Assembly (NCBI GenBank): GCA_041658465.1
Contig: JBBAAC010000001.1
Coordinates: 1-58,228 of the forward strand
Source: a bacterium
Lineage (GTDB): Bacteria > UBA10199 > 2-02-FULL-44-16 > JAAZCA01
Reading direction: 5' to 3'
Length of the DNA: 58,228 nt
Shown: positions 1-58,228 of the stretch, one piece after another
Layout of the letters: the number at the start of each line of letters is the position of its first letter
Position numbering within the stretch: position 1 is the stretch's first letter
The notes under the pieces: model-generated
Databases searched by the model: none
What the model was told of the DNA's origin: nothing
Seen by the model: only the letters and a program-made list of their open reading frames with translations
Position numbers and translations under genes: made by a program

Positions 1-1
1 C

Positions 2-1294
2 ATCGCGCTCGAGGAGCGCCTCGAGGAAGTGGGGCATTACTCGGAGATCCCCGCTTTTTCAGACCCGGACCCGATATTGGGCCGCGAGTTCCCGGAAACC
101 GCGATGGTAAGCACAAGGGTCCTGCTCAATATGCCAAGGAGCGATATCGTGGATCAGATGATACGCGCGGTGCCCGGCATGTTACGTCCGGCGGTAATTC
201 TGACGCTCGCCGCGAACACAGCCAATGAAACCGGGACGGCAAAGGAGTTTATCGCCGCGCAGGACCCGCTCACGACGAAAATGGTTGAGATCACCAGGCG
301 CGGGACGCCGATGACAAAAAAAGAGGCGGAAGAGCTGTCGCGAGGTTATCAACGAATCTACCGCATGCACGCCCCCACCATCAGGGAGCTGCTCTCGAGA
401 AAAGTCGAGGGCGGCATGAGTTGGTGGGAACAGGTCAGCGGGTTCAGTGAACCCTGGCGAGCGAGCGAAGGCTGGAACTTATTCACGCCGATCGAGAGGC
501 TCTTCGCGATATGCCCGGAGTACGCGAATGTCGGTGAACCGTCGATAAAGGGAGCACTCGAAATTCTGATGAAAAATGGCGCAGCGCAGGTCCGGGGCTC
601 TGAGATATTCAGAAACATGCTGCGATTTGCAGAACTGAACCCTGAGTTCAGAGGTGCAATTGCAGTGCTCGCCACGGTCGGCGGAATATTCCAGTCCTCC
701 GAAGATAAAGGGCTGCATCCGGAGGTCCGCCAATTTTTCCGATCATTCACGGCGGGCGGCGGCAGCATGACGCCGGACGCATTTGTTTCAGAGCTGACGA
801 GGCCTGAAATGATCTCCGCAGTCCGAAAGTTCGTCTCGAGTAAACTGGACGGCGCGGACATTGACCAAGCTGCTATGATACACTTTATTGGAAGAGCTGA
901 GCCCTGGCTGCCGGCCATCGGCCCAGCCGCGTCGGTAGAAGCAAAGAAGAAGGACGGCGGCGACAAGGGCAGCCCCTCGGGCGCCTCCTCCCCCGCCGCA
1001 CCTGCCTCGCCCGCGGCAGCCCCGCCCGCGGCACCTGTTGCTCCGTCTGACAGCGGGAGGGCCCTGGGCCTAGCGCTGCCGATCGGTCAAACGCCAATAA
1101 TTACGGGCGGTTTCCTCGAAATCCCAGCCCTGCCCTCGCCGGCGGATGCGATCCACAGCGGCGGGTCTGATACCTATTTTACCAGCGACGAGGCCGCAGA
1201 TACCACTCAGATCGACATGACAGAGACCGCCCTCCCTTACGAGCTCATCGGTCCTGGTCTGGCGCCGGTCTCCATAGCTCCAACGCTGATTTAA
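2..1294 (+). CDS. C-terminal part of a large orphan protein (5' end lies outside the window); paralog of the C-terminal region of the downstream 2,500-aa protein
   Basis: The frame is open from base 2 (IALEERLEEVGHY...), so the GTG at 29 is probably internal. The blocks RIYRMHAPTIRELLSRKVEGGMSWWEQVSGFSEPWRASEGWNLFTPIERLFAICPEYA and MLRFAELNPEF align with RFIELYGAHGQEIRAAMASKQVEGMTAAEWLTGHTDPWTDKSEWKGYSPIERLYGVAPEFA and MLMFAEAHPEF of the 1361..8863 product. It has a PA/S-rich C-terminal linker. Confidence 0.6.
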   Translation: MALEERLEEVGHYSEIPAFSDPDPILGREFPETAMVSTRVLLNMPRSDIVDQMIRAVPGMLRPAVILTLAANTANETGTAKEFIAAQDPLTTKMVEITRRGTPMTKKEAEELSRGYQRIYRMHAPTIRELLSRKVEGGMSWWEQVSGFSEPWRASEGWNLFTPIERLFAICPEYANVGEPSIKGALEILMKNGAAQVRGSEIFRNMLRFAELNPEFRGAIAVLATVGGIFQSSEDKGLHPEVRQFFRSFTAGGGSMTPDAFVSELTRPEMISAVRKFVSSKLDGADIDQAAMIHFIGRAEPWLPAIGPAASVEAKKKDGGDKGSPSGASSPAAPASPAAAPPAAPVAPSDSGRALGLALPIGQTPIITGGFLEIPALPSPADAIHSGGSDTYFTSDEAADTTQIDMTETALPYELIGPGLAPVSIAPTLI

Positions 1295-1360
1295 TGCGTA
1301 TTTCCCTTGCCTAAGTGCTAGTAAAAAAGATAGCAAGACATATAGAAGCGGACGGCCACG

Positions 1361-4300
1361 ATGGTCACCCTAAGGCCGCCGACAGGCGGCACACAAGGTC
1401 CGGACAGAGAATACGGTTCATACCCACCTGAGCAAAACACTTATGAACCGCAAAGCACACATCCATCCGCGCCGCCTGATTCATACGTCAGCCCGAAAGA
1501 AGAAACCCCTTCTCTGCAGCTGATCGCATCCGCCGGGTCGGCCGGCGTCGCGCAGCTGCTGGCGCAACCGCGGCTCACGCAGAGTGCGATCAATGAAAGG
1601 GTCGAGTTGCTCGCGAGCTCGATCGCGCAGGACCTGCGTCGCGACGACCCGCTCAGCATTGATATAAATAACGATCGCCGCATCATCTCAACCGCCATCG
1701 CTTATCTAAGGGAACATTTCGATCCGCTGAAGACTGGTCAAGGACGGCCCCCGGCCGATAAACTGATAACGGACTCCCTGCGTTACGGATTTCGGGATAC
1801 GCTTGGAAGGACTCCCGGCAGGAATAACTACGAGATAGGACATCTGATCAGCCCATTCGCGCGGTTCGTGCATGAAAACGCCGCAGCGCTCGAGATCGTG
1901 GGCACGAGGCTCAGGGCCAAGCGCCTGGGCGGACGGCCATCCGCGCGATCAGCGCCTTCTACAATACCGCCCCCGTTTCAGGACAGCGCCGCATACCCGC
2001 TCGGCGGGTTGCGTGAGCTGCTCGCCCCCTGGCTGCCGCGAGATTCGGAGGGACGGGCACGCTTTGAGGATCAGTTTGAATCCGCGACAAACTATACGCT
2101 GACCAGGTTTATGCTCTGGGGCAGCGCACGCCAGAGGCCGGCCGTGATGAGCGGCCGCATCTGGGAAACGCTTCTCGCCCTCAGCAAATCGGATGAAGAG
2201 ACGTTCGAGTTGCTGCTGGCTCACCCTGAGAAGAACATCACAGATCCGGAAGTATGGCAAAAGACGGTGGAACGCGCGAGGGCGACAGCCGGGTTCGCCT
2301 CGCTCGGGGCAAAGTATGTCCCGGACCGGATCACGGACGACGATTGGAACCGCTATGTCGAGGCGAGACTCTCGGACGGCCACCCCGAGGACGTGGCCGT
2401 GGAGCCCCGCACCGGCGAAGCGCTCTCGGCAATGCTGCCCGCGTATCTCTTCCTGCGCTCGCAGGGCTTCGACGTGAACGCGGTGGATTATCTCAGCGCA
2501 ATTTATCCGCTCTTCGGGGAGCTCGTGGCAAACGCGCGGAGCCGCGGCGCCGACGGTTCGATACGCATCGAAGTGCCGCTCTCGATTATGGGCGATAAAT
2601 TTTCGCTCAGGGACCTCACCTACGAGACATGGGCGAAACAGATAGAACAGCAGGCTTTCCCTACGCTCGTGCTCAAACGAACGCTATCGCAGCATGCGGA
2701 TGGTCTGCATAACCCCGTCTACCGCAACGTCGAGCGGTATGCGAAACCGCTCGCCGCGAGCGTCGGCGCCACCCCGGAGCGCGAGCGCACCATCTATCTC
2801 TTCCTCGCCACCCTGCCGCGCGCGGCGGATATACTCTATCACACGACCGCGGTATACGGCCCCAACGGGGAGATGCTCTCCGCCCCGATGGCGGGCAGCG
2901 GCCTCGGCCCGGCCATCCACATAATAAACGACGAGGCGCGCTATCCCACCGGCTACAGGGCGCCGACGAACAGCCGCAGGAATACGCTTCAGCTCGACGT
3001 GCGGCGAGGCGCATATCGCGCCATGCTGGAGCTTTCCGGCAAATACCTGGCGCAGATACAGTCGGTCCATGAGCAGCAGAGCCCGCAACTCACATTCTCA
3101 TATTCGGACGGAAGGATGACATCGCTGGCCGAGCTCATGGAGCACCATAGATCGTTTGCCCTGCGAATCGATGGGTTCGACAAGCAGCTCTTCGACAACG
3201 AATCGGCGAAGGGCGCGGACCTGAGGGACGTCAACGATTTTTATCTCGACCTGCGCGGGATGGCCGAAGACCTCTTCTTCTTCGTGCGCGTGCGGGGCCA
3301 GATGCCGTCAGTGCTCGGCCCGCTTCCGTTTATCGCGGCGGTAAGGATGGAGGGGCGCCGCACCGGTTCCGACGACTCCGCCGTCCTCTTCCTGAACGAC
3401 ATCGCTCTGAAGGCGGGTGAAGAGAATTGGGGCCAGAGCAGAACCAATGCCGTCACGCTCATGCGCATCTACGCCTGGCATGCGTTGAATCGAGGTTATA
3501 TCTCGGCCGAAAACGCCCAGGATCCGGCTTTAGTGGCCTCGGCCACGCGGGCGTTTCTCAAGAGCGAGGAGCCATGGTGGGAGCAGGCGGCGCTGGATTA
3601 TGTCCAGATGGAGAAGGAGCAGGCGACGGTCCACCTGCGCGATACGATTGGGGATGTCCATCACCAGCGCCACGGCGCCAATGCAGACATAGTAGCGACG
3701 CTTCGCAACAGCTTGCCGCACGAACCGGCGCCTGTCCTTGCAGCGGACGCGGCCGCCGAGCCTGTGATCGCGCGACGCGCGGTCGAAAGCTATGTCGCGC
3801 TCTTTCCGCAGGAACGCGATGTGGATTCGGGAATCCCGATCGATCCGGCCCTCGTCCGGCTCTTTGTCGATCTGGAATCGTCGAATTACCAGGCCCCGCG
3901 CCGCGAGCTCGCTGCGCTGCAGGCGCTCGACGCCCTGGAGAGATACAACGAGCAGCGCGGCGCCCCGCCCATAGCTTTAGCGAACGACGCGACAGCGTTG
4001 CCCACACAGGGGCTTGCGCTGCAGAGATTTGAGCTCTTCTCATTCGAGTGGAGCGTCCGACGGATCGACAAGCGCAGTTCCTATAACCGCGATGCGGTCT
4101 GGAATGCATTCTGGCGGCTCCGCGAGAAAATCATATCGGGCGAGACGGTCGATGACGACGACATCCACAGGGCTATCGCCGTCTCTTCTCAGGGCGTCAG
4201 GACGAACGGCACCGAGGCCGGCATGCTCGCGCACATCGTCGCAAAGCATCAGCGGGACCTCAAGACCTTCAGAGAGCTCATGGCCGCTCCCTGGCTCGGG

Positions 4301-7300
4301 CTGACTTCCTTTGTGCGGGAGAGATTCGTAGCGCGATACATCACGGATGAAGCGCTGCAGGCCTTCGCTGAACGCTATGTCTCTCACAGGCTGACATCCG
4401 TATCGCCGGTCGACACGGACGGAATCGTAGCGGAGGCCCTCGGGGACGCGTTTGTGCCGCACCTCGACATCACCGAGAAGATGGCGGCGTTCTACCGCAC
4501 GCTCGTGGGCCGCTGGTTCACATGGGCTGAAGAGCAGCTCTCAAGCAGGGTCGAGGAGGGCATGCTCGCAATCGATACCGTCGCCGAGGATGCTGACAAC
4601 CTGCCGCCAACGGTTGAGATACTCATGTTGAGGGCCGCCGACCTGGCGGGCGCCGTCTCCTTTGACGATCTCGTAGCAGCGGAGCAGAAGCTCCTGCTCC
4701 TGCGCGAGCTTTTGGGGGATCGTCCATCGGGAGAGCCGCTGAAAGCCGCTGCCCTGCGCACCTATAGCGAACGGGTAATTCCCGCACAAGAAGCGCGGCG
4801 CGCACGAATGGGACGCGAATTCATTGCGCGCAACACCTCCCTTGAGACGGAGCTCAGCCTGATGGCGCGAGAGGTCTCAGGACACCTCGAGCGATCGGCG
4901 AAGATCTTCATAAGGGCCCCGGAGATATTGGAAATGGACGAGCGGGCCGTGACTGCGTTCATGGCAAGCATCCAGTCCAGCTTCAACAATCTTTCGGACA
5001 TCCAGAGATCTCACTTACACTTGGGGGATCTGTCTGGAAAGGCGGCGCGCATAGCCGAACAGCTTGGCCACGGCGAAGGCGCAGTACGGACAATCCGTGA
5101 GAATATGGTCAGGGCGGAACAGAACATCGCAAGGGCGCAGGACCAGATCGTGGAGGCCCATGCAGCGGGCAAGAAGAGACAGAGCGAGCTAAGACAATTG
5201 TCCGATGTCTCCCAAGCCGAGCGGCGGGCGGCCGAGGCGCAGGCTGATGCGGAGGCGCTCATCGAGAGCCTGGAGAGATCCCTGCAGGAACTCGAAGAAC
5301 TCCGCGCAAATGATGTCGCTCAGAGCTCAGCGGATTTTGAGAAAATCAAGCAGTCCCTGAACCAAGACTCTCCAGCAGACGTCCTGAGATTCGCGGCGGC
5401 GGTCCAGGCCTCGGCTTCCCTGTCAGGATCGACTTCGGGGATCATGATGAGGCTGGATGTGCTGCGAAGTCAGATCGTCGAACTGATCGAAGTGCACGAC
5501 CCCTCGTCGGACGCGCCTTCCCTGACTTCGCACGCGTCGCAGCGTCTCGTGGATGCAATGGCCGCAGCAGTCGATGACGCCCGCTGGAATGAGCTTGCAG
5601 CCACCGCGGGGCGGCTCTCCACTGCGATCCACAATGGCGGGCGAACGGCGGACGATATCCAGGCCATCATCCAGGGCATGGAGACGAGGATCTCGGAGCT
5701 CGCGGATGCGCTGTCGAATGCGGAGAATAGGCTGCCGATCGGGCCGATGGCGGGACTCGATTTGTCCAAACAGGGCGTCGCACCTGCGGAAGAAGGCAGG
5801 TACGATTTTGCATCGGAGGCGCCGGAGGGAAATTACGATACCAGGGCGCAGAACGCGCTGAAGCCCCTGCTCTTTGGCCGGATACTCTCCCGCCGCGGCG
5901 AGGCAAGGCAGATCGGCCAGCAGCAGGCATCGCTCGTAGATGGATGGCTCAAATCCGGACGGCGCAGCCCGTTGTCGATCCGCGACGCATTCGGGAATAC
6001 CGTCGAGATTGCGAAGGAGGAGCGCGGCATCAGGCTCGCAAATCACGAGGAGCTGCCCCAGGAGCATCCGCTGCATCGCCTCATCAATACGCTGGGCGCG
6101 GCTGTGGCGGAGAACAGCGCGGAGGCCGGCCTGATAGCGCTCTTCGCAAGGGAAGGACTGAGGGGGGGGAGGTCCCACGCCCTGCTCCTCGATCTATTTG
6201 CAAACCTCGCATCAAGGCCGATTGCAGGTGCCCCCTCTGAAGCGCGCGGGATCGTGCGCGAGTGGGCGCTGTCTAACAGGGCGAGGATCGTCTCCGCGCT
6301 CAGGAAGCCGGCCAAGATCTTCTTTGTCTCGAAGGGAGGGCCGGCCCCGATAACGATAAGTTCGATCGGACTCCGCCCGCCCTCCTACACGCCAGATGAA
6401 CACGCAAGGCTGGCCCGCCGCTTCGCGCGGTTGATCGAACATCCTGAGTTTGGCACCATGATCGCCAATCTCCCTGATGGGACCAGGCGTTTTCTCAACG
6501 TGGACGTGCTCGAGGTACGCCAGGCTCTTCAGGAGGGAAAGAGATCGGTGCGTCACTTCGATCTCGACGACGGAAAGTGGATGAGCTTCGACCTGCGCCT
6601 TAACGGAATCGCGTCGCTCGATCAGCTGGCGCTCGACAGCGCGCCTGTCGCATTGCAGCCCGAGCGGCTCGCCTTGATGCGCCTAATGTGGAGGATCCAC
6701 AGCGATCCTGCGCTCATCGATCTCGGCTGGATCGCCTCTGCCGCCGCCGATGCCTCCATGCCGATTCATCACATGCTCCAGAGCACTCTCAAGACCATAG
6801 CACACGCGGAACAGCGGCCCGGCGGCAAACCGCCGCTCGATCTACACGCTGCGCAGAACGAGATGCGGGGGGCCTATAAGGAGCTGGCGATCGGAGCCGC
6901 CTCGCTTCCGGAGGCGGAGCGCGTAAAAAAACCGGTCCTCCTGGACTGGTTGGCTCGAATCGGTCCAAGCGCGGGAAAGATCCGCGAACTCATCGAGAGC
7001 AGCCCGACCGTTCGCCGAATGGCCGCGAGGGTATTCCTCATGCACGAGTGGTCGACGCGCCATGGCAACGAGTCGGACGCGGCTGAAATCCGCGAGACGT
7101 TCGCGCAGGTGGAGGAGCTCATGCTCTCGCACCGCGAGCAGCGCGAGGCCGCACTCGAGAAATTCATGCGCGATGACTATCTCTCGATACGTCCAGCGGT
7201 GATCGCGGACAGCGAACTCATGCAGTCCTCCACCGGCCTGCATGCGCCTCAGCTGATCGCGCCGTTTACCGCGCCCGACGCGGAGCTGGCACGGCTCTGG

Positions 7301-8863
7301 CCCGAGACCGGGTCCGTGGGAGGAAGCCAGGTCTGGGCGCTCGTGGAGGCGCTGAAAGAGGGGCATGGCTGCGCCCGGCCTGGGCTCGTGAGGATGTTCG
7401 ATGCGTTCCCGGAGTTTGCAAACGCGCTGACCATGATCTCCTTGACCTATGAACGCCTCCGCCCGGAACTGCTTTCCGGCATAGAGGCGATCGCGGCCGA
7501 CTACGACTCAATGCAAGGCGTAAAGGGCCGCGATGCGACAGGAGCGTTTCGCAGGCGCTTCATCGAGCTGTACGGCGCGCACGGGCAGGAAATACGCGCG
7601 GCAATGGCTTCAAAGCAGGTCGAGGGAATGACCGCAGCTGAGTGGCTCACGGGCCACACGGATCCATGGACGGACAAGTCGGAGTGGAAGGGATACAGCC
7701 CCATCGAGCGGCTCTACGGCGTCGCACCCGAATTCGCCAGGATGATCGATGCACACGTCCAGCAGATCCTCCAAAAGATAAGGGAATGCGAGGATTCGAC
7801 GAGCGGCGTAGCCGATCGCCAGAAGAACCTCGTCAAATCAATGCTCATGTTTGCGGAGGCGCATCCGGAATTCTCAAAGCCGATCGCGCTGCTCACCCTC
7901 TTGTTCGAGCTCCTTCCGGAAAAGATCATCTGCGACAAAATCGTCCCGTTCTTCCTGAAGGAGAACGGCCAGTGGAGCAACTCGTCGGCCGCCGCCGCTT
8001 TCGCGAGCGCAAATGCCGCAGAGCTTGCTCCCGAGCAGGAGTTTGTCAACCTGCTCATACGGCCTCAGACGCTCGCGGCCTTGCGCGCGGCGATGCAGAG
8101 GCCGCCCGCCAGGCACTCCGGCCCATCCATAGCCGTGGTCTTCCAGGGCAGCGATCGGCCGTGGCTGCCAGACCCGGAGGCTCTCGCCATATCGGATCGC
8201 ATGAAGATCCCGGCGTTATCGGGCCGTGAGCTCATAGCGCACATCGAGCGGCAGCTCGTCGAGACAAAACACCTGTACTCACCGACCGGCATTAGAAAAA
8301 ACCCGCTGGATGAGCTTAACGCAAAGGTGGATTTCTGGCTCGAGAGGGAACAGATTCACGCCGAGTCCGGCAATGATGCGATCCTCTTCGTCGGCAGCGA
8401 AGCTACGAAGAGATGCCTGTGCAAGATGATGCTGGTCCTCGAGAGCGCCGCGCAGTCGCTTGCGCCTACCCAGACTTTCCGCGGAATGTTCGTGAAGTTC
8501 ATGGAACAGAACCGTTCCGACGACGACGTGCTCCGCTTCGCCTACAACTATCTCATCGACCATCGCGATCAGATAATCGAGGCGACGGCGAAGCCGAAAA
8601 AGAGCTCCGGCAACGACGGCGGAACCCTGTCGCCGCTGCGGTCGGCGCCGAAGCCGTCTGCTTCAGCGGAATCGGGCCCTCCCCCCTCGTCTGCAGCCCT
8701 CTCCTCGGGCGCTGACTCGCATGACTCCCCGCCCGAGAGCGCGGAGGGCGAAGGCTCCCCTGAAGATGCCGTCCTGGAAGGCGGTGCCATGGTCTACGAA
8801 GGGAACGATGCAGCGATAGGCCCCGGAGTCATACTCACCCCTGTTCCACCCGCGGTTCGCTGA
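1361..8863 (+). CDS. Giant (2,500 aa) orphan protein with no recognisable catalytic motif, a central coiled-coil and a recurring PEF helix motif
   Basis: Single uninterrupted 7.5-kb ORF, with only short ORFs in the other frames. I saw no signal peptide, Walker A or HExxH motif. A coiled-coil-like stretch is present (EQNIARAQDQIVEAHAAGKKRQSELRQLSDVSQAERRAAEAQADAEALIESLERSLQELEEL). The motifs IEHPEF, AFPEFA, VAPEFA and AHPEF recur. Confidence 0.75.
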   Translation: MVTLRPPTGGTQGPDREYGSYPPEQNTYEPQSTHPSAPPDSYVSPKEETPSLQLIASAGSAGVAQLLAQPRLTQSAINERVELLASSIAQDLRRDDPLSIDINNDRRIISTAIAYLREHFDPLKTGQGRPPADKLITDSLRYGFRDTLGRTPGRNNYEIGHLISPFARFVHENAAALEIVGTRLRAKRLGGRPSARSAPSTIPPPFQDSAAYPLGGLRELLAPWLPRDSEGRARFEDQFESATNYTLTRFMLWGSARQRPAVMSGRIWETLLALSKSDEETFELLLAHPEKNITDPEVWQKTVERARATAGFASLGAKYVPDRITDDDWNRYVEARLSDGHPEDVAVEPRTGEALSAMLPAYLFLRSQGFDVNAVDYLSAIYPLFGELVANARSRGADGSIRIEVPLSIMGDKFSLRDLTYETWAKQIEQQAFPTLVLKRTLSQHADGLHNPVYRNVERYAKPLAASVGATPERERTIYLFLATLPRAADILYHTTAVYGPNGEMLSAPMAGSGLGPAIHIINDEARYPTGYRAPTNSRRNTLQLDVRRGAYRAMLELSGKYLAQIQSVHEQQSPQLTFSYSDGRMTSLAELMEHHRSFALRIDGFDKQLFDNESAKGADLRDVNDFYLDLRGMAEDLFFFVRVRGQMPSVLGPLPFIAAVRMEGRRTGSDDSAVLFLNDIALKAGEENWGQSRTNAVTLMRIYAWHALNRGYISAENAQDPALVASATRAFLKSEEPWWEQAALDYVQMEKEQATVHLRDTIGDVHHQRHGANADIVATLRNSLPHEPAPVLAADAAAEPVIARRAVESYVALFPQERDVDSGIPIDPALVRLFVDLESSNYQAPRRELAALQALDALERYNEQRGAPPIALANDATALPTQGLALQRFELFSFEWSVRRIDKRSSYNRDAVWNAFWRLREKIISGETVDDDDIHRAIAVSSQGVRTNGTEAGMLAHIVAKHQRDLKTFRELMAAPWLGLTSFVRERFVARYITDEALQAFAERYVSHRLTSVSPVDTDGIVAEALGDAFVPHLDITEKMAAFYRTLVGRWFTWAEEQLSSRVEEGMLAIDTVAEDADNLPPTVEILMLRAADLAGAVSFDDLVAAEQKLLLLRELLGDRPSGEPLKAAALRTYSERVIPAQEARRARMGREFIARNTSLETELSLMAREVSGHLERSAKIFIRAPEILEMDERAVTAFMASIQSSFNNLSDIQRSHLHLGDLSGKAARIAEQLGHGEGAVRTIRENMVRAEQNIARAQDQIVEAHAAGKKRQSELRQLSDVSQAERRAAEAQADAEALIESLERSLQELEELRANDVAQSSADFEKIKQSLNQDSPADVLRFAAAVQASASLSGSTSGIMMRLDVLRSQIVELIEVHDPSSDAPSLTSHASQRLVDAMAAAVDDARWNELAATAGRLSTAIHNGGRTADDIQAIIQGMETRISELADALSNAENRLPIGPMAGLDLSKQGVAPAEEGRYDFASEAPEGNYDTRAQNALKPLLFGRILSRRGEARQIGQQQASLVDGWLKSGRRSPLSIRDAFGNTVEIAKEERGIRLANHEELPQEHPLHRLINTLGAAVAENSAEAGLIALFAREGLRGGRSHALLLDLFANLASRPIAGAPSEARGIVREWALSNRARIVSALRKPAKIFFVSKGGPAPITISSIGLRPPSYTPDEHARLARRFARLIEHPEFGTMIANLPDGTRRFLNVDVLEVRQALQEGKRSVRHFDLDDGKWMSFDLRLNGIASLDQLALDSAPVALQPERLALMRLMWRIHSDPALIDLGWIASAAADASMPIHHMLQSTLKTIAHAEQRPGGKPPLDLHAAQNEMRGAYKELAIGAASLPEAERVKKPVLLDWLARIGPSAGKIRELIESSPTVRRMAARVFLMHEWSTRHGNESDAAEIRETFAQVEELMLSHREQREAALEKFMRDDYLSIRPAVIADSELMQSSTGLHAPQLIAPFTAPDAELARLWPETGSVGGSQVWALVEALKEGHGCARPGLVRMFDAFPEFANALTMISLTYERLRPELLSGIEAIAADYDSMQGVKGRDATGAFRRRFIELYGAHGQEIRAAMASKQVEGMTAAEWLTGHTDPWTDKSEWKGYSPIERLYGVAPEFARMIDAHVQQILQKIRECEDSTSGVADRQKNLVKSMLMFAEAHPEFSKPIALLTLLFELLPEKIICDKIVPFFLKENGQWSNSSAAAAFASANAAELAPEQEFVNLLIRPQTLAALRAAMQRPPARHSGPSIAVVFQGSDRPWLPDPEALAISDRMKIPALSGRELIAHIERQLVETKHLYSPTGIRKNPLDELNAKVDFWLEREQIHAESGNDAILFVGSEATKRCLCKMMLVLESAAQSLAPTQTFRGMFVKFMEQNRSDDDVLRFAYNYLIDHRDQIIEATAKPKKSSGNDGGTLSPLRSAPKPSASAESGPPPSSAALSSGADSHDSPPESAEGEGSPEDAVLEGGAMVYEGNDAAIGPGVILTPVPPAVR

Positions 8864-10181
8864 GGCCGCCCCGGTCCGAAGGAAATCTTCCCGCTACAAG
8901 ATCCGCGAAGCGCTTCCTGTTATCGTCCATGCGGCTATGGTACCGCGGCATGGTGGATTCGATGCGGCGTCGGATGCGATCCGCCTCTGCGCGAAGCGCC
9001 AGGGTCTTCTGCATGAGCTGCGCGGCTATCCTCTCCTCCTCGTAAGAGAGGAGAAAATCCTGAAGCAGGCCGAGCTCGTCCATGATCGAGGCGATGCGCT
9101 CGTCATGCGCGAGCCCTATCACCGGGATCGCGCCACCCATCGCCAGGACGAGGGCGTGATACCGGCATGTCACGAGCCAATCCAGCCTGCGCAGAAGAGA
9201 AGTCATCTGCGCTGCGCTCGCATGGTCCGCATCGATCAGCACCGACGGCGATTGCATAATCGCCATCACATCCCTGCAGGGAGAAATATCCAGGCTCTCC
9301 ATCGCGAAGAAGACAACCTGGGCGCCCAGCTCCGTCACGGCCCAGTCAGCGTACGCGGCGATCGACTCCTTCATCTCCTTGCTCTTTCTCCGGGAGTCGC
9401 CGCGCCAGGAATGATAGTAGATCGACTTGTATCGGTCCTTTTGCACGCCGAGGGCGGCCTTGAGGATGCAGGGAACGACGGGCCACCAGAAAAACTCCTC
9501 AAATGCGATACCGACGATCGGTCCCTTCATGTCAACGCCCTGCCCCGCGAGGACCGTTTCCGCCCACTGCCGATCCTCCGGCACGAGCGAAAACGCCGTA
9601 TCGGTGGTCACGGCTATCTCACGGTCGACTCCGAGGGATCGGAGTACAAAGGCGGCGTTGTCGGTGCGCACCATCAGCAGGTCCATGCGCTGCGCCACGG
9701 CCTTGGCCCAGCTGGCGTTTGCCGGAGTGAGTGCCCCCGCATCGACCCCGTAAGCGACGGTGGGTATCCCTACCCTCTGGGCAAGGTCGGCGGAGTAGAG
9801 AAAAAACCACAAAAGCGCGGGCGAGAAATTCTCCTTGAAGCAGCTCCCCTCTACGAGGACCACGATGTCGGCCTTCGCGACGAGCCGCGCTATGCTCACG
9901 ACGAAGACCGGATTGATCTGCGCAACGCGCAGGCGCTCGCTCTCGTCCAGATAGCGGAGCGTGCGGCGGCGGTCCAGGGACGTGAGCGTCACGCGCACGC
10001 GCGGGTCCGCGTCCAGCATCTGCCGGATCGCCTCGGACGTCCTCGCCTCAGCGCCCGTGTTGTTCGCGCCGCCGTAGCCCACTACTAGACACTCTATCGG
10101 CATGCCAGGGCGCCACACCCGCCGCCTCCTCCTGATGAACGCGGCAAAGATCCAGACAATCGCCCTGAGGAATGTAACCAT
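8835..10181 (-). CDS. Polysaccharide pyruvyl transferase family protein (CsaB/WcaK-like); an alternative start at 10103 (MPIECLVVGYGG) is possible
   Basis: The N-terminal VVGYGGANNTG and the C-terminal CRYHALVLAMGGAIPVIGLAHDERI resemble the G-x-x-N-x-G and R-x-H...G-x-P-x-x-x-L signatures of PF04230. This was recognised by eye only. Confidence 0.55.
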   Translation of the reverse strand: MVTFLRAIVWIFAAFIRRRRRVWRPGMPIECLVVGYGGANNTGAEARTSEAIRQMLDADPRVRVTLTSLDRRRTLRYLDESERLRVAQINPVFVVSIARLVAKADIVVLVEGSCFKENFSPALLWFFLYSADLAQRVGIPTVAYGVDAGALTPANASWAKAVAQRMDLLMVRTDNAAFVLRSLGVDREIAVTTDTAFSLVPEDRQWAETVLAGQGVDMKGPIVGIAFEEFFWWPVVPCILKAALGVQKDRYKSIYYHSWRGDSRRKSKEMKESIAAYADWAVTELGAQVVFFAMESLDISPCRDVMAIMQSPSVLIDADHASAAQMTSLLRRLDWLVTCRYHALVLAMGGAIPVIGLAHDERIASIMDELGLLQDFLLSYEEERIAAQLMQKTLALRAEADRIRRRIESTMPRYHSRMDDNRKRFADLVAGRFPSDRGGLSEPRVEQG

Positions 10182-10221
10182 GCGTTGACAGTATCACATC
10201 TCCCTCCGAATGCATATGTTC

Positions 10222-10700
10222 GGCTGGCCTGCCCGCCGGCTGGCAGGCGGGCAAACCGACACCGAGTTATTTCCAGCTCATGCGGCTAACGGTGGAATTA
10301 TAGCCTTCGCGGTCCCCATTGCTCGAAGCCTGCCTGCCGGTAGGCAGGCCGCGGGTCATCGCTTGCTCCGTGCCAGTGTCGTGTCCCATTGCATTGCCAC
10401 AAACGTGAAAACCCCGCTTACTGCATGCCAATACGCAAGTATATCATGGCGCATGATGAGCGGTGTCCCCAGCCCAGCTTCGAGCAATGGGGACCGCGGT
10501 GGCAGGTGATTCACCGTTAGCCTTATAAACTGACCTAGACTCGTTATCGGCTTGCGAGATGATGGGCTGGGGACACTGCTCCTTATGTGGCGAGGAGCAT
10601 AACCTGCCTGCGGGCTTGCGAGATGCCAGCCGCGGATCACCGCGTACTTTGGCACGTAGCCAGCCGCGGATCACCGCGTACTTTGGCACGGTGTCGGCTT
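10222..10700. repeat. Composite MITE-like structured repeat (R-element), locus 1, with a tandemly duplicated terminal segment
   Basis: The left arm (ccgacaccgagtt ... ggctaacggtgga ... gcggtccccattgctcgaagcc) is complementary to the right arm (gcttcgagcaatggggaccgc ... tcaccgttagcc ... actcgttatcggc). It has the same architecture as 47802-48215 and matches the single unit at 23048-23258. The segment agccgcggatcaccgcgtactttggcac occurs twice in tandem at 10627-10690. Confidence 0.8.
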
Positions 10701-12017
10701 GTCGATTATTTTTCCAACGAGGTCATATTCGTGAGCTTCCGTGATCTCCACGGTGGCGAATTCGCCCGCGGGCGCCAGGCCCTCGTTGATGTAGATCACC
10801 CCGTCGATGTCAGGGGCCTGGCCTTCATGACGCGCCTGGATCAGGTGCTCCGTCTCCTGCGACGGCCCTTCGACAAGGGCTGTGAGCCGCCTGCCGACGA
10901 GGGCCTGATTCTTGCGCTGCGAGATGGCGCGCTGCAACTCCATGATCCGCTGCCTTCGCTCCTCCGCGACCTCGGCTCGGATCCGCCCCCTGAGCCGGGC
11001 AGCGGGAGTGCCCTCTTCCGGCGAGTAGACGAATACGCCCAGGTGCTCGAATTCCGACTCGCGCACGAAGTCGAGGAGCGCTGAAAAATCATCGTCGGTC
11101 TCGCCTGGAAAACCGGCGATCAGGCTGGTGCGCAGCGCGACGCCGGGAAGCTCTTTTCTCATAAGCCCGATGAGGCGGCGTATCTCGGCTCCCTCTCCCT
11201 TGCGCCGCATGGCCGCGAGCACCCGATCGCTTATATGCTGGATGGGGATATCGAGATACCTGCATATCTCGCCATGCATCTTCATGGCCTCTATCACCGC
11301 CAGAGGGAAATCGTGCGGGTATGCGTAAAGCATTCTGATCCACTTCCTGCCCTGCAGGCTGCATAGCCTGCCGAGCAGCTCCGCCAGGTCGGCGCCTATG
11401 TCGCGGCCGTAGGCGGTCGTGTCCTGCGCGATGATGTTGAGCTCGCGCACGCCACGCGAGAGCATTTCGCGCGCCTCCTCCACTATCGAGTCGGGCGTTC
11501 GCGAACGAAACTTGCCGCGTATCCTCGGGATGATGCAGAACGAGCAGGGATGAAAGCATCCCTCCGCAATCTTTATGTACGCCATGTGCGGGGGCGTGGC
11601 AGCCACTCGAGGCGCCTCGTGATCGTATATATATGATGGCCGGCCTACCTGCACGCGCTGCCCGCCATCCAGGCCCTTCACAAGTTCCGCGACTCGATGG
11701 AACTCTCCGGCGCCGACAAAGAGATCCACCTCGGGAAACAGCTCCGCTATTTCCTCGCTGTAGCGCTGCGGCAGACACCCCGCCACGACGAGCAGCCTGC
11801 ATCTCCCGCGCTTTTTCTGCTGCGACATCTCGAGCACTGTCTCTATCGCCTCTTTCTTCGCGTCCTCGATAAATGCGCAGGTGTTCACCACGATGACCTC
11901 GGCCGCGGAGGGATCCTCGGTCAGCACGAATCCATCCTTGACCAGAAGGCCCAGCATCACCTCTGAATCGACGAGGTTTTTGGGACAACCGAGTGAAATA
12001 AAGTGAAGAGATGGCAT
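10671..12017 (-). CDS. rimO: Ribosomal protein S12 methylthiotransferase RimO (radical SAM MTTase with C-terminal TRAM domain)
   Basis: The N-terminus MPSLHFISLGCPKNLVDSEVMLGLL is typical of RimO. The radical SAM cluster is EGCFHPCSFCIIP. The TRAM-like end is FATVEITEAHEYDLVGKII. Confidence 0.85.
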   Translation of the reverse strand: MPSLHFISLGCPKNLVDSEVMLGLLVKDGFVLTEDPSAAEVIVVNTCAFIEDAKKEAIETVLEMSQQKKRGRCRLLVVAGCLPQRYSEEIAELFPEVDLFVGAGEFHRVAELVKGLDGGQRVQVGRPSYIYDHEAPRVAATPPHMAYIKIAEGCFHPCSFCIIPRIRGKFRSRTPDSIVEEAREMLSRGVRELNIIAQDTTAYGRDIGADLAELLGRLCSLQGRKWIRMLYAYPHDFPLAVIEAMKMHGEICRYLDIPIQHISDRVLAAMRRKGEGAEIRRLIGLMRKELPGVALRTSLIAGFPGETDDDFSALLDFVRESEFEHLGVFVYSPEEGTPAARLRGRIRAEVAEERRQRIMELQRAISQRKNQALVGRRLTALVEGPSQETEHLIQARHEGQAPDIDGVIYINEGLAPAGEFATVEITEAHEYDLVGKIIDKPTPCQSTR

Positions 12018-12055
12018 ATTAGTACGTGACTGGTGACTAGCGGTTGCATTCAGGG

Positions 12056-12135
12056 TCTACCCCACCCTGACCCTCCCCTTACAAAGGGGAGGGAACATTC
12101 CCCTCCTTTGTAAGGAGGGGCCAGGGGAGGTAGAT
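12056..12135. repeat. REP-like double hairpin (two inverted half-elements)
   Basis: tctaccccaccctgaccctccccttacaaaggggaggg is followed by its near reverse complement cccctcctttgtaaggaggggccaggggaggtagat. Related copies lie at 18781, 54622 and 57868. Confidence 0.85.
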
Positions 12136-12166
12136 CAAGTCATTCACGCCAGTCACTAATCACTAG

Positions 12167-13492
12167 TCACGGAAGATAGGCGAGCCCGAACGGAGCGGTC
12201 CCTCCCGCAGACACCGGGGTCCCCTCTTCCGTGAGAGTACCATCCGCGCCGTAAGTTAATATGGACACGGTAGCGCTGCCAGCGTTTGCGCAATAGAGCG
12301 TGCTATGCCCGATGTCCACGGCAAGGGCCACGGGGTCCGTGCCGCCGCTGCCGGGCGTCGAGACCAGCGTCAGGGCGCCGGTGTCGTCGTAGGTGAAGGA
12401 CGACACGGTCTTGCTGCTTTGGTTCGCCACGAACAATATGTTGCGGTCCGCATCTACCACCACGTCCGCCGGCCCCACGCCGTTTGCGGCAAAGGGCGAT
12501 CCGGCAGCGGCGGTGAGTTTGCCGCTCGAGTCGAACGTGAAGACCGAGACCTGCGCTGAATTGGAATCCGCGGTGAATATGAGGTGAGAGGAGACATCCA
12601 CCGCAACGGCGGACGCGCCGGCACCGCCCGCTGTGAATGGAGAGCCCGCGACTTCGGTGAGATCGCCCGCGGCATCATATGAGAAGACCGCGATCGTGTT
12701 GCTGCCGGAATTCGTCGCAAAGAGGAGCATGAGCGTGGAGTCGATCTTGACATCGGTCGGCGCCGCGCCCTGCGTGCTGGTAGTTCCGCTCACGTTCGTG
12801 GCCTTTCCGGTCACAGGATCATAGGTGAAGCTGCTCACAGTGCCCGATGTCCTGTTCGCGGTGAACGCCAGCAGGTGATTGGAGTCGACCGCCACGGCCA
12901 CGGGTCCCACCGAATTCACTCCTGCCGGACTGCCGCTCTGAGTAAGCGTCCCGTCGACATACGAGGCGCTAAAGACCGCGAGCGTGGAGCTGTTTCCGTT
13001 GGGCACGAAGACGAGGCCGTGCTCGACATCCGCAGCAGCGTCCTGCGGGGCCACGCCCTGGGTGGAAAAAGGCGACTTGGAGAAGGCGGTCATAGTGAAG
13101 TTCGCGGTGTCGACATTGAAAAGCGCCGCCTGCGCTGAGTCCCGGTTTGCCACGGCGAGCATGCTCACGTAGGTGTAGCCGCCCTTGCGCGTTACGCTCT
13201 TTGCCTTGGAATTGGTGACGGTCACGTCCACGGCCCCCGTCTCGATCGCGGACGGGGCTATGACGGTAAGCGACGTCGATTGCGCCTGCGTCACCGTAGC
13301 GGGCTGCGTGCCAAAGGCCGCGGTGGTGGTGGAATCGAACTGGGTGCCGGAGATGACTACCTCAGTGCCGCCGTGGACGGTGCCGGCTGAAGGCGTTATC
13401 GAATTGATGCTTATCTCCGTCTCGACGATCCCGCAGCCAATGGAGAAGATGAATGGCAGCAAAACAACGCACGCGATTCGAACTATGCGCAT
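12167..13492 (-). CDS. Lipoprotein with an N-terminal IPT/TIG-like domain followed by lactonase-type beta-propeller repeats
   Basis: The start at 13492 is preceded by GGAGGG. The signal and lipobox is MRIVRIACVVLLPFIFSIGC. Blades recur with the pattern LxFxxNxxSxTVSxFTxD (for example LLAFTANRTSGTVSSFTYD and ILFVANQSSKTVSSFTYD). Confidence 0.6.
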   Translation of the reverse strand: MRIVRIACVVLLPFIFSIGCGIVETEISINSITPSAGTVHGGTEVVISGTQFDSTTTAAFGTQPATVTQAQSTSLTVIAPSAIETGAVDVTVTNSKAKSVTRKGGYTYVSMLAVANRDSAQAALFNVDTANFTMTAFSKSPFSTQGVAPQDAAADVEHGLVFVPNGNSSTLAVFSASYVDGTLTQSGSPAGVNSVGPVAVAVDSNHLLAFTANRTSGTVSSFTYDPVTGKATNVSGTTSTQGAAPTDVKIDSTLMLLFATNSGSNTIAVFSYDAAGDLTEVAGSPFTAGGAGASAVAVDVSSHLIFTADSNSAQVSVFTFDSSGKLTAAAGSPFAANGVGPADVVVDADRNILFVANQSSKTVSSFTYDDTGALTLVSTPGSGGTDPVALAVDIGHSTLYCANAGSATVSILTYGADGTLTEEGTPVSAGGTAPFGLAYLP

Positions 13493-13674
13493 GACAACCC
13501 TCCGTTCGACTGAGACAGTCATAACATCTTATCCGGCAGATTCCAAGCGTCTCGGAGGCCGGCCCCACCTGCCCGCAAATGCCCGTAGATTCGCTTTTTC
13601 CCTTGAATATTGGGCGGCTCTTGTTGTAGAAAGACTGACAAACCCAATATAGCAATAATTGGAGGGAGGCTCAA

Positions 13675-15480
13675 ATGGTGCTCTGGGAAAGAGTCCGTTC
13701 GATCACGGCAATAGCCGCGCTCTCATGCGCGTGCCTCATCGCAGCATGCGGAGGCGGGAGCGGCGGCGGCGGTGCGGGCAGCAACGGGTTGGCCGCTCCT
13801 ACAGGCGTATCAGCCTCGGCCGGGGATGCGCAGGTGGTCCTCAACTGGAATGCCGTGGATGGCGCTACGGGTTACGCGGTCTTCACGGCAAACTCGGCGG
13901 GCATAGCGGCCTCGATCTCCAAATCCACCGACACACCGACGGAGATCGATGTCACAGACGCGCCCTACACGCACACGGGGCTCACGAACGGAACTGCGTA
14001 CTACTACGTAGTGGCGGCTGTGAATGCGGATGGCGTGGGCGCGCTCTCGGATGAGGTCACAACCACGCCGCTGCTGGGTCTGCCCGCTGCACCGACGGGC
14101 CTTGCGATTACCGTCGGCAACAAGAGCGTCGCGCTCAACTGGGATGCGGTGAGCGGCGCTACATCATACAAGTTGTACTGGAACACGACCGCCGGCATCG
14201 ACACGAGCACGCCGAACACTCAGACGTCGACCGCCAATAATTTTGCGCATGCGAATATCAGCAACCTCAACACGTATTATTACAGGGTCGCTGCCGTGAA
14301 TTCCACAGGCGAGGGCACGCTGTCGGAGGAGAAATCAGCCACGCCGGCGTTCGGAGGCAGCGAGCTGCTGAGCATTAAAGATGCCCCGGCAACCTTTGAT
14401 GATGAATACGGATATGCGGTCGCAATCGACGGCGACACGGCGATCGTGGGGGCGCCTCACTATTTTAATCTTAATCCAAATAAGATGGGCAGTGCTTTCA
14501 TATATAGATACAGCAATGGTGTATGGACCAAAGAAGCTGAACTCGCAGTTCCAGCAGGAATCGCGAACACCCACGGCACGTATGGAAAGTCGGTCGCCGT
14601 CAGCGGGAATCTGGCAATAGTCGGCAACCCTACGGGCTGGGGCAACGCCGATCTCTCCGGAGTGGCGGCCGTGTTCAAGCGTACAGGAGCTGCGTGGGCG
14701 GAAGAGACGATCCTGACCGCATCCGACGGCCTGGCAAACGACAAGTTCGGCGCGTCCGTTGCGATCAGCGCAGACGTCGCTGCTATAGGGGCGCCCGAAG
14801 ACGATAACGGAGGCAAGCTCGATAACGGTGGCGTATATTATTACGCTACTGCCGGATGGGTCGCCAAACCTGAAATAAAAGGCGCCGTCGCCAACGATCA
14901 GTTCGGATTTTCAGTTTCCCTGAGTGGAATTACGCTACTAGTAGGCGCACCTTACAATGACTTTGTACCTGCAAATGCGGGACGCATCTATTTCTACACG
15001 CTAAGTGCAATTCCTTCGTTAGACGCGACCGCAGACGGCGGCGCAGCAAACGACCAGTTCGGAAAAGGCGTTGCAATAGACGGCAATGTGGCGATCGCGG
15101 GCTCGCCGAGCGACGGCAGCAAAGCCGGCTCAGCCGTAGTCTTGAGGTACAGCGGCGCTGCGTGGGCGGAGGAGAAAGTGCTGACGCCATCGACGACCTC
15201 GGTAAACGACCAGTTCGGGTCCTCGGTTTCGATAAGCAACAACTACGCGATCGTGGGCAGCCACCTCAACGACGACAAGGCCGGCGATGCGGGCGCGGCA
15301 TTCGTTTACAAGTACAACGGCACGACGTGGGCAGAGGAGGCAAAGCTCCTCGCGTCTGACGGTGCGGGCAACGACCAGTTCGGCTACTCGGTCGGCATCG
15401 ACAGCGATCTCATCGTCGTCGGCGCGTACCTGGTCGATCTCGCGGGCGCTGCGGATGCAGGAGGGGTCTACTTCTACTGA
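13675..15480 (+). CDS. Lipoprotein with two FN3-like modules and FG-GAP-type repeats
   Basis: GGAGG lies upstream. The lipobox is LSCACLIAAC. It has two modules of the form 'APTG ... LNW(N/D)AV(D/S)GATxY ... Y(Y)Y(V/R)V(A)AVN', then repeated (N)DQFG(Y/F/S)SV ... VGAP units. Confidence 0.65.
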   Translation: MVLWERVRSITAIAALSCACLIAACGGGSGGGGAGSNGLAAPTGVSASAGDAQVVLNWNAVDGATGYAVFTANSAGIAASISKSTDTPTEIDVTDAPYTHTGLTNGTAYYYVVAAVNADGVGALSDEVTTTPLLGLPAAPTGLAITVGNKSVALNWDAVSGATSYKLYWNTTAGIDTSTPNTQTSTANNFAHANISNLNTYYYRVAAVNSTGEGTLSEEKSATPAFGGSELLSIKDAPATFDDEYGYAVAIDGDTAIVGAPHYFNLNPNKMGSAFIYRYSNGVWTKEAELAVPAGIANTHGTYGKSVAVSGNLAIVGNPTGWGNADLSGVAAVFKRTGAAWAEETILTASDGLANDKFGASVAISADVAAIGAPEDDNGGKLDNGGVYYYATAGWVAKPEIKGAVANDQFGFSVSLSGITLLVGAPYNDFVPANAGRIYFYTLSAIPSLDATADGGAANDQFGKGVAIDGNVAIAGSPSDGSKAGSAVVLRYSGAAWAEEKVLTPSTTSVNDQFGSSVSISNNYAIVGSHLNDDKAGDAGAAFVYKYNGTTWAEEAKLLASDGAGNDQFGYSVGIDSDLIVVGAYLVDLAGAADAGGVYFY

Positions 15481-15486
15481 CAAGAA

Positions 15487-15590
15487 GTCATCCTGAGGCC
15501 ATGCTAAAATACAAATTCGCCGAAGAATCCCGATGTCCGCGTGGGATCCTTCGGCGAATTTTTGTTAGAGGCCCATGGCCTCAGGATGAC
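15487..15590. terminator. Nested palindrome between convergent genes, probably a bidirectional terminator
   Basis: The outer arms are gtcatcctgaggccatg / catggcctcaggatgac. The inner arms are aaattcgccgaagaatccc / gggatccttcggcgaattt, followed by a T-run. Confidence 0.5.
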
Positions 15591-15597
15591 AACTTTT

Positions 15598-17175
15598 TCA
15601 CTGCAGCCCGCTCAGCTCCGTCTCATATACCTTGCCGACGGGCTCGCTGCCTGCATCAGTGCTGTTCTCGACGGTCAGCGCTACATAATGTTTGGTGTTC
15701 ACCACCACCGACGGCCCTGCGGCCCCCGGAAGATTCGTCACAAGCGTACCCTTCCACCCGTTGGAATCCATATTGCGGGAGAGCAGCGCGCCGCCTTTCA
15801 ACGCATCGCCGTACACTCCGGCGTCCGTGATCAGCGCTATCTTTCCAAAGACGTTGGTGCCGTAGATGAAATTCTTGACCTGCATGATCAGCATCGTCAG
15901 TGGATACGACTGCGTGCCGTCCTCCCACTTGACCCCGAAGAAGGCCGCGTTCGGCTTCTGCATGCCGACGAGGAACGATGCGCCATCCTCGGTCATCGTA
16001 AGGGTGGGCGACATCTGGGCCGTGATCTTTCCGAGATTAAAGGATTTGCATCCTGAGTCGTTCATCGCGTCGCACACATCCAGCATCGCCGCGTTGGCTG
16101 CGCCGTCGCCCGGATCCCATCCGTAGCTGTTGGAAGAGAGCACCGCATAGCGCTGCACCTGGCCGCCCTCTACAGGAACAGGATCCTTGTCGATGAGCGC
16201 CATGCCGGTCGGATTGAGGCCGGACGTAAGCTGCGCGGTCGCCCATGCCACGCTCACCGTGCCGTCGTAATTGTAGGGCATGCAGATCACGCTGCCCGGA
16301 TAGAAGGTCGTCAGGGTCGGGTCCGCATCCGCATGCTTCAGGTTGGATGTCGCAACGCAGAGCTTTCCGCCCGCCAGGACCGCGCCCGACGGATTATTTA
16401 TCGTGGACTTAATCTGCGCATAGAGCGGATCGAGCGGGCTTATAGATCCGAAATTCACGCCCGCTGTGACCTGCGAGGTCTTGCCGTTGATGATCGTGAA
16501 GCCGTGCGGCGAGGAGTGCATGACCGCATAGTACTGATCGTTGAGAGCAATGTGGTTGGACGGATAGCCGCCCGAGTTTCCGAGTTTGGTCCACGCGCCT
16601 GTCTGCCCGAGCGCGGGAGACCTGAAGAGCGCGTTGGGCTGGACACCCACGGCGCCGCACGCCATCAGAAGCGAGTTGTTCACTACCTCGTATCTCAAGC
16701 TCGCGGCCCAGGGACACGGCGCATCCGAATAATAAGACGCGATCGGCGCCAGGGGCCCCGAACCGCCAGAACCCGCGGTGCCGCCGGTGCCGGAGCTGCC
16801 TGCAGTACCAGCCGTACCGCCACCAAAACCTCCAGCGCCTCCCGTGCCGCTCGAACCGGCCGGACCTCCGCCAGTGCCACCCGTCCCCGCCGTACCGCCT
16901 TCGCCTCCGCTTCCTGCAATACCTCCGGAGCCGCCCTGCGGCCAACCGGCCGAGCCGGCCGAGCCCGCAATGCCCCCCGCCCCGCCGGTATACCCGCCTG
17001 CCCCCCCGGTGCTCACATCGGGCTGGGACACGTCCGAATCGCTCCCACCGGCTCCACCTGTATATGTATTGGCATCAGTTCCAGAGGGGGGCTCGAGTTC
17101 GCCCATCGTATCGAGCGTGCATCCCGCCACGCCGAACCCCAGAGTCACGCCAACTGCGGTCATCCAGTTTGTCAT
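15598..17175 (-). CDS. Lipoprotein with a Gly-rich linker of roughly 100-120 aa and a conserved C-terminal domain of unknown function (paralog A)
   Basis: AAGGAG lies upstream. The lipobox is GFGVAGC. The linker is GGAGGYTGGAGGIAGSAGS...GTGGTAGSGGSG. The C-terminal domain YYSDAPCPWAASLRYEVVNNSLLMACGA...GYPSNHIALNDQYY...DPLYAQIKSTINNP is shared with 17240..18619. Confidence 0.7.
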   Translation of the reverse strand: MTNWMTAVGVTLGFGVAGCTLDTMGELEPPSGTDANTYTGGAGGSDSDVSQPDVSTGGAGGYTGGAGGIAGSAGSAGWPQGGSGGIAGSGGEGGTAGTGGTGGGPAGSSGTGGAGGFGGGTAGTAGSSGTGGTAGSGGSGPLAPIASYYSDAPCPWAASLRYEVVNNSLLMACGAVGVQPNALFRSPALGQTGAWTKLGNSGGYPSNHIALNDQYYAVMHSSPHGFTIINGKTSQVTAGVNFGSISPLDPLYAQIKSTINNPSGAVLAGGKLCVATSNLKHADADPTLTTFYPGSVICMPYNYDGTVSVAWATAQLTSGLNPTGMALIDKDPVPVEGGQVQRYAVLSSNSYGWDPGDGAANAAMLDVCDAMNDSGCKSFNLGKITAQMSPTLTMTEDGASFLVGMQKPNAAFFGVKWEDGTQSYPLTMLIMQVKNFIYGTNVFGKIALITDAGVYGDALKGGALLSRNMDSNGWKGTLVTNLPGAAGPSVVVNTKHYVALTVENSTDAGSEPVGKVYETELSGLQ

Positions 17176-17239
17176 CGGTCTCTCTCCTTCAGTCGCATCA
17201 CTTATCGTCGCGCAGCAATTTTTGTTGCTCGATTTATTG

Positions 17240-18619
17240 CTACTGTAGTCCGGCCAGGTCGGTCACGAGTACCTGTCCTTTTGACTCAGGGCCTGCGTCC
17301 CCCTGGACCGAGACCGTGACCGCCGCAAAGTGTTTTCCATTTATCACTATCGACGGGCCGGCCATCCCCGGCAGCGGCGTGGCCAGCTCGCCCTTCCATC
17401 CGGACGGATCCATATTTTGGATGATAAGCTGACCGCTCTTTGCAGGATTATCGTACATGCCCGCGTCCGTGGCGAGCGCTAGTTTTCCAAATATGCCCAT
17501 CCCGTAAATGTAGTTATTCGCCTTGAGCTGGGTTGAAGGATATGAGCTTGCGCCGTCCTCCCACCTGATGCCCAGGAATCCCGCTGACGGCTTCTGCACA
17601 CCGATGAGGAAGGATGCGCCGTCCTCGGTCCTTGCCAGCACCGGCGCGGTCTGCGTAGTTCTCTTGCCGAGGGATATCGAATTGCTGCTGCCGGAATTGA
17701 TCTCGAATATGTCGAGTTTGGCATCATCGGCGGGATTGTTCGCGTAGCTGTTGGAGGAGAGCGCCGCAAATCGCTGGATCGTTCCGCCATCTACGGAGAC
17801 AGGATCCTTGTCGATGAGCGCCATGCCGGTGGGATTTACGCCGGAGGTCATAAGCGCGTATGTCATGGCAACGCTCACCGTGCCGTCAAAATTGTACGGC
17901 GTGCAGATGACGCTGCCCGGCTTGAACGTGGTCTTGGATGGATCGTTCGGATCGATCTGATCGAGGTTCGATGTCGCAACACAGAGCTGCCCGCCCACGA
18001 GCACCGCGCCTGCCGGATTGTTGATCGTGGACTTGATCTGCGCGTAGAGCGGATCAAGAGGGCTTATTGCGGCGAAATCCACGCTGGCCGTGGACGTGTT
18101 GTTCTTGCCGTTGATGATCGTGAAACCGTTGGGAGCCGAGTGCGTCACCAGATAGTATTGATCGTTGAGCGCGATGTGATTGGAGGGATAGCCCTTTGCA
18201 TTGCCGACCTTTGTCCAGGCGCCGTTCTGATTGAGCGGCTGCGACCTGTGGAGCGCATTCGGCTGGCCGGCGTACGCACCGCACGCCATTAGCAACGTGT
18301 TGCTGACCTGCTCGTAGCTCAAACTCGCCGGGAAAGGGCACGGTGCATCAGAATAAAAATTCGCCTTGGGCGGCTTCGGCTTGTTAGGACCTGCTTCGGC
18401 GTCGCCGGCATCCGGCTTCGTAAAAACATCCGCATCGAGCAGCGCATCGGGATTCATCGCGTCATCCGGTTGCACATCAGAAGGCGAATCCGGCGCGACG
18501 ACTATGTCGCTCGAAGTGTCGATCCCCGCATCAGAAGAGTTGGCGCCGGCGGTAAACTCCTCACCGCCGCACGCGGCCAATACCAGGGAACTCAATACAC
18601 ACATCTCCGCTGCACGCAT
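17240..18619 (-). CDS. Lipoprotein with an acidic linker and the same conserved C-terminal domain (paralog B)
   Basis: AAGGAGG lies 5 nt before the ATG at 18619. The lipobox is LVLAAC. The C-terminal domain FYSDAPCPFPASLSYEQVSNTLLMACGA...GYPSNHIALNDQYY...DPLYAQIKSTINNP is collinear with paralog A. Confidence 0.7.
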   Translation of the reverse strand: MRAAEMCVLSSLVLAACGGEEFTAGANSSDAGIDTSSDIVVAPDSPSDVQPDDAMNPDALLDADVFTKPDAGDAEAGPNKPKPPKANFYSDAPCPFPASLSYEQVSNTLLMACGAYAGQPNALHRSQPLNQNGAWTKVGNAKGYPSNHIALNDQYYLVTHSAPNGFTIINGKNNTSTASVDFAAISPLDPLYAQIKSTINNPAGAVLVGGQLCVATSNLDQIDPNDPSKTTFKPGSVICTPYNFDGTVSVAMTYALMTSGVNPTGMALIDKDPVSVDGGTIQRFAALSSNSYANNPADDAKLDIFEINSGSSNSISLGKRTTQTAPVLARTEDGASFLIGVQKPSAGFLGIRWEDGASSYPSTQLKANNYIYGMGIFGKLALATDAGMYDNPAKSGQLIIQNMDPSGWKGELATPLPGMAGPSIVINGKHFAAVTVSVQGDAGPESKGQVLVTDLAGLQ

Positions 18620-18780
18620 CAAAGCCTCCTTACAAAGCCCCCGCAGTGCGCTCTATACCTCGCTTGCCGGACCAAAGCAACGGCCTTGTGTTGATATTCC
18701 TGATTTGCCGGGAGCAGCTCCTGCAAAAAGGAAGGAAGGCCAGCAATGCCAGTCAGGCCAGCAAAGTGTGAAGTGCGAGA

Positions 18781-18860
18781 TCTACCCCACCCTATCCCTC
18801 CCCTTACAAAGGGGAGGGTACGTACCCCTCCTTTGTAAGGAGGGGCGGGGGGAGGTAGAT
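18781..18860. repeat. REP-like double hairpin
   Basis: tctaccccaccctatccctccccttacaaaggggaggg plus the inverted partner cccctcctttgtaaggaggggcggggggaggtagat. Confidence 0.85.
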
Positions 18861-18873
18861 TCCGCCCTTACCA

Positions 18874-18918
18874 CCTTTCTTGCCTTTCTTGCCTTTCTTG
18901 CCTTTCTTGCCTTTCTCG
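18874..18918. repeat. Tandem 9-nt repeat (cctttcttg, four perfect units plus one degenerate unit) 24 nt upstream of ychF
   Basis: Direct reading gives cctttcttg cctttcttg cctttcttg cctttcttg cctttctcg. Confidence 0.9.
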
Positions 18919-18941
18919 CCCGTCTTTGGCACCATGCGCCC

Positions 18942-20036
18942 ATGAGCCTAAACTGCGGAATAGTCGGACTGCCGAACGTCGGCAAATCCACGCTTTTCAA
19001 CGCCATGACGGCTGCGCACGTACCTGCCGAGAAATATCCCTTCTGCACCAAGGACCAGAACACGGGCATGGTGGCTGTTCCAGACCCCAGGCTCGTAAAC
19101 ATCTCCGCCATCTTCAAGCCGGAACGGGTGGTCCCTACGCAGGTGGAGTTCGTGGACATAGCGGGCCTCGTGGAAGGCGCCCACAAGGGCGAGGGCCTGG
19201 GCAACCGGTTCCTCGGACACATCCGCGAGGTGGATGCGATCGCGCACGTAGTGCGCTGCTTCGACGCGCCGGACGTCGCCCACGCCTATCCTGATATCGA
19301 TCCTGTGCACGACATCGAGGTGGTCAATACGGAGCTGGCGCTCGCGGACCTCGACCTGATCCAGAAACGCCACGAGAAGACGGCTCACGCCGCGAAGACA
19401 GGGAACGCAGAGGCAAGGCATGAACTTCCCGTTTTGGAAAAGCTCAAGGCCGCGGTCGAACACGGCATGCACGCGCGCAAGGCCGGGCTCACGCCCGCGG
19501 AGTGGGGGCTCATGCCCACGATCGGGCTGGTGACCGACAAGCCCGTGCTCTACGTGCTCAACGTAAACGAGAGCGACGTGAAGACGCCGTCCGAGCGCGT
19601 GAAGCGGGCCCTCGCTTACGCGCAGAAGGAGGGAGCGCCGGGGGTAGAGATCTGCGGTTCCATCGAGGACGAACTCGCCGACCTCTCCGATGAAGAGAAG
19701 CGCGCTTTCCTGGATGATCTGGGTCTTGAGGAGCCCGGGCTTCCGCGCCTCATCCACGCGACGTACAAGCTCCTCGACCTGATCACGTTCTTCACAAAGG
19801 ACGGGCCGGAGGTGCGCGCGTGGACCATCAAGCGCGGCACCAAGGCCCCGCAGGCGGCCGGCAAGATCCACACTGATTTCGAGCGCGGGTTCGTGCGCGC
19901 GGAGGTCTACTCGTACGACGAGCTCGTAAAATCCGGATCGGAGCACAAGGTGAAAGAGGAAGGACACCTGCGCATCGAAGGGCACGACTACGTGATAAAG
20001 GACGGGGACATCGTGCATTTCAGGTTCAACGTGTGA
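18942..20036 (+). CDS. ychF: Ribosome-binding ATPase YchF (Obg-family GTPase fold)
   Basis: MSLNCGIVGLPNVGKSTLFNAMT contains the G1 motif. The C-terminal TGS-like end is IKDGDIVHFRFNV. The length of 364 aa is typical. The upstream part of the tracked ORF (18366-18941) is repeat DNA. Confidence 0.9.
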   Translation: MSLNCGIVGLPNVGKSTLFNAMTAAHVPAEKYPFCTKDQNTGMVAVPDPRLVNISAIFKPERVVPTQVEFVDIAGLVEGAHKGEGLGNRFLGHIREVDAIAHVVRCFDAPDVAHAYPDIDPVHDIEVVNTELALADLDLIQKRHEKTAHAAKTGNAEARHELPVLEKLKAAVEHGMHARKAGLTPAEWGLMPTIGLVTDKPVLYVLNVNESDVKTPSERVKRALAYAQKEGAPGVEICGSIEDELADLSDEEKRAFLDDLGLEEPGLPRLIHATYKLLDLITFFTKDGPEVRAWTIKRGTKAPQAAGKIHTDFERGFVRAEVYSYDELVKSGSEHKVKEEGHLRIEGHDYVIKDGDIVHFRFNV

Positions 20037-20052
20037 ACCAAAACCGAGATCG

Positions 20053-21591
20053 CTATTTAAAGACCGACGCACCGCCCGCAATGATCGCATGCACATGTTT
20101 CACGTAGGCCTTGGGGTCTTCAATGGGATCGAAGCCGATAGCAGGCATGGACTCCTGCGCACCTCGATCGATTGCCCACCTGAGCATCTCCGGCTCATAG
20201 GCGACTAGGGCTGCTGCAGGACTGAGCCGCGGTAAGCTCTCATACTCAAAATCCTTCAATTGAGCACCCGGCCCCCAAATATCCACGCCGAACAACGCGC
20301 GCTGGATATCTGACCACGTAAAATCTGTTCTTCGCTCGACTATGTACTGCGGCGGCGTGTAAACTCGGTCGTTTTGGCCAGGCGTCCAGATAATGCGTCT
20401 GATCGCCTCGAGGCCGCGTTGTCCGAATCGGGGAGGTTCTGTCCCGAACGTCACGCGCATTAAGGCCATGCCCAGATCGTGCGTGACTTCATGATCACGA
20501 TGCTCGGCCACAAATGCAGAATCATAACTCGCGTCCTCATGGGGCATAGCAGGATGTCCTGGTTTGGCTCTGGCGACGAGATTCCAGGCAAAGCCACTGT
20601 GTCGATCAACATCATAGACACGAAGGAACTCGGCTACCTGGTCTTGATTCCAGCCGAACTTCCCGGCTACCAATTGCGCAAGGTCTTCGACCTTCTCATC
20701 CCTATAGCTGCGATAGGGACATGGTCTCAGATTCTCCCAGTACTCCCTCCAGGCGTCCACCAGCGCACCGCCCAGGCTCGCATGTAACGGTCGCTCGTCT
20801 TTTCCATAGGCTTGCGTGAGTTCTCCGGGATACGAGATCAATGGCCGCTTTCCTATGACAGGGCCAAAGCGCTTTCGAATGTCCTCCCCAGTCCGGAGCA
20901 CATCCCATGACTTTTCAACGACCTGAGCTAAAAAGGCGCCCGCTGTTCCGTGTGCGTCAAACCAGTCAACATAATTCCAAGGTGGCGTGCCCTTGGCCCG
21001 CGCCTCATCGTAGATAAAGAGGGCCAGCTGACGTCCCAAGGCAAGCGGTGTATAGCTGTTAAAGCGGACCGGTTTCATGTAGCTCATATCGATTTCCCGC
21101 ACCCGACCGTCTTGATAGGGAGGAAATCGAAGGACTTTGTCGTTGTCCCGACTATTGAAATCGCAGCCTCGCCAACTCTGATCGATGATCGTGACCTTAT
21201 AGCCCAAATCCGCAAGCTGCCCTGCACGCTCATCTACAACCGCGTCGGCAGGAGAAGACGGCATATTTCTGCCGAACATAGGCGGATAGCCTGGATCAAG
21301 AAGGCTCATCGTCTTGATCATGACAACGTGGGGCGCAGGAGCTGCGACAAATCTCTCGTTCCTCTTTCGCACATCTTCCGGCGCCTCGGCAATCGCTGCG
21401 GAGACCTGCGAACGCGTCGACGTGACATCGTTATTTCCTTCGTTCATGACATATAAATCCTGAACGGTAGCATCCGCAGAAGAGATCTCACTCTCCGTCG
21501 CCACGCCCTCAGCGTTCATTATGCCGGCTGCCAGCACGCCGCTGCCTACGGCCCCGTTGTTTAGAACTCCTCCCTGGCCTGCGCTTGTCAT
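20053..21591 (-). CDS. Orphan 512-aa protein with one HExxH motif (HEVTH) and a low-complexity N-terminus
   Basis: AGGAGG lies upstream of the ATG at 21591. The motif context is AEHRDHEVTHDLGMAL. No other family was recognised. GC is visibly lower than in flanking genes. Confidence 0.55.
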   Translation of the reverse strand: MTSAGQGGVLNNGAVGSGVLAAGIMNAEGVATESEISSADATVQDLYVMNEGNNDVTSTRSQVSAAIAEAPEDVRKRNERFVAAPAPHVVMIKTMSLLDPGYPPMFGRNMPSSPADAVVDERAGQLADLGYKVTIIDQSWRGCDFNSRDNDKVLRFPPYQDGRVREIDMSYMKPVRFNSYTPLALGRQLALFIYDEARAKGTPPWNYVDWFDAHGTAGAFLAQVVEKSWDVLRTGEDIRKRFGPVIGKRPLISYPGELTQAYGKDERPLHASLGGALVDAWREYWENLRPCPYRSYRDEKVEDLAQLVAGKFGWNQDQVAEFLRVYDVDRHSGFAWNLVARAKPGHPAMPHEDASYDSAFVAEHRDHEVTHDLGMALMRVTFGTEPPRFGQRGLEAIRRIIWTPGQNDRVYTPPQYIVERRTDFTWSDIQRALFGVDIWGPGAQLKDFEYESLPRLSPAAALVAYEPEMLRWAIDRGAQESMPAIGFDPIEDPKAYVKHVHAIIAGGASVFK

Positions 21592-21760
21592 GGTGCCTCC
21601 TGTTCACAGATTTATTTTTGAATTCCAAACAAAAAGAGGCAAGGCCCTCTCCGGACCTAGCCCCCATGTCGCGGCTATACAAAATATACTCCTTTGCGGC
21701 AAGGAAAAATTACCCCCGTTTTCTACGTCGACCGACGACGCGTCTGTTCTGTATATTGTC

Positions 21761-23002
21761 TCAGGAGGGCTCGACCAGGCCCATGCCCGTATCGACGATC
21801 ATGGCTTTGTTCCGGCGGGGATCAAGGCCCTGTTTGCGTTTCGCATCGAAGCGCTGCATGTAGAGGGCCAGACCTGCGGCTGCAGATTTCTCAGCATCAA
21901 TGCCATGTGATGTCAGCAACGCATACGCCGCCTCAATGAGAGGATCGCTCACGCGGTACTTTCCGGTCTCGTTTCCTACAAATGCCAGCTTCACAAAGGA
22001 ATCTATGTCTTCGTCTGTAAAGATGCGGAAGGGTTTGCATCGTGCCGCCAGCTTGACCGCGCAACTCGGGTACGACTCCGGTTCTGCCCCGAAGACATGG
22101 GTTGAGATTACGCTCGTGACGCTTGCCGTGAGCCGCGGATCGCGCCGATGTTCCGATTCATTGCGCAGCGTCCGCTCTATCCAGTAGAGATAGTTTTCCA
22201 TGAGCCGCCCCGAACCAAAGGGCACGTATACCTCATCCGGCGCTTCGTTTAAGACCTCATGCACGTGCCAGTCGTAGAAGACCGCCTGCGGCTCGATCGT
22301 GCGCGTGGACGTGAGATCAATACCGTTCTCGTTGTTGCAGATTTTCTTGATGAGCTTTGGAGTCAACTTCCTTGATAAATTCGTCACATAGACATCTGCG
22401 CGAAGCCGCAGCAAAGCATCGAGTATGCCGGGGTTTATGGCCCTTCCCACGAGGATCTTCGGAGGCGGAAGATTATACATGGCAAACCGCACAGCCACGG
22501 CTGCGCCCTCGTTTCCTTCCGTAATGAGCGAAAGGCGGGGGATCGGCATGCGTTCCAGATCGTGTCGAGTGAGGATCCCGGCCCTGCGCTTTAAATATAA
22601 TGCCCGCGCGTAATCCCGACACAGCGTCGCCAGCTCCCACGCGGCCCTGTCCTTGATCGTGCCAGTTGGGTTGCTCAAGCGATCCGCTTCGTTTTTTATG
22701 TAGACTTCGCCATATCCATCCGCCGTGAGATCAAGCGGTATCACAGGTGTAGCCTTCCACTCCGGCGCGTGTGGATCGGCCTCCGCGTAGGCAGGGATGC
22801 CGTCGCCCCATTGATCCATGAGCTCTGGCGTCATGGATTCGGGATATGGGATCTCTTGCTTGATCTCTCGATCGATCGGGCCATCGTCCTCTGCTTGAGG
22901 TAACCCCGAAGCCGCCTGATAGCCGTCAATGCCGCAGGCAGAGAGACCTGCCAGGCCCCGCTGAAAGGCAACTGTAACCGTCATCGCCCACCCCTCCACC
23001 AT
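21761..23002 (-). CDS. Pyridoxal-phosphate-dependent enzyme, fold type II (Trp-synthase-beta / Cys-synthase / Thr-synthase superfamily); subfamily not resolved
   Basis: The PLP-lysine motif is NPTGTIKDRAAW. A glycine-rich loop equivalent is ITEGNEGAAVA, and PFGSGRLMEN is also present. An N-terminal extension of roughly 100 aa has no recognised similarity. Confidence 0.65.
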   Translation of the reverse strand: MVEGWAMTVTVAFQRGLAGLSACGIDGYQAASGLPQAEDDGPIDREIKQEIPYPESMTPELMDQWGDGIPAYAEADPHAPEWKATPVIPLDLTADGYGEVYIKNEADRLSNPTGTIKDRAAWELATLCRDYARALYLKRRAGILTRHDLERMPIPRLSLITEGNEGAAVAVRFAMYNLPPPKILVGRAINPGILDALLRLRADVYVTNLSRKLTPKLIKKICNNENGIDLTSTRTIEPQAVFYDWHVHEVLNEAPDEVYVPFGSGRLMENYLYWIERTLRNESEHRRDPRLTASVTSVISTHVFGAEPESYPSCAVKLAARCKPFRIFTDEDIDSFVKLAFVGNETGKYRVSDPLIEAAYALLTSHGIDAEKSAAAGLALYMQRFDAKRKQGLDPRRNKAMIVDTGMGLVEPS

Positions 23003-23047
23003 TAATTATCGGCCTGAAGGCCGGAAAGTTGCGCTATTTATGGCGGG

Positions 23048-23258
23048 CTGCGGAGTGGCACGCAGTAAGCGGGGTTCCGCCGTTTATCGATAGGCCGCGA
23101 ACAACGGCGCAGAATAAGCGGTGACCTGCGGCAGGCTTCGAGCAATGGGGACCGCGAAGGCTATAATTCCACCGTTAGCCGTATGAGCTGAGACCAACTC
23201 GGTGTCGGCTTGCGAGATGCCAGCCGCAGGTCGCCGCGTACTTCATGGCACGTAGCCA
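23048..23258. repeat. R-element, locus 2 (single unit, opposite orientation)
   Basis: gtggcacgcagtaagcggggttccgccgtttatcgataggcc...gcggtgacctgcggcaggcttcgagcaatggggaccgc...caccgttagcc...aactcggtgtcggcttgcgagatgccagccgcaggtcgccgcgtacttcatggcac is the reverse complement of the left unit at 47802-47995. Confidence 0.8.
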
Positions 23259-23340
23259 GGCGAATATTTGAATTCGGGCGTGACGCGCTGCATCAGTCGA
23301 TATCCTTGCTTTTCAAGCTGAAATCGGGTCTAAACGGCGC

Positions 23341-24897
23341 ATGCCGCCACTCTCCATACGCAAGATCGTCTTCATCGAACCAAAGGCACCCGGCAATCAT
23401 GTCTACTCAAAGTGGGGACTGCCCAGGCTCGGCACCCTCACGCTGGGCGCTATGCTCAAGCAGGCAGGTTATGAAGTAAAAATCTTCATCGAGGAGATCC
23501 GTGGCATCGACTGGGATGATGTCTTTGATGCGGATCTGGTCGGCATATCCTCGATCACCTCCACGGCGCCGCGCGCCTACGAGATGGCGAACATGGTGCG
23601 CAAGGCCGGCATCCCCGTATTCATGGGCGGACCGCACGTATCTTTCCTCGTCGAGGAGGCGCTCGCGCACTGCGACTACGTGCTCTGCGGTGAGGCCGAG
23701 GGATCGATCCTGCCGTTCATGGAGGCGATAAAGACCGGCGTAGGGCTCGAGTCGGTCTCCGGCCTCGCCTGGAAGTACGGCCACTCGATCCGCAAGAACG
23801 CGCTGGGCGAGCAGGTGATGGATCTGGACAGCCTGCCGTTTCCGGATTTCAGCCTCGTGGCAGGGAGCAAAAAGTTCAAGGGCGACCTCTCCGTGACTCC
23901 GATAATGACCTCGCGCGGCTGCCCGTTCGGTTGCAACTTCTGTTCGGTCACCGCGATGTTCGGCAGGCGCTACCGGTTCCGCTCGGTCGAGAATGTGATT
24001 GCGGAGCTCAAGCAGAGGAATCCATCCTGGGTCTTCTTCTATGACGACAACTTCGCAGCGCGGCCGGAGCACACGAAGGAGCTGCTGCGCAGGATGATCG
24101 ATGAGGGGATAAAGCCTAAGTGGAGCGCGCAGGTCCGCATCGACGCTGCAAACGACCCCGAGCTTCTGAGCCTTATGAAGAAGGCCGGCTGCGCCATCGT
24201 CTACATCGGCCTCGAGTCAATAAACCCCAAGACGCTGGCCGCGCTCAACAAGGGCCAGACGCCCGAGCAGATAGAAACCGCGATCCGCACCATCAACTCG
24301 TACGGGATCGGCATCCACGGGATGTTCATATTCGGAGCTGACCACGACGACCCGGCGACTATCAAGGCCACTGTGAAGTTCGCGAAGAAGAACGAACTCA
24401 CGTCGGTTCAGTTTATGATCCTAACGCCGCTGCCCGGCACTTACATATTCGAAAAGTTTGAGTCCGAGAACAGGCTCCTCTCGCGCGACTGGGGATACTA
24501 CGATGCACACCACGTGGTATTCGCCCCGAAGGGGATGAACGCCGTCCAGCTGCAGACCCTCACGATCAAGGCGATGCTCAAGTTCTACTCGCTCGGCAGC
24601 GTCCTGTCCGGGCTCAACCGCTTCGACATCTGGACGATGATGATACGCGCCTACGGCTGGAGGCTGACCAGAAAGACGCGCAGCAACCTGCGCGGCTTTG
24701 CCGAGCATTTGAAAGAGCTCTACCAGCATGCAGGAAACGGGCTCAATTCCGCAAGACAAGGCATCCAGCTCGGCGCACGAAAGACGACGGACGACCTCAA
24801 GGATATCATCCGCCGCGTCAACCTCGACCGCATCCGCGAGCTCAGGCAGGAGCGGCAGAGGCAATTGCCGGCCGAAAAAATAACCAAATCCCTGTAG
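23341..24897 (+). CDS. B12-binding-domain radical SAM protein (class B)
   Basis: The N-terminal Rossmann-like B12 domain is KIVFIEPKAPGNH...LGTLTLGAMLKQAGYEVKIFIEE. The radical SAM cluster is SRGCPFGCNFCSV. Confidence 0.8.
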   Translation: MPPLSIRKIVFIEPKAPGNHVYSKWGLPRLGTLTLGAMLKQAGYEVKIFIEEIRGIDWDDVFDADLVGISSITSTAPRAYEMANMVRKAGIPVFMGGPHVSFLVEEALAHCDYVLCGEAEGSILPFMEAIKTGVGLESVSGLAWKYGHSIRKNALGEQVMDLDSLPFPDFSLVAGSKKFKGDLSVTPIMTSRGCPFGCNFCSVTAMFGRRYRFRSVENVIAELKQRNPSWVFFYDDNFAARPEHTKELLRRMIDEGIKPKWSAQVRIDAANDPELLSLMKKAGCAIVYIGLESINPKTLAALNKGQTPEQIETAIRTINSYGIGIHGMFIFGADHDDPATIKATVKFAKKNELTSVQFMILTPLPGTYIFEKFESENRLLSRDWGYYDAHHVVFAPKGMNAVQLQTLTIKAMLKFYSLGSVLSGLNRFDIWTMMIRAYGWRLTRKTRSNLRGFAEHLKELYQHAGNGLNSARQGIQLGARKTTDDLKDIIRRVNLDRIRELRQERQRQLPAEKITKSL

Positions 24898-24916
24898 CTT
24901 CATGGCGTTAAAAAGT

Positions 24917-24948
24917 AAAAAGGCCCTCACGATCATGAGGGCCTTTTT
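24917..24948. terminator. Bidirectional rho-independent terminator
   Basis: aaaaa-ggccctca-cgatca-tgagggcc-ttttt, between convergent genes. Confidence 0.7.
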
Positions 24949-24994
24949 GTATACCTATTAAGATCTCAAGCCGACGCCGGCTTGAAGCCTTGGT

Positions 24995-25660
24995 TTACAA
25001 CCTCGCTACTGCCTTAAGCGCCAGATCCTTCTCCATCTTTATATGCGCATCATCGTCCGTGTTGCCTAAACCAAGGCCCACCGTGACATTCATCATTACG
25101 CCCTTCGCCTTGACCAGGGTCGTGACGCCCGCGCCCAGCTTCAGCCCGCTGCCGCCATAGACAGCATCGTCGCCGACGCCAGGGACTGCGACCGCGTTCT
25201 GGATCGCATCCTTTACACCCTTGTAGAGTTCGGCAACGCCGTAATTGCTCTGTTTGAGGTTGTCGACAAAGAGCGCGCCTTCATTGATTGATATCTGAAC
25301 GAACTTCATCTCCTTGCCGCTCGCGTCCTCATAATAGCAGATCTTCTGACCGAGGGGATTGCCGGACGGCGGCGTCGTCTCATGCTTGCTGATCTTTAAC
25401 GCGATGCCGAGCGCCGCCTCTGCCTCAGCCTGCGTGACGAGTGCGCACGGATCGTAATTTTTTGCCGCCACGGCCGCTGTCTCAGTGGTAGCTGTCTCGC
25501 TTCCCCCTTCAGTTGCCGCCGCTCCTGCCTCCCCGCCCGTCTCTGCGGATGTGACCACGCCCTCTTGCTCAGTCGTTGTCGTACCCGTCTTGCTGGTCTC
25601 ACAACCGACAAGCGCCAGGATGAAACAGACGCTCACTAACGCATAGGCAAATCTCTTCAT
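24995..25660 (-). CDS. Lipoprotein of unknown function
   Basis: The start at 25660 is preceded by GGGAGG. The signal and lipobox is MKRFAYALVSVCFILALVGC. A T/E/A-rich linker follows. Confidence 0.6.
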   Translation of the reverse strand: MKRFAYALVSVCFILALVGCETSKTGTTTTEQEGVVTSAETGGEAGAAATEGGSETATTETAAVAAKNYDPCALVTQAEAEAALGIALKISKHETTPPSGNPLGQKICYYEDASGKEMKFVQISINEGALFVDNLKQSNYGVAELYKGVKDAIQNAVAVPGVGDDAVYGGSGLKLGAGVTTLVKAKGVMMNVTVGLGLGNTDDDAHIKMEKDLALKAVARL

Positions 25661-25788
25661 AAAACCTCCCTTTGATTGTGTGCCCGGCATGTAGCAGAAG
25701 CCCGGACGCTGTTCAAGCCCAATAGCCTCCCTTATATATTGACAGGCCGGCGGCAGAGGGGCGATAAACGCCGGGTCCGGGGGCTTCC

Positions 25789-26667
25789 ATGCGCACAAGA
25801 ATCACCTGTCTGATAGCCGCGTTCCTTATCTCATCGGCGCCGGCAGCCACGCTGCACGCGGGCGTTGATGCCAAGGTCCACGCATTCGTGAGCATCCCGC
25901 CGCAGGCGTATTTTGTGGAGCGTATCGGAGGGCCGTATGTCGCGGTGGACGTGATGGTGCCGCCCGGCCAGTCGCCGCACTCCTTCGAGCCCCTGCCAAA
26001 GCAGATCGCGACCCTTTCGCGGGCGGACGCCTATTTTCAAATCGGGATGACGTTCGAGGGCCGGCTCATCGCAAAAGCGCAGGAGATCAACCCCAGGCTC
26101 AAGGTCTTTGACACGCGCAAGGGCATCGCGCTGCACCAGATGGCAGCGGCCGACGAGCACGGCCACGGCCAGGGCATGGCCGACCCGCATATATGGCTCT
26201 CGCCGAAACTCGCGAAGATACAGGCGACAAATATATCCGCCGCACTCTGCCAGCTGGATCCGGCGCACGCGGCCGACTTCCAGAAGAACCTCGCCTCGTT
26301 CATCGCTGATCTCGACCGGGTGGACGCATCGATCGCTCTTTCGCTTGCGGCGCTTAAGGGAGATCAGTTCTTCGTCTATCACCCGGCGTTCTGGTATTTC
26401 GGAGATGCGTACGGGCTCAAACAGGTCGCCGTGGAGAGCAGCGGCAAGGAGCCGTCCGCGAGGGAACTGGGCCGGCTCATAGACCGCGCCAAGGCTGCGG
26501 GCGTGCGAGTCATCTTCGTGCAGCCGCAATTCCCGACGAAGAGCGCCGAGGCTGTAGCAGCGGCCATTGGCGGAAGCGTGATAAAGATAGACGACCTGTC
26601 GCGCGACTATCTGGCGAATCTTGAAACAATAGCATCGCGTATCAAGGAAGGCCTTAGAGCGAAATGA
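25789..26667 (+). CDS. znuA: Metal (Zn/Mn) ABC transporter substrate-binding protein, cluster A-I (ZnuA/TroA-like)
   Basis: It has a signal peptide, the DPHIWLSP motif, a short His-rich loop DEHGHGQG, and lies in an operon with an ATPase and a permease. Confidence 0.8.
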   Translation: MRTRITCLIAAFLISSAPAATLHAGVDAKVHAFVSIPPQAYFVERIGGPYVAVDVMVPPGQSPHSFEPLPKQIATLSRADAYFQIGMTFEGRLIAKAQEINPRLKVFDTRKGIALHQMAAADEHGHGQGMADPHIWLSPKLAKIQATNISAALCQLDPAHAADFQKNLASFIADLDRVDASIALSLAALKGDQFFVYHPAFWYFGDAYGLKQVAVESSGKEPSARELGRLIDRAKAAGVRVIFVQPQFPTKSAEAVAAAIGGSVIKIDDLSRDYLANLETIASRIKEGLRAK

Positions 26668-27422
26668 AGCAAGAGCCCCCCATCTGCATGCACGGCGTCT
26701 CCTTCTCCTACGACGCCGATCCCGTGCTCGAACACGTGGACATCTGCATAGAGGAACGCAGCTTCATAAGCATCATCGGTCCGAACGGCGGCGGAAAGAC
26801 CACGCTGCTCAAGCTCATGCTGGGGCTCTTGCGGCCCACGGCCGGCAAGGTGAGCATCTTCGGCAAGTCGCCGCGCGAGTCGCGAAAAGAGATCGGCTAC
26901 ATGCCGCAGAACGCGCAGTTTGACCCGCACTTCCCGATCGCAGTCATGGACGTCGTGCTCATGGGCAGGCTCGGAAGCGAAAGCTGCAGGGGCGGCAGGT
27001 ACTGCGCGGATGACCGCAAGGTCGCGGATCGCGTGCTCGGCGAGGTCGAACTCTCGGCGCTCAAGCACCGCTCCTTTTCATCGCTCTCGGGCGGTCAGAG
27101 ACAACGCGTGCTGCTCGCGAGGGCCCTGGCGTGCGAGCCCAAGATCCTCATGCTGGACGAGCCTACCGCCAATCTCGATCAGGCGGTCGGCACGAGGCTC
27201 TTCGACCTGCTCAAGAAGCTCAACGAGCGGCTCACTATCGTCCTCGTGTCGCACGACGTGGGGTTTGTCACGCGCTACGTGGACCGCGTGCTCTGCGTGA
27301 ATCGCAGCGCGCTCGAGCACTCCGCGTGCGATCTCACGGGCGAGATGGTGAGTCAGATGTACGGCGACGACATGCACGCGGTCTGGCATGGAGCGCACAA
27401 ACTCGGAGGGCACTATGAATGA
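26664..27422 (+). CDS. znuC: Metal ABC transporter ATP-binding protein
   Basis: Walker A is GPNGGGKTT, the signature is LSGGQRQR and Walker B is ILMLDEP. It overlaps znuA by 4 nt. Confidence 0.85.
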   Translation: MKQEPPICMHGVSFSYDADPVLEHVDICIEERSFISIIGPNGGGKTTLLKLMLGLLRPTAGKVSIFGKSPRESRKEIGYMPQNAQFDPHFPIAVMDVVLMGRLGSESCRGGRYCADDRKVADRVLGEVELSALKHRSFSSLSGGQRQRVLLARALACEPKILMLDEPTANLDQAVGTRLFDLLKKLNERLTIVLVSHDVGFVTRYVDRVLCVNRSALEHSACDLTGEMVSQMYGDDMHAVWHGAHKLGGHYE

Positions 27423-28290
27423 GTTCGTAGGCGCCCTTATGCAGTACAAGTTCCTGCAGACCGCCCTGCTCACGGGCGTGCTCGCGTCCGTGGCATGCGG
27501 CATAGTCGGCACCTACGTGGTCGTACGGCGCATCACCTATATAGCGGGTGGCATCGCGCATTGCGTGCTTGGCGGCATGGGCGCCGCGCGATACCTGCAG
27601 GTCGTACACGGCATTGATTGGGCGCTTCCGATCTACGGCGCCATCGCAGCCGCCTTTGCCGCGGCCATAATAATCGGCCTCGTGAGCCTCAGAGCAAAAC
27701 AGCGCGAAGACACGGTCATCGGCGCGCTCTGGGCAGTCGGGATGGCGGCCGGCGTGCTCTTCATCTCAAAGACCCCCGGCTACGGCGTGGACCTGATGAG
27801 CTACCTCTTCGGCAACATCCTCATGGTCTCGCAGCACGAGATCAGGCTCCTCATCGGGCTCGACGCGCTGGTCGTGGCGACCGGGCTCCTCTTCTTCAAG
27901 CAGCTCCAGGCGGTATGCTTTGACGAGGAATTCGCGAGGCTCCGCGGCCTGAACGTCGAGTTCTACTATCTGCTCCTGCTCTGCCTCACCGCAGCGACCG
28001 TCGTGCTCTTGATAACCGTGGTCGGCATCATCATGGTAATCGCGCTGCTCACGCTCCCGGTGGCAATCGCGGGCTTCTTCGCGAAGAGGCTCGGGCAGAT
28101 GATGCTGCTCTCGATCGTGCTGAGCATGCTCTTCACGGCGGCCGGCCTGGGGATCTCCTACGGTCCTGACCTCCCCGCCGGCTCCACGATAGTCATGCTG
28201 GCCGGCGCGGGATATCTGGCCGCGGTCCTGACCATGTGGCTCTCAAAGGTGAGGCGCACGCAGAAGCCTGCGCCCGTTGAAAAGGAGTAG
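27415..28290 (+). CDS. znuB: Metal ABC transporter permease
   Basis: The polytopic hydrophobic protein starts at MNEFVGALMQYKFLQ. Its ATG overlaps the znuC stop (atgaatga). Confidence 0.8.
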   Translation: MNEFVGALMQYKFLQTALLTGVLASVACGIVGTYVVVRRITYIAGGIAHCVLGGMGAARYLQVVHGIDWALPIYGAIAAAFAAAIIIGLVSLRAKQREDTVIGALWAVGMAAGVLFISKTPGYGVDLMSYLFGNILMVSQHEIRLLIGLDALVVATGLLFFKQLQAVCFDEEFARLRGLNVEFYYLLLLCLTAATVVLLITVVGIIMVIALLTLPVAIAGFFAKRLGQMMLLSIVLSMLFTAAGLGISYGPDLPAGSTIVMLAGAGYLAAVLTMWLSKVRRTQKPAPVEKE

Positions 28291-28409
28291 CAGCCCGCCT
28301 TGAGTCTCAGGCTTCGCACCAATTGTTGATGACTCGGGGCCGATTTGTTGCTATCTTGCCCTCTCAATAGAGGGGAATTCTCCACATATCTTTCGAAAGG
28401 GGGAAATAT

Positions 28410-28817
28410 ATGACAGAACAGAGTATGCAGCAGATGCAGCAGATGCAGGGCGGGTTGGGTTCCCTGGGCATAGTGCCCATCATTATCATGCTTGCGCTCT
28501 ACGTCTTCTTCGCGTGGTGCATGGCGAGGATAGCAGTAAAGACCGGCATGCCGCTGCGTTCAGCATTTATATGGGCGGTGATACCGATCGCAAACATATT
28601 GCTGCTCATTAAGATCGCTAACAAGCCCATGTGGTGGCTTATCCTGCTGTTCATCCCGATCGCCAATATCGTGGTCAGCATCCTCATATGGATGGCTATC
28701 TCGGAGCGGCTCGGAAAACCAGGTTGGTGGGGTATCCTCATCGCCCTCGTGCCGATCGTCAATATCGTGCTGTTCTTAATACTCGCGTTCGAGAAACCGA
28801 CGACCGCGACGGCTTAA
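28410..28817 (+). CDS. Small membrane protein, DUF5684-like
   Basis: It has three to four TM segments with the characteristic repeated IPI(A/V)NI(L/V) and WW motifs (MWWLILLFIPIANIV, GWWGILIALVPIVNIV). Confidence 0.5.
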   Translation: MTEQSMQQMQQMQGGLGSLGIVPIIIMLALYVFFAWCMARIAVKTGMPLRSAFIWAVIPIANILLLIKIANKPMWWLILLFIPIANIVVSILIWMAISERLGKPGWWGILIALVPIVNIVLFLILAFEKPTTATA

Positions 28818-28840
28818 GCGCGCACAGCAATTGCATTCAC

Positions 28841-28872
28841 AAAAAAGCCGCCCTTCACGGGCGGCTTTTTTT
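28841..28872. terminator. Bidirectional rho-independent terminator
   Basis: aaaaaa-gccgccc-ttcac-gggcggc-ttttttt, between convergent genes. Confidence 0.8.
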
Positions 28873-28911
28873 GCCTTCGCGCATGGCGAAGATCTCGCGA
28901 CATGCCTGCGG

Positions 28912-31515
28912 CTACGCCGGCTTGAATGAGAGACCGGCGACGCCGAGCCCGCCGGCAAGCGCAGCCTGCGCTGCGCCTTCGGCGGATGATTCGGAATCCG
29001 CTATCGCTTCTTCCTCGCTCATTTCTCCGTCAGCAGCAGGCGCTGCTTCGGTTGCAGCGGGCGCAGGGCTCTCTCCCGCAGACACGGGCCACGCAGCCTT
29101 TGCAACGTAGAACTGGATGACCTTTTCGAGCGGCACCTCATCCGGGCCGTGAGTCCCCATCGCGGCCTTGAAATCGTCGAGCGGGATATTGCGAAGCGCG
29201 GGCAGGAAACCGGCCATGCGGTTATAGATCGCCTTCATGGAACGGATGCGCGTGCGGTTTCTCAGCGCGAGGATCGCCCAGGTGCGACGGGCCTTCCACA
29301 CCAGCCCTGCGAACTCCTCCCCGCCAGCCGCCTTGCGCGAGGCGTTTGCAGCCTCCACGTCGTTCAACAGTGCCACCGACGCATAAAAAGCCTCGTCAAA
29401 TGCAGGCGCGCGCTGAAGCCTGGCGCATGCCGTGTCCCAGTGTGCCGCAAGGTCGCCAGCGTCGAAGGATCTCAGCTTAAACGATGCCTGCATGAATTCG
29501 CGCTCGTCCCTCTTGAGAATTCCCAGCGCGTCGTAGCCCTTGCCCATCCCCAGGGCCCGGGCGTCGTCCAATGACCTGCCGACTCCGTTCGCTGCGAGCG
29601 CCGCGAAGAGCCTTGAGAAGACAGGCCTCGCTGAGAGATTCGCGAATCGCCTGGCAACAAACTGCAGCGTGCGCGCTTGAGAATGCTTGTGCCAGCGGCC
29701 CATCTGGATTTCACGCGCAACGAGGAGACAGCATGCCGAAGCCGCCAGATCCATTGCTGACTTCACAAACGACTCGGTCCCCTCGCCGGGGCGTGCCATC
29801 GAGGCGCCGGCGACGCCGCAGAGGTTTTTTACGAGATCAGAGAGATCCTCTCCGGCCGACCTTGTCCTCAGGTCGGCCGCCAGCATGAATTCCTTGAGCG
29901 CGGACTCGTGCCTGGCCAGGATCAACGAGCGGACAGAAGGATCGGATATCTGCGTTGACCACGCCAGTTCATCCGGAGAGAGCTCGACCTCAGAGAAATC
30001 CGCAACGACCGCAATCGTCGGAGCCTCGGCGACTTCGCCGTACACCTCCGGCATCGTCTTGCTCAGCTGTCTCGCGATCGCAAGCATGAGGCCTTGTTCT
30101 GCAGGCGCGGCGGCGGAACCTGTGCCCGATATCCTGTCCGCCGTCGACTCCTGAAGAGACGATGCCATGCGAATGAAATCCGCAAATTTCATCTCCCTGC
30201 CGGATTCATTTGTCCGCTGCCATGCCTCGATGAGTTCCTCCGCATCGAGGGATACCCTCGCGAGGATCTGATCCGCCTTCGCGCGCGGGATACGTGCGCG
30301 CATCGCAAGCTCACCCAGCGCCGCGGAGCGATATGCGCCGCCGCACTCGATGAAGAAGCGGCGCATGATCCATGCATGGACACCGTTATCGCCCTCGAGA
30401 TTGAACCGCGTGAGGAGGCCCAGGAACTCCGCGAGCTGCACCGAGCGCGCAGCCGAAAGCGCCCACATTGCCCACGAGGATTCGTCCAGGCAGGCCGCAC
30501 CTTCGGCCGGCGCATGCAGCGCCATGGCGCCCCTGATGGCGTCCTGACTCTGCGGGTTGAGATCGTGTGGCCCTATGCCTGCGTCCTCTATCCCATCGAG
30601 GAGCGCGATCATTTGCTGCCGTGGCTTGTCCCGCGGCCTCACCTTTACGCCCGCGGAGATCTTCCCATCGTCCGAGAATCGCAGGCGGGCCCTTAAGTTT
30701 CTCATGTCCCAGACCAGTCTGGTATTGCCTACGGAACGCGACGCCCTGAACCAGAAGGGATCACTCGCCCTTATCGCGAGCAGCAGCAGCGGCTGCTCGG
30801 GAACCCCTCCGCCGTAGCGCATCGCCCGCCGCAGGAAGATGTGCCAGTACAGCTCCGTCCTGGGCTCCACCTTGCCCGCGGAAACCGCCTCCACCATACG
30901 AAACCAGCCGGCGTCGAAAAATTCCATATCTCCCGGCTTTTCGAGCAGTGACGTGAGCAGGACGACCGCCATCTGCTGTGAGAGCCTGCCGCCCTGCACC
31001 AACGGCTTTAAGATGGATAGCGCAAAATCGATCCGGTCGTTGCCGTCTCGCATGGTCCTGAAGACCTCGTTCGCAGCCGCAAGGATCTTCTGCTTCGTGC
31101 CGGCGACTATGTTCCCCTGGCGGAGACGGTCCAGCGCGCCAAGCCTCTCCGCGAGTTCGTCCTGCCCCTTGGCTGCGGAAATCGCCGCGAAGTTGCGCGT
31201 GCTGAATCTGAACCCGCCCACCAGATTTTCCTGGAAGCGGAATCGATGCCGCTCCGCGTATGCGATCATGAGGACAGGCAGTGCGGAATTGATCGACTTT
31301 TCTGCGAGATCGAACCCGTCGGCCCCGGAAGAGAACCTCTCCGCGTGCTGCCTCATCATGGCCGTAAGTGTGCAGTCAAAGCACTGCAGCAGATCGATTC
31401 TGTCCACCACGCCGCCCTGCTCATATGGCTGGGGCGGCGCCTTGCGGATGAACTCGAGGACCTCTGCCGCGAAGTTGAAATCTGCGCCTGGTACAGGTTT
31501 GACGGACATATGCAT
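28912..31515 (-). CDS. Orphan 867-aa protein, helical-looking, with an acidic Ala/Pro-rich C-terminal tail
   Basis: This is a long uninterrupted ORF in which I recognised no motif. The tail is ESPAPAATEAAPAADGEMSEEEAIADSESSAEGAAQAALAGGLGVAGLSFKPA. Confidence 0.6.
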   Translation of the reverse strand: MHMSVKPVPGADFNFAAEVLEFIRKAPPQPYEQGGVVDRIDLLQCFDCTLTAMMRQHAERFSSGADGFDLAEKSINSALPVLMIAYAERHRFRFQENLVGGFRFSTRNFAAISAAKGQDELAERLGALDRLRQGNIVAGTKQKILAAANEVFRTMRDGNDRIDFALSILKPLVQGGRLSQQMAVVLLTSLLEKPGDMEFFDAGWFRMVEAVSAGKVEPRTELYWHIFLRRAMRYGGGVPEQPLLLLAIRASDPFWFRASRSVGNTRLVWDMRNLRARLRFSDDGKISAGVKVRPRDKPRQQMIALLDGIEDAGIGPHDLNPQSQDAIRGAMALHAPAEGAACLDESSWAMWALSAARSVQLAEFLGLLTRFNLEGDNGVHAWIMRRFFIECGGAYRSAALGELAMRARIPRAKADQILARVSLDAEELIEAWQRTNESGREMKFADFIRMASSLQESTADRISGTGSAAAPAEQGLMLAIARQLSKTMPEVYGEVAEAPTIAVVADFSEVELSPDELAWSTQISDPSVRSLILARHESALKEFMLAADLRTRSAGEDLSDLVKNLCGVAGASMARPGEGTESFVKSAMDLAASACCLLVAREIQMGRWHKHSQARTLQFVARRFANLSARPVFSRLFAALAANGVGRSLDDARALGMGKGYDALGILKRDEREFMQASFKLRSFDAGDLAAHWDTACARLQRAPAFDEAFYASVALLNDVEAANASRKAAGGEEFAGLVWKARRTWAILALRNRTRIRSMKAIYNRMAGFLPALRNIPLDDFKAAMGTHGPDEVPLEKVIQFYVAKAAWPVSAGESPAPAATEAAPAADGEMSEEEAIADSESSAEGAAQAALAGGLGVAGLSFKPA

Positions 31516-31588
31516 TGGCTCCTAGGACGGAGCCTATAGCCAGCGCGTCGTATAATGGCAAGTATAGTTTATAGTTTCGGGGGGAAAA

Positions 31589-32779
31589 TCAGCTGCGGAG
31601 CATGGCGGGAAGGTGCGCCCTAATGCGCTCTGCAGCCATCGCGCACTCCTCGATCGAGGGCACCAGGGCCAGGCGGACAAAGCCCTCCCCGGGATTCCCG
31701 TCCGGCGTGGGCTCGCTTATCCAGTTGCCGGGCGTGGCCACTATGGCGATCGACGGATCCAGGAGCTTCTCGGCAAATGCCACGGATGTTATTCCCTCCG
31801 GCACGCGCTGCCAGATGTAGAGCGTGGCTGCCGGCCTGCACTCGGGAAGCCCTGCGGCAACGAATGCATCGACGATGAGGTCGCGCTTCTGGCGATAGAG
31901 CTGGCGGAGATTTTCCACATGCGACTCGTCCGAGAGCGCTGCTGCGGCCGCGTCCTGGATAAATGTAGGCGTGCCGGAGTCGATGTTGGTCTTGAGCTTC
32001 TTGAACGCGGAGACGATCTCGCTGCCGCCCGCCACCCACCCCACGCGATAGCCGGTCATGCAGCTGCGCTTTGAGAGCGACTGAAACGCGATCACTCCAT
32101 CCTTAGCGACCTCGAGCATCGAGTGCGGTGCCTCGCCGTAGTAATTCTCCGTGTACGCCTCGTCCGACGCGATGACGATGTCGTTCTTGCGGCCGAACTC
32201 GACTACCTCTTTCAGGAACGCAAGCGGGGCCACGGCGCCCGTGGGGTTGTTGGGATAATTCACCCACATGAGCCTGGCGCGGCGGCGTATATCCGCGGGA
32301 ATCGAATCCAGGTCAGGCAGAAATCCGCGCTCCTCGTGGAGGTTCACGTAGTGGACCTGCCCTTCTGCAAATCGCGTCCCGCGCGTATAAGGCGGGTAGC
32401 CTGGGTTCGGCACGATCACCACGTCGCCGGGATCTACGATCGCCTCGTGAAAATTGAAGACCGCTTCCTTGGAGCCGATCGACGCGGAGATCTCGGTCTC
32501 CGGGTCGAGCTTCACGCCAAAGCGCTTTTCAGTCCACGCAGCGATGGCGCCGCGGTATTCCTTTGATCCTACATAGGACGGATACCCGCTCGATGCGCGC
32601 ACATCCACATACTTTTTGATCGCGGAGCGCACGATCTCCGGCGCGGGCTCGGTGGGGTCACCCACCCCGAAGTCGATCACCTTTGCGCCGGACGCACGCA
32701 GATCAGCCACCTTCTTATCGATCTCGGCAAACGCATAGCCTGTGAGCGAAGAAAGACGTTTGGAAATCGTGATAATCAT
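31589..32779 (-). CDS. Class I/II aminotransferase, probably an LL-diaminopimelate aminotransferase-like enzyme
   Basis: The N-terminus has IDFGVGDPTEP and the PLP lysine context is SLSKRSCMTGYRVGW. NYPNNPTG is present. The length is 396 aa. Confidence 0.65.
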   Translation of the reverse strand: MIITISKRLSSLTGYAFAEIDKKVADLRASGAKVIDFGVGDPTEPAPEIVRSAIKKYVDVRASSGYPSYVGSKEYRGAIAAWTEKRFGVKLDPETEISASIGSKEAVFNFHEAIVDPGDVVIVPNPGYPPYTRGTRFAEGQVHYVNLHEERGFLPDLDSIPADIRRRARLMWVNYPNNPTGAVAPLAFLKEVVEFGRKNDIVIASDEAYTENYYGEAPHSMLEVAKDGVIAFQSLSKRSCMTGYRVGWVAGGSEIVSAFKKLKTNIDSGTPTFIQDAAAAALSDESHVENLRQLYRQKRDLIVDAFVAAGLPECRPAATLYIWQRVPEGITSVAFAEKLLDPSIAIVATPGNWISEPTPDGNPGEGFVRLALVPSIEECAMAAERIRAHLPAMLRS

Positions 32780-33079
32780 CCTGCCTCCCCTTGTGTCATT
32801 GCGGGCCCTTCGACGTTGGGCTTCGGCTGCTGAGCTCAGTCGAAGCCCTCAGGGCGAAGCCTGCCTGCCGGCAGGCAAGCAATCCCCCGCAAACAGTGCC
32901 GCCGCTTATTAGCGATTTCGACAATAAATGAAAATAAGCAACCGCATCCTTATTAAAGGAAACTTTAATTAGATGGACGCTTATTTAAGTTTAGGGCGTT
33001 ATCCTTAAATAAGAAATTTAAAGGCCATATATTACAGCTACTTACAACACCATCTTTTTTCGCCATCTCGGCTTAATTC

Positions 33080-33165
33080 GCGCAACATTTTCCTTTGCCT
33101 GCCGATAATAATAAAGTGGGGGTCGGCCCGTCAGGGTAAGTGATAGTAAAATCAACGAGTTAACC
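33080..33165 (+). promoter_or_regulatory. Conserved 5' leader/promoter block of the EF-hand/HExxH gene family (copy 1)
   Basis: gcgcaacattttcctttgcctgccgataataataaagtgggggtcggcccgtcagggtaagtgatagtaaaatcaacgagttaacc matches 37417-37502 with roughly 12 mismatches and one indel. It contains a gataataat -10-like box. Confidence 0.45.
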
Positions 33166-34851
33166 GTGCCTGGCACCAAGTCCATATCCGAGGTCAAGGA
33201 TCTCTACGACCTCATCGAGCTCTATGCGAACCTCGATCGCAACAACGACGGTTTGCTGGGGCCCGGTGAAGTGTCAGCCGAGGAGATCAAGGCGGGAGAT
33301 AAGGAAAGCCCATCCGCTGGCGTACCGGATGGATTTCTTCAGCCCTGGGAGGTCATGGAGATGCGGGGCCCCACGGTCTTCAATCCCGTGGAGACGATCC
33401 GGATGAGGTCGTGGAACAAAGAGGCAGCATATAAAGGGTTCCCCGATATCCCATCTCTTCCTCGAGACGTCGAGATCGGCGGTGTGACCTACAAATCCGG
33501 AACGCCACTCCCCTTTCATTTATGTACACATTATTCAAGGGTCGCGGGCGGCGTACTCGCAAGGCCGACAATACTTCCATCAATACCGCAAATCACTTTT
33601 CCAGCGGATTCAGTAATGTCTTTTAGCTATGACTTCCATAGCTCGAATATTCGCACGCTCTCTGTTGTCTTAGGAGCAGATGCCACCATTAACGGAGTCT
33701 TTTGCAAAAAGGATACCCGCCTCTTTTTTAGTGATGGAAAGCTGTCCATGATTCAATCTGAACAAGGTTTTCTCATAAACAATGTGCGATATATACTCGC
33801 ATACTTCAAGGATGGGGCATTGGACTTCGGAGATCTCGCTGAAACTGCACGTCTTCCCGTCAATCAGCGCACTTCGTATCTCTTTCAGGGACGAGTTCAA
33901 TTCAATCGACGCGGCATGGTCAAATCAGGAAATCTTGCAGAGGATGTCCCAAGCCCTTATGGCGCACGTTACAAACACCCCGCAGGCGCTTATATCTCTT
34001 TCTTTGCTGATGGGACGCCAATGGAAGGTACGGTTGAATGTTTCAAGGCGCATTTCCCCGGCATTGTGCTTTCGGGCTCAGTCTCAGAAAAAGACATCCT
34101 GCTGGCTATGGAGACTTTCTCTCAACTGAGTCCGCAGACGCTCGCCAACATCAAAGGCATCCGTTTCCAATATGAAGAGTTGCCAACTACATTGGGAGAC
34201 AAGGCTGGTGGTTATGCAAATCCTTTTAACAAGACTATCTATATGAGAAAGGGCAACGCAGATTCGCCGACTGTCTCCTCTATCGCCCATGAAGCAGCAC
34301 ACATAAGGCATCTCACGCTCCAGGAGGAAACCACAAAACGCATCGCTGCTGCTACGCGACACCTAGATCCCTCGAACCCGAATGATATGGTCGAAGATGC
34401 CGCTATCACACGGCAAATTTTCTCAAGGAGTTTCGATGCAAAGTGGAGTCGTGCAGCAAGATATGATTTCAGCTTCTCGATCGCAGACCTTATCTCGTAT
34501 CAGCGTTCTTTGAAACAGTACGACGAAGGACACACCAGAACGAAAGTCAGCGACACTACTGACTATCCAAAAGAGGGATTCATAAATGACTACGGACGAG
34601 TGAGCATATGGGAAGATATTGCGACGCATGTACAAATGACCTACGAAAATCCCGAAAGATATGCGCAACTGATTGATGCCTATTCTTCTTTTTATTTAGA
34701 GCACCCCGACCAACGCCCCTATGCGCAGGTCTATCGCGCTAAACTGGAACTCCTGCGCGAATACGGCTTCATCACCGAGGCAAAGTACCGCGAGATCGTG
34801 CCGGTGCATCCTGACGTGGTCGCGTTCTGCGGGGCCGTGAATTGTCCGTAA
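33166..34851 (+). CDS. EF-hand plus MORN-variant-like repeat plus HExxH (HEAAH) protein, paralog 1
   Basis: It has a GTG start, and the upstream frame is closed by tga/tag/taa. The EF-hand loop DRNNDGLLGPGE is canonical. Repeats are FFSDGKLSMIQ, YFKDGALDFGDL and FFADGTPMEGTV. The HExxH context is SIAHEAAHIRHL, with a downstream EDIAT. The C-terminal end is YGFITEAKYREIVPVHPDVVAFCGAVNCP. Confidence 0.7.
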   Translation: MPGTKSISEVKDLYDLIELYANLDRNNDGLLGPGEVSAEEIKAGDKESPSAGVPDGFLQPWEVMEMRGPTVFNPVETIRMRSWNKEAAYKGFPDIPSLPRDVEIGGVTYKSGTPLPFHLCTHYSRVAGGVLARPTILPSIPQITFPADSVMSFSYDFHSSNIRTLSVVLGADATINGVFCKKDTRLFFSDGKLSMIQSEQGFLINNVRYILAYFKDGALDFGDLAETARLPVNQRTSYLFQGRVQFNRRGMVKSGNLAEDVPSPYGARYKHPAGAYISFFADGTPMEGTVECFKAHFPGIVLSGSVSEKDILLAMETFSQLSPQTLANIKGIRFQYEELPTTLGDKAGGYANPFNKTIYMRKGNADSPTVSSIAHEAAHIRHLTLQEETTKRIAAATRHLDPSNPNDMVEDAAITRQIFSRSFDAKWSRAARYDFSFSIADLISYQRSLKQYDEGHTRTKVSDTTDYPKEGFINDYGRVSIWEDIATHVQMTYENPERYAQLIDAYSSFYLEHPDQRPYAQVYRAKLELLREYGFITEAKYREIVPVHPDVVAFCGAVNCP

Positions 34852-34889
34852 AGGCCAACTGCCGATGCACATGCAGGCCATCTCTCCTC

Positions 34890-34918
34890 TGGACAAAACC
34901 CGCTTAATAACTTATAAT
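34890..34918 (+). promoter_or_regulatory. Sigma-70-like promoter (TGGACA-17 nt-TATAAT) immediately upstream of the parE-like toxin
   Basis: The -35 is at 34890-34895 and the -10 at 34913-34918. The ATG at 34927 lies only 8 nt after the -10, implying a leaderless or near-leaderless mRNA. Confidence 0.35.
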
Positions 34919-34926
34919 GTCCATAA

Positions 34927-35190
34927 ATGTGGACAGTTAAAATATCTTCCCAGGCGGGTCGTTTCTATGCCTCCCTTCAGGGGAGGGAACAAGCGAGGGT
35001 CGCTGCGGCCCTTGACCAGCTCGCCCAGGATCCCCGAACGGGCAAATCCCTCAGGGGTGAACTGAAGGGTTACTGGTCGTACAGGGTCGGCGTCTATCGC
35101 ATTCTGTACTCGATCGAAGAACATGAAGTCGTCGTTCACATCCTTCGCATTCAGCATCGCAAGGAGGTCTACGAACGCTTCAGGAGGTGA
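34927..35190 (+). CDS. RelE/ParE-family type II toxin
   Basis: LRGELKGYWSYRVGVYRILYSIEEHEVVVHILRIQHRKEVY matches the PF05016 pattern (KL.G....yRiRvGdyRiiY.i......i..i.hRkd.Y). Confidence 0.8.
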   Translation: MWTVKISSQAGRFYASLQGREQARVAAALDQLAQDPRTGKSLRGELKGYWSYRVGVYRILYSIEEHEVVVHILRIQHRKEVYERFRR

Positions 35191-35192
35191 CT

Positions 35193-35465
35193 ATGGCTCA
35201 GCTCATTTCGGTCTCGAAGGCAAAACAGCGGCTGCTGGAACTCGCCAGGCGCTCTCACGATCAGGGCGAATCCTTCATCCTGCTCAGGGACGGAGAGCCC
35301 GTGAGCGCCATGATTCCGTTTGATGAATACGAGTCCCTGCTGGAGACGCTGGACATCCTGGAAGACGAACCCGACATCCTCTCCAAACTCAAACGCGCCG
35401 AGAAAGAAATGCGGAAAGGAAAATTCGCCGTCTGGAAGGGAAGAAAACCAGCGCCCACCCGTTGA
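35193..35465 (+). CDS. Phd/YefM-family antitoxin (encoded downstream of its toxin)
   Basis: AGGAGG lies 5 nt upstream. The sequence reads ISVSKAKQRLLELARRSHDQGESFILLRDGEPVSAMIPFDEYESLLETLDILED. The toxin stop abuts the ribosome-binding site. Confidence 0.8.
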   Translation: MAQLISVSKAKQRLLELARRSHDQGESFILLRDGEPVSAMIPFDEYESLLETLDILEDEPDILSKLKRAEKEMRKGKFAVWKGRKPAPTR

Positions 35466-35501
35466 CCCGACTTTCTCCGGATGAACCATTTGTTGCATAA
35501 T

Positions 35502-35591
35502 TACGGCTTCATCACCGAGGCAAAATACCGCGAGATCGTGCCAATGCATCCCGACATGGCCGCGTTCTGCCAGACCGTGAATTGTCCATAA
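35502..35591 (+). pseudogene. Orphan 3' terminal fragment (29 codons plus stop) of a third EF-hand/HExxH family gene
   Basis: tacggcttcatcaccgaggcaaaataccgcgagatcgtgccaatgcatcccgacatggccgcgttctgccagaccgtgaattgtccataa encodes YGFITEAKYREIVPMHPDMAAFCQTVNCP*. It has 8 mismatches in 90 nt to the 3' end of the 37503..39467 gene. No upstream gene body is present. Confidence 0.85.
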
Positions 35592-35674
35592 TTCGCATTT
35601 TCCTTTGACGCTGAGAGAGAGAATGGTTATAATTCTGACCATAAGGGGTCGGCCTTAGGCACGGGAGGTTCTGC

Positions 35675-35941
35675 ATGAAATCTATCAAGGCGACGGATGC
35701 GAAGAAACATCTGCTGGAAATCCTCCGGGATGCAGACGAGTCCTTTGAGCGCTACTGCATCACTCGAAACGGCGAGCCGAAGGCGATCCTCATGTCCGTG
35801 GACGATTATGAGGGATGGCTCGAAACCCTGGCAATCTTAAGCGACAAGAAGGCGGTGGCGGAAATTCGAAAGGCCCGCAGGGAGCTGAATGCCGGCAAAG
35901 CGATCCCTTTCGAAAAAATCCTGGAGAAGCTCTGTGCCTGA
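35675..35941 (+). CDS. Phd/YefM-family antitoxin
   Basis: IKATDAKKHLLEILRDADESFERYCITRNGEPKAILMSVDDYEGWLETLAILSD. It overlaps the downstream toxin by 8 nt. Confidence 0.85.
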   Translation: MKSIKATDAKKHLLEILRDADESFERYCITRNGEPKAILMSVDDYEGWLETLAILSDKKAVAEIRKARRELNAGKAIPFEKILEKLCA

Positions 35942-36194
35942 ATATCGCATTGTCTTTGCGCCAACAGCTGAGAAGCAATTGTTTGCGCTGACCAGGACCA
36001 TCCGCCTGCGCGTGGCTCATGCCATCGCAAAACTCGCCGATGATCCATTCTTGGGGAAACAGCTCAAAGGCGACCTCAAAGACTACCGATCCTGGCGAGT
36101 TGGAGATTATCGGGTCGTCTACTTTATCCGGAAGCATATCATTCAGATCGAGATCGTACGCATCGCGCATCGTCGCGAAGTCTATCGGCACTGA
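35934..36194 (+). CDS. RelE/ParE-family type II toxin (GTG start)
   Basis: VPEYRIVFAPTAEKQL...LKGDLKDYRSWRVGDYRVVYFIRKHIIQIEIVRIAHRREVY. The GTG at 35934 overlaps the antitoxin stop (gtgcctga). Confidence 0.8.
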   Translation: MPEYRIVFAPTAEKQLFALTRTIRLRVAHAIAKLADDPFLGKQLKGDLKDYRSWRVGDYRVVYFIRKHIIQIEIVRIAHRREVYRH

Positions 36195-36255
36195 CTTCGC
36201 CGATCCTGCCTTGACGCCGTGCCGATGCATGAAGAAGTCGCCGTCTTAGTAATGT

Positions 36256-37308
36256 TCACGCGATGCGGTAGAGACTCCCCTTCCTTGAACCTTCCATCGC
36301 TATGAGTCCACCCTGCTTCATGCGCGCGAGAATCGCCTTCAGCGTCACGCGTTTGATGCCTGAGTTGCGCTCCAGGAATCCGATGCTCGCGGGCTGATGC
36401 AGGCGGATGAGACCCAGCACTTTTTCTTCAAGGACCGTGAGAGTCCCAGACTTCTTCGGCATCCATTGCTTTTGCAGATAGTTTGCCTGCTGCTCAAGGG
36501 CGTTCAGGAAAAAGAGGAACCACGGGTTGATGTCTGCAGTCGCCTTGAGCGTTGCCTGCGTTTGCCGCAGAGCGATGTAATAGCCCTCCTTGTTATCCTC
36601 CACAACCTTCTCATGCGATGAATACATGCAGAATTCGTATCCCAGCTTTATAAGACACAGATTCGTGAGCAGCCGTGCCATGCGGCCGTTGCCGTCGCGA
36701 AACGGGTGGATCGCGAGGAATTTGACGATGAATGCCGCGATGACCTCCAGCTCTGAATAGTTCAAGTCACCGATGAACGCGTTGTAATCGTCCACGAGTT
36801 CGCGCATCTCGACGTCGGTCTGAACGCCCGGCGGCGTGGTCTCAAAGATTATCTCCCGCTCGCCCGTCGCGTGATCGATGCGTACGACGGAATTCGGGAC
36901 ATTCTTGTACGCGCCCCTCTGGTTCGCGGGGAGCACATCATTTGAAAGATATGAGCACATCATCTGGTGCAGCGATCGGACCGAGTGCTCGCTAATTTCG
37001 ATTTCGCGATAGTGGTCGAAGATATGGTGCAGGCAATCGATATAGCCCGCGACCTCCGCCTCGTCTCGGTCGTGGATCTTTTGAATCTTGAGCCCCTCAA
37101 GGCGTGCGACGATCTCATCATCGGAGAGCTTCGCCCCCTCTATACGCGTCGAGGCGCCTGCGGAGGTGATGATCGTGGTTTTCTTGAGTCCGGCGTAGAG
37201 ATCTCGGCTCGCCTCTTTTGAAATCTCCCACAGTTCTCTGAATGCACTTATGGCCTGAATTTTTTTCAGGACCTGCGGATTGAGCGGTGATTTGAGGAAG
37301 TTTCTCAT
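36256..37308 (-). CDS. Fic-family protein (AMPylase-type) with an intramolecular inhibitory motif and a C-terminal winged-helix domain
   Basis: The Fic motif is HPFRDGNGRMARLL. The N-terminal inhibitory motif is STRIEGA, of the form (S/T)xxxE(G/N). The C-terminal wHTH-like tail is IGFLERNSGIKRVTLKAILARMKQGGLI. The start was chosen at MRNFLKS; the tracked start at 37344 would run through direct-repeat DNA. Confidence 0.8.
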   Translation of the reverse strand: MRNFLKSPLNPQVLKKIQAISAFRELWEISKEASRDLYAGLKKTTIITSAGASTRIEGAKLSDDEIVARLEGLKIQKIHDRDEAEVAGYIDCLHHIFDHYREIEISEHSVRSLHQMMCSYLSNDVLPANQRGAYKNVPNSVVRIDHATGEREIIFETTPPGVQTDVEMRELVDDYNAFIGDLNYSELEVIAAFIVKFLAIHPFRDGNGRMARLLTNLCLIKLGYEFCMYSSHEKVVEDNKEGYYIALRQTQATLKATADINPWFLFFLNALEQQANYLQKQWMPKKSGTLTVLEEKVLGLIRLHQPASIGFLERNSGIKRVTLKAILARMKQGGLIAMEGSRKGSLYRIA

Positions 37309-37416
37309 ACCATTAAATATGCCATATAATATGCCATAAATCAATTAAATCCATAAAATACCCCATATTTTATACCAAATACCTGCCTGAGAAACGACTG
37401 ACAGCCATATATACAG

Positions 37417-37502
37417 CGCAACATTTCCCTTCGTCAGCCGATAATAATGATGTGGGGGGTCTGCCCGTCAGGGCAAGTGACAGTAAAACCAACGAGTTAA
37501 TC
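37417..37502 (+). promoter_or_regulatory. Conserved 5' leader/promoter block of the EF-hand/HExxH gene family (copy 2)
   Basis: See 33080-33165; this is the same block with one extra g. Confidence 0.45.
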
Positions 37503-39467
37503 GTGCCTGGCACCAAATCCATATCCGAGGTCCGGGATCTCTACGACCTCATCGACCTCTATGCGAACCTGGATCGCAGTGGGGATGGGCTCATCGGTGC
37601 CGGAGAGATGCCCGCCGAAGAGATCAGCAAGACCGACGTCGGCAGTACGCCGTATGAAAAAAACCGGCCCGATGGATTTCTCGCACCGTGGGAGATCATG
37701 CAGCGTCAGGCGCGTTTCTTTGGCTCCACCGAGGTCGCGCAAATGCGCACCCAAAACCAGGCGTCACTCGGCAGCGCCTTTTCGGACATCATGAGCCTTC
37801 CAAAGGATGTCGCCTTTGGGCCGCTCAGGTTTAAGGTCCATACGGCCTTGCGTTTCTGGCAGAATGGACGCATCCAGGAAGCCACGCTCGCTGAGCCCAC
37901 CGACATCTCCGTGCTCGCGCGACAATGCCACATGCACACGCCTCCAGATGATGGCGACCTGAAATCGCTCCCGGCAGGCACAAGGATATGGCTTGATCCG
38001 GACGGGACGCTCAAGGAGATCGAGCTGGGCGGCCCCGCGCACATCAGGGGAATAGACTTCACTGCCGGCATTCGGATCAGGTTCAAAGGGAATAAGAAGA
38101 TCGGGGAAGCAGATGCAACACACGAACCGATTGTCATAAACAACATTGCCTACACTCGAGTCGTTTTCCTTGAAAACGGCGATCAAGTCCGGACCCTGAA
38201 GGACGATACCTCAGTGCCGTTTTTGCGTCTCGTGTATAGTTACAATTATTTCGGGTCTGTCGCTGACTCCAAGACGAGCGTAAGCCTTCCCTGTAAAGCA
38301 AAGACTGACGTCCGGTTCAATCCTGATAGGTTTGCTATTCAGGGTGTGCTTGCCCAGGGCCAACGCATGTTTGAATATGAAGGCAAGTCCGGCGGTCTGG
38401 AAGTCGCACTTCCCCCAGGCACCAAAATACATGTCGGCGACGGAAGCGTGACTCAATTCCGCGCAGAACTCGGCGATGACTTCAGATTTCAAGGTGTGCA
38501 TGCGGGGCAAGGCGATATTTTTGAGGAAATCAGTGAAAGAGATCTGGAAGGCATGATCGATGCAAAATGGTATTTTACGAATGAATATGTCGTCCGACTC
38601 AGATCGAATCATGGCAGCATCCGCATCGGCGGTGTGCACGCCACGGAGGCAACAATCGATGCGGCCGGCGTTGTATGGGCAACGCTCGCGGGGGATTTCC
38701 AAAGCCCCTATGGCAGCGGGAGGGTCTATCGAGCCGGTGAAAATGTATTTCTTTCAGCAGATGGAAGATTTCTGGAACCGACGATGAAGTGTTTTGAGAC
38801 ACTGTATCCGGGAATCAAACTTTTCGGCGTCAACAATGCCAACGAACTCTTGCATATCCTGACGGGCATGGCGGCCCTGCCCCCTGCTATACGGAGAAGC
38901 CTCCGAAAGGTCAGCTTCGTGGATGATTTTGATTACTCCCGTCATCCTGATATTCCATGGTTCGCTAGCATTAAGGGAGAAGCTGATCCTGTCGACATTG
39001 GTAGTTTTCGACTAAGTCGGTACTCTTCGTTGCAAGGAAGCATGCATCCAGATCAGAGAGGCGAATTGCGTTTCCTCCACGAGGCAGCGCACGTGCACAC
39101 GCTTCGAGTTGGCGAAGAGTTTAAACGAAAATGGCTGAAGGTTGAATATTCCCTTTTACCAAAATGGATTCAGGAACGGTTGAAGGCCGAAGGTCTCGAG
39201 ATAAATAATACCATAGAAGCTTGCATCACTGAATATGGATGCAGGAATTTTTATGAAGATGTCGCGACGATGACTGAAGCAGCGACCTTTAAGCCGACCT
39301 TGTTTCGACGGTGGATTGATCCCGGAGTTCACAGGCACGCCCCCGCCTTCCGCGCCAAGCTCGATCTCCTGCGCGAGTACGGCTTCATCACCGAGGCGAA
39401 GTACCGCGAGATCGTGCCGGTGCATCCCGGAATGGCCGCGTTCTGCCAGGCCGTGAATTGTCCGTAA
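37503..39467 (+). CDS. EF-hand plus MORN-variant-like repeat plus HExxH (HEAAH) protein, paralog 2 (a 17-codon upstream extension to 37452 is possible)
   Basis: The GTG start is homologous to paralog 1. The EF-hand loop is DRSGDGLIGAGE. Repeats are FWQNGRIQEATL, WLDPDGTLKEIEL and LSADGRFLEPTM. The HExxH context is FLHEAAHVHTL, with a downstream EDVAT. The C-terminal end is YGFITEAKYREIVPVHPGMAAFCQAVNCP. Confidence 0.7.
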   Translation: MPGTKSISEVRDLYDLIDLYANLDRSGDGLIGAGEMPAEEISKTDVGSTPYEKNRPDGFLAPWEIMQRQARFFGSTEVAQMRTQNQASLGSAFSDIMSLPKDVAFGPLRFKVHTALRFWQNGRIQEATLAEPTDISVLARQCHMHTPPDDGDLKSLPAGTRIWLDPDGTLKEIELGGPAHIRGIDFTAGIRIRFKGNKKIGEADATHEPIVINNIAYTRVVFLENGDQVRTLKDDTSVPFLRLVYSYNYFGSVADSKTSVSLPCKAKTDVRFNPDRFAIQGVLAQGQRMFEYEGKSGGLEVALPPGTKIHVGDGSVTQFRAELGDDFRFQGVHAGQGDIFEEISERDLEGMIDAKWYFTNEYVVRLRSNHGSIRIGGVHATEATIDAAGVVWATLAGDFQSPYGSGRVYRAGENVFLSADGRFLEPTMKCFETLYPGIKLFGVNNANELLHILTGMAALPPAIRRSLRKVSFVDDFDYSRHPDIPWFASIKGEADPVDIGSFRLSRYSSLQGSMHPDQRGELRFLHEAAHVHTLRVGEEFKRKWLKVEYSLLPKWIQERLKAEGLEINNTIEACITEYGCRNFYEDVATMTEAATFKPTLFRRWIDPGVHRHAPAFRAKLDLLREYGFITEAKYREIVPVHPGMAAFCQAVNCP

Positions 39468-39612
39468 TCTGAACCCTCATCGCATAAGAGCCCACAGCAT
39501 TTTGCTGATCTCCGCTCTTCAATCTGCTGATCTCAGATCTAAAATCTCAAACTGCGATGGTGAGGCGATGATACTGCGACGGTACGTCGACGGTGAAGCG
39601 ATGATACGGCGA

Positions 39613-41127
39613 TCAAATTCGTTCTTCCTTCACCTCCGTACCATCGTACATTATTCTCGTCGGCACGCCCTCGGAGATCGTCTCTATGCCCACCGGCCGG
39701 CGCCATAGCTTGTAGAGATTCTTTAGCGTGGCCTGGGCGTAGTCGTCCTTCAGATCCACGCCCTCGTGGGTATGCTTGAGCAGGAGCTCGCCGCGGTTGC
39801 GGAAGTTGCCCTCCACGACGTCGATGATCGGGTGGCCGAAGTTCGTGAGCTGAAAGAGAAACTGCTTCTTGATCTTGTCGAACTCGCGCGACGCTATCCT
39901 CATCTCCTCGTGCGTGAGGTCGTACGCATAGACGAAGAGCCTGTGCTCCTGGCAGAATTCCGGGGTGAGGAACTCATCGATGAATGTCACATCCGAGTAA
40001 AGCCTGCGGACCTCGAATATCTTCTGACGGCCGAGGCCGAGTTTGCGGTCCCAGTTCTTCCTGGCCACCATATCGTTGCAATCATCGTACTCCTTGCCGA
40101 ACTTGCCCTTGTTCCAGCGATCCTCGATGTCGCGGTAGAGCTCGAGCCCTATCTTGTAAGGATTCACGCGCGTCGGACCCATGGCGACCGTGCCCGAATG
40201 ATGATCCGCATAATCGATCACCTCCGAGTCCTTGAGCGCCTTCTCGGTCATGATCCTGGAGTGCCAATAACTCGCCCACCCTTCATTCGCGATCTTCGTC
40301 TGCCCCTGCGGCGCGAAGTAGTACGTCTCCTCGCGGATGAGGGAGAGCACGTCGCGCTCCCACTTCTCGAGCGGAGCGTAGTCCAGCAGGAAGAGGAGCA
40401 CGTCTTTTTCCGGTCTTTCAGGGAATTTCTTCTCCTCCTTTGCCTCTTCATCGAGCGCCCTGCGCTGCTCATCCAGAAACTCCTGGGGGTTCACGAACTT
40501 CTCCATGTACGGCCGCCCCGCGCGCAGCGTGTGGATCGGGCGCCTGGCGCTCGCGTCCTCCGCCGACGGAGGACTGCGCCGCTTGATGGCCGGCGCGTGG
40601 TAATCGATGAGCGTGTCGAGCGAAAGGCAGGCGTCGACGAAGGACTCGACGTTGTCGTGGCCGTACGCATCGATGTAGCGCATGATGCGCGTCTTGTGGT
40701 TGGCCATCTCGTCCATCATCTTGCGGTTCGTGTGCGCGAAGTAGACGTTGTTCTTGAAGAAGTCGCAGTGCGCGTAGACGTGCGCCATCACCAACTTCTG
40801 GTCCACGATGCCGTTCGAATAGAGCAGATAGGCGTAGCAGGGATCGGTGTTGACCACCATCTCGTAGATCTTGGAAAGCCCGTATGCGTAACTCTTCGAG
40901 AGCTCCTCGTATTCCATGCCGAAACGCCAGTGCGGGTAGCGGTTGGGAAACCCGCCGTACGCCGCCACTTCGTTTAGCTGATTCCAGTCGAGCACCTCGA
41001 AGATCACGTCGAAGAAATCGAGCCCGTAGCCCCGCGCATAGCTCTCTATCTCGTGCTTGAGCGCAGCCAGCTCGGATGGCAGCGAGGTCATGTACTTGGA
41101 AACGCTCTTTGGGTTGTGCTGTATCAT
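39613..41127 (-). CDS. spoVR: SpoVR-family protein
   Basis: [43 protein letters not shown] and [12 protein letters not shown] are typical of SpoVR/YcgB. Its ATG overlaps the yeaH stop (ATGA). Confidence 0.85.
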
Positions 41128-42227
41128 TTTCCCTTGCCCAGGAATGTCTTGATAGAGTCGATGATCGCATTCCTGTCCTGTATCCGCGACGTGATGAGCG
41201 TCTCGTGGGATGGGAATCGCGCTTCCAGATCGCGCAGATACTGGCCGCTGCCGTACTCGCTCTCCACCTGCCCGTAGCAGAAGAGGTTCGAAATCGGCAT
41301 GATCTCCTTCTCCAGAAGATTCATGCACTCCTCGGTGTCGTTGCCGGACCAGTTGTCGCCGTCTGAGAATTGGAACGGGTAAATGTTCCATTCATCCGGG
41401 TTGTAGCTCTCCTCGATTATTTTCAGGAAGAGCTTGTACGCGGAGGAGATGATCGTGCCGCCGCTCTCGCGGGTATGGAAGAATGTCTCGCGGTCGACCT
41501 CCCTGGCCACCGCGTCGTGGATGATGTAGCGCACTTCCATGCCCTGGTATTGCGAGCGGATCCACGCATCGAGCCAGAACGACTCGAGCCGCACGATCTC
41601 CTTCTGCTCGTTGCCCATGGAGCCGGACACGTCGAGCATATAGACGATGAGCGCGCGGCTGCGAGGCTTTACGACCTCTTTCCACGTCCGATACACGCGG
41701 TCCTCTCGGACCGGGATTATAAGCGGCCGCCTGGGATCGTAGGTGCCGCTCATGATCTGGCGGCGCAAGGCCTTGCGATAGGTGCGCTTGAAGTGGCGCA
41801 GACTCTCGGGGCCCGTGGACGCCATGCCGGTGTACTTGTATCTCTTGCTCTCCAGGTCCTCGGCGCCCTTGGGCCGGATGCGCGGCAGCTCGAGCTCCTC
41901 GCCCAGAAGCTGCGCCAGCTCCTCGAAGCTGACCTCGACCTCGATCAGGTGCTCGCCCGGCGCGTTGCCCGCCTTTGACGCGCCCTCCTGGTCGCCGGGC
42001 TGGATCGCACCCCCCTCGTCGCCGTCGCCCTGGCCGATGCCGCCCTTCTGCTTGTCGCCGTAGACAAAGTGAGGGATATCGATGCGCGGGATAGGGATGC
42101 TGACCAGGTCCTTACCCTTGCGGCCGATCAACTCACCCGTGGAGATGAACTTTCGCAGCTCTTTCTTGATCGCGCCCCGGACGATCTGCTTGAAACGCGC
42201 AACATCCTGATCAATTTTTTGTGCCAT
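41124..42227 (-). CDS. yeaH: YeaH/YhbH-family protein (DUF444, vWA-like)
   Basis: The N-terminus is [28 protein letters not shown]. The vWA-like MIDAS context is MLDVSGSMG. It lies between prkA and spoVR. Confidence 0.85.
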
Positions 42228-42329
42228 GAAATCCGGAACCTGGGACCCGGAACCTGAGACCCGGAAAAAACAATCCGACACTTTCTGCAATGCGCCCGGT
42301 CCCTGGTTCCTGGTCCCGGGTCCGAAACG

Positions 42330-44420
<2,091 letters not shown>

Positions 44421-44469
44421 AATCCCTCCCAGGTTGATCTTCTTGGTAAATGCTACCAGACGCCGAGCC

Positions 44470-45396
44470 CTATTTCAACACCCGGCTCTCGTTCTCTTTT
44501 ATGGTTGAGCGGATTACCGCCCTCAGCAGCGTATTGCGGTTTGCCCGTCCAACGAGGGCACGCATGTCTTCGTAGAGTGCGGGATCCATTATCATCTTGC
44601 CCAACGTACCTTCCCCGCGGCGTATGGAATCCAGTATCGAGCGGAGGTCCTCGGAGGCATGGCGCAGATTAACTATGAGTCCCGCTGTCTTGCCCCCGCC
44701 CTCCTTCTCGGCATTCTCGGCGATATCCCCTACGGATTTGAGGGTGCGCGAGAGATCGGCCACCACCTGCTCGCCCTTTGGGTCATAGATGAGCGCGTGG
44801 ATGAGTCCCTTGCCCTTTTCAACCTGTTCGATGGTCGTGCGCAACGAGGTAACTATTGACTTCAGGTCGGACTCGCCCTTCTTGCCCTTGAATCCGGAGA
44901 GCATATCGGTTAGCGACTTGGCCGCATCCTGGATGTTATCCATGATGGAACCGGCCTTGTCGGCCAGCGCGAAAATCGAGGTAGTCTCCTTGGCCGGAAC
45001 GATGCCCTTGTCAGGGACGATGGGCTGCGCCTCGCTCCCCATGGTCAAATAGATGTACTTGTCGCCCAGAAGGCCCTGCGTCTCCACTGTCGCCACGCTG
45101 TCAGCACGGATCCTGTCCTCGTACTGTCTCCGGATCCTGAGCTTCACGGTGATCTCGCGCTTCTCGATACTCGGGTTGAAACGTATCCCGTCCACAAAAC
45201 CGACCCTGTACCCGGCGAGCTGGACCGGCGCGCCTACACGCAGCCCGGCGATGCTCTGAAAGTTCGCGTAAATTGTATAATGCCTTGTGAAGAACCTGTG
45301 TTCTCCGCCGATCATGAAAATGGTTATCATGGCCAGAAGAAGCCCTGTCGCCATGAAGAGCCCTACGCGGAATTCGGTCAACACGCTGCGCGGCAT
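44470..45396 (-). CDS. mlaD: MlaD/MCE-family protein
   Basis: GGAGG lies 5 nt before the ATG at 45396. It has an N-terminal TM segment ([23 protein letters not shown]) and an MCE domain ([18 protein letters not shown]). Confidence 0.8.
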
Positions 45397-45493
45397 ATGA
45401 ACCTCCACAAAATCCTAATACTTCCGACATGATCTTCGTTTCGATGCAGGAAGCAGGAAACACGAAGCAGGAAAAATCACAACTCAGTTTAAT

Positions 45494-45556
45494 CATGCTT
45501 CATGCTTCATGCTTCATGCTTCATGCTTCATGCTTCATGCTTCATGTCTCATGCCT
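45494..45556. repeat. Tandem heptanucleotide repeat (catgctt, seven perfect units plus two degenerate units)
   Basis: Direct reading. It begins 7 nt beyond the mlaF stop codon and lies about 97 nt upstream of the mlaD ATG. Confidence 0.95.
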
Positions 45557-45562
45557 CGCGCC

Positions 45563-46321
45563 TTATCCATCTCCCGTCTCCATCTCGCCCTTGATGAAAT
45601 TCTGCACGAGCGGATCGTCCGAGGAGAGGGCTTCATCCTTTGTCCCAACGAAACCGAACCGTCGATCGTGGATCATCGCAAGACGGTCCGTCACCGAAAA
45701 AGCTGCTTGCATGTCATGGGTCACGACCACCGAAGTAACGCCCAGCTTATCCTGCAACGACTTGATGAGGAGGCATATTCGCTTTGTGTTCGCCGGATCC
45801 AGACCGGTAGTCGGCTCATCGTAAAGTATGACATCCGGATTTGTGGCGATAGCTCGCGCGAGACCTACCCTCTTTTTCATTCCTCCGGAGAGATCGGCCG
45901 GCATCATTCCCTCGACCCCGGGCATACCGACGAGCCTCAGCTTCTCGGCCACTATCTGGGATATCTCGGGCTCAGAGTAATTGAAGTGCTCCCTGAGCGG
46001 ATAGGCGACGTTTTCCCGCACGGTGAGGGAGTCGAAGAGCGCGGCGCCCTGAAAGAGCATCCCCAACCGGCTGCGCATCTTCGAGAGTTCGCGCTCGCTC
46101 ATTTCGCTGAGCGCCTGCCCCTTAAACAGTACATGCCCAGTGTCAGGATGCAGCACGCCGAGCAGAAGCTTGAGAAGCACGGTCTTGCCCTTGCCCGACC
46201 CGCCTATGATCGTGATCGTCTCGCCCTTCAGGATCGACAGGTCGGCGCCGTCCAACACCTTGTTGTCGCCGAATGCCTTTGAAACCTTTTTGAACTCTAT
46301 TATCGGGATCATTTCACTCAT
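45563..46321 (-). CDS. mlaF: Mla-type ABC transporter ATP-binding protein
   Basis: Walker A is GGSGKGKTV, the signature is LSGGMKKRV and Walker B is VILYDEPT. Confidence 0.85.
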   Translation of the reverse strand: MSEMIPIIEFKKVSKAFGDNKVLDGADLSILKGETITIIGGSGKGKTVLLKLLLGVLHPDTGHVLFKGQALSEMSERELSKMRSRLGMLFQGAALFDSLTVRENVAYPLREHFNYSEPEISQIVAEKLRLVGMPGVEGMMPADLSGGMKKRVGLARAIATNPDVILYDEPTTGLDPANTKRICLLIKSLQDKLGVTSVVVTHDMQAAFSVTDRLAMIHDRRFGFVGTKDEALSSDDPLVQNFIKGEMETGDG

Positions 46322-46324
46322 CCG

Positions 46325-47152
46325 TCACAAATACAGTATCAGCTTCGTGAGGAAGAAATCCGACACGAAGATGGTGATCGAAGAAAAGACCACGGCCCTC
46401 GTCGTCGCGCGTCCCACTCCCTCCGTGCCGCCCTGGGTCTCAAGGCCCTGGAAGCAGGATATTATCGCAATGAAGAAGCCGAAGAAAAACGCCTTCGTGA
46501 TACCGCTCGTGAAGTCCTCCGTAAGGAGCGTGGTGCGAACCTGGTCGACATAGAACTGCGGGGTGACCCCTGCCTCGCGTACTGCGATGATCATCCCGCC
46601 CACGGTTCCGATGAGATCCGCCATAATTGTAAGAACGGGGGCAGCGATCGTTGTGGCTAGAAGCCTGGGAACCACCAGCTTCTGAACAGGGTTTGCACCC
46701 ATCGCCTCGATGGCCAGCACCTGTTCGGTCACGACCATCGAACCGAGTTCCGCTGCGATTCCGCTCCCCACGCGCGCCGCTATCATGAGAGAGGTCAGCA
46801 CCGGCGCCAGTTCGCGAAACACCGCCAGCGCCACCACCTGACCGACGTAGAGCTTGAGCCCGAACCTCCCTAGCCCCACCGAGAGCTGCAGGGCGAGCAC
46901 AAGGCCGGTGAAGAGTGCTATGAGCGCCACGATCAAGAATGAGCGGTTTCCTATGACGTAGAGCTGGCGCATGAACTCGGAGAATTCAAGCCTCCTCGTG
47001 AATATGATCCTGATGGAGCGCGAGGCCAGAAGCGAAATGCCGCCCAGCTGGTCGGCCAGGGCCATAACCTTGCGGCCGATGCCGCCAAAGAAAGAGGCCG
47101 ACACAGTTGCAGCCGCATCGCCTTGATGGAAGTTGAAAATGGAAGAAGCCAT
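46325..47152 (-). CDS. mlaE: Mla-type ABC transporter permease
   Basis: This polytopic membrane protein has the MlaE-like motifs FRELAPVLTSLMIAARVGSGIAAELGSM. Confidence 0.85.
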   Translation of the reverse strand: MASSIFNFHQGDAAATVSASFFGGIGRKVMALADQLGGISLLASRSIRIIFTRRLEFSEFMRQLYVIGNRSFLIVALIALFTGLVLALQLSVGLGRFGLKLYVGQVVALAVFRELAPVLTSLMIAARVGSGIAAELGSMVVTEQVLAIEAMGANPVQKLVVPRLLATTIAAPVLTIMADLIGTVGGMIIAVREAGVTPQFYVDQVRTTLLTEDFTSGITKAFFFGFFIAIISCFQGLETQGGTEGVGRATTRAVVFSSITIFVSDFFLTKLILYL

Positions 47153-47163
47153 TTTTCTCTTAT

Positions 47164-47697
47164 CTACTCGTAATGGAACCCGTTGAAGAAGGTCTCAAAG
47201 GCCTCCTTCACGTCCGGATTCCCACCAGCCGGGGCGACGGAATAGAAATCAAACACGCAATAATTTTTGCGAACGATGACCAGATCTACATCCGTGGGCA
47301 CACCGTCCACAGAACCCGTGATGTGCTGGCGGAGCGCGCCCCTCTCGTTGAGCGTGAAGTTCTTCTCGTTCGTCACCTGTCGCTTTTCCAGCGCCGTGAT
47401 GATGTCGCCGGAGAGAGAATCCAGGGTGCGATCGGTGACGGATTTTCCACAATAGGCGTCAGTAGAGATCGAGGCCTTGAGACCCTCGTTGTAGAAGCTG
47501 ATCGTGCGCGCGCGCGTCTTCAGAGCTCGCCAGTCATCGGCCAGCACGCCGACCGTGTAATATTTATCGTGGCGGATATAGACCTTGCCCTGGCGGTAGG
47601 ATATTACGCCCTTGAACGGCTGCGCCTTGAAAATGCAGCCGGACAAGGCGCTGATCGCCAGTATGAGCAGAACTCCGCTGAATCTGATCCCCCGCAT
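47164..47697 (-). CDS. Lipoprotein of unknown function, first gene of the mla cluster
   Basis: The signal and lipobox is MRGIRFSGVLLILAISALSGC. It lies 11 nt upstream of mlaE. Confidence 0.55.
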   Translation of the reverse strand: MRGIRFSGVLLILAISALSGCIFKAQPFKGVISYRQGKVYIRHDKYYTVGVLADDWRALKTRARTISFYNEGLKASISTDAYCGKSVTDRTLDSLSGDIITALEKRQVTNEKNFTLNERGALRQHITGSVDGVPTDVDLVIVRKNYCVFDFYSVAPAGGNPDVKEAFETFFNGFHYE

Positions 47698-47801
47698 CAA
47701 AGGGAATATATCGGCATTCCGTACTGTTGACAAGGAGTTAGAAAGCTACGTACCACAAAGCGAGCAGGGCTCCCGGCCCTCTCGGCGAACGAGTCAACAC
47801 C

Positions 47802-48215
47802 GTGCCTAAGTACGCGGTGACCCACGGCTGGCATCTCGCAAGCCGACACCGAGTTGAGCTCAGATCGTATGGCTAACGGTGGATTTTCAGCCACCGCGGT
47901 CCCCATTGCTCGAAGCCTGCCGCAGGTCACCGCTCGCTCCGTGCCACTGATCGTGGCCCATCGATAAACGGGGGAAACCCGCTTGCTATGTGCCACTACG
48001 CGAGTTGAATCAAGGCGCAGGACGAGCGGGGTCCCCAGCCCAGCTTCGAGCAATGGGGACCGCAAAGCTAGTGATTCACCGTTAGCCTTATAAGTTGAGC
48101 TAAACTCGGTATCGGCTTGCGAGATGATGGGCTGGGGACCCCGCTTGAGCAGTGGCGATGGACAAGGTGCGTGAGGACGGAGCCAGCCGTGGGTCACCGC
48201 TTGCTTTGCCTGCAT
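47802..48215. repeat. R-element, locus 3: best-preserved composite copy, with perfect 19-nt terminal inverted repeats
   Basis: gcggtgacccacggctggc (47813-47831) is the exact reverse complement of gccagccgtgggtcaccgc (48183-48201). The internal arms pair as ccgacaccgagtt/aactcggtatcgg, ggctaacggtgga/tcaccgttagcc and gcggtccccattgctcgaagc/gcttcgagcaatggggaccgc. Confidence 0.85.
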
Positions 48216-48235
48216 TGCTGGCTTATGAGGCTGCA

Positions 48236-48937
48236 ATGAATTCCATTACCGCCAATATCGCCATGGTGCGGGAACGGATCGCGGCGGCGGCTGCGCGCGC
48301 GGGTCGCGATCCCGCCTCGATCAAGCTCGTCGCCGTATCCAAGACCAAAGCCACCGCGCAGATCAGGGAGGCCTTCGCCGCAGGGCAGAGGGTCTTTGGC
48401 GAGAGCTATGCCCAGGAGATGCGCGACAAATCCAGGGAACTCGCGGATCTGCCGATAGAATGGCATTTCATAGGGCATCTTCAGCGCAACAAGGCAAAAT
48501 ACGCCGTGGAGGCGCGCGCGGTGATCGAAACCGTGGATTCCCTCGATCTCGCGGAGGAGATAGGCAGGCAGCGGGCAAGGCGCGAAAGCGGCCCGGATCG
48601 TGCCTTGCCCGTCTTCATAGAGGTGAACATCGGCAACGAGAGCTCAAAATCAGGCGTTCAGCCGGAAGGAGTCCCTGAGCTAGCTGTGCGGATCAGCGCA
48701 CTGCCTGATCTCAGCCTGAAGGGACTCATGGTGATCCCGCCGTATGACCCTGATCCTGAGAAGAGCCGCCCGTATTTTCGCAGGCTGCGCGAGATCCTGG
48801 AGGAGTTCAATCGCGCGGCATTTGCCCGCAACCGGCTGCAGGAACTCTCCATGGGAATGAGCCACGACTTCGAGGCTGCCATCGAGGAGGGGGCGACCAT
48901 CGTGCGGGTGGGCACGGCGATCTTCGAGGGGAGGTGA
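48236..48937 (+). CDS. yggS: YggS-family pyridoxal-phosphate homeostasis protein
   Basis: KLVAVSKTK holds the PLP lysine. Other motifs are HFIGHLQRNK and SMGMSHDFEAAIEEGATIVRVGTAIF. The start was chosen at MNSITANI, just after the repeat element. Confidence 0.85.
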   Translation: MNSITANIAMVRERIAAAAARAGRDPASIKLVAVSKTKATAQIREAFAAGQRVFGESYAQEMRDKSRELADLPIEWHFIGHLQRNKAKYAVEARAVIETVDSLDLAEEIGRQRARRESGPDRALPVFIEVNIGNESSKSGVQPEGVPELAVRISALPDLSLKGLMVIPPYDPDPEKSRPYFRRLREILEEFNRAAFARNRLQELSMGMSHDFEAAIEEGATIVRVGTAIFEGR

Positions 48938-48938
48938 C

Positions 48939-50297
48939 CTACCGGGCGCGTTTGTTGATCCCGTATTTCTTGGCCTTGTACTGCAGCGTGGTTCGCTTCA
49001 TTCCCAGTTTGGCCGCGGCCTTGGTGAGATTCCATCCCTCATCCTTGAGCGCTTCGAGAAGGATCTCTTTCTCTATGGCGGTGATCTTTCCCGCCACTCC
49101 AGGCTTCTCGCGCGCCAGGCCCCTGACTCCTTTATCAGTGCCGACGATTTTGGGCGGGAGATGGGCGGGAGTAATCGTGCCCTCGACGGCAGCGAGGACC
49201 GCATGGGCCATGGCATTTTCAAGTTCATGAGCATTGCCGGGCCATCCATATGTCTTGAGAAATCCGACCGCCTCAGGAGAAAGGCTCGCCTGTTTGTGCA
49301 GCTCGTCGTTGTACCTGCGGAGGAAATGCGCAGCCAGCTCCGGGATGTCGTCCGCGCGTTCCCTAAGCGGCGGCAGGGCGATGGTGCTTACGCCGAGGCG
49401 GCCCTGAAGCCCGATGCGGAAACTCCCGCCATGAACCGCCTCGCTAAGATCCGTAGCCGTGGAAGCGATTATCCGCACATTCGCCTTTAGGGGCTCCGTG
49501 CCACGCACCCGCTGAAAGATCGACTCCGCCAGAAAGGCCTCGAGCTTCGACTGAGTCCCGGCGCCCAGCGCATTGATCTCCTCAAAAAAGAGAGTCCCTC
49601 CTTCTGCGAGTTCGATCTTCCCCAGGCGCAGCTCCTCGCTCGACTCAGCCGATTCCTTTTCCGATCCGAAGATCTCCAGGTCGAGAACAAACGGGTCGAG
49701 CGCCATGCAATTGATAACGACGAACGGCTTGTCAGCACGGCCGCTCCTGTTATGTATCTCCCTCGCAACCAGCGATTTACCCGTGCCGCTGCTGCCGACT
49801 ATGAGCACGGGCTTCGAGAGCTGTGCTGCGGCCTCTATGTCGCGGAGCACGACCTTCATCGCAGGGCTCTCATAGATGAGAGAACCGCTCTTCTTTGCAG
49901 CGGACTCCTTTGTCATCCGGCGTTCTTCCAACAAATTACGCCTCTCCAGCGCCCTCTTGATCTTGAGATCGATCTCTTCGGACGAGAACGGCTTCAGAAC
50001 GTAATCGAACGCGCCCTGTCTCATCGCCTCCACCGCATTCTCTATCGTCCCGAATGCAGTGATTACGATTACCATCGTTGACGGCGATATCTCCCTGACC
50101 TTGCGGAGGACCTCCATACCGTCCATCTCCGGCATCCGAAGATCGGTTAGGAGCACATCGAAGGATTCGCGTCTGACCTTGTCGATCGCCAGGTGACCGT
50201 CGGCCGCGATATCCACGCCGTAGCCCTTGCTCGTAAGGAAATGCCGTATGATCTCGCACATCTCCTTGTTGTCGTCCGCTACGAGTATTTTGCTCAT
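48939..50297 (-). CDS. NtrC-family response regulator (REC, AAA+ and Fis-type HTH domains) lacking the GAFTGA loop
   Basis: The REC domain is KILVADDNKEM...DVLLTDLRMPEMDG. Walker A is GSSGTGKS. The C-terminal HTH is NLTKAAAKLGMKRTTLQYKAKKYGI. At the GAFTGA position the sequence is FGSEKESAESS. Confidence 0.8.
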   Translation of the reverse strand: MSKILVADDNKEMCEIIRHFLTSKGYGVDIAADGHLAIDKVRRESFDVLLTDLRMPEMDGMEVLRKVREISPSTMVIVITAFGTIENAVEAMRQGAFDYVLKPFSSEEIDLKIKRALERRNLLEERRMTKESAAKKSGSLIYESPAMKVVLRDIEAAAQLSKPVLIVGSSGTGKSLVAREIHNRSGRADKPFVVINCMALDPFVLDLEIFGSEKESAESSEELRLGKIELAEGGTLFFEEINALGAGTQSKLEAFLAESIFQRVRGTEPLKANVRIIASTATDLSEAVHGGSFRIGLQGRLGVSTIALPPLRERADDIPELAAHFLRRYNDELHKQASLSPEAVGFLKTYGWPGNAHELENAMAHAVLAAVEGTITPAHLPPKIVGTDKGVRGLAREKPGVAGKITAIEKEILLEALKDEGWNLTKAAAKLGMKRTTLQYKAKKYGINKRAR

Positions 50298-50344
50298 AAT
50301 TATTACATCATGTAGCATAGCCCATAATTAATGTAAATTTCAGA

Positions 50345-50437
50345 ATACGCGATTGCGTCGCAGGGCACGCGCCAGAGGGGCTGGCGCAGGCGCTTCTGAT
50401 CGAAGATGTGGCCGAAAAATCCGATGGAGCGGCCGAC
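50345..50437 (-). pseudogene. Displaced remnant of the aclA 3' end (about 31 codons)
   Basis: The minus-strand translation [31 protein letters not shown] compares with the intact aclA end [31 protein letters not shown]. In DNA I counted 10 mismatches in the 74-nt core against 52737-52829. Confidence 0.85.
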
Positions 50438-50461
50438 CCAGCGCGCCCGATGAGTAATTTT

Positions 50462-50884
50462 TCAAACGGGATAGTGCTTACGAATGTATTTCACGAACTC
50501 TTCAAAATCACCAAGGCGTTCCGCGATGACCGTGTAGAGCTGTTCCAGATCGATATCCCAGTAGATGTGGACGAGGCGATTGCGAAACCTTGCCATCTTC
50601 TTCATCTCCTCCGCAAAGTCAGACGGCAGTATTCCGCCCTTCTCCAGGAGTGAAAACGTATCCTGGTAACTCCGGGGAATACCCAGCCGCTCCTGCGCCA
50701 CGATATGATTTCCGACAGAGAGACACGCCTCGATGGCAAGCTGCAGCGCATGCATCACCGCATATTGCCTTTCCTTGTTCTTCTGAAATTGCGCGGATGT
50801 GATATCCGAAAGATCTTTGAGGTCTTTCGTCAACGAGAGAATCTCCTGCGTCCTCTTCTGCAAGGTTGCGATGTCCACAGCCAT
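50462..50884 (-). CDS. hepT: HepT-like HEPN-domain (DUF86) toxin
   Basis: The Rx4H motif context is RNRLVHIYWDID. The length is 140 aa. Its start overlaps the upstream MntA stop (ATGA). Confidence 0.8.
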   Translation of the reverse strand: MAVDIATLQKRTQEILSLTKDLKDLSDITSAQFQKNKERQYAVMHALQLAIEACLSVGNHIVAQERLGIPRSYQDTFSLLEKGGILPSDFAEEMKKMARFRNRLVHIYWDIDLEQLYTVIAERLGDFEEFVKYIRKHYPV

Positions 50885-51510
50885 CAGGAAGCCTCCTTGA
50901 GGTCTTTGTAGGCGTCCGCATAAAAATGATCGAGGACCGGGGAATAATCCAGGTATCTAGTGATGACGCCCTCTTCAAAGGCTGCAAGCGACTCATGCGA
51001 CCTTACGTAGATCGCCGAACCATCGCGAATGACCCTGTACTGAATTGCAACAGGCGCTGAGTTCAAGCAGACAAGATCGATGCGCGTTGCGTTGGGAACA
51101 ATCTCAAGCACGCATGCCTCCAACTTCGCCTCAAGATCGAATGGAGAAGATGATCGATCGTCCAGGTAGGCGACATCGATGTCGCTCAAAGGCGTGGTCG
51201 CTCCCGTGGCCTGAGAGCCAAAGAGATAGAGGAGCTGGATTTCCGTGAGAGAGGCAAAACGATGCGCATTCGCGTGCATGAGCTGCGTTAACGGGACTTT
51301 TTCTTTACCAGCTTCTTTCGACATGCCGCCGGTTTTCATCTGCGATTTTATCCACTCGCCCAGCACATCCTCTGCGAACAGCCAGGCCTTGCCGATCTTG
51401 ACCGCGGGGATCAGGCCCTTCGCGGCCTTGCGATAGATGGTCATCGGGTGCACGCCCAGCCACTTCGCAACCTCCTGAACGGTCAACAGTCTTGGCAATG
51501 TCTTGGACAT
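50884..51510 (-). CDS. mntA: MntA-like minimal nucleotidyltransferase antitoxin fused to an N-terminal excisionase/MerR-type HTH
   Basis: The HTH is LLTVQEVAKWLGVHPMTIYRKAAKGLIPAVKIGKAWLF. The NTase motif is LFGSQATGATTPLSDIDVAYL (GS...DxD). Confidence 0.75.
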   Translation of the reverse strand: MSKTLPRLLTVQEVAKWLGVHPMTIYRKAAKGLIPAVKIGKAWLFAEDVLGEWIKSQMKTGGMSKEAGKEKVPLTQLMHANAHRFASLTEIQLLYLFGSQATGATTPLSDIDVAYLDDRSSSPFDLEAKLEACVLEIVPNATRIDLVCLNSAPVAIQYRVIRDGSAIYVRSHESLAAFEEGVITRYLDYSPVLDHFYADAYKDLKEAS

Positions 51511-51531
51511 AGTTCTATTGTATTAAACTTC

Positions 51532-51562
51532 ATTTAACATTGCAATCATTCAATTTAACATT
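51532..51562. promoter_or_regulatory. Two 10-nt direct repeats (atttaacatt) spaced 21 nt start-to-start upstream of mntA, a putative operator
   Basis: atttaacatt occurs at 51532-51541 and 51553-51562, in an AT-rich 97-nt gap directly upstream of the HTH-MntA start. Confidence 0.4.
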
Positions 51563-51607
51563 TCGCCCCAATACTGACCGCAAATGCTTGTTTCCGCTTC
51601 CTGAACC

Positions 51608-52585
51608 CTACGAATCGTCCCCTTCTTTCAAATATCGCGAAAACAGGTTCTTCGTCAGATGCGTGACGAATGGACTCACGTCCTTCCACTCAAGACGCGC
51701 GTCTGCGAGGGCGTTTGCCCCCTCGCGTTTGATGTCCTGACCCATGCGCTTCATCACTTCACCCAGGGAGGAGACGTCGATCGGGATCTGCTCCTCGCGT
51801 AGCTGATCGAGCACGTGATCGAGGCGCACGGGCGTCACAAATTCCTCCGCAAACTCCTTGGCCCCGGGGATGATGGGTCTTTCCTTCGCGAGCGTCCTCG
51901 GGTGCTTTGTGGCAGACGCGCGCTCGGCCCACTTCCCCACCTTGTACTTCGCCATGACGGGGTTTCCTTTGGCGTCCCACTGCATCTCGATGGGCCTCAC
52001 GACGATGCCCTCGATCGTGTTTTCGGGATCATCGATCCCGTTCTCGCAACCCACGCGCGACATCGTGTCGATGAGGTTATTGAATATCTGCGCATCCGGC
52101 CTCCCGCGAAAGAGCACGGGCGTGGTCTTGAGCCCCACCTTCGCCGCCCACGCGGGGATCTCGTCCTGAGGGAGGTATTTGCCGTTGAGCCTGATGTCGA
52201 AGACGCGAAAGTCGTTGCCCTTTATGTAGCGTATGCCCTTCTGGATCTGCGGCCATTCCTTTGACGGCGTGCCGCTGCCGTGCCACTCGCCGTAGAGGAT
52301 CACATCGTGGCCGGCAAATGTTGTTTCGATCCTCTTTTCGAGCCCCGTGTCCAGCACCCACGAGACGAATCCCTGCCCCTCTTTGCTCTCGGGCCGGATA
52401 TCGTTAAAATCGAGCTTGCGACCACCGAACCTGAGCCGGCCATCGATAAGGCCGATGCGCATCGCGCTCCCGTGCACCTTCTCTGTCACGATGACCTCCG
52501 GCAGCTCAAATATTGCCGGCACCTCGTCGATGTTCTCTATGTGCGGATATTTTGTGAATTTGTCTGGTGCCATAAATGTGATCAA
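51608..52585 (-). CDS. Rnl2-family (PF09414-like) ATP-dependent RNA ligase
   Basis: The nucleotidyltransferase motifs are in order: I, TEKVHGS (lysine nucleophile, compare T4 Rnl2 EKIHG); III, ILYGEW; IV, EGIVVRP; V, AKYKVGK. Confidence 0.75.
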   Translation of the reverse strand: MITFMAPDKFTKYPHIENIDEVPAIFELPEVIVTEKVHGSAMRIGLIDGRLRFGGRKLDFNDIRPESKEGQGFVSWVLDTGLEKRIETTFAGHDVILYGEWHGSGTPSKEWPQIQKGIRYIKGNDFRVFDIRLNGKYLPQDEIPAWAAKVGLKTTPVLFRGRPDAQIFNNLIDTMSRVGCENGIDDPENTIEGIVVRPIEMQWDAKGNPVMAKYKVGKWAERASATKHPRTLAKERPIIPGAKEFAEEFVTPVRLDHVLDQLREEQIPIDVSSLGEVMKRMGQDIKREGANALADARLEWKDVSPFVTHLTKNLFSRYLKEGDDS

Positions 52586-52718
52586 TCCAGTGTCAAGCGC
52601 TGTTCGATTTCAGAGCAAACCTCATTCTTGTGCCCGATTGCAAGGATTTGCACTTCCCCTGCCTGGTACTGCGATTCATTCTGACATTTCTGTTTTTGCT
52701 GACCGCTGATGGCTGGTT

Positions 52719-54599
52719 TTATTTCACCTCCGTCATATACGCGATATCATCATACGGCACGCGCCAGAGCGGTTGAGCCAGGCGCTTCTGGTCGAAGATG
52801 TGGCCGAAGAGGCCGATGGATCGGCCGACAACGAAGAGCGCGTTGAGGCAGCCGAGGTCGATGATCTCATCGACCTGTTCCTTGGTGAATAGATCCGGCA
52901 GGGACCAGAGCAGGTCCACGAACGTGATGCCGATGCAGCCGTCCACGTTAAGGATGAGCGTGCCCTTTTTCTGCGTGGTTATCGCCTCCACCTCGAGCGC
53001 GTATTTCAAGAGATCCGTCTTTGGGAAGGTCTTGAACACATATTCCTTGAGCTGGGTCACGCGCATGTCCGGGTTCGTCACGCTCTTCACGAGGTGCCCG
53101 ATGCCCGGGATATTCTCGCCCTTCTTCTTCATATCGCCTATGAACTCATCGGGCGTAAGGCCGGACGCATACGCGCGCTTGAAGTTCTGCGCAGCGCCGT
53201 CGATGGCGCCGCCGAAGCGCGGGCCGATCGTGAGCAGCCCGGATACGAGAGAAGAGATGATGTCCTTGCCCGCGCGCGCGGTGACGATGGCGTTGTGCGC
53301 GCCGGACACGGCCGGGCCGTGATCGGACGTGAGCATGAGCACTGTTTCGAGATACTTCGCGGCGAACTTCGGAAGCCGGCGCTTGAACCACAAAAGCCCG
53401 ATCACGCCGCCGATGCCGATCTCGTCACCGATCACCTGTGAGATCGGCATGTCGCTGTAGGTCAACTCCTCGCCCCTGTCGTTTGAGATCGTGCAGACGA
53501 AGGACGCTGGTTTGCGGATCACGCCTTCCTTGAGGGCCTGAGCGTAATCCATCGGGAACTTCGGAGCGGGGACCTCCGCAGCTGGTTTTATCGTGCCTTC
53601 CTTCACCAGCATGTCGAACGTGGCGCGTATCGCGTCGCCATAGTCGTCGAATGAAGTCGGCACCACTGCGCCGGCCTCCTTGAGCGCCGCGTTCTTCGCG
53701 TCTGCGGTCTCGAGGGCCGTGTCCGCCTTTGCGCCGGCGTGGCCGAACTGCACGCCCGCTGGGAACATCTTGGAGCAGGTGCCCGTGACCCAGATGACGA
53801 GCGGCTTTTTTATCTTTCCCGCCTTGAGCGCGTCCACGATCTTGAGTTCCTCGGTGCCGCCGATCTCTCCGAGGGCCGCGATCATCTTCACCTCCGGGAT
53901 CTGCTCGTAGCGCAGGATGTGATCCAGGAGCGTGGAGCCGGGATAGGCGTCTCCGCCGATGGCGATGCCCTCGTAGAGGCCGTCGGAGTTGCGCGCGATG
54001 ATGTTGTAGCACTCGTTGGAGAGCCCGCCCGACTTGGAGACGAAGCCCACGCTGCCTGGCCTGTGCAGCTTGCTCTCGACGATGTTATCTATGGTGCCCG
54101 CCGTGTTGCCGATCTTGAAGCAACCTGCCTTGATGCCGCCCACTGTGGCGGGCCCGATGATCCACTTGCCCTTCTCCCTGGCTGTGGCCGCCAGGATGCG
54201 GCTCTTGCGCTCCGGCACGCCCTCCGCGATCACGGCGATCGTCTTGATGTTCTGGTTCTCAAGCGCCTCCATGGTCGTGGGAAATGCGGAGCGCTGCGAG
54301 GAGAAGTTCACAACAACATCCGCAGTAGCGTGCTTATCGGTCGCCTCCTTGAGCGTGCGGTACATGGGCAGCAAGATTTCCTTCGCACCAAAGAACGCCT
54401 TGTGCCAGCCTGCGCGGGACGGATTCACGATAGCAGCAACAGAGGGTTTAGCGCGGCCGCAGGCAAAGTCAAAGTCCAGCATGCGCTGGATTGCGTTCTG
54501 CTGGTAGCCATAAACGATGGACTCAGTGTTTTTTGTAAAGAGCTCCGCGAAATTCATTGTGCCTCCATATTTTTTGCTCGCTGCTTTCTTTGCCGTCAT
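52719..54599 (-). CDS. aclA: ATP-citrate lyase alpha subunit (CoA-ligase alpha-like plus citrate-synthase-like domains)
   Basis: SIVYGYQQNAIQRMLDFDFACGR and the phosphohistidine loop GHAGA (VQFGHAGAKA) are present. The C-terminal citrate-synthase-like part is TSDHGPAVSGAHN. The gene is paired with aclB. Confidence 0.9.
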   Translation of the reverse strand: MTAKKAASKKYGGTMNFAELFTKNTESIVYGYQQNAIQRMLDFDFACGRAKPSVAAIVNPSRAGWHKAFFGAKEILLPMYRTLKEATDKHATADVVVNFSSQRSAFPTTMEALENQNIKTIAVIAEGVPERKSRILAATAREKGKWIIGPATVGGIKAGCFKIGNTAGTIDNIVESKLHRPGSVGFVSKSGGLSNECYNIIARNSDGLYEGIAIGGDAYPGSTLLDHILRYEQIPEVKMIAALGEIGGTEELKIVDALKAGKIKKPLVIWVTGTCSKMFPAGVQFGHAGAKADTALETADAKNAALKEAGAVVPTSFDDYGDAIRATFDMLVKEGTIKPAAEVPAPKFPMDYAQALKEGVIRKPASFVCTISNDRGEELTYSDMPISQVIGDEIGIGGVIGLLWFKRRLPKFAAKYLETVLMLTSDHGPAVSGAHNAIVTARAGKDIISSLVSGLLTIGPRFGGAIDGAAQNFKRAYASGLTPDEFIGDMKKKGENIPGIGHLVKSVTNPDMRVTQLKEYVFKTFPKTDLLKYALEVEAITTQKKGTLILNVDGCIGITFVDLLWSLPDLFTKEQVDEIIDLGCLNALFVVGRSIGLFGHIFDQKRLAQPLWRVPYDDIAYMTEVK

Positions 54600-54621
54600 T
54601 TCATCCTCACTGTATCCACCA

Positions 54622-54702
54622 TTCCCCTCCTTTGTAAGGAGGGGTAAGGGGAGGTAGATCCTTGTTCTACCCCCTCCAACTCCCCCTTACAAAGGGGGAG
54701 GG
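54622..54702. repeat. REP-like double hairpin (half-elements in swapped order) between aclB and aclA
   Basis: ttcccctcctttgtaaggaggggtaaggggaggtaga ... tctaccccctccaactcccccttacaaagggggaggg. Confidence 0.85.
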
Positions 54703-54711
54703 AAAAGGTCG

Positions 54712-55980
54712 TCACGCCTTGAGCGCCAGCGACACTATCTTCGTCATGTGGGTTTCGGGTCCGTAGACCTCAATCGGCACGCCGAGGGTCTCCCCGAGCT
54801 TGCGCATCTTAGCGAGCCCTTCCTTGTAGTTGGGGCCGCCGCGGCGGACGTAGATCTTGACCTTATTGTCGATGAGCCTTTGCTTGTATTCGGTCAGCGC
54901 GGTGATGATGCCGGTAAAGGTCTTGGCAACATCGGTGAAGTTCGCGATGCCGCCGCCGATGATGAGAATCTTTCCCGCAGGATTTTTCTCGCGCGTCATG
55001 AGATCCAGCAGCGTCTTCGCATACTGGTATGTAAGCTCAGTAGAAGGATCTCCAGAATACTCGCCGTAGTTGGCGAGTTCCTTCGAGAAGCCGAGGTCGC
55101 AGACCGTGTCCGCGTAGATCACCGATGCCCCGCCGCCTGCCACCATCGTCCAGACGCGGCCCTTGGGGTTTAGGATCGTGAGCTTGAGCGATGCGCCGCT
55201 CTGCTCGTCGAGATATTTTACGAACTCCTCTTCCTTTGATGTAGTCGTACCGAACGCGGCTGGAAATTCCAGATCGCCCCAGACCTTGCGGCAGTCGAAG
55301 TTCGCCGTGTCGTCAACCTTGGCAACGAGATCGAGCGGCACGATGTTTCCATCCTTGTCGAAGGTAAACGGGTTGATCTCCAGATAGGTAAAACCGTTCT
55401 CCGCGTAGAAGCGATAGAGCGCCTTGATAAAGTTCACAACCTGATCGCGGTGCTTGCCGACATCAGAGAGCTTTGACGCGATGTCGATCTTCTCTATGTC
55501 GCCCATGATAGGAACAGGGATCTGGATCACCTTGTCCCAGTTCTCCTCCACAAATATCCCGCCCTTGAGCGAGAAATATATGATGTCGCTCTCGCGCTCA
55601 TCGCGGATAGCGACGTAGAGCTCCTCGTCCTCGTCGTGCTTTGTGAATGGCTCGACGAGGAAGTGTGTCAGTTTCCCGGTGACTTTGCCGACAGTCGAGG
55701 GCTTGTTCATCCGTTCGGCGATCCACTTCTTGGCCGCATTCCAGTCGGCGTCGATGAGCAAGAGCCCGTGCTTGCCCCGCTTGCCAAAGAGCTGGTCCGG
55801 CTTGACCACAAGCCGCTCTTTAGCGAGCCACGGATTGCTCTTCACGAGAGCGGCCAGGTCCGTGTCGGGCCCCACCAGAGCCACCCTCCCCTCGTAGGCG
55901 AACGCGCCTTCGAGATACTTGGGCAGCTGCTGGGCGAGCATCCTCTTTGCATCGTATTCGCGTATGCCTCTCTGTGCCAT
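54712..55980 (-). CDS. aclB: ATP-citrate lyase beta subunit (ATP-grasp)
   Basis: MAQRGIREYDAKRMLAQ...LVVKPDQLFGKRGK. The length is 422 aa. It lies directly upstream of aclA. Confidence 0.9.
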   Translation of the reverse strand: MAQRGIREYDAKRMLAQQLPKYLEGAFAYEGRVALVGPDTDLAALVKSNPWLAKERLVVKPDQLFGKRGKHGLLLIDADWNAAKKWIAERMNKPSTVGKVTGKLTHFLVEPFTKHDEDEELYVAIRDERESDIIYFSLKGGIFVEENWDKVIQIPVPIMGDIEKIDIASKLSDVGKHRDQVVNFIKALYRFYAENGFTYLEINPFTFDKDGNIVPLDLVAKVDDTANFDCRKVWGDLEFPAAFGTTTSKEEEFVKYLDEQSGASLKLTILNPKGRVWTMVAGGGASVIYADTVCDLGFSKELANYGEYSGDPSTELTYQYAKTLLDLMTREKNPAGKILIIGGGIANFTDVAKTFTGIITALTEYKQRLIDNKVKIYVRRGGPNYKEGLAKMRKLGETLGVPIEVYGPETHMTKIVSLALKA

Positions 55981-56011
55981 GAAAACCTCCGGATCTGGCC
56001 GCCACCTGCGT

Positions 56012-56404
56012 CTTCAGGCGCCGCTCGTTGAGCGTGTAACCCTTGAGAATGTGGTCCTTCAAGACGCCGGTCGCCCAGATTCTGAATTCGGTTCCTCGGC
56101 GAGAATTGACGCGATATCCAACGGAGATGACGGCATCCAGACCGTAATAAAATACGGGTTTGTCCGAACCGGCAATGTGCATTTTTTGCACATTGCTTTC
56201 TCTCTTCAACTCTCCTGTCTGGAAGATGTTCTTCAGATGTTTTGTGATCACGGATCGCTCGGTGGCAAACAAGGCAGCCATTTCCTTTTGCGCCAGCCAG
56301 AGCGTATCCTTCTCCAAACGCACGTCCACGGCTGTCCGGCCATCCCGGGTACGGTAGAGGACAATCTGCCCCCCGGTCCCTTTGATTTCCGTCTTCTTTT
56401 TCAT
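56012..56404 (-). pseudogene. Truncated RhuM-family gene (N-terminal about 131 codons only)
   Basis: QIVLYRTRDGRTAVDVRLEKDTLWLAQKEMAALF...LDAVISVGYRVNSRRGTEFRIWATGVLKDHILKGYTLNERRLK matches the conserved RhuM N-terminal half. After that the frame runs into the aclB start region with unrelated Arg-rich sequence. Confidence 0.65.
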
Positions 56405-56733
56405 TGCAGTAACCCAGGATCGTGGCGGAACTACCAAGACGGCTCTTAATAGCACGCAGGGGAAAAATCAAGGAGAGAAAGGCGCAATCCCCACCCATCC
56501 CGCTCGTCCCGGCGGCTTCAAACATGGCCGGGATTACGAGGGCTGGGTGGGGCCCTGCGTTCTTCGGTTCGCCGCCGCCTTGCGCGGCAAACCAGGGCGA
56601 TCGATCTGGACTCCCTTCAAGCGCGCTCCCGCTTGGTTGCCGACGCTTCAGTGGCGACGATTCCGTGAAATCCGGGACTCCGACTTGAAGCCTTTGACTC
56701 CGCATCAGGGAGTGCTGGGGGCCCTTCGACTCG

Positions 56734-57597
56734 CTAGCGCTCGCTCAGGACAGGCGACGAAACGCGGAAACCGATACCGTCGTAACGGTGGCGCGTGTGG
56801 CCGAGGTAACGATAGGCCCCGTACAAAAGCACAGGAATATCATCGCACCAGGAAACGCCGCGGAGGACTCCATACGGATGAGTCCCGGAGGTATAAGGAC
56901 CTCCTGGCAAACACAAATCTTTCACCCATTCCAACACCCCGTAGGTCATGCCGTAGGTCCCATACGGTCCCTTCGGGCCCCAATTCACAGGCATGGGCGC
57001 TGTTCCATATTGATCGATCAGACAACCCGATAGTATTCTGCGCCACCCGAAGAACGGCAATCCCTGTTTGACCAGATGACGAAAGGATTCGTCTCTGGGA
57101 TCTGTAAAGATCTGCCCATTGACACCGAAGACGAAGCTTTCATACGAGCCCGCCATTTCCGCGAAATCAGCCGGAGCGACTCCTTCCGCCTCCATCGCCT
57201 CGCGCATGTTGACCGCAGGCCCGCGCCTTGCGTTCTCCCACTCCGCCTCGGTTGCCAGGCCCAGACTGCCGCCTCTCTTCTTCAAATACTCCTGCGCATC
57301 GTTCCACGAAACCAACGTCACGGGGTGGTCTGCGGGGGCGTCCGTGTTTCCGGCTCGGCCCATGACCTCGCGATACTCTGATTCGCTCACTGCCGTCTTG
57401 CCGATTGTGTAGGGAGAGAGTTGAACCCATCGTGCTGGATTGTTTTCAAACTCGCCCGAGCCGATTACCGTAGGACCGCCCGGGATACCCACCATCTCGT
57501 GGCCGTCGATCTCGGTTATCGGATACGACTCAAGCGCAGAGCTGGTGATCCCAACACATGAAAGCGCTCCAAAAGACGCCGTAGCTGCGTATGTCAT
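56734..57597 (-). CDS. FGE-sulfatase/SUMF1-family domain protein
   Basis: FEMxxTEVT-type context: VQLSPYTIGKTAVSESEY. The C-terminal motif is GVLRGVSWCDD...RYLGHTRHRYDGIGFRV (RGGSW...R...GFR pattern). Confidence 0.65.
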   Translation of the reverse strand: MTYAATASFGALSCVGITSSALESYPITEIDGHEMVGIPGGPTVIGSGEFENNPARWVQLSPYTIGKTAVSESEYREVMGRAGNTDAPADHPVTLVSWNDAQEYLKKRGGSLGLATEAEWENARRGPAVNMREAMEAEGVAPADFAEMAGSYESFVFGVNGQIFTDPRDESFRHLVKQGLPFFGWRRILSGCLIDQYGTAPMPVNWGPKGPYGTYGMTYGVLEWVKDLCLPGGPYTSGTHPYGVLRGVSWCDDIPVLLYGAYRYLGHTRHRYDGIGFRVSSPVLSER

Positions 57598-57867
57598 ACG
57601 ATTGACTCCTCCGTGATGGAACTGCGTTCTCCTCCCTTATCGCGTTATTGACAGAAAAGTTGCGGGGTTTTTTCACACATGAAGATTGCGCTTGAGATCG
57701 GACCAATAGCGCCTTGGATTAGCACTGTCCGTAAGGACTTCGATCACATCAATTATAGAATGGAAAACCACCATTCATCCTGCTCGAGGGTCCTCCTGAT
57801 CTCCTTACCTTTGAAGATCGCAATTTTCGTATCCATACGACTCCGTGTGAGACTATCGGTAGACTGA

Positions 57868-57906
57868 TCTACCCCCTCCTAACCTCCCCCTTACAAAGGG
57901 GGAGGG
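57868..57906. repeat. REP-like single half-element just downstream of icd
   Basis: tctaccccctcctaacctcccccttacaaagggggaggg. Confidence 0.8.
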
Positions 57907-57916
57907 ATTGTTTATA

Positions 57917-58228
57917 TCACAGGCTCTTCTCCAGCCTCTTTGCCACGCAATCGATGAATCCCTCGGTCGTCTCATACTTGGATGTCGGCGGCGTAACGAG
58001 CGTTGACAAGTCCTTTGTCAGGATGCCGGACTCGATGCAGCCGATGACCGAGCTTTCGACCGCATCGGCGAAGCGGACCACGTCCGGCGTCTTGTCGAGC
58101 TCGCCGCGCTTGCGCAGGGCACCTGTCCAGGCGAAGATCGAGGCCACGGAGTTCGTGCTCGTGGCATTGCCCTTGAGGTGCTCGTAGTAGTGGCGCCGCA
58201 CGGTGCCGTGGGCTGCCTCGTACTCGAA
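57917..58228 (-). CDS. icd: NADP-dependent isocitrate dehydrogenase, eukaryote/IDH1-like type (C-terminal part; 5' end outside the window)
   Basis: [45 protein letters not shown]...TKDL matches the conserved IDH1-type C-terminus. The frame is open to the window edge. Confidence 0.85.

Follow-up and report, generated by a model that had tools for sequence, protein, structure and literature searches.

Tandem giant helical proteins at a conserved locus of an uncultured bacterial lineage: a candidate scaffold family

Crescentin and the Streptomyces proteins Scy and FilP, the latter two encoded by adjacent paralogous genes, are coiled-coil-rich cytoskeletal proteins of bacteria. They are non-enzymatic and lineage-specific, are encoded as tandem paralogs with a coiled-coil segment, and lack a nucleotide-binding motif. 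In these respects they resemble the giant proteins encoded at the start of a 58,228-nt stretch of bacterial DNA, referred to here as the window. In this study, we analysed the giant genes, their relatives and their predicted structures, and compared them with known systems.

The 7.5-kb ORF described in an initial annotation of the window is present at 1361..8863 on the plus strand. This gene, g3, encodes 2,500 aa by translation, and its NCBI entry (MFA5810696.1, WC956_00010) is annotated as 'hypothetical protein'. The identical 2,500-aa product was found in the NCBI MAG contig, in a 91.8 kb ENA MEGAHIT contig and in a Logan assembly, with a partial copy in a second MAG. Nothing favours the explanation that g3 is an assembly chimera or a long ORF that does not code for protein, the sole assembly irregularity being the break of the upstream gene across two NCBI MAG contigs. 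We regard this explanation as next to impossible, as the same sequence recurs in three to four independent assemblies, a 2,500-codon ORF is not expected by chance at about 61% GC, diverged homologs have a common architecture, and the AlphaFold2 (AF2) models are confident.

Upstream of g3, the window opens within a reading frame that ends at 1294, 66 nt before g3. This frame (2..1294, plus strand; NCBI WC956_00005) encodes the C-terminal 430 aa of g2, in which the C-terminal repeat module, here in its second copy (module alignment A1), is followed by a P/S/A-rich linker and then by a conserved tail. The complete g2 of 2,759 aa was recovered from ENA contig k141_451999 (L001 1655-9934); in the NCBI MAG it is divided into 2,329 and 430 aa. 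The fragment had been proposed to be a truncated paralog of g3, and BLASTP aligned its residues 114-304 with g3 2065-2270 (26% identity, E 7e-15). As full-length paralogs, g2 and g3 are about 27% identical. A third paralog (g1) lies further upstream of g2, and a short fourth family member is probably also upstream. The locus thus holds at least three adjacent paralogs rather than the two first described, and family genes amount to about 25-30 kb in this genome. The spacer between g2 and g3 (1295..1360) contains no sigma-70-like promoter or terminator, the scan for both giving nothing above chance, which is compatible with co-transcription of the two genes. An Rfam search of the window gave no match. 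A polysaccharide pyruvyl transferase gene on the minus strand (8835..10181) is convergent with g3 and overlaps it by 29 nt at the 3' end; it is syntenic context outside the giant family.

The giants had been labelled orphans. A word-index homology search missed even the query itself, and since the query's cluster representative is in the collection, the negatives of this search, for which the query was the whole giant or the module alignment, are taken as uninformative. HMMER, run exhaustively against 1.84 billion representatives, gave 43 relatives, nearly all of 2,000-4,400 aa, and 21 of the 43 had E values below 1e-30. The giants are therefore not orphans. On sequence grounds, they are a small, previously undescribed and taxonomically restricted family of real, diverged paralogs. 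The host records are labelled 'Deltaproteobacteria', 'Pseudomonadota' or just 'bacterium', and the host lineage may correspond to GTDB phylum UBA10199, in the literature on which we found nothing about these proteins. A search of genome contigs with a single giant protein or A1 gave no related loci; a metagenome scan gave none at first and two distant loci (L009 and L010) when A5 was used. Viral contigs held no relatives, PHROGs gave no match for g2 or g3, and Foldseek found no significant match in BFVD for the N-terminal model; a phage origin was ruled out by these results. Identity to the closest relative was 31-40% for the giants versus 54-73% for their neighbours, so that the giants diverge faster.

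At the loci examined in related uncultured bacteria, the giant genes lie between a radical-SAM/DUF2344 gene and MiaB ... YchF. This place between housekeeping genes is fixed in four or more related genomes; among the genomes that carry giants there, YchF is 70-86% identical. The shared site in genomes with such similar YchF indicates vertical inheritance of the giant genes in the core genome. The neighbouring genes suggest no functional link to the giants, and at locus L004 a gene for a 1,346-aa ResIII/DEAD helicase is found amid family members. A conflict-system component, anti-phage or other, is one of the classes suggested in the initial annotation and would fit genes that are giant, tandem and fast-evolving, and would also fit the position of the L004 helicase gene. 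However, a fixed site beside housekeeping genes is not a variable island, nuclease, ATPase and protease motifs are absent, relatives are missing from viral contigs and PHROGs, and PADLOC-DB 2.0 returned coiled-coil noise only (E >= 0.025). We consider a conflict-system role very unlikely, and a defence island was ruled out by the fixed synteny and the lack of a PADLOC match.

In full-length members, the parts follow one order: a disordered tail, a head, a stalk, a small alpha/beta domain, the C-terminal module in one to three copies, and a disordered linker with a hydrophobic peptide. In g3, the P/S/T/Q-rich N-terminal tail (aa 1-72; 1361..1576) is rich in P/S/G/Q/T/N by composition and has pLDDT below 50 at residues 40-71, in agreement with the disordered N-terminus described before. 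A short N-terminal peptide is kept among the paralogs (A5 consensus 'MxxIRxPxG...DSY'), g1 starting with 'IRKTTDG' and g2 with 'VRKTTDA'. The head of about 1,100 aa includes an N-domain and a core domain. The N-domain is modelled by AF2 as a four-helix unit (aa ~73-200; 1577..1960), and the linker behind it (aa 185-209), which has low confidence, is the place of a 350-400 aa insertion in many relatives. By homology and AF2, the core domain (aa ~216-790; 2006..3730) is mostly helical with few short strands; it is the best-conserved part of the family and has the signature 'EDvtVEPR ... DYLaAIYP'. A helical region (aa 791-1175; 3731..4885), defined by AF2 secondary structure and homology blocks, ends in a 49-residue helix that leads into the stalk.

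The central coiled coil reported earlier corresponds to a putative stalk of about 285 aa (aa 1176-1460; 4886..5740), which is poor in proline (1.8%) and aromatics (2.1%) and has a continuous heptad-like pattern by a crude score. It is followed by the small alpha/beta domain (aa ~1480-1660; 5798..6340), with conserved W1529, R1534, D1542, F1544, G1545 and G1556; short members of the family, of about 1,000 aa, contain this domain too. The C-terminal module (aa 1680-2280; 6398..8200) was delimited by A1, an hhalign self-match and AF2, with pLDDT mostly above 85. HPEF and a beta subdomain (strands 1697-1758) open the module, and an SDPALxDLGW motif and tandem helical repeats follow in that order. 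A further helical unit (aa 2281-2412; 8201..8596), seen as AF2 helices, aligns with the preceding repeats in the hhalign self-comparison. The protein closes with a disordered G/S/P/A-rich linker (8597..8860) and a short hydrophobic end peptide, ...AAIGPGVILTPVPPAVR; a linker with a conserved hydrophobic C-terminal end is found in most family members. All these features are on the plus strand. The two AlphaFold models, which lie on either side of the stalk, had pLDDT of 84.9 and 85.9 and about 58-60% helix.

The C-terminal module contains an internal repeat. All four PEF motifs quoted in the initial annotation are present in g3, at aa 1695, 2017, 2123 and 2169, and PE[FY] occurs four times against 0.59 expected (Poisson p 0.003). 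P2017, P2123 and P2169 are family-conserved columns, and the g2 fragment carries both a PEY (ICPEYANV) and a PEF (LNPEFRG). The hhalign self-match of the module had an E value of 2.4e-16, and residues 1980-2412 matched 1849-2267 with E 3.9e-9, revealing a tandem helical repeat with a unit of about 130-165 aa, in which 'D.ELAR..PE(T/F)' and 'hPEF' start helices and 'TG..PW' ends the unit. In the predicted structure, the PEF motif is thus more specific than the recurring helix motif noted before and marks helix starts of this repeat. Short helical repeats such as HEAT, ARM, TPR and Sel1 have units of 30-45 aa, and no Pfam repeat matched. The module is present in one to three copies per protein across the family. 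A polymorphic toxin was ruled out, the C-terminal region being conserved and repeated rather than a variable toxin tip.

The giants match no known family. Pfam gave none for g1, g2, g3 or 15 distant relatives, HemolysinCabind and Big domains included, and NCBIfam had no match for g3 or the 430-aa g2 fragment. A PAS-domain protein, JGI's name for P0010, was ruled out by the lack of a Pfam PAS match. In the PDB, phmmer found no match and the A5 profile only coiled-coil or designed-helix noise (E >= 0.0045). Foldseek against the PDB gave best E values of 0.38 and 0.11 for the two AlphaFold models, with TM of 0.1 or lower. Since all sequence, profile and Foldseek searches were negative, the confident models stay without a match, in line with the earlier view that the giants lack homology to known machinery and are a plausible seat of new biology. 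Motif and hydropathy scans likewise confirmed the reported absence of a signal peptide, P-loop, HExxH or other catalytic signature: Walker A ([AG]xxxxGK[ST]) is absent from g1-g3, HExxH, CxxC, RTX (GGxGxD) and LPXTG motifs were also absent, and g3 has no candidate signal peptide or transmembrane segment (maximum Kyte-Doolittle 19-residue mean 1.33). Most columns conserved across the family hold P, G, W, F, A or L.

The stalk gave coiled-coil-type, weak matches only, for example to SMC (E 0.0015). Together with the dumbbell layout, weak stalk matches to SMC, JetC and LmuB models would suit an SMC-, MukB- or Rad50-like organiser of chromosomes or nucleic acids, with globular ends and a long coiled coil and without a canonical ATPase. 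However, these matches are confined to coiled-coil segments and lie far under the cut-offs (TIGR02168, 16 bits against 567). Walker A is absent, no fold match to SMC heads was found, and the strong acidity of the giants is unfavourable for DNA binding. This makes such an organiser quite improbable.

The composition of the giants points in two directions. It is rich in A/L/E/R, which resembles soluble helical cytoplasmic proteins. Cysteine makes up 0.22% of the family versus 0.95% in 22 neighbouring genes, a fourfold depletion, and is absent from the first 2,003 aa of g3. The net charge is -55 to -64; cysteine depletion and acidity are more typical of exported proteins. The giants may therefore be exported, as a surface-layer or fibril component or as translocated effectors that leave unfolded, independently of a signal peptide (type I-like or other), via the conserved C-terminal tail. 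Fast divergence, tandem expansion, disordered N-termini and the hydrophobic C-terminal end behind its linker, in proteins without an N-terminal signal peptide, are consistent with this. Against it stand the absence of RTX and Ig-like repeats, the helical composition, the core-genome position and the Met/Pro-rich tail, which is unlike known type I signals. In addition, no ABC/MFP/TolC or any other secretion gene was found within about 10 kb at seven loci, nor any secretion-machine gene among the roughly 105 kb of the window's genome that was read. The organism encodes ATP-citrate lyase and looks free-living, and no sign of a host-associated lifestyle was seen within the window. We judge export, the chief rival of the scaffold proposed below, to be possible but doubtful.

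Our proposal, held tentatively and as less than probable, is that the giants are a lineage-restricted family of non-enzymatic structural scaffolds or tethers that dimerise or oligomerise via the stalk. The genes are real, conserved and at one site, g2 and g3 are full-length paralogs, and they carry no export signal, transmembrane segment, or catalytic or nucleotide-binding motif. The stalk has a coiled-coil composition, each terminus is a disordered linker with a conserved short peptide at its end, and a module copy number of one to three is as expected of a binding or spacer array. In such a scaffold, the stalk would mediate dimerisation or oligomerisation, the helical-repeat modules would provide protein-binding surfaces, and the terminal peptides might connect each protein to its partners or to an adjacent subunit, much as FtsZ and SSB use a linker and C-terminal peptide for docking. 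Co-expression of the tandem paralogs would supply subunits, or variants, of a single structure. For their location, we slightly favour the cytoplasm or an association with the envelope. The cysteine depletion and acidity count against a scaffold, and fast divergence with tandem expansion would fit surface or effector proteins too.

In a broader reading, to which we give somewhat less than an even chance, one conserved locus in one uncultured lineage encodes one to five tandem giants whose folds, and whose helical repeat of 130-165 aa, are new; together they would build a large cellular structure not known before, be it a scaffold (cytoskeleton-like or of the envelope) or a surface assembly that is secreted. 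The lineage devotes tens of kilobases at this locus to the giants. If they truly lack relatives among known folds, they would extend protein space by a long helical repeat and several domain folds, all new, and would point to a large structure or an export substrate that has not been described. Being small, well delimited and modelled with confidence, the family is a tractable target. The search results (0 versus 43 relatives) also caution that a word-index homology search can miss a family that an exhaustive scan finds.

Among known systems, RTX toxins, LapA, MARTX and the S-layer protein RsaA are, like the giants, very large, acidic and cysteine-poor and, again like them, lack an N-terminal signal peptide and show conservation at the C-terminal end. 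However, the giants have neither RTX nonapeptides nor beta-rich Ig-like repeats, are about 60% helix and have no ABC/MFP genes beside them. CagA of H. pylori and the Legionella proteins SidC/SdcA and LpiR1 share large size, helical structure, disordered tails, tandem paralogs and fast evolution with the giants, and were among the non-significant Foldseek matches (E 3-6, TM 0.1 or lower); unlike these effectors, the giants occupy a fixed core-genome site with no secretion system seen nearby. SMC, MukB and Rad50 have two large end regions with a long coiled coil between them, a layout like that of the giants with their putative stalk, and SMC, JetC and LmuB models matched the stalk weakly, but the giants lack Walker A and any match to an ABC-type head or hinge and are not homologous. 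Compared with crescentin, Scy and FilP, the giants showed no sequence or fold similarity; the coiled-coil-like stalk accounts for no more than about 11% of the protein, and most of the rest is formed by two large helical, globular regions whose folds have no match.

NCBI names the frame open from the window edge up to 1294 and the ORF at 1361..8863 (+), of 2,500 codons, as 'hypothetical protein' (WC956_00005, partial, and WC956_00010). We refer to the second product as g3 and to the upstream gene as g2. BLASTP aligned the upstream fragment (residues 114-304) with g3 (residues 2065-2270) at 26% identity and E 7e-15, with the PEY and PEF motifs in register, confirming the initial annotation's view of the truncated gene as a paralog. 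The full g2 (2,759 aa) was recovered on an ENA contig. It is paralogous to g3 from end to end at ~27% identity (1-774 against 1-753, E 8e-62; 998-1927 against 967-1874, E 3e-58).

The exact g3 product was found on this 91.8-kb ENA contig (L001/L014), in a Logan assembly and in the NCBI MAG, on the contig that forms the window. The ENA contig and the window were 100% identical across 18.9 kb, and a second MAG (WC690) holds a partial, apparently identical g3 copy. An assembly chimera or artefact was thus excluded by the same sequence in ENA, Logan and NCBI assemblies. In the NCBI assembly g2 is split into 2,329 and 430 aa on two contigs, probably because the break falls inside a duplicated, repeat-containing C-terminal module. 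The break (g2 residue 2329-2330) coincides with window position 1 and is spanned by the ENA MEGAHIT contig. A further paralog, g1, lies upstream of g2 and is truncated where the ENA contig begins; the 1,594 residues that can be read consist of the C-terminal module, repeated three times in tandem, and a tail.

Another contig from this population, 13 kb long (L011, with L012 and L013), has RNase E/G and rSAM-DUF2344, both encoded on the opposite strand, then a short family member of 1,044 aa (WC956_01825) that has the stalk-flanking regions only, a 1,009-aa protein of 75-aa repeats unrelated to the family, and the initial 284 aa of a full member that is truncated by the end of the contig. Since rSAM-DUF2344 lies directly 5' of the giants in relatives, we infer that the 13-kb contig is continuous with the ENA contig. 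The full locus would then read rSAM-DUF2344, 1,044 aa, 1,009 aa, g1 (~3,300 aa), g2, g3, pyruvyl transferase and MiaB. The 1,009-aa protein (L011 9419-12448 (+)), placed between the short member and the g1 N-terminus, has about ten tandem helical-looking repeats ('YALSTLV.AL.AGGRI ... MASARELYDRS.ILK.I') and no Pfam match.

The initial annotation had called these proteins orphans, and this was overturned by an exhaustive phmmer scan of g3 residues 45-1180 against 1.84 billion representatives. At an E cut-off of 1e-3 the scan returned 43 relatives, of which 35 fell under 1e-10 and 21 under 1e-30, a count that covers the N-terminal half only because the query spanned that half alone. A word-index homology search was empty even for the query's own cluster, which is present in the collection, and its negatives are therefore unreliable; with long or low-complexity queries they are not to be taken as absence. 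Nearly all full-length relatives have 2,000-4,400 aa, and those shorter matches that were looked up were on short contigs or marked partial. One colinear architecture is common to all members. In many of them an insertion of 350-400 aa follows the N-domain, and the number of C-terminal module copies ranges from 1 to 3.

Gene order in the closest relative, GCA_021810905.1 (L003/L006), matches the window: 1,104 aa, 2,850 aa, 2,289 aa, pyruvyl transferase, MiaB and onward. A 385-aa DUF4116-repeat protein (E 1.3e-6; L006 5353-6510 (+)) lies directly 5' of its short member. Locus L005 reads rSAM-DUF2344, 2,728 aa, 1,360 aa, pyruvyl transferase, MiaB and, further on, YchF; locus L007 reads rSAM-DUF2344, 3,617 aa, MiaB and, further on, YchF. 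The 1,360-aa protein of L005 (18225-22307 (+)), directly 3' of the giant, has three PTS-HPr domains (E 5e-29), which is not the usual arrangement for HPr. In L004 three family members surround a ResIII helicase gene, and a subfamily of ~2,000 aa occurs in another context (L008). The L004 helicase (21485-25525 (+) on a 1.03-Mb contig) is a 1,346-aa ResIII/DEAD-box protein among tandem members of 3,209, 3,763 and at least 1,847 aa. The window YchF shares 86% identity with its L003 counterpart and 70% with those encoded by the L004 and L005 genomes; among named relatives, the nearest are MAGs labelled Deltaproteobacteria or Pseudomonadota bacterium. The lineage may correspond to GTDB phylum UBA10199. 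Between the window and the L003 genome, neighbouring genes share 54-73% identity, whereas the giants share 31-40%. These data indicate that the family is inherited vertically at a core-genome site but diverges faster than its neighbours.

The remaining window is ordinary chromosome, with YchF, ZnuABC, Mla, PrkA-YeaH-SpoVR, a sigma-54 activator and ATP-citrate lyase. Both ATP-citrate lyase subunits (52719-55980 (-)) are present, which suggests that the organism runs a reductive TCA cycle and is free-living, as an autotroph or mixotroph. The trio PrkA, DUF444 (YeaH) and SpoVR lies at 39613-44420 (-). A divergent pair at 12167-15480 encodes probable secreted proteins, one with IPT/TIG and a lactonase-type beta-propeller and the other with fn3 and six FG-GAP repeats; the pair is syntenic with the giant locus in relatives at 41-62% identity. 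No Pfam match was found for the ORFs at 15598-17175 (-) (525 aa) and 17240-18622 (-) (460 aa), both conserved in the closest relative at 63-67%, or for those at 20053-21591 (-) (512 aa) and 28912-31515 (-) (867 aa). The stretch at 32000-40000 has lower G+C (0.52-0.54 against ~0.60) and is possibly an acquired island. It holds a Fic-domain gene at 36256-37344 (-) and two ORFs without a Pfam match (33166-34851 and 37452-39467).

AlphaFold2 models were built from two family alignments (A3 and A4) for residues 40-1180 (pLDDT 84.9, pTM 0.67) and 1440-2400 (pLDDT 85.9, pTM 0.74) of g3, and had 58-60% helix and 3-6% strand. The protein begins with a disordered tail (aa 1-72), as its composition and a pLDDT below 50 at aa 40-71 bear out. 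It continues with an N-domain (73-184) and linker, the best-conserved core domain (210-757; signatures 'EDvtVEPR' and 'DYLaAIYP') and a helical region whose last helix has 49 residues (1127-1175). The predicted central coiled-coil corresponds to a stalk (1176-1460) that has few prolines and aromatics and looks heptad-like on a crude measure, with weak coiled-coil-type matches only. It is followed by a small alpha/beta domain (1480-1660), the C-terminal module (1680-2280), a further helical unit (2281-2412) and a G/S/P/A-rich tail.

Profile self-comparison revealed a tandem repeat of ~130-165 aa in the C-terminal module (columns 81-425 against 196-590, E 2.4e-16). Self-comparison of whole g3 aligned 1980-2412 with 1849-2267 (E 3.9e-9) and detected no repeats elsewhere in the protein. 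Each unit has 'D.ELAR..PE(T/F)' and 'hPEF' motifs and ends in 'TG..PW'. The recurring helix motif noticed earlier is indeed present, at aa 1695, 2017, 2123 and 2169, and PE[FY] occurs four times in g3, where 0.59 occurrences would be expected (p 0.003). In the model, the helix on the N-terminal side stops 1-2 residues short of the PE proline, and in 3/5 cases the next helix begins at it. The motif therefore marks the points where helices begin in a long helical repeat of a new kind.

Columns conserved across the family hold mostly P, G, W, F, A and L; polar residues are scattered, and no catalytic constellation was found among these columns. A motif scan likewise found no Walker A, HExxH, CxxC, RTX or LPXTG motif, and g3 has no hydrophobic stretch fit for a signal peptide or membrane helix; the initial annotation had likewise seen no signal peptide, P-loop or HExxH. 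The proteins are acidic (net charge -55 and -64) and fourfold depleted in cysteine (0.22% against 0.95% in 22 neighbouring genes), with zero Cys in the first 2,003 residues of g3 (p 3e-6). Most members end in a low-complexity linker and a hydrophobic Met/Ala/Pro-rich peptide, and a short conserved peptide is common to the N-termini. The low cysteine content, the acidity, the C-terminal tail and the rapid divergence would suit an exported surface or effector protein, the main rival reading, which we consider only slightly less probable than the explanation favoured below. The helical composition, the lack of RTX or beta repeats and the lack of secretion genes nearby speak against it; no secretion or mobile-element genes flanked the family in any locus looked at. 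The best explanation, which we hold tentatively, is a non-enzymatic scaffold or tether. Such a scaffold would oligomerise via the stalk, present the helical-repeat modules as binding surfaces and dock via the terminal peptides.

Pfam gave no significant match for g1, g2, g3, the short member or 15 distant relatives, nor did NCBIfam for g3 or the 430-aa window fragment of g2, PADLOC for g1, g2 and g3, or PHROGs for g2 and g3. Viral contigs held no family match, and PDB, queried with the sequence and with a profile of 10 family sequences, returned coiled-coil or designed-helix noise only. The absence of recognisable domains thus held. With the models queried whole, Foldseek found no significant match for the N-terminal model in PDB (best E 0.38) or BFVD (best E 0.043), or for the C-terminal model in PDB (best E 0.11), all at TM 0.1 or lower. 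SMC-like and defence-system readings are considered very unlikely, as defining features (a Walker A motif for the former, a PADLOC match for the latter) were not found.

These results demonstrate a real, conserved and lineage-restricted family of giant modular helical proteins. Its folds are unmatched and it lacks enzymatic signatures; its locus is fixed in the core genome, and the number of tandem copies varies. MAGs commonly encode giant hypothetical proteins. As far as tested, nothing known is close to this family in sequence or, within the searches made, in fold, and its confident unmatched models, new repeat, conserved locus and small, well-defined membership make it a good target.

Follow-up and report, generated by a model that had tools for sequence, protein, structure and literature searches.

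Shared gene ends, diverged cores and interleaved toxin–antitoxin modules in a hypervariable array of putative zinc protease genes

In an uncultivated, deltaproteobacteria-like lineage, two paralogous genes of an undescribed family share near-identical ends around strongly diverged cores, and toxin–antitoxin (TA) modules lie between them. The locus is best read as a hot-spot at which a hypervariable, lineage-specific family of genes has expanded. The array may be driven by homologous recombination that acts between the shared ends and traps TA modules in the junctions, an explanation to which we attach about even confidence. The window analysed here is a contiguous stretch of 58,228 nt, within which every feature listed in the initial annotation was located at its position.

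Mosaic paralogs in a low-GC patch

The array is poorer in GC than its surroundings, as first noted (0.522 against 0.604 and 0.575 in the flanks, or 52% versus 58–60%). It lies between two conserved neighbours on the minus strand, an aminotransferase core gene on the left (Aminotran_1_2, 31589..32779; 81% amino acid identity with the sister genome) and SpoVR on the right (39613..41127; 91% amino acid identity), the first gene of the SpoVR–YeaH(DUF444)–PrkA core cluster. The array recurs (identity of at least 99.9%) in three independently assembled sequences, ERZ27247322, ERZ27249422 and GCA_041645305.1, which excludes an assembly artefact.

Paralog A (33166..34851, plus strand; 561 aa, GTG start) and paralog B (37503..39467, plus strand; 654 aa, or 671 aa from an in-frame upstream GTG at 37452) are separated by two ParE/Phd pairs and one SoFic-like Fic gene. 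The two full-length proteins follow a single plan, as proposed. A motif search places EF-hand-type loops, DRNNDGLLGPGE (aa 24–35; 33235–33270) and DRSGDGLIGAGE (37572–37607), near the N-termini of A and B, respectively; A also carries a degenerate second loop, DGFLQPWE (33328–33351), and a beta-repeat domain at about aa 100–280. HEAAH (aa 375, 34288–34302 in A; aa 526, 39078–39092 in B) is followed by EDIAT in A (34612–34626) and EDVAT in B (39255–39269). Paralog A has YGFITEAKYREIVP as its C-terminal helix, and both proteins end in FCxAVNCP (FCGAVNCP, 34825–34848; FCQAVNCP, 39441–39464). Neither has a signal peptide, in agreement with the initial annotation.

Sequence conservation between the paralogs is concentrated at their ends. 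The 5′ blocks (33080–33289 and 37416–37626) are 83% identical (E 1.6e-58), rising to 89.6% over the first 163 nt, and the 3′ blocks (34735..34851 and 39351–39467, both plus strand) are 88.9% identical (E 1e-37), whilst the cores reach about 40% nucleotide identity. A sliding-window codon alignment gave values of 0.84 at the start, 0.3–0.5 through the core, which contains a large indel, and 0.8–0.9 at the end. Identity along the genes is therefore clearly non-uniform, and the original impression of near-identical starts, upstream regions and ends around patchy cores holds. The dS of A against B is 1.95 over the whole gene but 0.29 for the final 39 codons, compared with 0.72–1.0 for housekeeping genes between the two sister genomes. 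These dS values show A and B to be mosaic genes, with end blocks younger than their cores. On the other side, the same-codon fraction at the 3′ block (16/21) exceeds the housekeeping background of 0.58–0.69 only slightly, and the end comparisons rest on small samples of 23–40 codons.

Upstream, the 5′ module comprises a promoter-like motif, CAACA-N14-GCCGATAAT, and a leader of about 50 nt reaching the GTG start of A (33080..33165, plus strand); the same motif and leader precede B (37416..37502, plus strand), and a G-run in the module is five long upstream of A and six upstream of B. The leader of A has no obvious Shine–Dalgarno sequence, Rfam returned no match for the 5′ module, and folding of the conserved blocks predicted no significant RNA structure. 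Over the 50 nt before its start, A shares 86–90% identity with the leader of B and with those of the three L001 paralogs in the sister genome, and this level is the same within and between genomes, against a housekeeping pS of 0.46–0.55 and a four-fold-site identity of 0.49–0.62. Even the distant loci L003 and L006 keep the CAACA...GCCGA motif unchanged.

Between the paralogs, the first TA pair is toxin-first, with a sigma-70-like promoter (TGGACA-17-TATAAT, 34890..34918, plus strand; 11/12 matches), a ParE/RelE-family toxin (34927..35190, plus strand; Pfam ParE_toxin 6e-13) and a Phd/YefM antitoxin (35187..35465, plus strand; Pfam PhdYeFM_antitox 5e-10). Its toxin and antitoxin have orthologs in locus L009 of the sister genome (10220–10483, dS 0.82; 10480–10755, dS 1.03); the divergence of 0.8–1.0 equals the age of the genome split, and the pair has therefore not moved recently. 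Its promoter region is not alignable between the two genomes. The 3′ module of A and an orphan copy of that module form a direct repeat on both sides of this pair. The orphan, initially noted at 35502–35591, extends in the repeat search to 35475..35591 (plus strand), the originally noted part being the well-aligned one (89–91% identity). An intact ORF of 36 codons begins at 35481 (MNHLLHNYGFITEAKYREIVPMHPDMAAFCQTVNCP) and is annotated in other assemblies as a gene of 36 aa. The orphan consists of the constant tail only; having no variable segment, it is unable to donate diversity. The second, antitoxin-first pair follows, with its own sigma-70-like promoter (TTGACG-17-TATAAT, 35605..35633, plus strand; 11/12 matches), a Phd/YefM antitoxin (35675..35941, plus strand; Pfam 3e-18) and a ParE/RelE toxin (35889..36194, plus strand; Pfam ParE_toxin 6e-11; 86 aa in the public gene call, which places the start at 35934). 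The Fic-domain protein (36256..37344, minus strand; Pfam Fic 2.7e-14) combines STRIEG, an inhibitory motif in its N-terminal part, with the active-site motif HPFRDGNGRMAR, and matches SoFic in PADLOC (4.3e-36), with a score against the NCBIfam SoFic model of only 50 bits for a cut-off of 550. The two pairs and the autoinhibited Fic protein were thus correctly recognized at the outset.

Recurrence of the layout in a sister genome

In the sister genome, MAG SKS1.bin41, paralogs and unrelated cargo genes share the 5′ leader or the C-terminal FCxxVNCP tail. Locus L001 reads, in order, HEPN/MNT, paralog P0006, a tail remnant, YafQ/HTH, P0005, AbiE, P0004, a DUF4116-caspase-like protein with the same tail, a further AbiE and, last, an amidohydrolase-like gene of 256 aa that is preceded by the same leader. 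Locus L009 holds a tail remnant, the orthologous ParE/Phd pair and a leader remnant. Across the two genomes a TA or Abi module lies in 7/7 junctions, with a tail or tail remnant directly to its left in 6/7. The sister-genome modules in L001 (AbiE twice, YafQ–HTH and HEPN–MNT) belong to families that differ from those in the window.

Two segments of L001 (7948–9991 and 14217–16259) are 98.9% identical over 2044 nt, and this 2-kb duplicate, placed between unrelated cores, runs exactly from the final 36 nt of the tail through AbiE to the leader. The 5′ blocks of P0005 and P0006 are 96% identical over 293 nt. That the layout is repeated in a second genome suggests that recombination takes hold at the shared ends and reshuffles the cores as well as the modules between them.

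Paralog B adjoins SpoVR, a position held in relatives by P0007 and P0008. These three genes, one in each of three genomes, show a mutual amino acid identity of only 28–37%, with saturated dS, against 91% for SpoVR. They are non-orthologous occupants of one chromosomal position, as core replacement by recombination would give.

Protein family and predicted structure

Searches of Pfam, NCBIfam, PADLOC and the sequences in PDB gave no match for either paralog. The family is undescribed, which upholds the earlier remark that its architecture could not be assigned to a described system. A profile search recovered 981 relatives with modular domains. The initial annotation had proposed EF-hand loops and MORN-variant repeats: the loop motifs are present, with EF-hand models (Pfam included) below cut-off in A and B and in the profile-found relatives, and MORN_2 scored above cut-off in such relatives only, not in A or B themselves. 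The closest homologs of A are P0002 (51%) and P0003 (47%). Among 5.8 billion protein clusters, B has no relative above 30% identity except A (37% over 36% of the query).

The residues H, E, H, W, Y, G, E and D (HExxH, W, YG, ED) show complete or almost complete conservation in 58 relatives. AlphaFold2 modelled full-length A with a pLDDT of 77.5 and its peptidase domain with a pLDDT of 89.8 and a pTM of 0.88. The top structural matches of that domain are nearly all zincins (anthrax LF, 4l7a, Wss1, selecase, IrrE and SprT), and the similarity to these solved structures is weak (Foldseek E at least 0.04, TM at most 0.45). HExxH lies within a predicted zincin-like fold, with the weakness of the match counting against a metalloprotease-like site. 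From motifs and models, A and B are predicted to carry an EF-hand motif at the N-terminus, a domain of MORN_2-like beta-repeats and a divergent HExxH domain of zincin type, and they are probably calcium-binding zinc proteases.

Each of the more distant homologs (P0002, P0003, P0019 and P0009) is present as one copy, and their surroundings are ordinary and free of TA and mobile cargo, which makes the array a narrow-clade feature. The link to TA modules fails in these relatives, which weighs in part against the initial reading, and recurs in the sister genome.

Recombination between shared ends and competing explanations

Our data are consistent with a model in which each gene carries a portable 5′ module (promoter-like motif, leader and first ~25 codons) and a portable 3′ module (last 30–40 codons), which would supply the homology arms at which gene conversion and non-allelic recombination of the RecA type take place. 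Such events would homogenize the ends, replace or swap the cores, leave orphan ends behind and move junction segments composed of tail, TA module and leader; if cores are swapped, non-orthologous genes would come to occupy the same position in sister genomes. The variable MORN_2-like beta-repeat domain would be the likely target-recognition part, joined to a divergent zincin (HExxH...E) peptidase domain that ends in the Cys-containing tail. Of the cassette exchange first proposed, the mosaic ages, the TA interleaving in a second genome and the non-orthology beside SpoVR speak in its favour. The junctions are identical in all four assemblies compared, with no alternative junction and no direct trace of ongoing rearrangement among them.

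It is possible, though we consider it improbable, that ordinary tandem or segmental duplication and divergence produced the array without any exchange, purifying selection having kept the ends and the TA and Fic genes being unrelated selfish insertions in a permissive low-GC island. The helix KLDLLxEYGFIT, encoded by the 3′ block, is the most conserved of the whole superfamily, so that the similarity of this block is partly plain protein-level selection; together with the N-terminal EF-hand module, it is kept across hundreds of distant relatives. Three differences in the 3′ module of A in a population variant from another assembly (L012) are all synonymous, the ends are nearly as similar between genomes (85–90%) as within them, as selection rather than recent conversion predicts, and the distant homologs are single-copy without TA modules. 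However, a 3′-end dS between A and B that is below the between-genome values and far below that of the cores is not expected from duplication alone, and neither are the duplicated tail–AbiE–leader segment between unrelated cores, the saturated dS at the fixed SpoVR-adjacent position and the regular placement of modules in the junctions.

The paralogs might instead be a new family in anti-phage defence or conflict, intracellular sensor-proteases that would recognize proteins of invaders through their hypervariable beta-repeat domain and use the zincin domain as effector. The locus would then be a defence island, which would explain why A and B cluster with SoFic, AbiE, ParE and PDC-S01 (PADLOC neighbours SoFic, 4e-36, and PDC-S01, 3e-52), AbiEii/AbiEi and HEPN/MNT also being among the neighbours. 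The lack of signal peptides, the low GC, the extreme divergence at a fixed locus and the protein-modifying nature of the cargo that shares leader or tail (caspase-like DUF4116, N-terminal Asn amidohydrolase-like) fit this account. We nevertheless judge it unlikely: A and B match nothing in PADLOC, Pfam or NCBIfam, single-copy homologs have housekeeping genes as neighbours, many superfamily members have signal peptides and look secreted, and nothing phage-related was found. A role in conflict, as defence or as effector, may still accompany recombination between the ends.

The initial annotation had likened the locus to polymorphic-toxin and antigenic-variation systems, in which silent or orphan cassettes exchange variable cores with an expressed gene. 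Conserved ends around variable cores, an orphan 3′ fragment and non-orthologous genes at a single locus recall such systems, but the analogy is not supported and we regard it as very doubtful. Both copies are complete, each with its own conserved leader, the orphan is tail-only, the junctions do not vary between assemblies, and immunity-like small genes, signal peptides and known secretion or trafficking domains are lacking. The C-terminus is constant and does not form a variable toxin tip. An integron-like or shufflon-like array using the conserved ends as sites for a site-specific recombinase, which the interspersed TA modules with their own promoters superficially resemble, is scarcely credible, as no integrase, recombinase or transposase occurs among the scanned ORFs of the window or the called genes in 22 kb of L001, and the conserved blocks are coding or promoter-leader sequence without a significant fold, in contrast to the attC-like hairpins of integrons. 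A classical system of any of these three kinds was accordingly rejected.

In the array that we propose to be shaped by recombination between shared ends, TA and defence modules possibly stabilize the junctions. They probably persist there because post-segregational killing would select against cells in which recombination between the flanking direct repeats had removed a junction. TA modules may also simply build up in any permissive island. Stabilization of cassette arrays by TA modules has a precedent (PMC13108822): in chromosomal integrons, TA cassettes stabilize the arrays, and the junction modules described here may play the same role.

The array and its conserved ends

The region from 33080 to 39467 is a real and probably recombination-shaped array built on an undescribed protein family. 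It holds two full family copies on the forward strand, paralog A (33166-34851, 561 aa) and paralog B (37503-39467, 654 aa). Between them lie a toxin-first ParE/Phd pair (TA1; toxin 34927-35190, antitoxin 35187-35465), an orphan 3′ end, the third copy of this segment (35475-35591), an antitoxin-first Phd/ParE pair (TA2; antitoxin 35675-35941, toxin 35889-36194) and a Fic gene on the reverse strand (36256-37344). GC content is 52.2% in this patch versus 60.4 and 57.5% in its flanks, and the island is bordered by a conserved aminotransferase gene on one side and a SpoVR-YeaH-PrkA cluster on the other. The initial annotation had reported this layout together with uneven conservation, an orphan end, and toxin-antitoxin and Fic cargo, and all of its observations were borne out. 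The array was found at ≥99.9% identity in three independent assemblies, and is therefore no assembly artefact; junction variants were absent from four assemblies. Searching the whole window with A and B by tblastn gave no further copies beyond the known partial one, the scanned ORFs of the 58-kb window included no recombinase, integrase or transposase, and neither an Rfam search of the island at permissive thresholds nor a whole-window run gave a match.

A and B matched each other by blastn at their ends only. The 5′ block (33080-33289 versus 37416-37626) includes the 86 nt that precede the GTG start codon and is 83% identical, rising to 89.6% over the first 163 nt, while the 3′ block (34735-34851 versus 39351-39467), at 88.9% identity, ends exactly at the stop codon. 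A protein-guided codon alignment upheld the claim that identity is non-uniform along the genes, with values of 0.84 at the start, 0.3–0.5 in a core that contains a long indel, and 0.8–0.9 at the end. Over the final 90 nt of the two genes, the orphan matches both A and B at 89–91% identity, and it keeps an intact 36-codon frame that encodes the constant tail only. Between A and B, dS is 0.29 in the last 39 codons versus 1.95 for the whole gene, a contrast which, like the others at the ends, comes from a small sample. Two family members of a sister genome, P0005 and P0006, share 96% identity along 293 nt of their 5′ blocks. By these comparisons, the cores are older than the end blocks. The conserved 3′ end also reflects, in part, plain purifying selection on the protein, because the block codes for the most conserved helix of the superfamily, the three variants that it carries in assembly ERZ27247322 are all synonymous, and codon-level conservation is only modestly above background.

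The non-coding 50 nt of the 5′ block are 86–90% identical within and between genomes, as compared with a housekeeping synonymous-difference proportion of about 0.5 and a TA1 promoter region that cannot be aligned between genomes. Within this leader, a promoter-like motif (CAACA/GCCGATAAT; CAACA-N14-GCCGA) is invariant, and is kept even in distant single-copy orthologs. The conservation of the leader and the persistence of the motif point to a functional promoter and leader rather than to gene conversion alone, and the putative promoter is, in our judgement, akin to ECF-type promoters. The leader also precedes an unrelated gene and the tail also ends an unrelated protein, showing that both are portable functional modules. 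No structured RNA was detected in the leader, four copies of which folded with z-scores of −0.6 to +1.0 and had no Rfam match. Metagenome-wide, an 18-mer of the leader (GCCCGTCNGGGNAAGTGA) matched 119 loci; we judged these to be chance matches because extended similarity was present in 0/119. A run of G residues in the leader is five long before A (33117-33123), and six long before B (37453-37460) and in the sister-genome copies, a difference that places an upstream GTG in or out of frame. This GTG, at 37452 and in frame with B, was rejected as the start of B: its frame is broken in A by the shorter run, the sister-genome copies interrupt it with a TAG, and every homolog begins with MPGTK or an equivalent.

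Several further features of the window were recorded. Three direct repeats of 22–25 nt (CGAYGGTGARGCGATGATAC...) at 39555-39612 separate the convergent stop codons of B and SpoVR. Contig JBAZQG010000084.1, from an NCBI MAG, ends at 38582, within the variable core of B and not at a repeat, and near its other end it carries nine clustered SNPs (30779-30865) in an 867-aa gene; the break and the SNPs may reflect strain heterogeneity. The 867-aa ORF itself (28912-31515, reverse strand) has no Pfam, NCBIfam or PADLOC match and fills the interval between a DUF5684 gene and the aminotransferase gene, where distant relatives hold a single family member (P0002, P0003). Pfam matches are likewise lacking for a 2500-aa ORF (1361-8863, forward strand) and for two adjacent paralogs on the reverse strand (15598-17175 and 17240-18622), which share 77% nucleotide identity over 624 nt. 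An intergenic repeat family of approximately 100–340 nt (10237-10663, 23050-23259 and 47801-48139; 78–93% identity, one copy inverted) contains internal inverted repeats and a tandem 32-mer (10625-10690), has no Rfam match and could represent a MITE/REP-like element or a novel ncRNA. Shorter intergenic repeats of 40–80 nt, 91–95% identical, lie downstream of several genes (12056-12136, 18781-18860, 54620-54703 and 57865-57907). Reverse-strand genes for ATP-citrate lyase subunits (52719-55980) suggest a reductive TCA cycle; also on the reverse strand, 48939-50318 encodes a sigma-54-dependent response regulator. Outside the island, a fusion of HTH_17 to a Polbeta/MNT-like nucleotidyltransferase (50884-51510, reverse strand) adjoins an RNA ligase gene (51608-52585, reverse strand), and could form a further small conflict or repair module.

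The protein family

Neither A nor B has a significant match in Pfam, NCBIfam, PADLOC or PDB sequences. A word-indexed search of 5.8 billion protein clusters returned six matches for A (one being A itself) and four for B (one being B and another A); in these clusters, B has no relative above 30% identity save A, at 37% over only 36% of the query. A seven-member profile, run with full HMMER against 1.84 billion representatives, retrieved 981 proteins, which reveal a family of modular make-up. The N-terminal EF-hand-type module always starts from residue 1 (MEISxIRS..DL.NFY..D.N.NGKLE in many proteins), and is frequent in proteins with Pfam-called MORN_2 repeats. The C-terminal domain (HExxH ... 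W ... YG ... ED[IV]AT ... KLDLLxEYGFIT) is found in many additional proteins, where it frequently follows a signal peptide, and the tail ending in FCxxVNCP was seen in just 16 of the 152 sequences examined. The neighbouring HExxH proteins at two loci (L009 and L010) were also considered as members; hhalign ruled them out, finding similarity to the family profile around HExxH only.

Both paralogs carry a canonical 12-residue EF-hand loop of the form D-x-[DNS]-x-[DNS]-G-x-[ILV]-x-x-x-E (DRNNDGLLGPGE and DRSGDGLIGAGE), in which D24, D28, G29, G32 and E35 are invariant across seven homologs. The Pfam EF-hand models match neither protein; a profile-detected relative, P0013, has a sub-threshold EF-hand_6 match (E 8e-5, 22.5 bits versus a cut-off of 25), and a PDB search with a 58-sequence profile gave a weak match to troponin C (E approximately 0.4). 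The N-terminal region is modelled in A with a pLDDT of 42–48. Calcium binding by this module is suggested by its motifs. The central beta-repeat region, compared to MORN-variant repeats by the initial annotation, matches proteins with Pfam MORN_2 calls; MORN_2 (PF07661) exceeds its gathering score in profile-detected relatives only (P0013, with 51.7 bits, P0018 and P0025), and in neither A nor B. YwqK-type MORN_2 proteins resemble the family in their repeats, and many share the N-terminal EF-hand module, whereas in the family the repeats are fused to a zincin-like domain.

The HEAAH motif lies at residue 375 of A and 526 of B. The H, E and H of HExxH are invariant in 58 relatives, and E483 of the EDIAT motif, the candidate third metal ligand, is nearly so (≥90% of the 58). 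AlphaFold2 gave a pLDDT of 77.5 for full-length A, and 89.8 with a pTM of 0.88 for the peptidase domain (58 sequences). The domain model comprises a small beta-sheet, the HEAAH-bearing long helix (residues 86-112 of the domain) and, further on, a helix that begins at E483. When the full-length and domain models were compared with PDB and BFVD by Foldseek, the top matches were nearly all zincins (anthrax lethal factor, the putative peptidase 4l7a, MtfA, Wss1, selecase, viral IrrE and SprT), each of them weak (E≥0.016, TM≤0.45). The best Pfam match to the domain, DUF6782, was sub-threshold (E 0.099, 12 bits versus a cut-off of 27), and the 58-sequence profile found nothing in PDB for the peptidase domain. 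Gluzincins such as lethal factor and MtfA, and minimal zincins (Wss1/SprT, selecase and IrrE), share with the family models an HExxH on a long helix after a small beta-sheet and have an invariant Glu on a later helix, as E483 is predicted to be; unlike these known zincins, the family has no significant sequence or structure match, and adds the motifs W, YG and KLDLLxEYGFIT. The models are consistent with a divergent zincin-like domain without a close solved relative, probably a gluzincin, and the motifs suggest that it may act as a protease.

One sister-genome member, P0006 (1630-3339 of locus L001), lacks the beta-repeat domain and the Cys tail and has instead a C-terminal extension of approximately 230 aa ending in ...GFAILF, which resembles an outer-membrane beta-barrel terminus, though P0006 has no signal peptide.

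Junctions between family members in two genomes

All four toxin-antitoxin genes of the window and the Fic domain exceed their Pfam gathering scores. The ParE_toxin matches score 49.6 and 43.3 bits (cut-off 23), and those to PhdYeFM 39.4 and 65.7 bits (cut-off 29.8). The genes of TA1 overlap by 4 nt; for TA2 the overlap is 53 nt between the ORFs, or 8 nt if the publicly called start at 35934 is used, and a near-consensus sigma-70-like promoter lies directly upstream of each pair. Small, adjacent and overlapping genes with profile scores above the cut-offs place both pairs among predicted type II systems of the ParE/RelE-Phd/YefM kind. The Fic protein carries the active-site motif HPFRDGNGRMAR at residue 213 and the inhibitory motif STRIEG at residue 65, and matches Pfam Fic with 54 bits and PADLOC SoFic with an E-value of 4.3e-36 over nearly its full length. 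It does not reach the NCBIfam SoFic equivalog score (50 bits versus a cut-off of 550), and so appears to be SoFic-like rather than an equivalog.

A scan of GTDB genomes with the family alignment found the family only in the sister MAG SKS1.bin41 (GCA_021810905.1), on three contigs. The PrkA, YeaH, SpoVR and aminotransferase proteins of this genome are 81–95% identical to those of the window, with dS of 0.72–1.0, and the nearest named PrkA homologs come from groundwater MAGs labelled 'Deltaproteobacteria bacterium'. The sister-genome array has three to four family copies. Its 17-kb low-GC island (L001) reads, in order, HEPN/MNT, a leader with P0006, an oppositely oriented lipoprotein gene, a tail remnant of 34 nt, YafQ/HTH, a leader with P0005, AbiEii/AbiEi, a leader with P0004, a DUF4116 protein that has a caspase-like region and carries the family tail (HPDIAAFCAREAVNCPQ) at its end, a second AbiEii/AbiEi, the family leader before a 256-aa N-terminal Asn amidohydrolase-like gene, and a PDC-S01 type ATPase. 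No recombinase, integrase or transposase was found in the called genes of 22 kb of this locus. Each AbiEi gene is closely preceded by a perfect palindrome of 32 nt (9682-9713 and 15951-15982), probably an autoregulatory operator.

Across the two genomes, 7/7 junctions between family members contain a toxin-antitoxin or Abi module, drawn from five families plus Fic, and in six of the seven a tail or tail remnant stands immediately left of the module. Positions 7948-9991 and 14217-16259 of L001 hold two copies (98.9% identity, 2044 nt) of a segment that opens with the final 36 nt of the tail, spans AbiE and closes where the leader ends; the cores on either side are unrelated. A second locus of the sister genome, L009, holds a tail remnant, an ortholog of the TA1 ParE/Phd pair and a leader remnant that retains 16 N-terminal codons; its chromosomal position differs from that of TA1 in the window. 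TA1 and this ortholog share 83% nucleotide identity; recent horizontal transfer between the two genomes was ruled out, because their dS of 0.8–1.0 equals that of housekeeping genes.

The family member adjoining SpoVR can be compared in three genomes (B, P0007 in L008 and P0008 in L011), and the occupants are only 28–37% identical. The dS between B and P0007 is saturated, compared with 0.83 for the neighbouring SpoVR, which excludes divergence of orthologs in situ; whichever member stands here has been replaced from an old and diverse pool. Distant relatives (L003-L006 and L134) have one copy each, in an ordinary neighbourhood without toxin-antitoxin genes. The initial annotation had stated that single-copy housekeeping homologs never linked to mobile or toxin-antitoxin cargo would refute its cassette interpretation, a point that applies in part, to these distant relatives and not to the two sister MAGs. 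In related genomes, SpoVR contains a LAGLIDADG intein (L003 14818-17538), and some PrkA homologs also carry inteins (intein-related entries P0199, P0231 and P0232).

Interpretation and comparison with known systems

The best-supported reading is that of a lineage-specific hypervariable family whose end modules act as homology arms. The shared regulatory and N-terminal module and the C-terminal module would double as substrates for general recombination, and exchange at these ends would replace cores, leave orphan ends and move junction segments. The repeats are the coding ends and promoter-leader of one family, so any exchange would need general homologous recombination. Toxin-antitoxin and defence modules would be trapped in the junctions, which they probably stabilize. 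The 3′ modules, each 117 nt long, flank ParE/Phd as direct repeats (34735-34851 and 35475-35591). Such an arrangement would result if a circle with one homology segment and its cargo had integrated by a single crossover; loss of an earlier third paralog by deletion could also explain it. A role in biological conflict would fit the family, because its neighbours are SoFic-like, AbiE, HEPN/MNT and PDC-S01 modules, its divergence is extreme, it lacks a signal peptide and the apparently co-regulated cargo would modify proteins.

A more ambitious version of the homology-arm reading strikes us as improbable when all its parts are taken jointly. It would hold that the segments running from tail through TA/Abi module to leader are recombinase-free mobile addiction cassettes, which spread and persist because the conserved ends of hypervariable protease genes serve them as homology arms; that one route is Campbell-type integration, leaving direct tail repeats around ParE/Phd; that the family represents a new class of hypervariable proteases, regulated by calcium, that act as sensors or effectors in conflict (phage defence or inter-bacterial antagonism); and that its members are co-regulated by a shared portable leader which also drives unrelated protein-modifying cargo.

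Amongst known systems, defence islands resemble the array as low-GC patches amid core genes with SoFic-like, ParE/Phd, AbiE, HEPN/MNT and PDC-S01 modules, but here the modules sit strictly in the junctions of one paralogous family, beside its tail and leader sequences. In the literature on DUF6782, and on toxin-antitoxin modules with tandem paralogs, only a paper on integron-borne modules proved relevant (PMC13108822): toxin-antitoxin cassettes in chromosomal integrons kill cells that excise them. Like the Vibrio superintegrons (sedentary chromosomal integrons, PMC13108822), the array has toxin-antitoxin modules with their own promoters among repeat-bounded cargo, and loss of a module through recombination between flanking repeats would kill the cell, stabilizing the array. 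Unlike integrons, it is tiny (two full copies here, three to four in the sister genome) and has no integrase among the scanned ORFs; attC sites are probably lacking too, its block borders falling in coding sequence or the promoter-leader, with no significant structure on RNA folding. The idea of an integron or other site-specific recombinase was rejected because no recombinase was found among the scanned ORFs of the window.

The initial annotation had likened the array to polymorphic-toxin loci. In cdiA-CT/cdiI and rhs-CT/immunity orphan arrays, short conserved stretches bound variable modules that are swapped by homologous recombination; variability lies in the C-terminal toxin tip, beside which an immunity gene is found, and a defined secretion apparatus serves the main gene. 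Such arrays share with ours the conserved bounding stretches and the orphan fragments left behind, but in the window both termini are constant and the middle is variable, there is no immunity gene, and the orphan is constant sequence only. No Pfam domains for secretion or trafficking of the kind known from CDI, Rhs, LXG or Maf systems were found, the C-terminus is constant and the downstream genes are toxin-antitoxin pairs, so the analogy did not survive. Antigenic variation, which the initial annotation had also invoked, is contradicted in its silent-cassette form (pilS or vls type), in which promoterless partial copies with variable segments donate to one expression site, by the sole partial copy in the window (35475-35591), which consists of the constant tail alone. 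The polymorphic-toxin, silent-cassette and integron models each fail in defining features that were tested.

The array pattern is seen in only two closely related uncultivated genomes, the sister MAGs. The unannotated superfamily has approximately 1000 detectable members that combine an N-terminal EF-hand module, MORN_2-like repeats and a predicted zincin domain without a close structural relative. The Cys-containing tail is a candidate new sorting signal, and the conserved leader a candidate new regulatory element, both being found on unrelated enzymes. If the homology-arm reading holds, the array would represent a compact natural case of a hypervariable locus made and kept by general homologous recombination, with no dedicated recombinase, in which toxin-antitoxin and abortive-infection modules take the stabilizing role known from chromosomal integrons.

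Follow-up and report, generated by a model that had tools for sequence, protein, structure and literature searches.

The segment at 35502–35660 of the window (the whole 58,228-nt stretch analysed here, which is contig C1 of G000, a 2.45-Mb metagenome bin of 280 contigs) is best explained as an inert recombination scar, without a working regulatory element, in a fast-turning-over island. It begins with an orphan 3' gene end, continues with the outer edge of a gene-family leader, and passes into a toxin-antitoxin cassette with a promoter of its own. In the preferred reading, to which a probability of roughly 0.5 is given, the orphan tail would be the end of the neighboring paralog 1 (P1), displaced or duplicated when a parE-phd pair was inserted, so that no separate gene need have been lost to supply it. 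The region as a whole lies between an aminotransferase gene (31589–32779, minus strand) and spoVR, and its layout is identical in a second, independent assembly of the same population (an ENA contig, with 99.98% identity across 22 kb). Its features are:

33074–33165, plus strand: P1 leader, with a GCAAC-N14-GCCGATAA promoter and a conserved 5'UTR up to the GTG start (seven-leader alignment, nhmmer E=3e-28, promoter spacing statistics)
33166–34851, plus strand: paralog 1 (P1), 561 aa with an HEAAH motif; its final 90 nt (34762–34851) form the upstream member of the tail repeat
34890–35465, plus strand: TA1 islet, with promoter TGGACA-17-TATAAT, a parE/relE-type toxin (34927–35190) and a phd antitoxin (35187–35465), toxin first
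35466–35501, no strand: spacer of 36 nt from the phd1 stop to the orphan tail, with no likeness to family bodies or to the relative's spacer
35502–35591, plus strand: orphan 3' end, 29 codons and TAA; the downstream copy of the tail repeat
35589–35607, plus strand: P1-type leader-edge relic, 19 nt lacking the -35 box GCAAC and joined to the TA2 cassette via a common TTG
35605–35633, plus strand: predicted native sigma-70-type promoter of phd-parE, TTGACG-17-TATAAT, 11/12 to consensus, with boxes and spacing kept at six other loci
35623–35642, no strand: imperfect palindrome ATGGTTATAATTCTGACCAT overlapping the -10 box, the presumed Phd-ParE operator; invariant columns in the cassette alignment
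35645–35654, plus strand: GGGGTCGGCC patch, 10/10 to the family 5'UTR, possibly leader-derived
35675–36194, plus strand: TA2, with a phd antitoxin (35675–35941) and a parE/relE-type toxin (35934–36194) overlapping by 8 nt (Pfam and NCBIfam)
36256–37311, minus strand: fic, convergent with parE2
37410–39467, plus strand: leader (37410–37502) and gene (37503–39467) of paralog 2 (P2); its tail, from 39378, is the third tail copy

The orphan tail encodes YGFITEAKYREIVPMHPDMAAFCQTVNCP followed by a stop codon, and is 88.9% identical over 90 nt to the tail of P1 and 91.2% identical to that of P2 (39378 to about 39468); the P1 and P2 tails are 89% identical to one another across 117 nt. Only three copies of the family tail are present in the whole 2.45-Mb genome, and the 20-mer that begins the tail has three exact copies in the window (0 expected). 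Homology ends at the stop codon TAA on the 3' side and at a sharp break at 35502 on the 5' side. Upstream of that break the reading frame is shut by the phd1 stop (35463–35465), and when remnants of a gene body were sought there, the 36-nt spacer resembled family bodies no better than did shuffles. The original observation of a 90-nt tail with no gene body upstream is borne out by the 89–91% identity to the P1 and P2 tails, the closed frame, the unrelated spacer and the agreement of the second assembly. From its sequence, 35502–35591 is identified as the last 29 codons of the family, in a copy standing apart from any gene body. Five changes are private to the orphan, all of them G-to-A and three of them synonymous, a sample too small to prove either decay or constraint. 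The 36-aa ORF found at the tail is probably no gene.

The stretch that follows the orphan stop had been taken for a degenerate family leader, and the alignment with shuffled controls proposed as a check bears this out against the P1 leader but not against that of P2. Only 3 of 2000 dinucleotide shuffles, and 0–2 of 6000 random genomic windows, aligned to the P1 leader as well as does the site itself; for the P2 leader the figures were 341 of 2000 and 70–985 of 6000, not above controls. The similarity to P1 is carried by three exact blocks, namely the leader edge, GGGGTCGGCC and an "ataat" block. The edge (TAATTCGC plus ATTTTCCTTTG, 35589–35607) matches P1 positions 33074–33097 at 19 of 19 bases with a 5-nt gap, and the five bases absent from the relic can be written as the -35 box GCAAC. 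The 12-mer CATTTTCCTTTG occurs at the relic and in the P1 leader and nowhere else in 4.9 Mb of two-strand sequence; TAATTCGC has 21 genomic copies, and by our own estimate the chance of the second CATTTTCCTTTG copy lying within 10 nt of one of them is below 1e-4. Where the match falls, the family leaders are least conserved, and the agreement is specific to P1: the relic shares only about 14 of 19 positions with the P2 leader. Statistically, then, the 13–16 nt between the orphan stop and the cassette promoter are identified as the 5' edge of a P1-type leader, and since this edge directly abuts the orphan stop, a family gene must once have begun immediately after the tail's stop codon. The proposal that a family stop once adjoined the leader of the next member is in this way upheld.

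Beyond its edge the leader is largely gone. The family 5' edge, AATTCGC and the spacer after it, is present at the site; the -35 box GCAAC is absent, the -10 position reads GGTTATAA instead of GCCGATAA, and of the family's ~60-nt 5'UTR running into GTG-CCT-GGC-ACC only GGGGTCGGCC is matched. A profile HMM built from seven family leaders reported no match at this site at E<=100, since the surviving pieces lack the necessary length and have 38 nt of cassette promoter between them. The GGGGTCGGCC 10-mer has six genomic copies and occupies the place of the second ATGGTCATAA-like repeat of other phd-parE loci, with GGTC common to both; it may be a leader-derived patch (chance being put at roughly 0.01–0.03 by our own estimate). 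What survives of the supposed degenerate leader is thus the 19-nt edge and perhaps the 10-nt patch, while 35605–35644 is better assigned to the cassette.

That assignment comes from comparison of phd-parE loci. TA2 is an overlapping antitoxin-toxin pair by its domains (PF02604 at 3e-18, PF05016 at 2.5e-11, TIGR01552 and TIGR02385), and a DNA search in the order found homologues of ~70% identity at six other loci (G003, G001 contig C10, G008, G006, G012, and contig C95 of G000 itself). These loci are alignable from the -35 box on, through TTGAC, 17 nt and ATGGTTATAATTATGACCAT, with the palindrome spanning the -10 box; 3' of the palindrome come a second ATGGTCATAA-like repeat, GGAGG and then ATG. 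Upstream of TTGAC nothing is common to the loci compared (the leader-edge sequence at the present site is TTCGCATTTTCCT), and a family tail was found at none of the six. A single weak match to the leader profile occurs among them (L035, E=0.0014, ~350 nt from the cassette) and looks like a generic promoter match. Three of the genomes, G003, G006 and G012, carry the phd-parE promoter yet have no family gene. Because 35605–35644 is conserved at six loci, three of them in family-free genomes, it is read as the cassette's own promoter plus presumed operator, and the comparison identifies the phd-parE pair as a self-contained mobile cassette with its own predicted sigma-70 promoter and palindrome from 35605 on. 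The palindrome is presumed to be the Phd-ParE operator by analogy with type II toxin-antitoxin autoregulation. As in Phd/YefM-ParE/RelE type II operons, the antitoxin comes first, the two genes overlap by 8 nt and encode PhdYeFM_antitox and ParE_toxin domains, and a conserved palindrome spans the -10 box; TA2 differs in that the second operator-like repeat is replaced by GGGGTCGGCC.

It follows that the "ataat" and the TTG of "cctttg" in the leader-like stretch belong to the cassette promoter and not to the family. The idea that phd-parE is now driven by a family promoter must be given up, as both family boxes are missing and the cassette's TTGACG-17-TATAAT is in place. The same is true of the suggestion that fic might be expressed in this way: fic lies on the minus strand, convergent with parE2, and so is out of reach of every promoter that precedes phd2. 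G000 has a second phd-parE copy (L038, on C95), which adjoins IS-type ORFs and is bracketed by 48-nt direct repeats (646–691 and 2009–2056, 90% identity) that are not gene-end-like.

The family's own promoter is of another type. In an alignment of the seven leaders of G000 and its same-genus relative G001 (record JAJZQH01, MAG: bacterium isolate SKS1.bin41), the AATTCGC edge is followed by GCAAC, 14 nt and GCCGATAAT, and then by GGGGGGTCGGCCCGTCAGGGCAAGTGAT.GTAAAATCAACGAGTTAACC and GTG. Genome-wide, GCCGATAA is found 207 times against 67 expected, and of the 60 cases in which GCAAC is paired with it, 43 are spaced by exactly 14 nt. Sites of the form GCAAC-N14-GCCGATAA(T) occur in the window at 33082–33109, 37418–37445 and 23040–22990 (minus strand) and on many other G000 contigs, and the -10 box is sigma-28-like; the arrangement is, as predicted from these counts, a genome-wide promoter type. 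A G-run is often seen ~10 nt downstream of these boxes, and mobile toxin-antitoxin cassettes carry consensus sigma-70 promoters instead. A FliA/WhiG-like sigma factor is encoded on C162 (136 bits, below the family cut-off).

The family proteins (an "EF-hand/HExxH" family) have no match in Pfam, NCBIfam or PDB, and a protein search returned only four of them. REPLACED the sole other genome with the family, and an Rfam scan of 32.8–39.7 kb gave nothing at E<=1. At the syntenic site G001 has one family member, about 30% identical to P2, between flanking genes of 78–85% DNA identity; leaders and tails are 80–93% identical between the two genomes. Tails cluster by genome, with two insertions present in all four G001 tails and absent from all three of G000. 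Since tails group by genome, and ends are alike while cores share ~30% identity, the family ends evolve in concert, which also explains why the orphan tail looks fresh. A three-gene array does exist in G001, away from the syntenic site, with HEPN/NTase, YafQ-HTH and AbiEii genes in its spacers. An intact array in which one gene's stop meets the next gene's leader had been expected among relatives; here toxin-antitoxin and defence genes stand between the members, with no direct abutment. The first gene of this array (L027, C3, 5470–7179) has no conserved tail at its end; a tail-like stretch lies internally (6367–6440), with ~740 nt still to come before the stop, and it looks as though the gene reads on into other DNA. 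In G000 a fourth family leader (C35:2101–2005, minus strand) is fused after five codons (VPGTK) to another gene family; its proteins begin with MTALSD..., and it is met again on C35 near 5401 and 9254.

How the tail came to lie where it does is the less certain part. TA1 is enclosed by two tail copies, separated from them by its own promoter (75 nt) on one side and by the 36-nt spacer on the other; that is, 90-nt direct repeats of 89% identity flank a 650-nt parE-phd insert, and between them there is no recombinase or mobility ORF. By this architecture TA1 fits a class of islets flanked by repeated gene ends. A self-BLAST of G000 revealed 17 other loci at which a gene's last 47–175 nt recur 0.4–6 kb downstream at 78–94% identity, and six with the opposite orientation; the orphan-tail repeat is within the length and identity range of the 17. 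Loci with repeated gene ends lie on C78, C66, C128, C23, C179, C58, C101, C139, C160, C127 and C49 and in the window at 50345–52829, with no integrase. Gene content was inspected at seven of the 17. Host genes there include EF-P (three copies), GMP synthase (guaA), a class II tRNA synthetase, an ACT-domain kinase end and ATP-citrate lyase, together with a radical-SAM gene, a TetR gene and an M16 peptidase; the cargo comprises Fic, MNT, AbiEi/AbiEii, an aspartyl-protease pair, Phd-MNT, RhuM, and HepT/MNT with an RNA ligase. At EF-P the three end copies enclose two islets (the Asp-protease pair and AbiEi/AbiEii), and in the aclA island of the window (50345–52829) two copies of the gene's last 93 nt, 83% identical, surround HepT/MNT and the RNA ligase. 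Some of the 17 loci are probably no islets, the intervening genes on C4 and C7 looking ordinary. For the Na/Pi transporter and aclA, comparison with orthologues as a way of telling the original gene end from its replacement found both copies equally similar.

Three further observations concern repeats in these genomes. In G001 a second copy of aclA's last ~128 nt (88%; C16:3761–4438 and 223808–223935) is inverted relative to the first and lies towards the far end of the contig, which is 227 kb long. On C78 (4335–4470) and C139 (within 1494–2702) of G000 the same PLLCKEG.GEVD-coding element occurs in stop-free frames of two unrelated genes or upstream regions, which suggests a small repeat inserted in or beside coding DNA. 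A ~200-nt dispersed repeat family (...CCCCAGCCCATCATCTCGCAAGCCGATAACGAGTCTAAG...GGCTAACGG...) is present in the window at 10237–10574, 23050–23252 (minus strand) and 47801–48001 and on more than 10 other contigs.

In the preferred sequence of events, a P1-type family gene would have begun at the orphan stop, and the phd-parE cassette, perhaps with fic, would have replaced its promoter core and body or split them from the edge, the join between cassette and relic being the 3-nt TTG overlap. The 650-nt parE-phd islet would have entered at the 3' end of P1 together with a tail copy, leaving two diverged 90-nt direct repeats around it, and later gene conversion among family ends would have kept all three tails similar. 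Of the original proposal that phd-parE and fic replaced the body of a downstream member, the family gene start after the tail is retained; that body may have been replaced or merely separated from its edge. These events amount to one islet insertion and one cassette replacement.

The alternative first put forward, a third family gene between parE-phd and the next member whose leader and body were deleted, with the further member replaced by phd-parE and fic, is possible though doubtful. The tail is a true orphan, as it had held; a lost third gene is not established, given that insertion of an islet produces the same picture. Four original genes would have been needed, with two independent losses that spared exactly the 110-nt tail-leader junction, and nothing of a gene body is left upstream of 35502; moreover, the layout is the very footprint left by duplicated gene ends at single-copy housekeeping genes of this genome, where no paralogue can be invoked. 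Evidence for a lost gene comes from G001, which holds the sole TA1 homologue (83% identity), again directly after a family tail. There (L029, C21, 2366–4563) the order is a degenerate orphan tail, the parE-phd homologue, and a family leader with 17 codons ending in a stop, so that parE-phd lies between two family genes; because a family leader and not a second tail follows the homologue, TA1 may be an old resident between two such genes. This order counts against insertion at the P1 end and favours deletion. Orphan heads (on G000 C35 and G001 C21) and the three-gene array of G001 point the same way, and the orphan is as far from P1 as from P2, as would be expected of a third lineage; the three tails being equidistant (89–91%), none is marked as imported. 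The GGGGTCGGCC 10-mer in the TA2 5'UTR, unexplained by a single event, also counts against the preferred reading. Metagenome and species-genome scans yielded no islet-free allele, in which the P1 tail would be joined directly to TTCGCATTTTCC; only G001 has the family, with a different single member at that place. In the G001 spacer after phd1 a decayed tail was sought, with a result no better than shuffles, and a 10-mer shared downstream of the P1 tail and of parE2 (TGCCGATGCA) was equalled in 6 of 500 shuffles among 45 comparisons, which is not significant. Further 3' in L029 there is a 389-aa ORF with an HELAH motif and no Pfam match, and the left flank of this locus matches G000 C49 as far as the tail start.

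An account with no gene loss at all is also conceivable: the P1 stop would have abutted the P2 leader, parE-phd would have duplicated the P1 tail, and phd-parE-fic would have entered the P2 leader and duplicated its first ~24 nt. It calls for only two islet insertions of a kind found across the genome, but is unlikely in view of a relic that is 19/19 to the P1 leader and only about 14/19 to that of P2, and that lacks the GCAAC present in the latter. A function for the tail, either as a 36-aa ORF (ATG at 35481 to TAA at 35591) read through from the parE-phd operon or as a homology arm or terminator kept for cassette exchange, is less probable still. The frame is intact, three of the five orphan-specific changes are synonymous, and a gene caller annotated a 36-aa gene here; in addition, the tail end GTGAATTG can pair with the leader edge TAATTCGC (35577–35606, 8 bp, -6.2 kcal/mol), and as GCAAC is missing this hairpin directly precedes the U-rich ATTTTCCTTT, terminator-like. 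Against these points, there is no Shine-Dalgarno sequence, the RNA fold of 35466–35610 is no better than shuffles (z=0.48), 8% of shuffles match the junction hairpin, the five orphan-specific changes are without exception G-to-A, a pattern that relaxed selection would give, and neither the protein search nor the metagenome and species-genome scans found a standalone homologue. Chance resemblance or mis-assembly is hardly credible. The contig does belong to a metagenome bin, and assemblers can be led astray by repeats; nevertheless, two independent assemblies agree, the copies are distinct at 89–91% across 90 nt, and chance is excluded by the shuffle and genome-wide controls.

Three known systems resemble the proposed insertion of parE-phd at the P1 end. 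Nobusato and co-workers reportedly described, in 2000, how restriction-modification gene units insert with long target duplication. Units of this kind are small and addiction-type, lack an integrase or transposase, and have on either side a direct repeat, some tens to hundreds of bases long, that duplicates the target, often over a gene's 3' end (Furuta, Abe and Kobayashi 2010, PMC2853133). Common to them and the present case are a small addiction unit with no mobility gene and direct repeats of more than 30 bp of a target 3' end. Here, however, a type II toxin-antitoxin pair makes up the cargo, the repeats have diverged to 89% where those of the restriction-modification units are near-identical, the presumed target is a conserved gene end present in several family copies, and only the filled site is known. 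[quoted passage not shown] 2017, PMC5361080), and C-terminal displacement at rhs loci is credited in that paper to Jackson et al. 2009; according to the same source, incoming DNA anchored on the conserved part pushes the old 3' end downstream, generating orphan 3' fragments with no gene body. An orphan 3' fragment without a body, in a variable gene family, is what is seen here too, but those loci lose a variable toxin tip along with the immunity gene to displacement, whereas in the present case it is the conserved last 29 codons that are displaced, with an unrelated toxin-antitoxin pair inserted. In E. coli, the e14 element and phage 21 integrate into icd with a tyrosine integrase and a defined att core, and icdC is the pseudogene that results. 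At icd, as at P1, a functional end stays with the gene, and past the insert there is a second copy of it that has diverged. Between the P1 repeats, in contrast, there is no tyrosine recombinase ORF, and no fixed att core is evident, because the G001 orphan tail starts about 14 nt further upstream.

The segment is a scar of a known kind. For annotation it means that the 36-aa ORF is probably no gene, that phd-parE has its own promoter, and that the promoter of the family is of a different type. For the family, it is a dated footprint of a time when its genes stood stop-to-promoter and of the invasion of this array by toxin-antitoxin cassettes, and it shows homogenisation of the family ends in each of the genomes, against cores that have diverged to about 30% identity. 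A more speculative and rather improbable extension is that the conserved ends of this fast-diverging family serve as portable "homology arms", so that "tail plus parE-phd" would be an integrase-free addiction cassette hopping from one family gene to another by host recombination through the 90-nt repeats, in the same mode that seeded islets behind EF-P, guaA, the tRNA synthetase gene, aclA and others; if true, the cassette would both integrate and excise through these repeats. Together with the other loci, the segment provides a natural set of examples, from an uncultured lineage, in which islets with toxin-antitoxin and defence genes spread integrase-free, through either long target duplication or 3'-end displacement.

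Follow-up and report, generated by a model that had tools for sequence, protein, structure and literature searches.

Hairpin-forming intergenic DNA repeats in an uncultured bacterial lineage: a genus-specific family, probably non-autonomous and of the REPIN/MITE kind

The window analysed in this work, that is, the whole 58,228-nt stretch of contig JBBAAC010000001.1 (assembly GCA_041658465.1), carries at three intergenic loci copies of a single hairpin-forming DNA repeat family. At locus 3 the element extends from about 47733 to 48199, starting with the remnant 5' arm of an outer unit of stem type T4 (47733..47801, + strand; gctacgtaccacaaagcgagcagggctcccggccctctcggcgaacgagtcaacaccg), which ends in the recurrent motif (A/G)(T/C)CAACACCG, equivalent to AAGCCGACACCG, and is homologous to the module GCTCCGTGCCAAGAAGTGCGCGGGGCACCCCCGTTCATCGCTCAGCAAGCCGACACCG found upstream of most long copies as well as to the 5' arm that intact T4 units carry; this arm is absent at the orthologous site of the sister genome described below. 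Next comes a unit of stem type T1 (47812..47935, + strand; 122.5 bits and E 1e-26 with the covariance model R1), in which a 28-bp stem, ACGCGGTGACCCACGGCTGGCATCTCGCAA / TTGCTCGAAGCCTGCCGCAGGTCACCGC, surrounds the core GCCGACACCGAGT..GGCTAACGGTGG..CCGCGGTCCCCA. When 14 long copies are aligned, the spacer that comes next (47936..48023, + strand) is seen to contain the outer T4 unit's 3' arm (cgataaacgggggaaacccgcttgctatgtgccac, ~47963-47997), which matches its counterpart in intact T4 units, and the spacer is followed by an inverted T2 unit with stem GAGCGGGGTCCCCAGCCCATCA / AGCTGGGCTGGGGACCCCGCTC (48024..48146, - strand; 120.1 bits with R1) and by an outer right arm (48147..48199, + strand), where 48183-48200 perfectly complements 47814-47831. 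In folding analyses the core of the inverted T2 unit pairs with that of the T1 unit, and the composite folds into a single giant hairpin on both strands (RNA minimum free energies of -251 and -253 kcal/mol, z -11.9 and -14.1). An initial annotation had placed perfect 19-nt terminal inverted repeats at this locus; a perfect repeat does exist, but it measures 18 nt (47814-47831 / 48183-48200) and lies within a 25-nt, 92% arm. Likewise, the bounds proposed then (47802-48215) are replaced by those given above, the sequence past 48199 (cttgctttgcc...) being native flank as judged from the sister genome. This copy does not have the consensus terminus CGTACTTTGGCACGGTGTCGGCTTGC. A 179-aa ORF across locus 3 is a spurious reading frame created by the repeat.

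Locus 1 has the same long form as locus 3, in which the arms of a T4 unit enclose a T1 unit, and a spacer leads to an inverted T2 unit and then to an outer arm. Here, a unit whose stem consists of GC mini-palindromes, CCTGCCCGCCGGCTGGCAGGCGGGC / GCCTGCCTGCCGGTAGGCAGGC (10225..10351, + strand; R1 87.3 bits), has as its inverted partner a T2 unit (10458..10581, - strand; R1 117.3 bits), and a terminal module follows in two tandem copies (gccagccgcggatcaccgcgtactttggcacg), and then gtgtcggcttg (10608..10701, + strand). The partial inverted copies previously described at both loci correspond to the reverse-oriented units 10458-10581 and 48024-48146, and in each case the two inverted units with their outer arms give a giant hairpin of 430-470 nt. 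Locus 2 (23049..23255, - strand) has a single T1 unit (23116-23239; R1 124.9 bits), and 23049-23115 is what remains of the 3' arm of an outer unit of T4 type; the 5' flank is GTGCCATGAAGTACGCGG. Similarity among the three loci, as first reported, was borne out and is far beyond chance, as 47808-48001 and 23050-23243 are 85% complementary over 194 nt; the segment 10251-10334 has matches of 82% with 47838-47921 and of 93% with 23130-23213. The short fragment at 32860 that had been considered related to these repeats is an isolated 26-nt GC mini-palindrome (cgaaGCCTGCCtgccGGCAGGCaagc; 32855..32880, + strand), of the form GCCTGCC-TGCC-GGCAGGC plus 'CGAAGCC'; it is indeed akin to the mini-palindromes decorating some copies of the family, but it is not a copy of the unit and gives no R1 match.

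The unit of the family measures ~124-165 nt, with 124 nt in the window, where the R1 model built on it finds five copies; the unit of about 200 nt initially proposed corresponds to one such unit together with what is left of an outer unit's arm. Each unit is composed of a conserved core of ~65 nt and a GC-rich closing stem of 20-28 bp (~28 bp in the window), in register. Three conserved blocks make up the core, namely G[C/T]CGACAC[C/G]GA, GGCTAACG and GCG[G/T]TCCC, set apart by two hypervariable spacers, one of which (V1) is represented by 77 distinct sequences among 95 units. As for the stems, at least seven types occur in the genome of the window, all of them paired: T1 (ACGCGGTGACCYGCGGCTGGCA...) in 49 units, T2 (GAGCGGGGTCCCCAGCCCATCA...) in 30, and the rarer T3 to T7. 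Besides its nested position in the long form, T1 is found as a solitary unit (at least 16 occurrences) and as one of several alternative cargos inside a separate hairpin 'shell' element; GC mini-palindromes are inserted in some copies, and the motif AAGCCGACAC recurs in the core, in the terminal modules and in the arms of the unrelated 'shell' element. The outer ends of the unit are the imperfect inverted sequences AGTACGCG / CGCTTGCT, and beyond these a direct GTGCC(A)C motif is present on each side in both species that carry the family. This flanking motif, identical at all copies, could represent HUH cleavage sites or a site-specific duplication.

The genome to which the window belongs is a 2.45-Mb metagenome-assembled genome (MAG) with 58% GC, 94% complete and distributed over 280 contigs, many of them ending at repeats; it also carries an ATP-citrate lyase gene. 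A long-form profile search of this genome recovered 95 loci that add up to 25,869 bp (25.9 kb, 1.05% of the assembly), which makes the copies in the window members of a genome-wide family, and a profile of the conserved centre recovered 125 cores, 88 of them full-length. Using the locus-3 sequence as query (47790-48215, 426 nt), 14 full-length copies were found at 67-92% identity (79-92% in 12 of the 13 copies other than the query), together with many partial ones, and E-values in BLAST searches of the repeat against this genome reach 1e-58 to 1e-159. Every locus in this genome is intergenic, with flanking genes in divergent (18), convergent (16) and tandem (25) arrangements without bias, and the ~125 copies are randomly oriented relative to genes. 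A consensus scan of the element revealed no sigma-70-like promoter and no intrinsic-terminator-like site, the 14 aligned long copies differ by single-base indels, which rules out conservation of a reading frame, and many copies are truncated or interrupted. Since 17 of the 95 long-form loci are located at contig ends, the family accounts for much of the fragmentation of the MAG, and its masking is advisable before searches for small RNAs or regulatory hairpins in this genus.

The family is confined to this genome (G000) and to its one sister species in the same genus (G001). BLAST searches over 40 relatives returned only short fragments, in the sister species; an exact 20-mer was absent from all GTDB species representatives, and a degenerate core pattern run over the same representatives had 'MAG: bacterium isolate SKS1.bin41', which is that sister species, as its sole match. 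In the same manner, R1 matched only these two among 93 genomes of the class, which represent 73 genera. A metagenome scan detected the family in two samples alone, the source sample and its sibling (Ga0265296), the latter carrying the same strain at 100% identity; no population polymorphism was seen, as three independent assemblies, including the ENA assembly and the second metagenome, are 100% identical.

The sister species, syntenic with the window at 72-78% identity, has ~35 units, either as single units of ~160 nt or as inverted A/B doublets, a copy number that differs about fourfold from the ~125 cores of the genome of the window. Locus 3 is empty in the sister species (104 nt versus 459 nt), and the intergenic site orthologous to locus 1 holds a diverged single unit of the family. 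Conversely, five sites that carry a unit in the sister species are either empty in the genome of the window or occupied there by a different repeat family, and approximately 11 of the 16 evaluable unit sites of the sister species are occupied by a family member in both; these empty/filled comparisons span genomes of 72-78% identity, too diverged for junctions to be read, and the GTGCC(A)C flanks are the same everywhere. Orthologous copies carry species-specific stems and core ends: TCTCGCAA...TTGCTCGA with T1 or T2 stems in the genome of the window, and GGCGAATGA...TCATTCGCC with GGCTCCCGCCC-type stems in the sister species. In addition, identity along the elements is mosaic, with T2 modules that are 98-100% identical amid more diverged neighbouring modules. 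The combination of shared sites bearing species-specific variants with this mosaic identity suggests that the copies evolve in concert through gene conversion, or that new copies repeatedly enter 'safe' intergenic sites already occupied.

The initial annotation had proposed compensatory changes as a means to recognize a structured RNA, and these turned out to be abundant in the closing stem. In an alignment of 40 units from both species (A1), the 28-bp closing helix is paired in 85.2% of the cells, versus 36-43% when the partner is slid by one to three columns; changes on both sides are seen in 24 of the 28 pairs (265 cells), and the covariation score is 0.572 versus 0.175 in shuffled alignments, with none of 500 shuffles as high. 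The sister species alone displays at least nine different compensated stems. These changes are, however, strand-symmetric, as expected of a DNA hairpin or inverted repeat: G-U cells are nearly absent among changed pairs, and the ratios of G:T to A:C mismatches (34:47 in T1 and 32:35 in T2) reveal no G:T excess. Covariation does not extend into the conserved centre, where the candidate helices (AGCC/GGCT and CGGTGG/CCACCG) pair in 74.7% of cases versus 75.6% after shuffling, and the core is conserved as sequence rather than as structure.

These results bear on the proposal that the repeats represent a multicopy structured noncoding RNA family, or a mobile element bearing a guide, bridge or omega-type RNA with programmable hypervariable loops. 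Such a reading would account for the long, strongly covarying closing helix, for the presence of two hypervariable segments next to a conserved centre, and for the great stability of the predicted folds, and we nevertheless consider it very improbable. Rfam 15 contains no family for the element at gathering thresholds, and in E-value mode it returned only long-hairpin artefacts, among them a spurious plant miRNA hairpin at 55.7 bits against a gathering score of 197. Several specific candidates were also discarded: the hypervariable loops have no excess match to the flanks of their own units, as would be expected of guides to flanking targets; an origin in the omega-RNA of TnpB or IscB finds neither gene in the genome of the window; and, regarding an IS110 bridge RNA, the single IS110 gene (C241) has unrelated flanks and no second copy. 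With the symmetric mismatches, the scarcity of G-U pairs, the random orientation relative to genes and the absence of promoter or terminator signals described above, the structured-RNA reading appears disfavoured by these sequence comparisons. Stem covariation without strand bias, together with the lack of core helices and of an Rfam family, fits a DNA hairpin with a sequence-specific centre better than a strand-specific folded RNA.

The window contains no transposase, as was correctly noted at the outset, and a matching autonomous element, for which a search elsewhere in the genome had been suggested, was not found in the 94%-complete MAG. The only multicopy transposase-like genes of this genome belong to two Y1 (HUH) families; in total, seven Y1_Tnp genes were identified in it and five in the sister species, and their best NCBIfam match is the REP-associated tyrosine transposase, below the cut-off. 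The MAG encodes no TnpB, no DDE_Tnp_1 and no multicopy DDE gene; there is one rve-domain gene, on contig C10, apart from the IS110 gene already mentioned. Matches to RVT_1 genes were obtained in each genome, and nothing connects these genes with the repeats. Family A of the Y1 genes (215 aa) has three copies, at sites that are not orthologous; in both species, a low-copy palindrome of its own and specific to those genes, GTGCCWGGCAC (19 occurrences), lies on either side. Family B is an insertion sequence (IS) of ~1.06 kb with the terminal inverted repeat (TIR) CAGACGGAGCGG. Besides these two families, the Y1 proteins of this genome include a 328-aa type fused to DnaA_C.

Neither family could be linked to the repeats by its ends, since the palindrome of family A shares just the GTGCC pentamer with the unit flanks, and Smith-Waterman scores between the element and the ends of families A and B are no better than those of shuffled sequences. 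Regarding location, the C225 copy is the only Y1 gene with units nearby in the genome of the window, no Y1 gene is adjacent to units in the sister species, and the C30-type Y1 gene, which is single-copy and orthologous, has no units within 1.5 kb. Furthermore, Y1 genes are present in 78 of the 93 genomes of the class, so that they are not co-distributed with the family, and the genes found between paired ends are housekeeping genes (among them those for a radical SAM enzyme, a superoxide dismutase and a TPR protein) and not those of an autonomous copy. The original description of the repeat as a MITE-like, non-autonomous element is consequently upheld in part: the ~95 intergenic loci, the inverted-repeat architecture and the presence/absence differences with respect to the sister species agree with it, but neither a clear target-site duplication nor a matching autonomous IS was found.

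A cut-and-paste MITE of a DDE transposon would require that the ends AGTACGCG.../...CGCTTGCT or CGCGTACT serve as transposase sites, that GTGCC(A)C be a site-specific target duplication, and that the autonomous partner has been lost or has escaped assembly. The inverted-repeat ends do lie inside the direct GTGCCAC motif in both species, the MAG is 94% complete and many of its contigs stop at repeats, which leaves room for a missing partner, and an rve-domain gene exists; we judge this explanation improbable, however, because the supposed duplication is the same sequence at every copy, unlike in known bacterial MITEs, and because DDE_Tnp_1 and multicopy DDE genes are lacking and housekeeping genes lie between paired copies. 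Moreover, the would-be TIR stems vary freely while the centre is conserved, the reverse of what is seen in a MITE, and many sites are common to two species at ~75% identity, which is unexpected for short-lived MITEs (bioRxiv 10.1101/2021.07.10.451892). The sharing of sites, on the other hand, is among the observations that would suit host-domesticated structural or protein-binding DNA sites, comparable to BIMEs that bind IHF or gyrase, in which the core would act as a platform on a cruciform or hairpin, spread and homogenised by recombination. Conservation of the core as sequence and not as structure, the recurrence of AAGCCGACAC in the core, the terminal modules and the 'shell' arms, and the mosaicism resembling gene conversion also agree with such sites. 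We hold this explanation to be unlikely in view of the absence of positional bias relative to genes, the roughly fourfold gap in copy number between the sisters, the site-specific gains and losses, and the many truncated or interrupted copies; in addition, no candidate binding protein was identified.

Known bacterial MITEs, such as Correia/NEMIS, ERIC and Nezha, possess conserved TIRs that match those of a parent IS, and variable target-site duplications. The present family resembles them in being shorter than 600 bp, non-coding, intergenic and of high copy number, with inverted ends and presence/absence differences, and departs from them in its 'TIR' stems of freely varying sequence and in the constancy of the direct GTGCC(A)C motif on its flanks; in addition, the search for a parent IS found none. 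Enterobacterial BIMEs (mosaic REP clusters), rhizobial RIME-type elements and the BOX elements of Streptococcus pneumoniae are modular palindromic mosaics, and the likeness to these lies in a small set of palindromic modules combined in varying order and orientation, the intergenic position and the strong predicted secondary structure. However, there is no sequence relationship, and the modules described here are much longer, are nested (unit in unit in 'shell') and not just juxtaposed, and combine one conserved core with many alternative stems. With PATEs, which derive from IS200/IS605 elements, the family shares the proposed recognition of a single-strand hairpin by a Y1 HUH enzyme, and a short conserved motif that flanks the hairpin on either side at constant spacing and could correspond to HUH cleavage sites. 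In contrast, PATEs keep two different IS ends, whereas the units of this family are near-symmetric hairpins, whose ends are unlike those of the resident IS200-like elements (GTGCCWGGCAC in family A and the TIR CAGACGGAGCGG in family B) beyond the GTGCC pentamer.

The closest parallels are those with REPIN-RAYT systems. RAYTs of Groups 2 and 3 are, in our reading, mainly gammaproteobacterial. It is only for these two groups that REPINs are described in the text cited here (bioRxiv 10.1101/2021.07.10.451892). REPINs are elements of ~100 bp, consisting of two inverted, conserved REP arms with a 14-bp palindrome each and a variable spacer (Bertels & Rainey; PMC3116915; bioRxiv 10.1101/2021.07.10.451892), and the concerted-evolution or safe-site behaviour of their populations resembles that of the present family (bioRxiv 10.1101/2021.07.10.451892). 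As in REPIN populations, the repeats are extragenic and palindromic and amount to about a hundred copies (95 loci and ~125 cores, all intergenic), they are present singly or as inverted doublets with a hairpin fold, they persist vertically within a restricted lineage, given the ~11 of 16 evaluable sites shared between the two species, and their sequence diversity has built up within the genome, which also carries RAYT/IS200-like Y1 genes. The differences concern the architecture and the enzyme: a conserved ~65-nt centre is flanked here by variable, covarying 28-bp stems, in units of 124-165 nt and doublets of 430-470 nt, and there is no single-copy RAYT flanked by repeats, the Y1 families being multicopy, at non-orthologous sites, and furnished with unrelated end palindromes of their own. 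Overall, the family works most like a REPIN or a MITE, yet lacks features that define each of them.

Taken together, these results favour the interpretation of the family as a genus-specific, non-coding, intergenic hairpin DNA repeat, non-autonomous and of the REPIN/MITE kind, and not as an RNA gene, which we consider probable. According to this interpretation, the sequence of the stem would be free as long as both of its sides pair, so that the stem would supply structure only and the conserved core would be the part recognized in a sequence-specific manner. The family may spread, at a low rate, in the form of a single-stranded DNA hairpin that is mobilised in trans, and the likeness of copies within a genome may be kept by gene conversion or by repeated insertion into occupied 'safe' intergenic sites. 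As to the agent, mobilisation by a RAYT/IS200-like Y1 HUH transposase is suggested tentatively, by elimination, with the Y1 enzymes as the sole candidates, and it is the less likely part of the proposal.

Some observations weigh against this main interpretation. No transposition event was observed, the three assemblies being identical; no Y1 gene is consistently flanked by elements, the ends of the two Y1 families resemble the element no more than shuffled sequences do, and Y1 genes are not co-distributed with the family. Furthermore, template-switch correction of quasi-palindromes could produce compensation in the stem in the absence of selection, and the high proportion of shared sites at 72-78% identity could reflect a host function at those sites. 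A more unusual reading, which at present seems unlikely to us, is that of a new class of hairpin element in which the conserved loop of ~65 nt, and not the inverted ends, is functional, either as the recognition module of an unrecognised system for mobilising single-stranded DNA, in a deep uncultured lineage whose RAYT-like Y1 enzymes are all diverged, or as a domesticated structured DNA or RNA module with two hypervariable loops, put to use by the host at ~100 intergenic sites.

Most of what is known about REPIN biology comes from Gammaproteobacteria. If the interpretation of the family as a repeat of the REPIN/MITE kind holds, these elements would be a repeat population that is REPIN-like and persists vertically, in a bacterial lineage that is uncultured and unclassified. 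Their architecture is inverted with respect to that of REPINs and MITEs, with a conserved loop and stems that are free in sequence but paired, and would in this way offer a natural experiment on what a hairpin-recognising mobilisation machinery reads.

Besides the hairpin family, the window carries another palindromic repeat family, built as TCTACCCC...CCCCTTACAAAGGGGAGGG and its complement and located at positions 12056-12135, 18781-18860, 54580-54659 and 57866-57901. Its size is that of a classic REPIN, its depth reached up to ~93 in BLAST searches of the window's own genome (G000), and the genome of the sister species (G001) is also rich in it. Some of its copies contain the GC mini-palindrome, a small hairpin module likewise inserted in some hairpin-family copies. 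Among other G000 locations, a 'shell' hairpin element was identified at C5:25670, C14:5233, C72:291, C27:318 and C82:7637, with the layout TCGAGGTACGCC..GTGTCGGCTTCGGGT, cargo, ACCCGAAGCCGACA..GTACACCTCGA; at least three alternative cargos were recognized, one being a T1 unit (the commonest stem type of the hairpin family in G000) and another a different 112-nt hairpin core, and the motif GTGTCGGCTT is common to the shell element and the hairpin-family core.

Regarding genes of mobile elements, a three-copy IS200/RAYT-like Y1 (HUH) transposase gene (215 aa) is flanked by the palindrome GTGCCWGGCAC in both G000 (C187, C72 and C225) and G001 (L139-L141), at sites that are non-orthologous between the two genomes, and two further copies of this palindrome are contained in the gene-cassette array of the window (33166 and 37503). 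G000 also harbors an IS of ~1.06 kb in 3-4 copies (C169:2368-3426, C29:15436-16512, C81 and C36:1-345), which encodes a 242-aa Y1 transposase and is delimited by the terminal inverted repeats CAGACGGAGCGG / CCGCTCCGTCTG, an unusual trait, since such repeats are normally absent from IS200-type elements. In addition, a lone IS110-family transposase gene was found on a short contig of G000 (C241:264-1493), with no further copies, as well as a single reverse-transcriptase gene (C12:4450-5070; 465-aa frame) that has relatives in G001.

The repeat search of the window also revealed two short tandem repeats, namely TCATGCT heptamers at 45479-45569 (five overlapping 35-nt copies spaced by 14 nt) and CCTTTCTTG 9-mers at 18865-18926 (five overlapping 26-nt copies spaced by 9 nt). 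G001 possesses its own palindromic family made of GCAAGCAACGC-type 9-mers, on C16 (L049, 1396-1501) and L143 (2190-2240), and one copy of this type occupies the site corresponding to window locus 3, where G000 has the hairpin element. A 179-aa ORF on the minus strand (47697-48236) lies wholly inside the hairpin element at this locus; a public assembly annotates a 172-aa gene at the same place, and this ORF is almost certainly spurious.

Upstream of the locus-2 repeat, a two-gene patch (21500-23048) has no counterpart at the syntenic G001 position, and the downstream region (23281-24800) is 78% conserved in G001; the repeat lies at an indel edge. At three other places in G000, two inverted long-form copies, i.e., composites with two inverted units, bracket single housekeeping genes, whose products are a superoxide dismutase (C206:2426-4095), a radical SAM protein (C65:4929-7050) and a TPR lipoprotein (C280:531-2500). 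Such inverted pairs around single genes could favor inversion or deletion through recombination.

Follow-up and report, generated by a model that had tools for sequence, protein, structure and literature searches.

An integrase-less island with a HepT/MntA toxin-antitoxin pair between two diverged copies of the aclA 3' end in an uncultivated bacterium

That an element can enter a conserved metabolic gene at its 3' end and supply a substitute for that end is not new as a principle, having been known since e14 and icd. As described in PMC13626634 (citing Hill et al. 1989), e14 (like phage 21) inserts in Escherichia coli icd and provides a substitute end, leaving the pseudogene icdC and diverged direct repeats of the gene end. 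[quoted passage not shown] ICEs and IMEs also accrete in tandem at the 3' ends of housekeeping and tRNA genes, where new insertions push older units outward (PMC5704250). In tycheposon islands older elements are pushed in and partial-tRNA remnants are found (bioRxiv 10.1101/2020.12.28.424599), and PMC3146451 describes ssrA-type island arrays in Dehalococcoides.

Here we analyse an island in aclA, the gene for a key enzyme of the reverse TCA cycle, in a stretch of 58,228 nt of bacterial DNA (contig JBBAAC010000001.1 of assembly GCA_041658465.1; hereafter the window). A first-pass annotation had called a central-metabolism target unusual; it is not unusual in kind, as icd serves e14 in this way and the 3' ends of housekeeping genes are the sites of many IMEs and ICEs (PMC13626634, PMC5704250). 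What is new is that the target is aclA, that this site has been used repeatedly in several uncultivated lineages, that every unit seen is without a recombinase, and that units are stacked in tandem in one relative. The features of the aclA locus given with coordinates below lie on the minus strand.

The repeat pair at the 3' end of aclA

The target gene aclA (52719..54599), encoding the alpha subunit of ATP-citrate lyase, is intact. Its ORF is uninterrupted (626 aa; Pfam CoA_binding, Ligase_CoA and Citrate_synt), its product has 90% amino acid identity to AclA of both L001 and L073, and its last 36 residues, the MTEVK tail included, match those of close relatives. A repeat search found one 93-nt direct-repeat family in the window, at 50345-50437 and 52737-52829, with 83% identity. 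The functional, upstream copy (52737..52829; attL-like, codons V590-Y620) keeps all conserved residues and is in frame with aclA for 31 codons, directly followed by MTEVK and the stop codon (52719-52736). The other copy (50345..50437) is a displaced, attR-like remnant of 31 codons with no start. Compared by blastn, the two copies match with E=8e-20; they are identical at 77/93 nt, i.e. they differ at 16 positions, and nowhere agree over more than 17 consecutive nt, and the encoded peptides agree at 27/31 residues. Both searches thus bear out the two direct copies that the first-pass annotation had reported at these positions with 27 of 31 residues identical. Its 10 mismatches in 74 nt hold for the first 74 nt only, and its divergence of ~14% has to be raised to 17% over the 93 nt. 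The repeats are separated by 2,299 nt, in which ORFs and Pfam searches place the same three genes as that annotation did, a ligase, an HTH-MntA and HepT.

The same arrangement, with both copies unchanged, occurs at 99.96-100% identity in contigs of four other assemblies from different samples (ENA ERZ27249422, JGI 3300028032, Logan SRR8449812 and SRR8449827), and the island is present in every contig listed that has an identical NtrC or HepT. The agreement of four other assemblies excludes a collapsed repeat or a chimeric assembly, the artefact that had been considered as a refutation from the start.

Empty sites, which had been proposed as the check on insertion, were found in two relatives. 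In L073 (AclA 90% identical) the aclA stop is followed by a hairpin terminator and, 210 nt later, by an NtrC homologue; in L067 (AclA 84%) the order is acn-icd-aclB-aclA-terminator-NtrC-yggS-mlaEFD-prkA, with yggS convergent, and L066 shows the synteny NtrC-yggS-mla-prkA. Hence the 2.3 kb enclosed by the repeats was inserted, and it is the native end that was displaced and now forms the downstream copy. Beyond this copy lies the native downstream neighbour of aclA (48939..50344; Pfam and synteny), which consists of a short AT-rich leader (50298-50344) and a sigma-54 NtrC-family response regulator (48939-50297; Pfam). The 3' flank of the remnant matches the region upstream of NtrC in L073 marginally, a match reached by 28 of 500 shuffles. 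Empty-site relatives have a hairpin and T-run after the aclA stop, whereas no terminator-like site was found 3' of the aclA stop on the minus strand of the window. The insertion removed the aclA terminator, and transcription of the cargo and of the NtrC regulator may now be coupled to that of aclBA.

In the remnant, Y is changed to C and D to A where all functional AclA ends in the comparison have the same residue, and the final 5 codons, the stop codon and the terminator are missing. Its second-position differences from every functional end number 2-4, against 0-1 among functional ends. These comparisons show that the copy adjoining the NtrC regulator is the displaced native end and is decaying as a pseudogene; the first-pass description of it as a displaced aclA end stands. 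It is not a complete gene end, and as it stops short of the stop codon, its origin calls for one further deletion or more. Over codon positions 1:2:3, the 16 differences that separate the two copies are distributed as 2:3:11, and two orthologue pairs gave 1:0:10 and 1:1:12 (P ~0.05 against in-situ duplication with neutral decay; 0.004 against equal rates). Because 11 of the 16 are at third positions, the copies probably diverged mostly within two functional aclA alleles, which strongly suggests that one end came from another lineage. Of the two options offered in the first-pass annotation for a pair that is not a recent simple target duplication, an end from another lineage is therefore favoured, the 2:3:11 split being like that of orthologues of different species. 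The tree of the 93-nt sequences is star-like and so cannot tell which copy is foreign.

Contents of the island

A 145-nt spacer (52574..52718), part of the inserted DNA, separates the aclA stop from the ATG of the ligase gene. It has no homology to the DNA 3' of aclA in any relative and is not alignable to the corresponding spacer of L068; alignments of relatives to the window end at 52716-52734, mostly at 52720-52729. The first cargo gene (51608..52573) encodes a protein of 321 aa from the ATG with an RNA ligase domain (PF09414; Pfam E=6e-25). It had been called an Rnl2-like ligase, of which the ligase domain is confirmed and the Rnl2 assignment is not, as it scores 43.5 bits against a cut-off of 197 for the NCBIfam Rnl2 equivalog TIGR02307. 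It had no PDB sequence match. On this evidence it should properly be described as an RNA ligase family (PF09414) protein and not as Rnl2.

A homologue of the ligase, 84% identical, likewise lies behind a copy of the aclA end in L068. Identity at 4-fold sites between the window and L068 is 62% for the ligase against 39% for aclA (Fisher P=0.001), and GC3 in L068 is 0.65 for the ligase against 0.53 for aclA, both of which we count in favour of probable horizontal transfer of the ligase between lineages. The ligase may form a unit of its own, one that is older or was transferred independently: the L068 homologue occurs behind its aclA-end copy with this toxin-antitoxin pair missing, and in other places the ligase is an ordinary chromosomal gene.

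A sigma-70-like promoter match, TTGCAA-17-TACAAT (51517..51545; a consensus match only), lies just upstream of the second cargo gene, mntA (50884..51510), whose GC3 is 0.66 against 0.72-0.82 in its neighbours. It encodes an MntA adenylyltransferase antitoxin with an N-terminal excisionase-family HTH (Pfam Polbeta and HTH_17), scoring 78.3 bits against NCBIfam NF047752 (cut-off 60) and 47.6 against TIGR01764 (cut-off 28.8). The third gene, hepT (50462..50884), encodes the HepT RNase toxin (Pfam HepT-like E=1e-35; NCBIfam NF047751 129.5 bits, cut-off 60), and its start has base 50884 in common with the mntA stop. With adjacent genes and both proteins above the NCBIfam equivalog cut-offs, the pair is a type VII toxin-antitoxin system, which differs from the described HepT/MntA systems in the HTH on its MntA. 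This fusion is rare, with only 4 proteins at E<=1e-20 among 5.8 billion. The HTH, called excisionase-type, had been put forward as the only DNA-binding candidate; by sequence it does belong to the excisionase family, but nothing ties it to recombination, and autoregulation by the antitoxin is the ordinary reading. Between the hepT stop and the remnant is a 24-nt junction (50438..50461), the element side of the attR-like junction, with the aclA homology of the remnant starting at 50438/50437.

Related loci and the search for a recombinase

The locus in L068 has the order aclA, GH32/S6PP cassette, 95-nt aclA-end copy, NTase/HEPN cassette, truncated 56-nt copy, ligase; i.e. two integrase-less cassettes stand in tandem, each followed by a copy of the aclA end, with the orthologous ligase beyond. 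The 95-nt copy, at 100% identity to the functional end, retains the consensus MTEVK tail, and the functional aclA of L068 now ends MTEKT; the truncated 56-nt copy is 91% identical. Such a tandem array at the same site was seen in L068 and not in the window.

Four remnants from three genomes (the window, copies c2 and c3 of L068, and L060) start within one stretch of 10 nt, which lies 12-22 nt upstream of a common TTCGGCCAC anchor. Simulations put the chance of such coincident boundaries at 5e-6 to 1.5e-4 with four remnants and at 1e-3 to 3e-3 with three. Immediately left of the L068 copies, 21 nt still agree with the aclA consensus at 15/21 positions (P=1e-4), as would be expected of core-type half-sites. 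The element-side flanks of the four remnants are not alignable and have no clear homology in common, and the exact crossover point is not readable from the diverged repeats. Repeat lengths among lineages are 93, 95, 177 and 377 nt, and the 377-nt duplication, in L103, has a different left boundary. Taken across genomes, these loci show that the aclA site has been used repeatedly in related bacteria.

The first-pass annotation had noted the lack of an integrase or recombinase, and Pfam and NCBIfam searches agree: the three cargo genes of the island are the RNA ligase, MntA and HepT, with no integrase, resolvase or transposase among them. A crude screen of the 41 longest non-overlapping ORFs of the window found no tyrosine-recombinase HxLRH-type motif. 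Integrases, resolvases and transposases were also absent from the L068 and L103 cassettes and from the 8 kb after aclA in L053, and none of the five cassettes seen has a recombinase. No integrase-bearing element was found next to an aclA-end mimic among the ~108 loci covered, and two scans of viral contigs gave no hits for such an element. A recombinase is absent in cis.

At a second locus of the window stands a 650-nt ParE/Phd cassette, and behind it the end of the upstream gene is repeated as a 90-nt copy.

Routes of insertion and known systems

The reading we favour, which we hold with about even confidence, is a decayed integrase-less island at an attachment site in the aclA 3' end, of the e14/icd or CIME type, whose recombinase is elsewhere or lost. 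The ancestral locus would have been icd-aclB-aclA-terminator-ntrC-yggS. An element carrying its own ~100-nt copy of the aclA 3' end would have recombined with chromosomal aclA near codons 590-593, giving the body of aclA with the end and stop supplied by the element, then the cargo, the original end and ntrC, with AclA kept intact. Released from selection, the displaced end would then have gathered damaging substitutions and shed its tail, stop and terminator, ~150 nt in all. The two ends would derive from aclA alleles about as diverged as those of separate species, the cassette coming from another lineage. Site-specific recombination by a recombinase encoded elsewhere or since lost would leave a CIME-like remnant, and the same aclA site is reused in related bacteria, with cassettes stacking in tandem. 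With no recombinase present and no more than 17 consecutive bases common to the two repeats, the island is effectively locked in, and its loss would be further penalised by the toxin-antitoxin pair. Not every case fits one att site (the L103 boundary), and the perfect 95-nt block of L068, flanked by diverged homology, means that homologous recombination or gene conversion is needed besides.

We infer an integrase-type, site-specific mechanism with a trans-acting enzyme, and most of the same facts would be covered by a recombinase-free Campbell insertion, which we regard as a tentative possibility. Here a circle with a ~100-125-nt aclA 3' fragment and the cargo, which could be an integrated-plasmid precursor or have looped out between flanking repeats in a donor, would enter by a single RecA-dependent crossover at the aclA end. 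This would duplicate the homologous segment automatically, and further rounds of loop-out and re-entry would leave the central block host-like as the outer arms diverge. The absence of a recombinase from all five cassettes is in keeping with this route, as are toxin-antitoxin modules, which are typical for plasmid maintenance, and the 100% identical 95-nt block of L068, abruptly more diverged on both sides, looks like a footprint of homologous exchange in the central block. The ParE/Phd locus with its 90-nt gene-end copy hints at a general rather than an aclA-specific process. However, the window alleles, 17% apart, are a poor RecA substrate, coincident left boundaries in three genomes need one ancestral arm although the element-side flanks are not alignable, and no plasmid replication gene remains.

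A broader and rather speculative reading is that the aclA 3' end, and perhaps the ends of other genes of this lineage, would be the landing pad of a cassette system without a cis integrase. Units of 0.65-3.5 kb, often with toxin-antitoxin genes and each with a ~100-nt gene-end mimic, would insert at a fixed position near codon 590, build up in tandem and be exchanged between lineages by one trans-acting recombinase or by homologous loop-out and re-entry. Such a system would work like an integron, with the gene-end copy replacing attC.

We consider it unlikely that the island arose by one-sided, homology-facilitated illegitimate recombination, in which linear DNA of a relative (aclA-ligase-toxin-antitoxin) was anchored in aclA and its far end joined at recipient codon 590, the recipient's last codons being left as the remnant. 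This would account for a functional end of xenologous origin, for the lack of a recombinase and for the range of repeat lengths (93 to 377 nt), and L068 shows that aclA with the ligase further downstream exists in another lineage. Joints made in this way should scatter, but the four remnants start within 10 nt; the stacking in L068 with identical boundaries would require the same accident twice, and the 15/21 similarity to aclA on the element side of its junctions goes beyond microhomology.

In-situ duplication of the cell's own aclA end (tandem or as a long target-site duplication), with neutral decay of the spare copy and no foreign end, is already disfavoured and we think it very improbable. 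In its favour, L068 shows that perfectly identical 95-nt copies can be present just after an event, and both window copies fall in the same AclA sub-clade, with the LWRVPYDD motif. Neutral decay should spread differences evenly over codon positions, but with 11 at third positions ~13 would be expected at first and second positions and 5 are seen. Nor does the remnant resemble the functional copy (16 differences) more than it does L001 (12) or L002 (15). Lastly, two readings without a biological rearrangement, an assembly artefact and the template/variable repeat pair of a diversity-generating retroelement, can be dismissed, since direct repeats of ~83% identity at a gene 3' end resemble a VR/TR pair superficially but are the same in the four other assemblies, have mismatches at A in only 2/16 (downstream copy) or 4/16 (upstream copy) cases and so are not adenine-specific, and have no reverse transcriptase within or adjoining the island.

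If either one recombinase or homology-driven loop-out and re-entry is at work, this would explain how small defence and addiction modules spread where recognisable mobile elements are few, and aclA-end remnants would be a simple signal for such islands in metagenomes.

The likeness to e14/icd lies in the use of the 3' end of a central-metabolism gene, in a slightly different substitute end that keeps the enzyme intact, and in the pseudogene that the original C-terminal fragment forms on the element's far side. In contrast, e14 is a prophage of 15 kb that encodes an integrase and has SOS-induced excision; the aclA island is 2.3 kb with no recombinase, its remnant is truncated as well as decayed, and its target is aclA. 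The tycheposon and ssrA arrays of Prochlorococcus and Dehalococcoides similarly reuse one attachment site, with newer elements pushing older ones inward and partial target copies and degenerate elements scattered about; they target tRNA or tmRNA genes and many of their units have tyrosine recombinases, whereas the aclA units have a protein-coding target and none has a recombinase. Compared with CIMEs, the aclA repeats are longer (93-125 nt against typically 8-60 bp), and in this uncultivated lineage no cognate ICE or IME with an aclA-specific integrase was found and no conjugation or mobilisation genes are in view. The island nevertheless resembles a CIME in having attL- and attR-like repeats and no integration or transfer genes, and the stacked layout of CIMEs and tandem accretion is exactly that of L068.

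The repeated aclA end and the genes between its copies

A repeat search of the window found only one family of this kind, two direct copies of 93 nt that are 83% identical. One copy (52737-52829) is the in-frame end of aclA, the gene for the ATP-citrate lyase alpha subunit (ORF 52719-54599, minus strand), and is followed by five codons (MTEVK) and the stop. The other, the remnant (50345-50437, minus strand), lies 24 nt past the hepT stop and 47 nt ahead of the start of an NtrC-type regulator. The two differ at 16 of 93 nucleotides and 4 of 31 residues, and their longest identical stretch is 17 nt. The first-pass annotation had reported this repeat from the sequence alone; the observation is real and not a product of assembly, since contigs of four other assemblies (99.96-100% identical) carry both copies unchanged in the same arrangement. 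The four are ERZ27249422, JGI 3300028032, SRR8449812 and SRR8449827. A DGR VR/TR pair was also excluded, as the mismatches are not A-specific and an RT is absent. The remnant shares the hepT frame (50345-50464), i.e. reading on in frame from the hepT TGA gives 8 codons, then the 31 of the remnant, 13 more and a TAA, which is probably due to chance (1 in 3).

The 2,299 nt between the copies encode a PF09414 RNA-ligase-family protein, MntA with an N-terminal excisionase-family HTH, and HepT. This is the cargo originally described, except that the ligase, which had been called Rnl2-like, falls below the Rnl2 cut-off; MntA and HepT score above their NCBIfam equivalog cut-offs. The HTH-MntA fusion is rare and almost without relatives. 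The toxin-antitoxin genes have their own promoter-like site and a GC3 of 0.65-0.66, against 0.72-0.82 for their neighbours. The ligase had no match in a PDB sequence search or in PADLOC, and Rfam and tRNA scans of the window gave no match. Exact-protein searches with AclA and with the TTG-start ligase also gave no match; the gene callers probably chose other start codons.

Ancestral gene order and the displaced native end

We scanned for AclA in one genome per species, which gave 60 loci. Between aclA and the convergent yggS gene, each of the nearest relatives (L numbers denote loci in relatives) has different genes: a nitroreductase in L001, an aspartyl-protease pair, an NTase/HepT-like pair and a CxxCxxCC protein in L002, and other genes in L006, L046 and L035. 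The empty site proposed as a check in the first-pass annotation, i.e. aclA followed directly by the regulator, was found in L067 and L073. In L067, reached via regulator homologues, the order acn-icd-aclB-aclA-hairpin terminator-NtrC-yggS-mlaEFD-prkA is that of the window minus the island. In L073, whose AclA is 90% identical and which came from a metagenome search with the C-terminal part of AclA, a terminator comes after the aclA stop, then the NtrC homologue 210 nt on. L066 keeps NtrC-yggS-mla-prkA without aclBA. These gene orders indicate that the regulator is the ancestral neighbour of aclA, and show that the ligase and toxin-antitoxin genes were inserted and that the remnant is the displaced native end.

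The displaced end is decaying. Two residues that do not vary across all functional AclA ends compared are altered in it (Y to C and D to A), and it differs from any functional end at 2-4 second codon positions, against 0-1 for functional ends among themselves. Its homology ends at ...IAY, and it lacks the final five codons as well as the stop and terminator that L073 and L067 have, so that the loss of about 150 nt more has to be assumed. In the window, the functional aclA is not followed by a terminator-like site. The 3' flank of the remnant shares a motif (GAAA-TTTACAyTAAT) with the L073 region upstream of NtrC. When this flank was compared with the upstream regions of the NtrC homologues, 28 of 500 shuffles reached the score for L073 and 236 of 500 that for L067, so the shared motif is suggestive only and homology of the flank to either region is marginal.

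The first-pass annotation had raised the possibility that one copy came from another lineage. Placing the 93-nt copies among relatives gave star-like distances (16 between the functional end and the remnant, 11 between the functional end and L001, and 12 and 15 between the remnant and L001 and L002 respectively), and the functional gene shows no loss of identity towards its 3' end against L001, L073 or L002; the tree therefore does not identify the foreign copy. The differences between the two copies are distributed 2:3:11 over codon positions 1:2:3, which resembles the distribution between functional orthologues (1:0:10 for the functional end against L001 and 1:1:12 against L073). Under neutral drift of an in-situ duplicate, 11 third-position changes predict ∼13 changes at positions 1 and 2, whereas 5 were observed (binomial test, P about 0.05 against the neutral-drift model and 0.004 against equal rates). 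The orthologue-like pattern indicates that the copies acquired most of their divergence as the ends of functional aclA genes, and strongly suggests that one of the two came from another, closely related lineage, with only about three damaging changes apparently later than the insertion event. The topology implies incoming DNA that would have run from somewhere inside the functional end to somewhere inside the remnant.

Several other features of the window were recorded. On its other side, too, the aclBA operon is disturbed, with ∼1.9 kb between icd and aclB (55981-57916) that holds an FGE-sulfatase-domain gene (56734-57597), a truncated RhuM-family fragment (about 55997-56170) and a stretch common to L001 (56464-56533); icd abuts aclB in L067, and in L002 the icd homology stops ∼55 nt before the aclB start. 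A REP-like palindromic element of ∼80 nt (core CCCCTTACAAAGGGG...CCCCTCCTTTGTAAGGAGGGG) occurs at 12056-12135, 18781-18860, 54580-54698 and 57866-57901, with one copy in the aclB-aclA spacer (conserved in L002) and one just past icd. A family of ∼100-400 nt repeats with internal inverted repeats (10251-10683, 23101-23251 and 47838-48206; 75-93% identity) has no Rfam match, and its last copy lies between a 189-aa ORF and yggS, adjoining the aclA-island locus. About 8-10 tandem copies of the heptamer CATGCTT (45479-45571) lie directly upstream of a mlaF-like gene, at its start. In L057, a plain internal deletion (7848-8234) joins the first 59 aclB codons to the last 82 aclA codons and is a remnant of aclBA operon loss.

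Recurrence at the aclA end and elsewhere

Homologues of the island ligase are 60-85% identical, and the closest with genomic context (L068, GCA_043822785.1) also lies downstream of aclA. L068 contains three aclA-end copies: i) the functional gene end, ii) a 95-nt copy, 100% identical to the functional end, after a GH32/S6PP cassette, and iii) a truncated 56-nt copy (91%) that follows an NTase/HEPN pair and precedes the ligase by 145 nt. The 95-nt copy has the consensus tail MTEVK and the functional gene has MTEKT, of equal length to the stop, i.e. the native copy is the displaced one and the substitute tail came with the insert. Left of the block of identity, 15 of 21 positions in both displaced copies agree with the aclA consensus (P=1e-4). 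The layout is one of serial insertion at the functional site with older units pushed outward, as is known from ICE/IME/CIME elements that accrete in tandem (PMC5704250) and from tycheposon islands (bioRxiv 10.1101/2020.12.28.424599).

The ligase genes of the window and L068 are more alike at 4-fold sites (62%) than the aclA genes (39%; Fisher P=0.001), and the L068 ligase has a higher GC3 (0.65) than its host aclA (0.53), which together indicate lateral transfer of the ligase between lineages, to a place behind aclA in both. The spacers between aclA-end copy and ligase do not align between the window and L068, and the NTase/HEPN pairs of L068 and L003 are only 30-36% alike. As for the suggested search for the same cargo beside aclA fragments, the ligase lies behind an aclA-end copy in L068; in at least five different contexts elsewhere the ligase homologues are solitary genes in unrelated surroundings without aclA fragments.

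Two further relatives carry duplicated aclA ends. L060 has a remnant with stop and terminator; the complete gene of that bin (CAYPII) lies on L053. In L103, from a distant lineage, a 377-nt duplication (80%; 1462-1836 and 4591-4957) flanks Asp/Glu racemase and amidohydrolase genes, with a boundary that differs from the other cases. Degenerate remnants downstream of aclA were absent from 14 other relatives apart from a 29-nt match inside the L053 Fic gene, which we regard as chance.

Partial-gene duplications were also seen at other genes. In the window, 33166-39467 has the same anatomy as the aclA island: a 561-aa gene (33166-34851), a ParE toxin (34927-35190), a Phd antitoxin (35187-35465) and then a 90-nt copy of the last 29 codons and stop of the 561-aa gene (35502-35594), which is 89% identical to that gene's own end and 91% to the end of a paralogue at 37452-39467; another Phd/RelE pair and a Fic gene follow. 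This locus could have arisen by cassette insertion of the same sort, or could be what is left of a deleted paralogue. In L002, an Ldh_2-type dehydrogenase gene has 245 nt of its 5' end in two direct copies (134-378 and 2305-2548; 87%) on either side of an inserted gene; the upstream one continues in frame into an unrelated 688-aa ORF.

Junctions, recombinases and mechanism

Relative to the TTCGGCCAC anchor the remnants start at -22 in the window, at -14 and -14 in L068 and at about -12 in L060. In simulations over the last 300-600 nt, boundaries lay as close together as 10 nt with a probability of 5e-6 to 1.5e-4 when there were four and of 1e-3 to 3e-3 when there were three. The element-side flanks of the remnants do not align with one another. 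As far as boundaries can be read from sequence, these data favour a defined recombination point in aclA (e.g. an att site) over scattered illegitimate joints and argue against one inherited homology arm. The L103 boundary shows that other routes exist besides a single junction point.

The earlier statement that no integrase or recombinase remains was borne out. Neither the island nor any L068 or L103 cassette contained an integrase, resolvase or transposase, and screening the 41 longest non-overlapping ORFs of the window for motifs revealed no tyrosine-recombinase signature. Two scans of viral contigs found no aclA-end mimic. The 8 kb after aclA in L053 contain only an IS481-type N-terminal fragment (8712-9185, 270 nt past aclA), and L068 ends after the ligase (7077-7124) in the start of an ORF, MLLTMKENNRLKVMQ..., which may resemble the start of IS-type transposases; both are putative insertion-sequence debris near the aclA site.

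Our preferred mechanism is site-specific recombination, catalysed by an enzyme that either acts in trans or has since been lost. Its chief competitor is RecA-dependent Campbell insertion, in which a circle with a fragment of the aclA end integrates; this accounts for the absent recombinases and for the perfect central block in L068, but fits less well with the 17% divergence of the window copies and with the coincident junctions. Homology-facilitated illegitimate recombination is less likely, as is in-situ duplication with decay, the case against which the codon-position split was compared. The first-pass interpretation was largely right; the integrase-type mechanism it proposed is a candidate, and several details have been corrected. 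Given that the repeats share at most 17 identical bases in a row and that no recombinase is encoded in cis, the island is probably immobile now; from established toxin-antitoxin biology, its toxin-antitoxin pair would be expected to penalise its loss. What is new is aclA as the target gene, its recurrent use, and stacked cassettes without integrases in uncultivated lineages. Under site-specific recombination the island would be a CIME-like remnant at an aclA attachment site, and would follow the principle of e14 in icd, where icdC is the remnant (PMC13626634).
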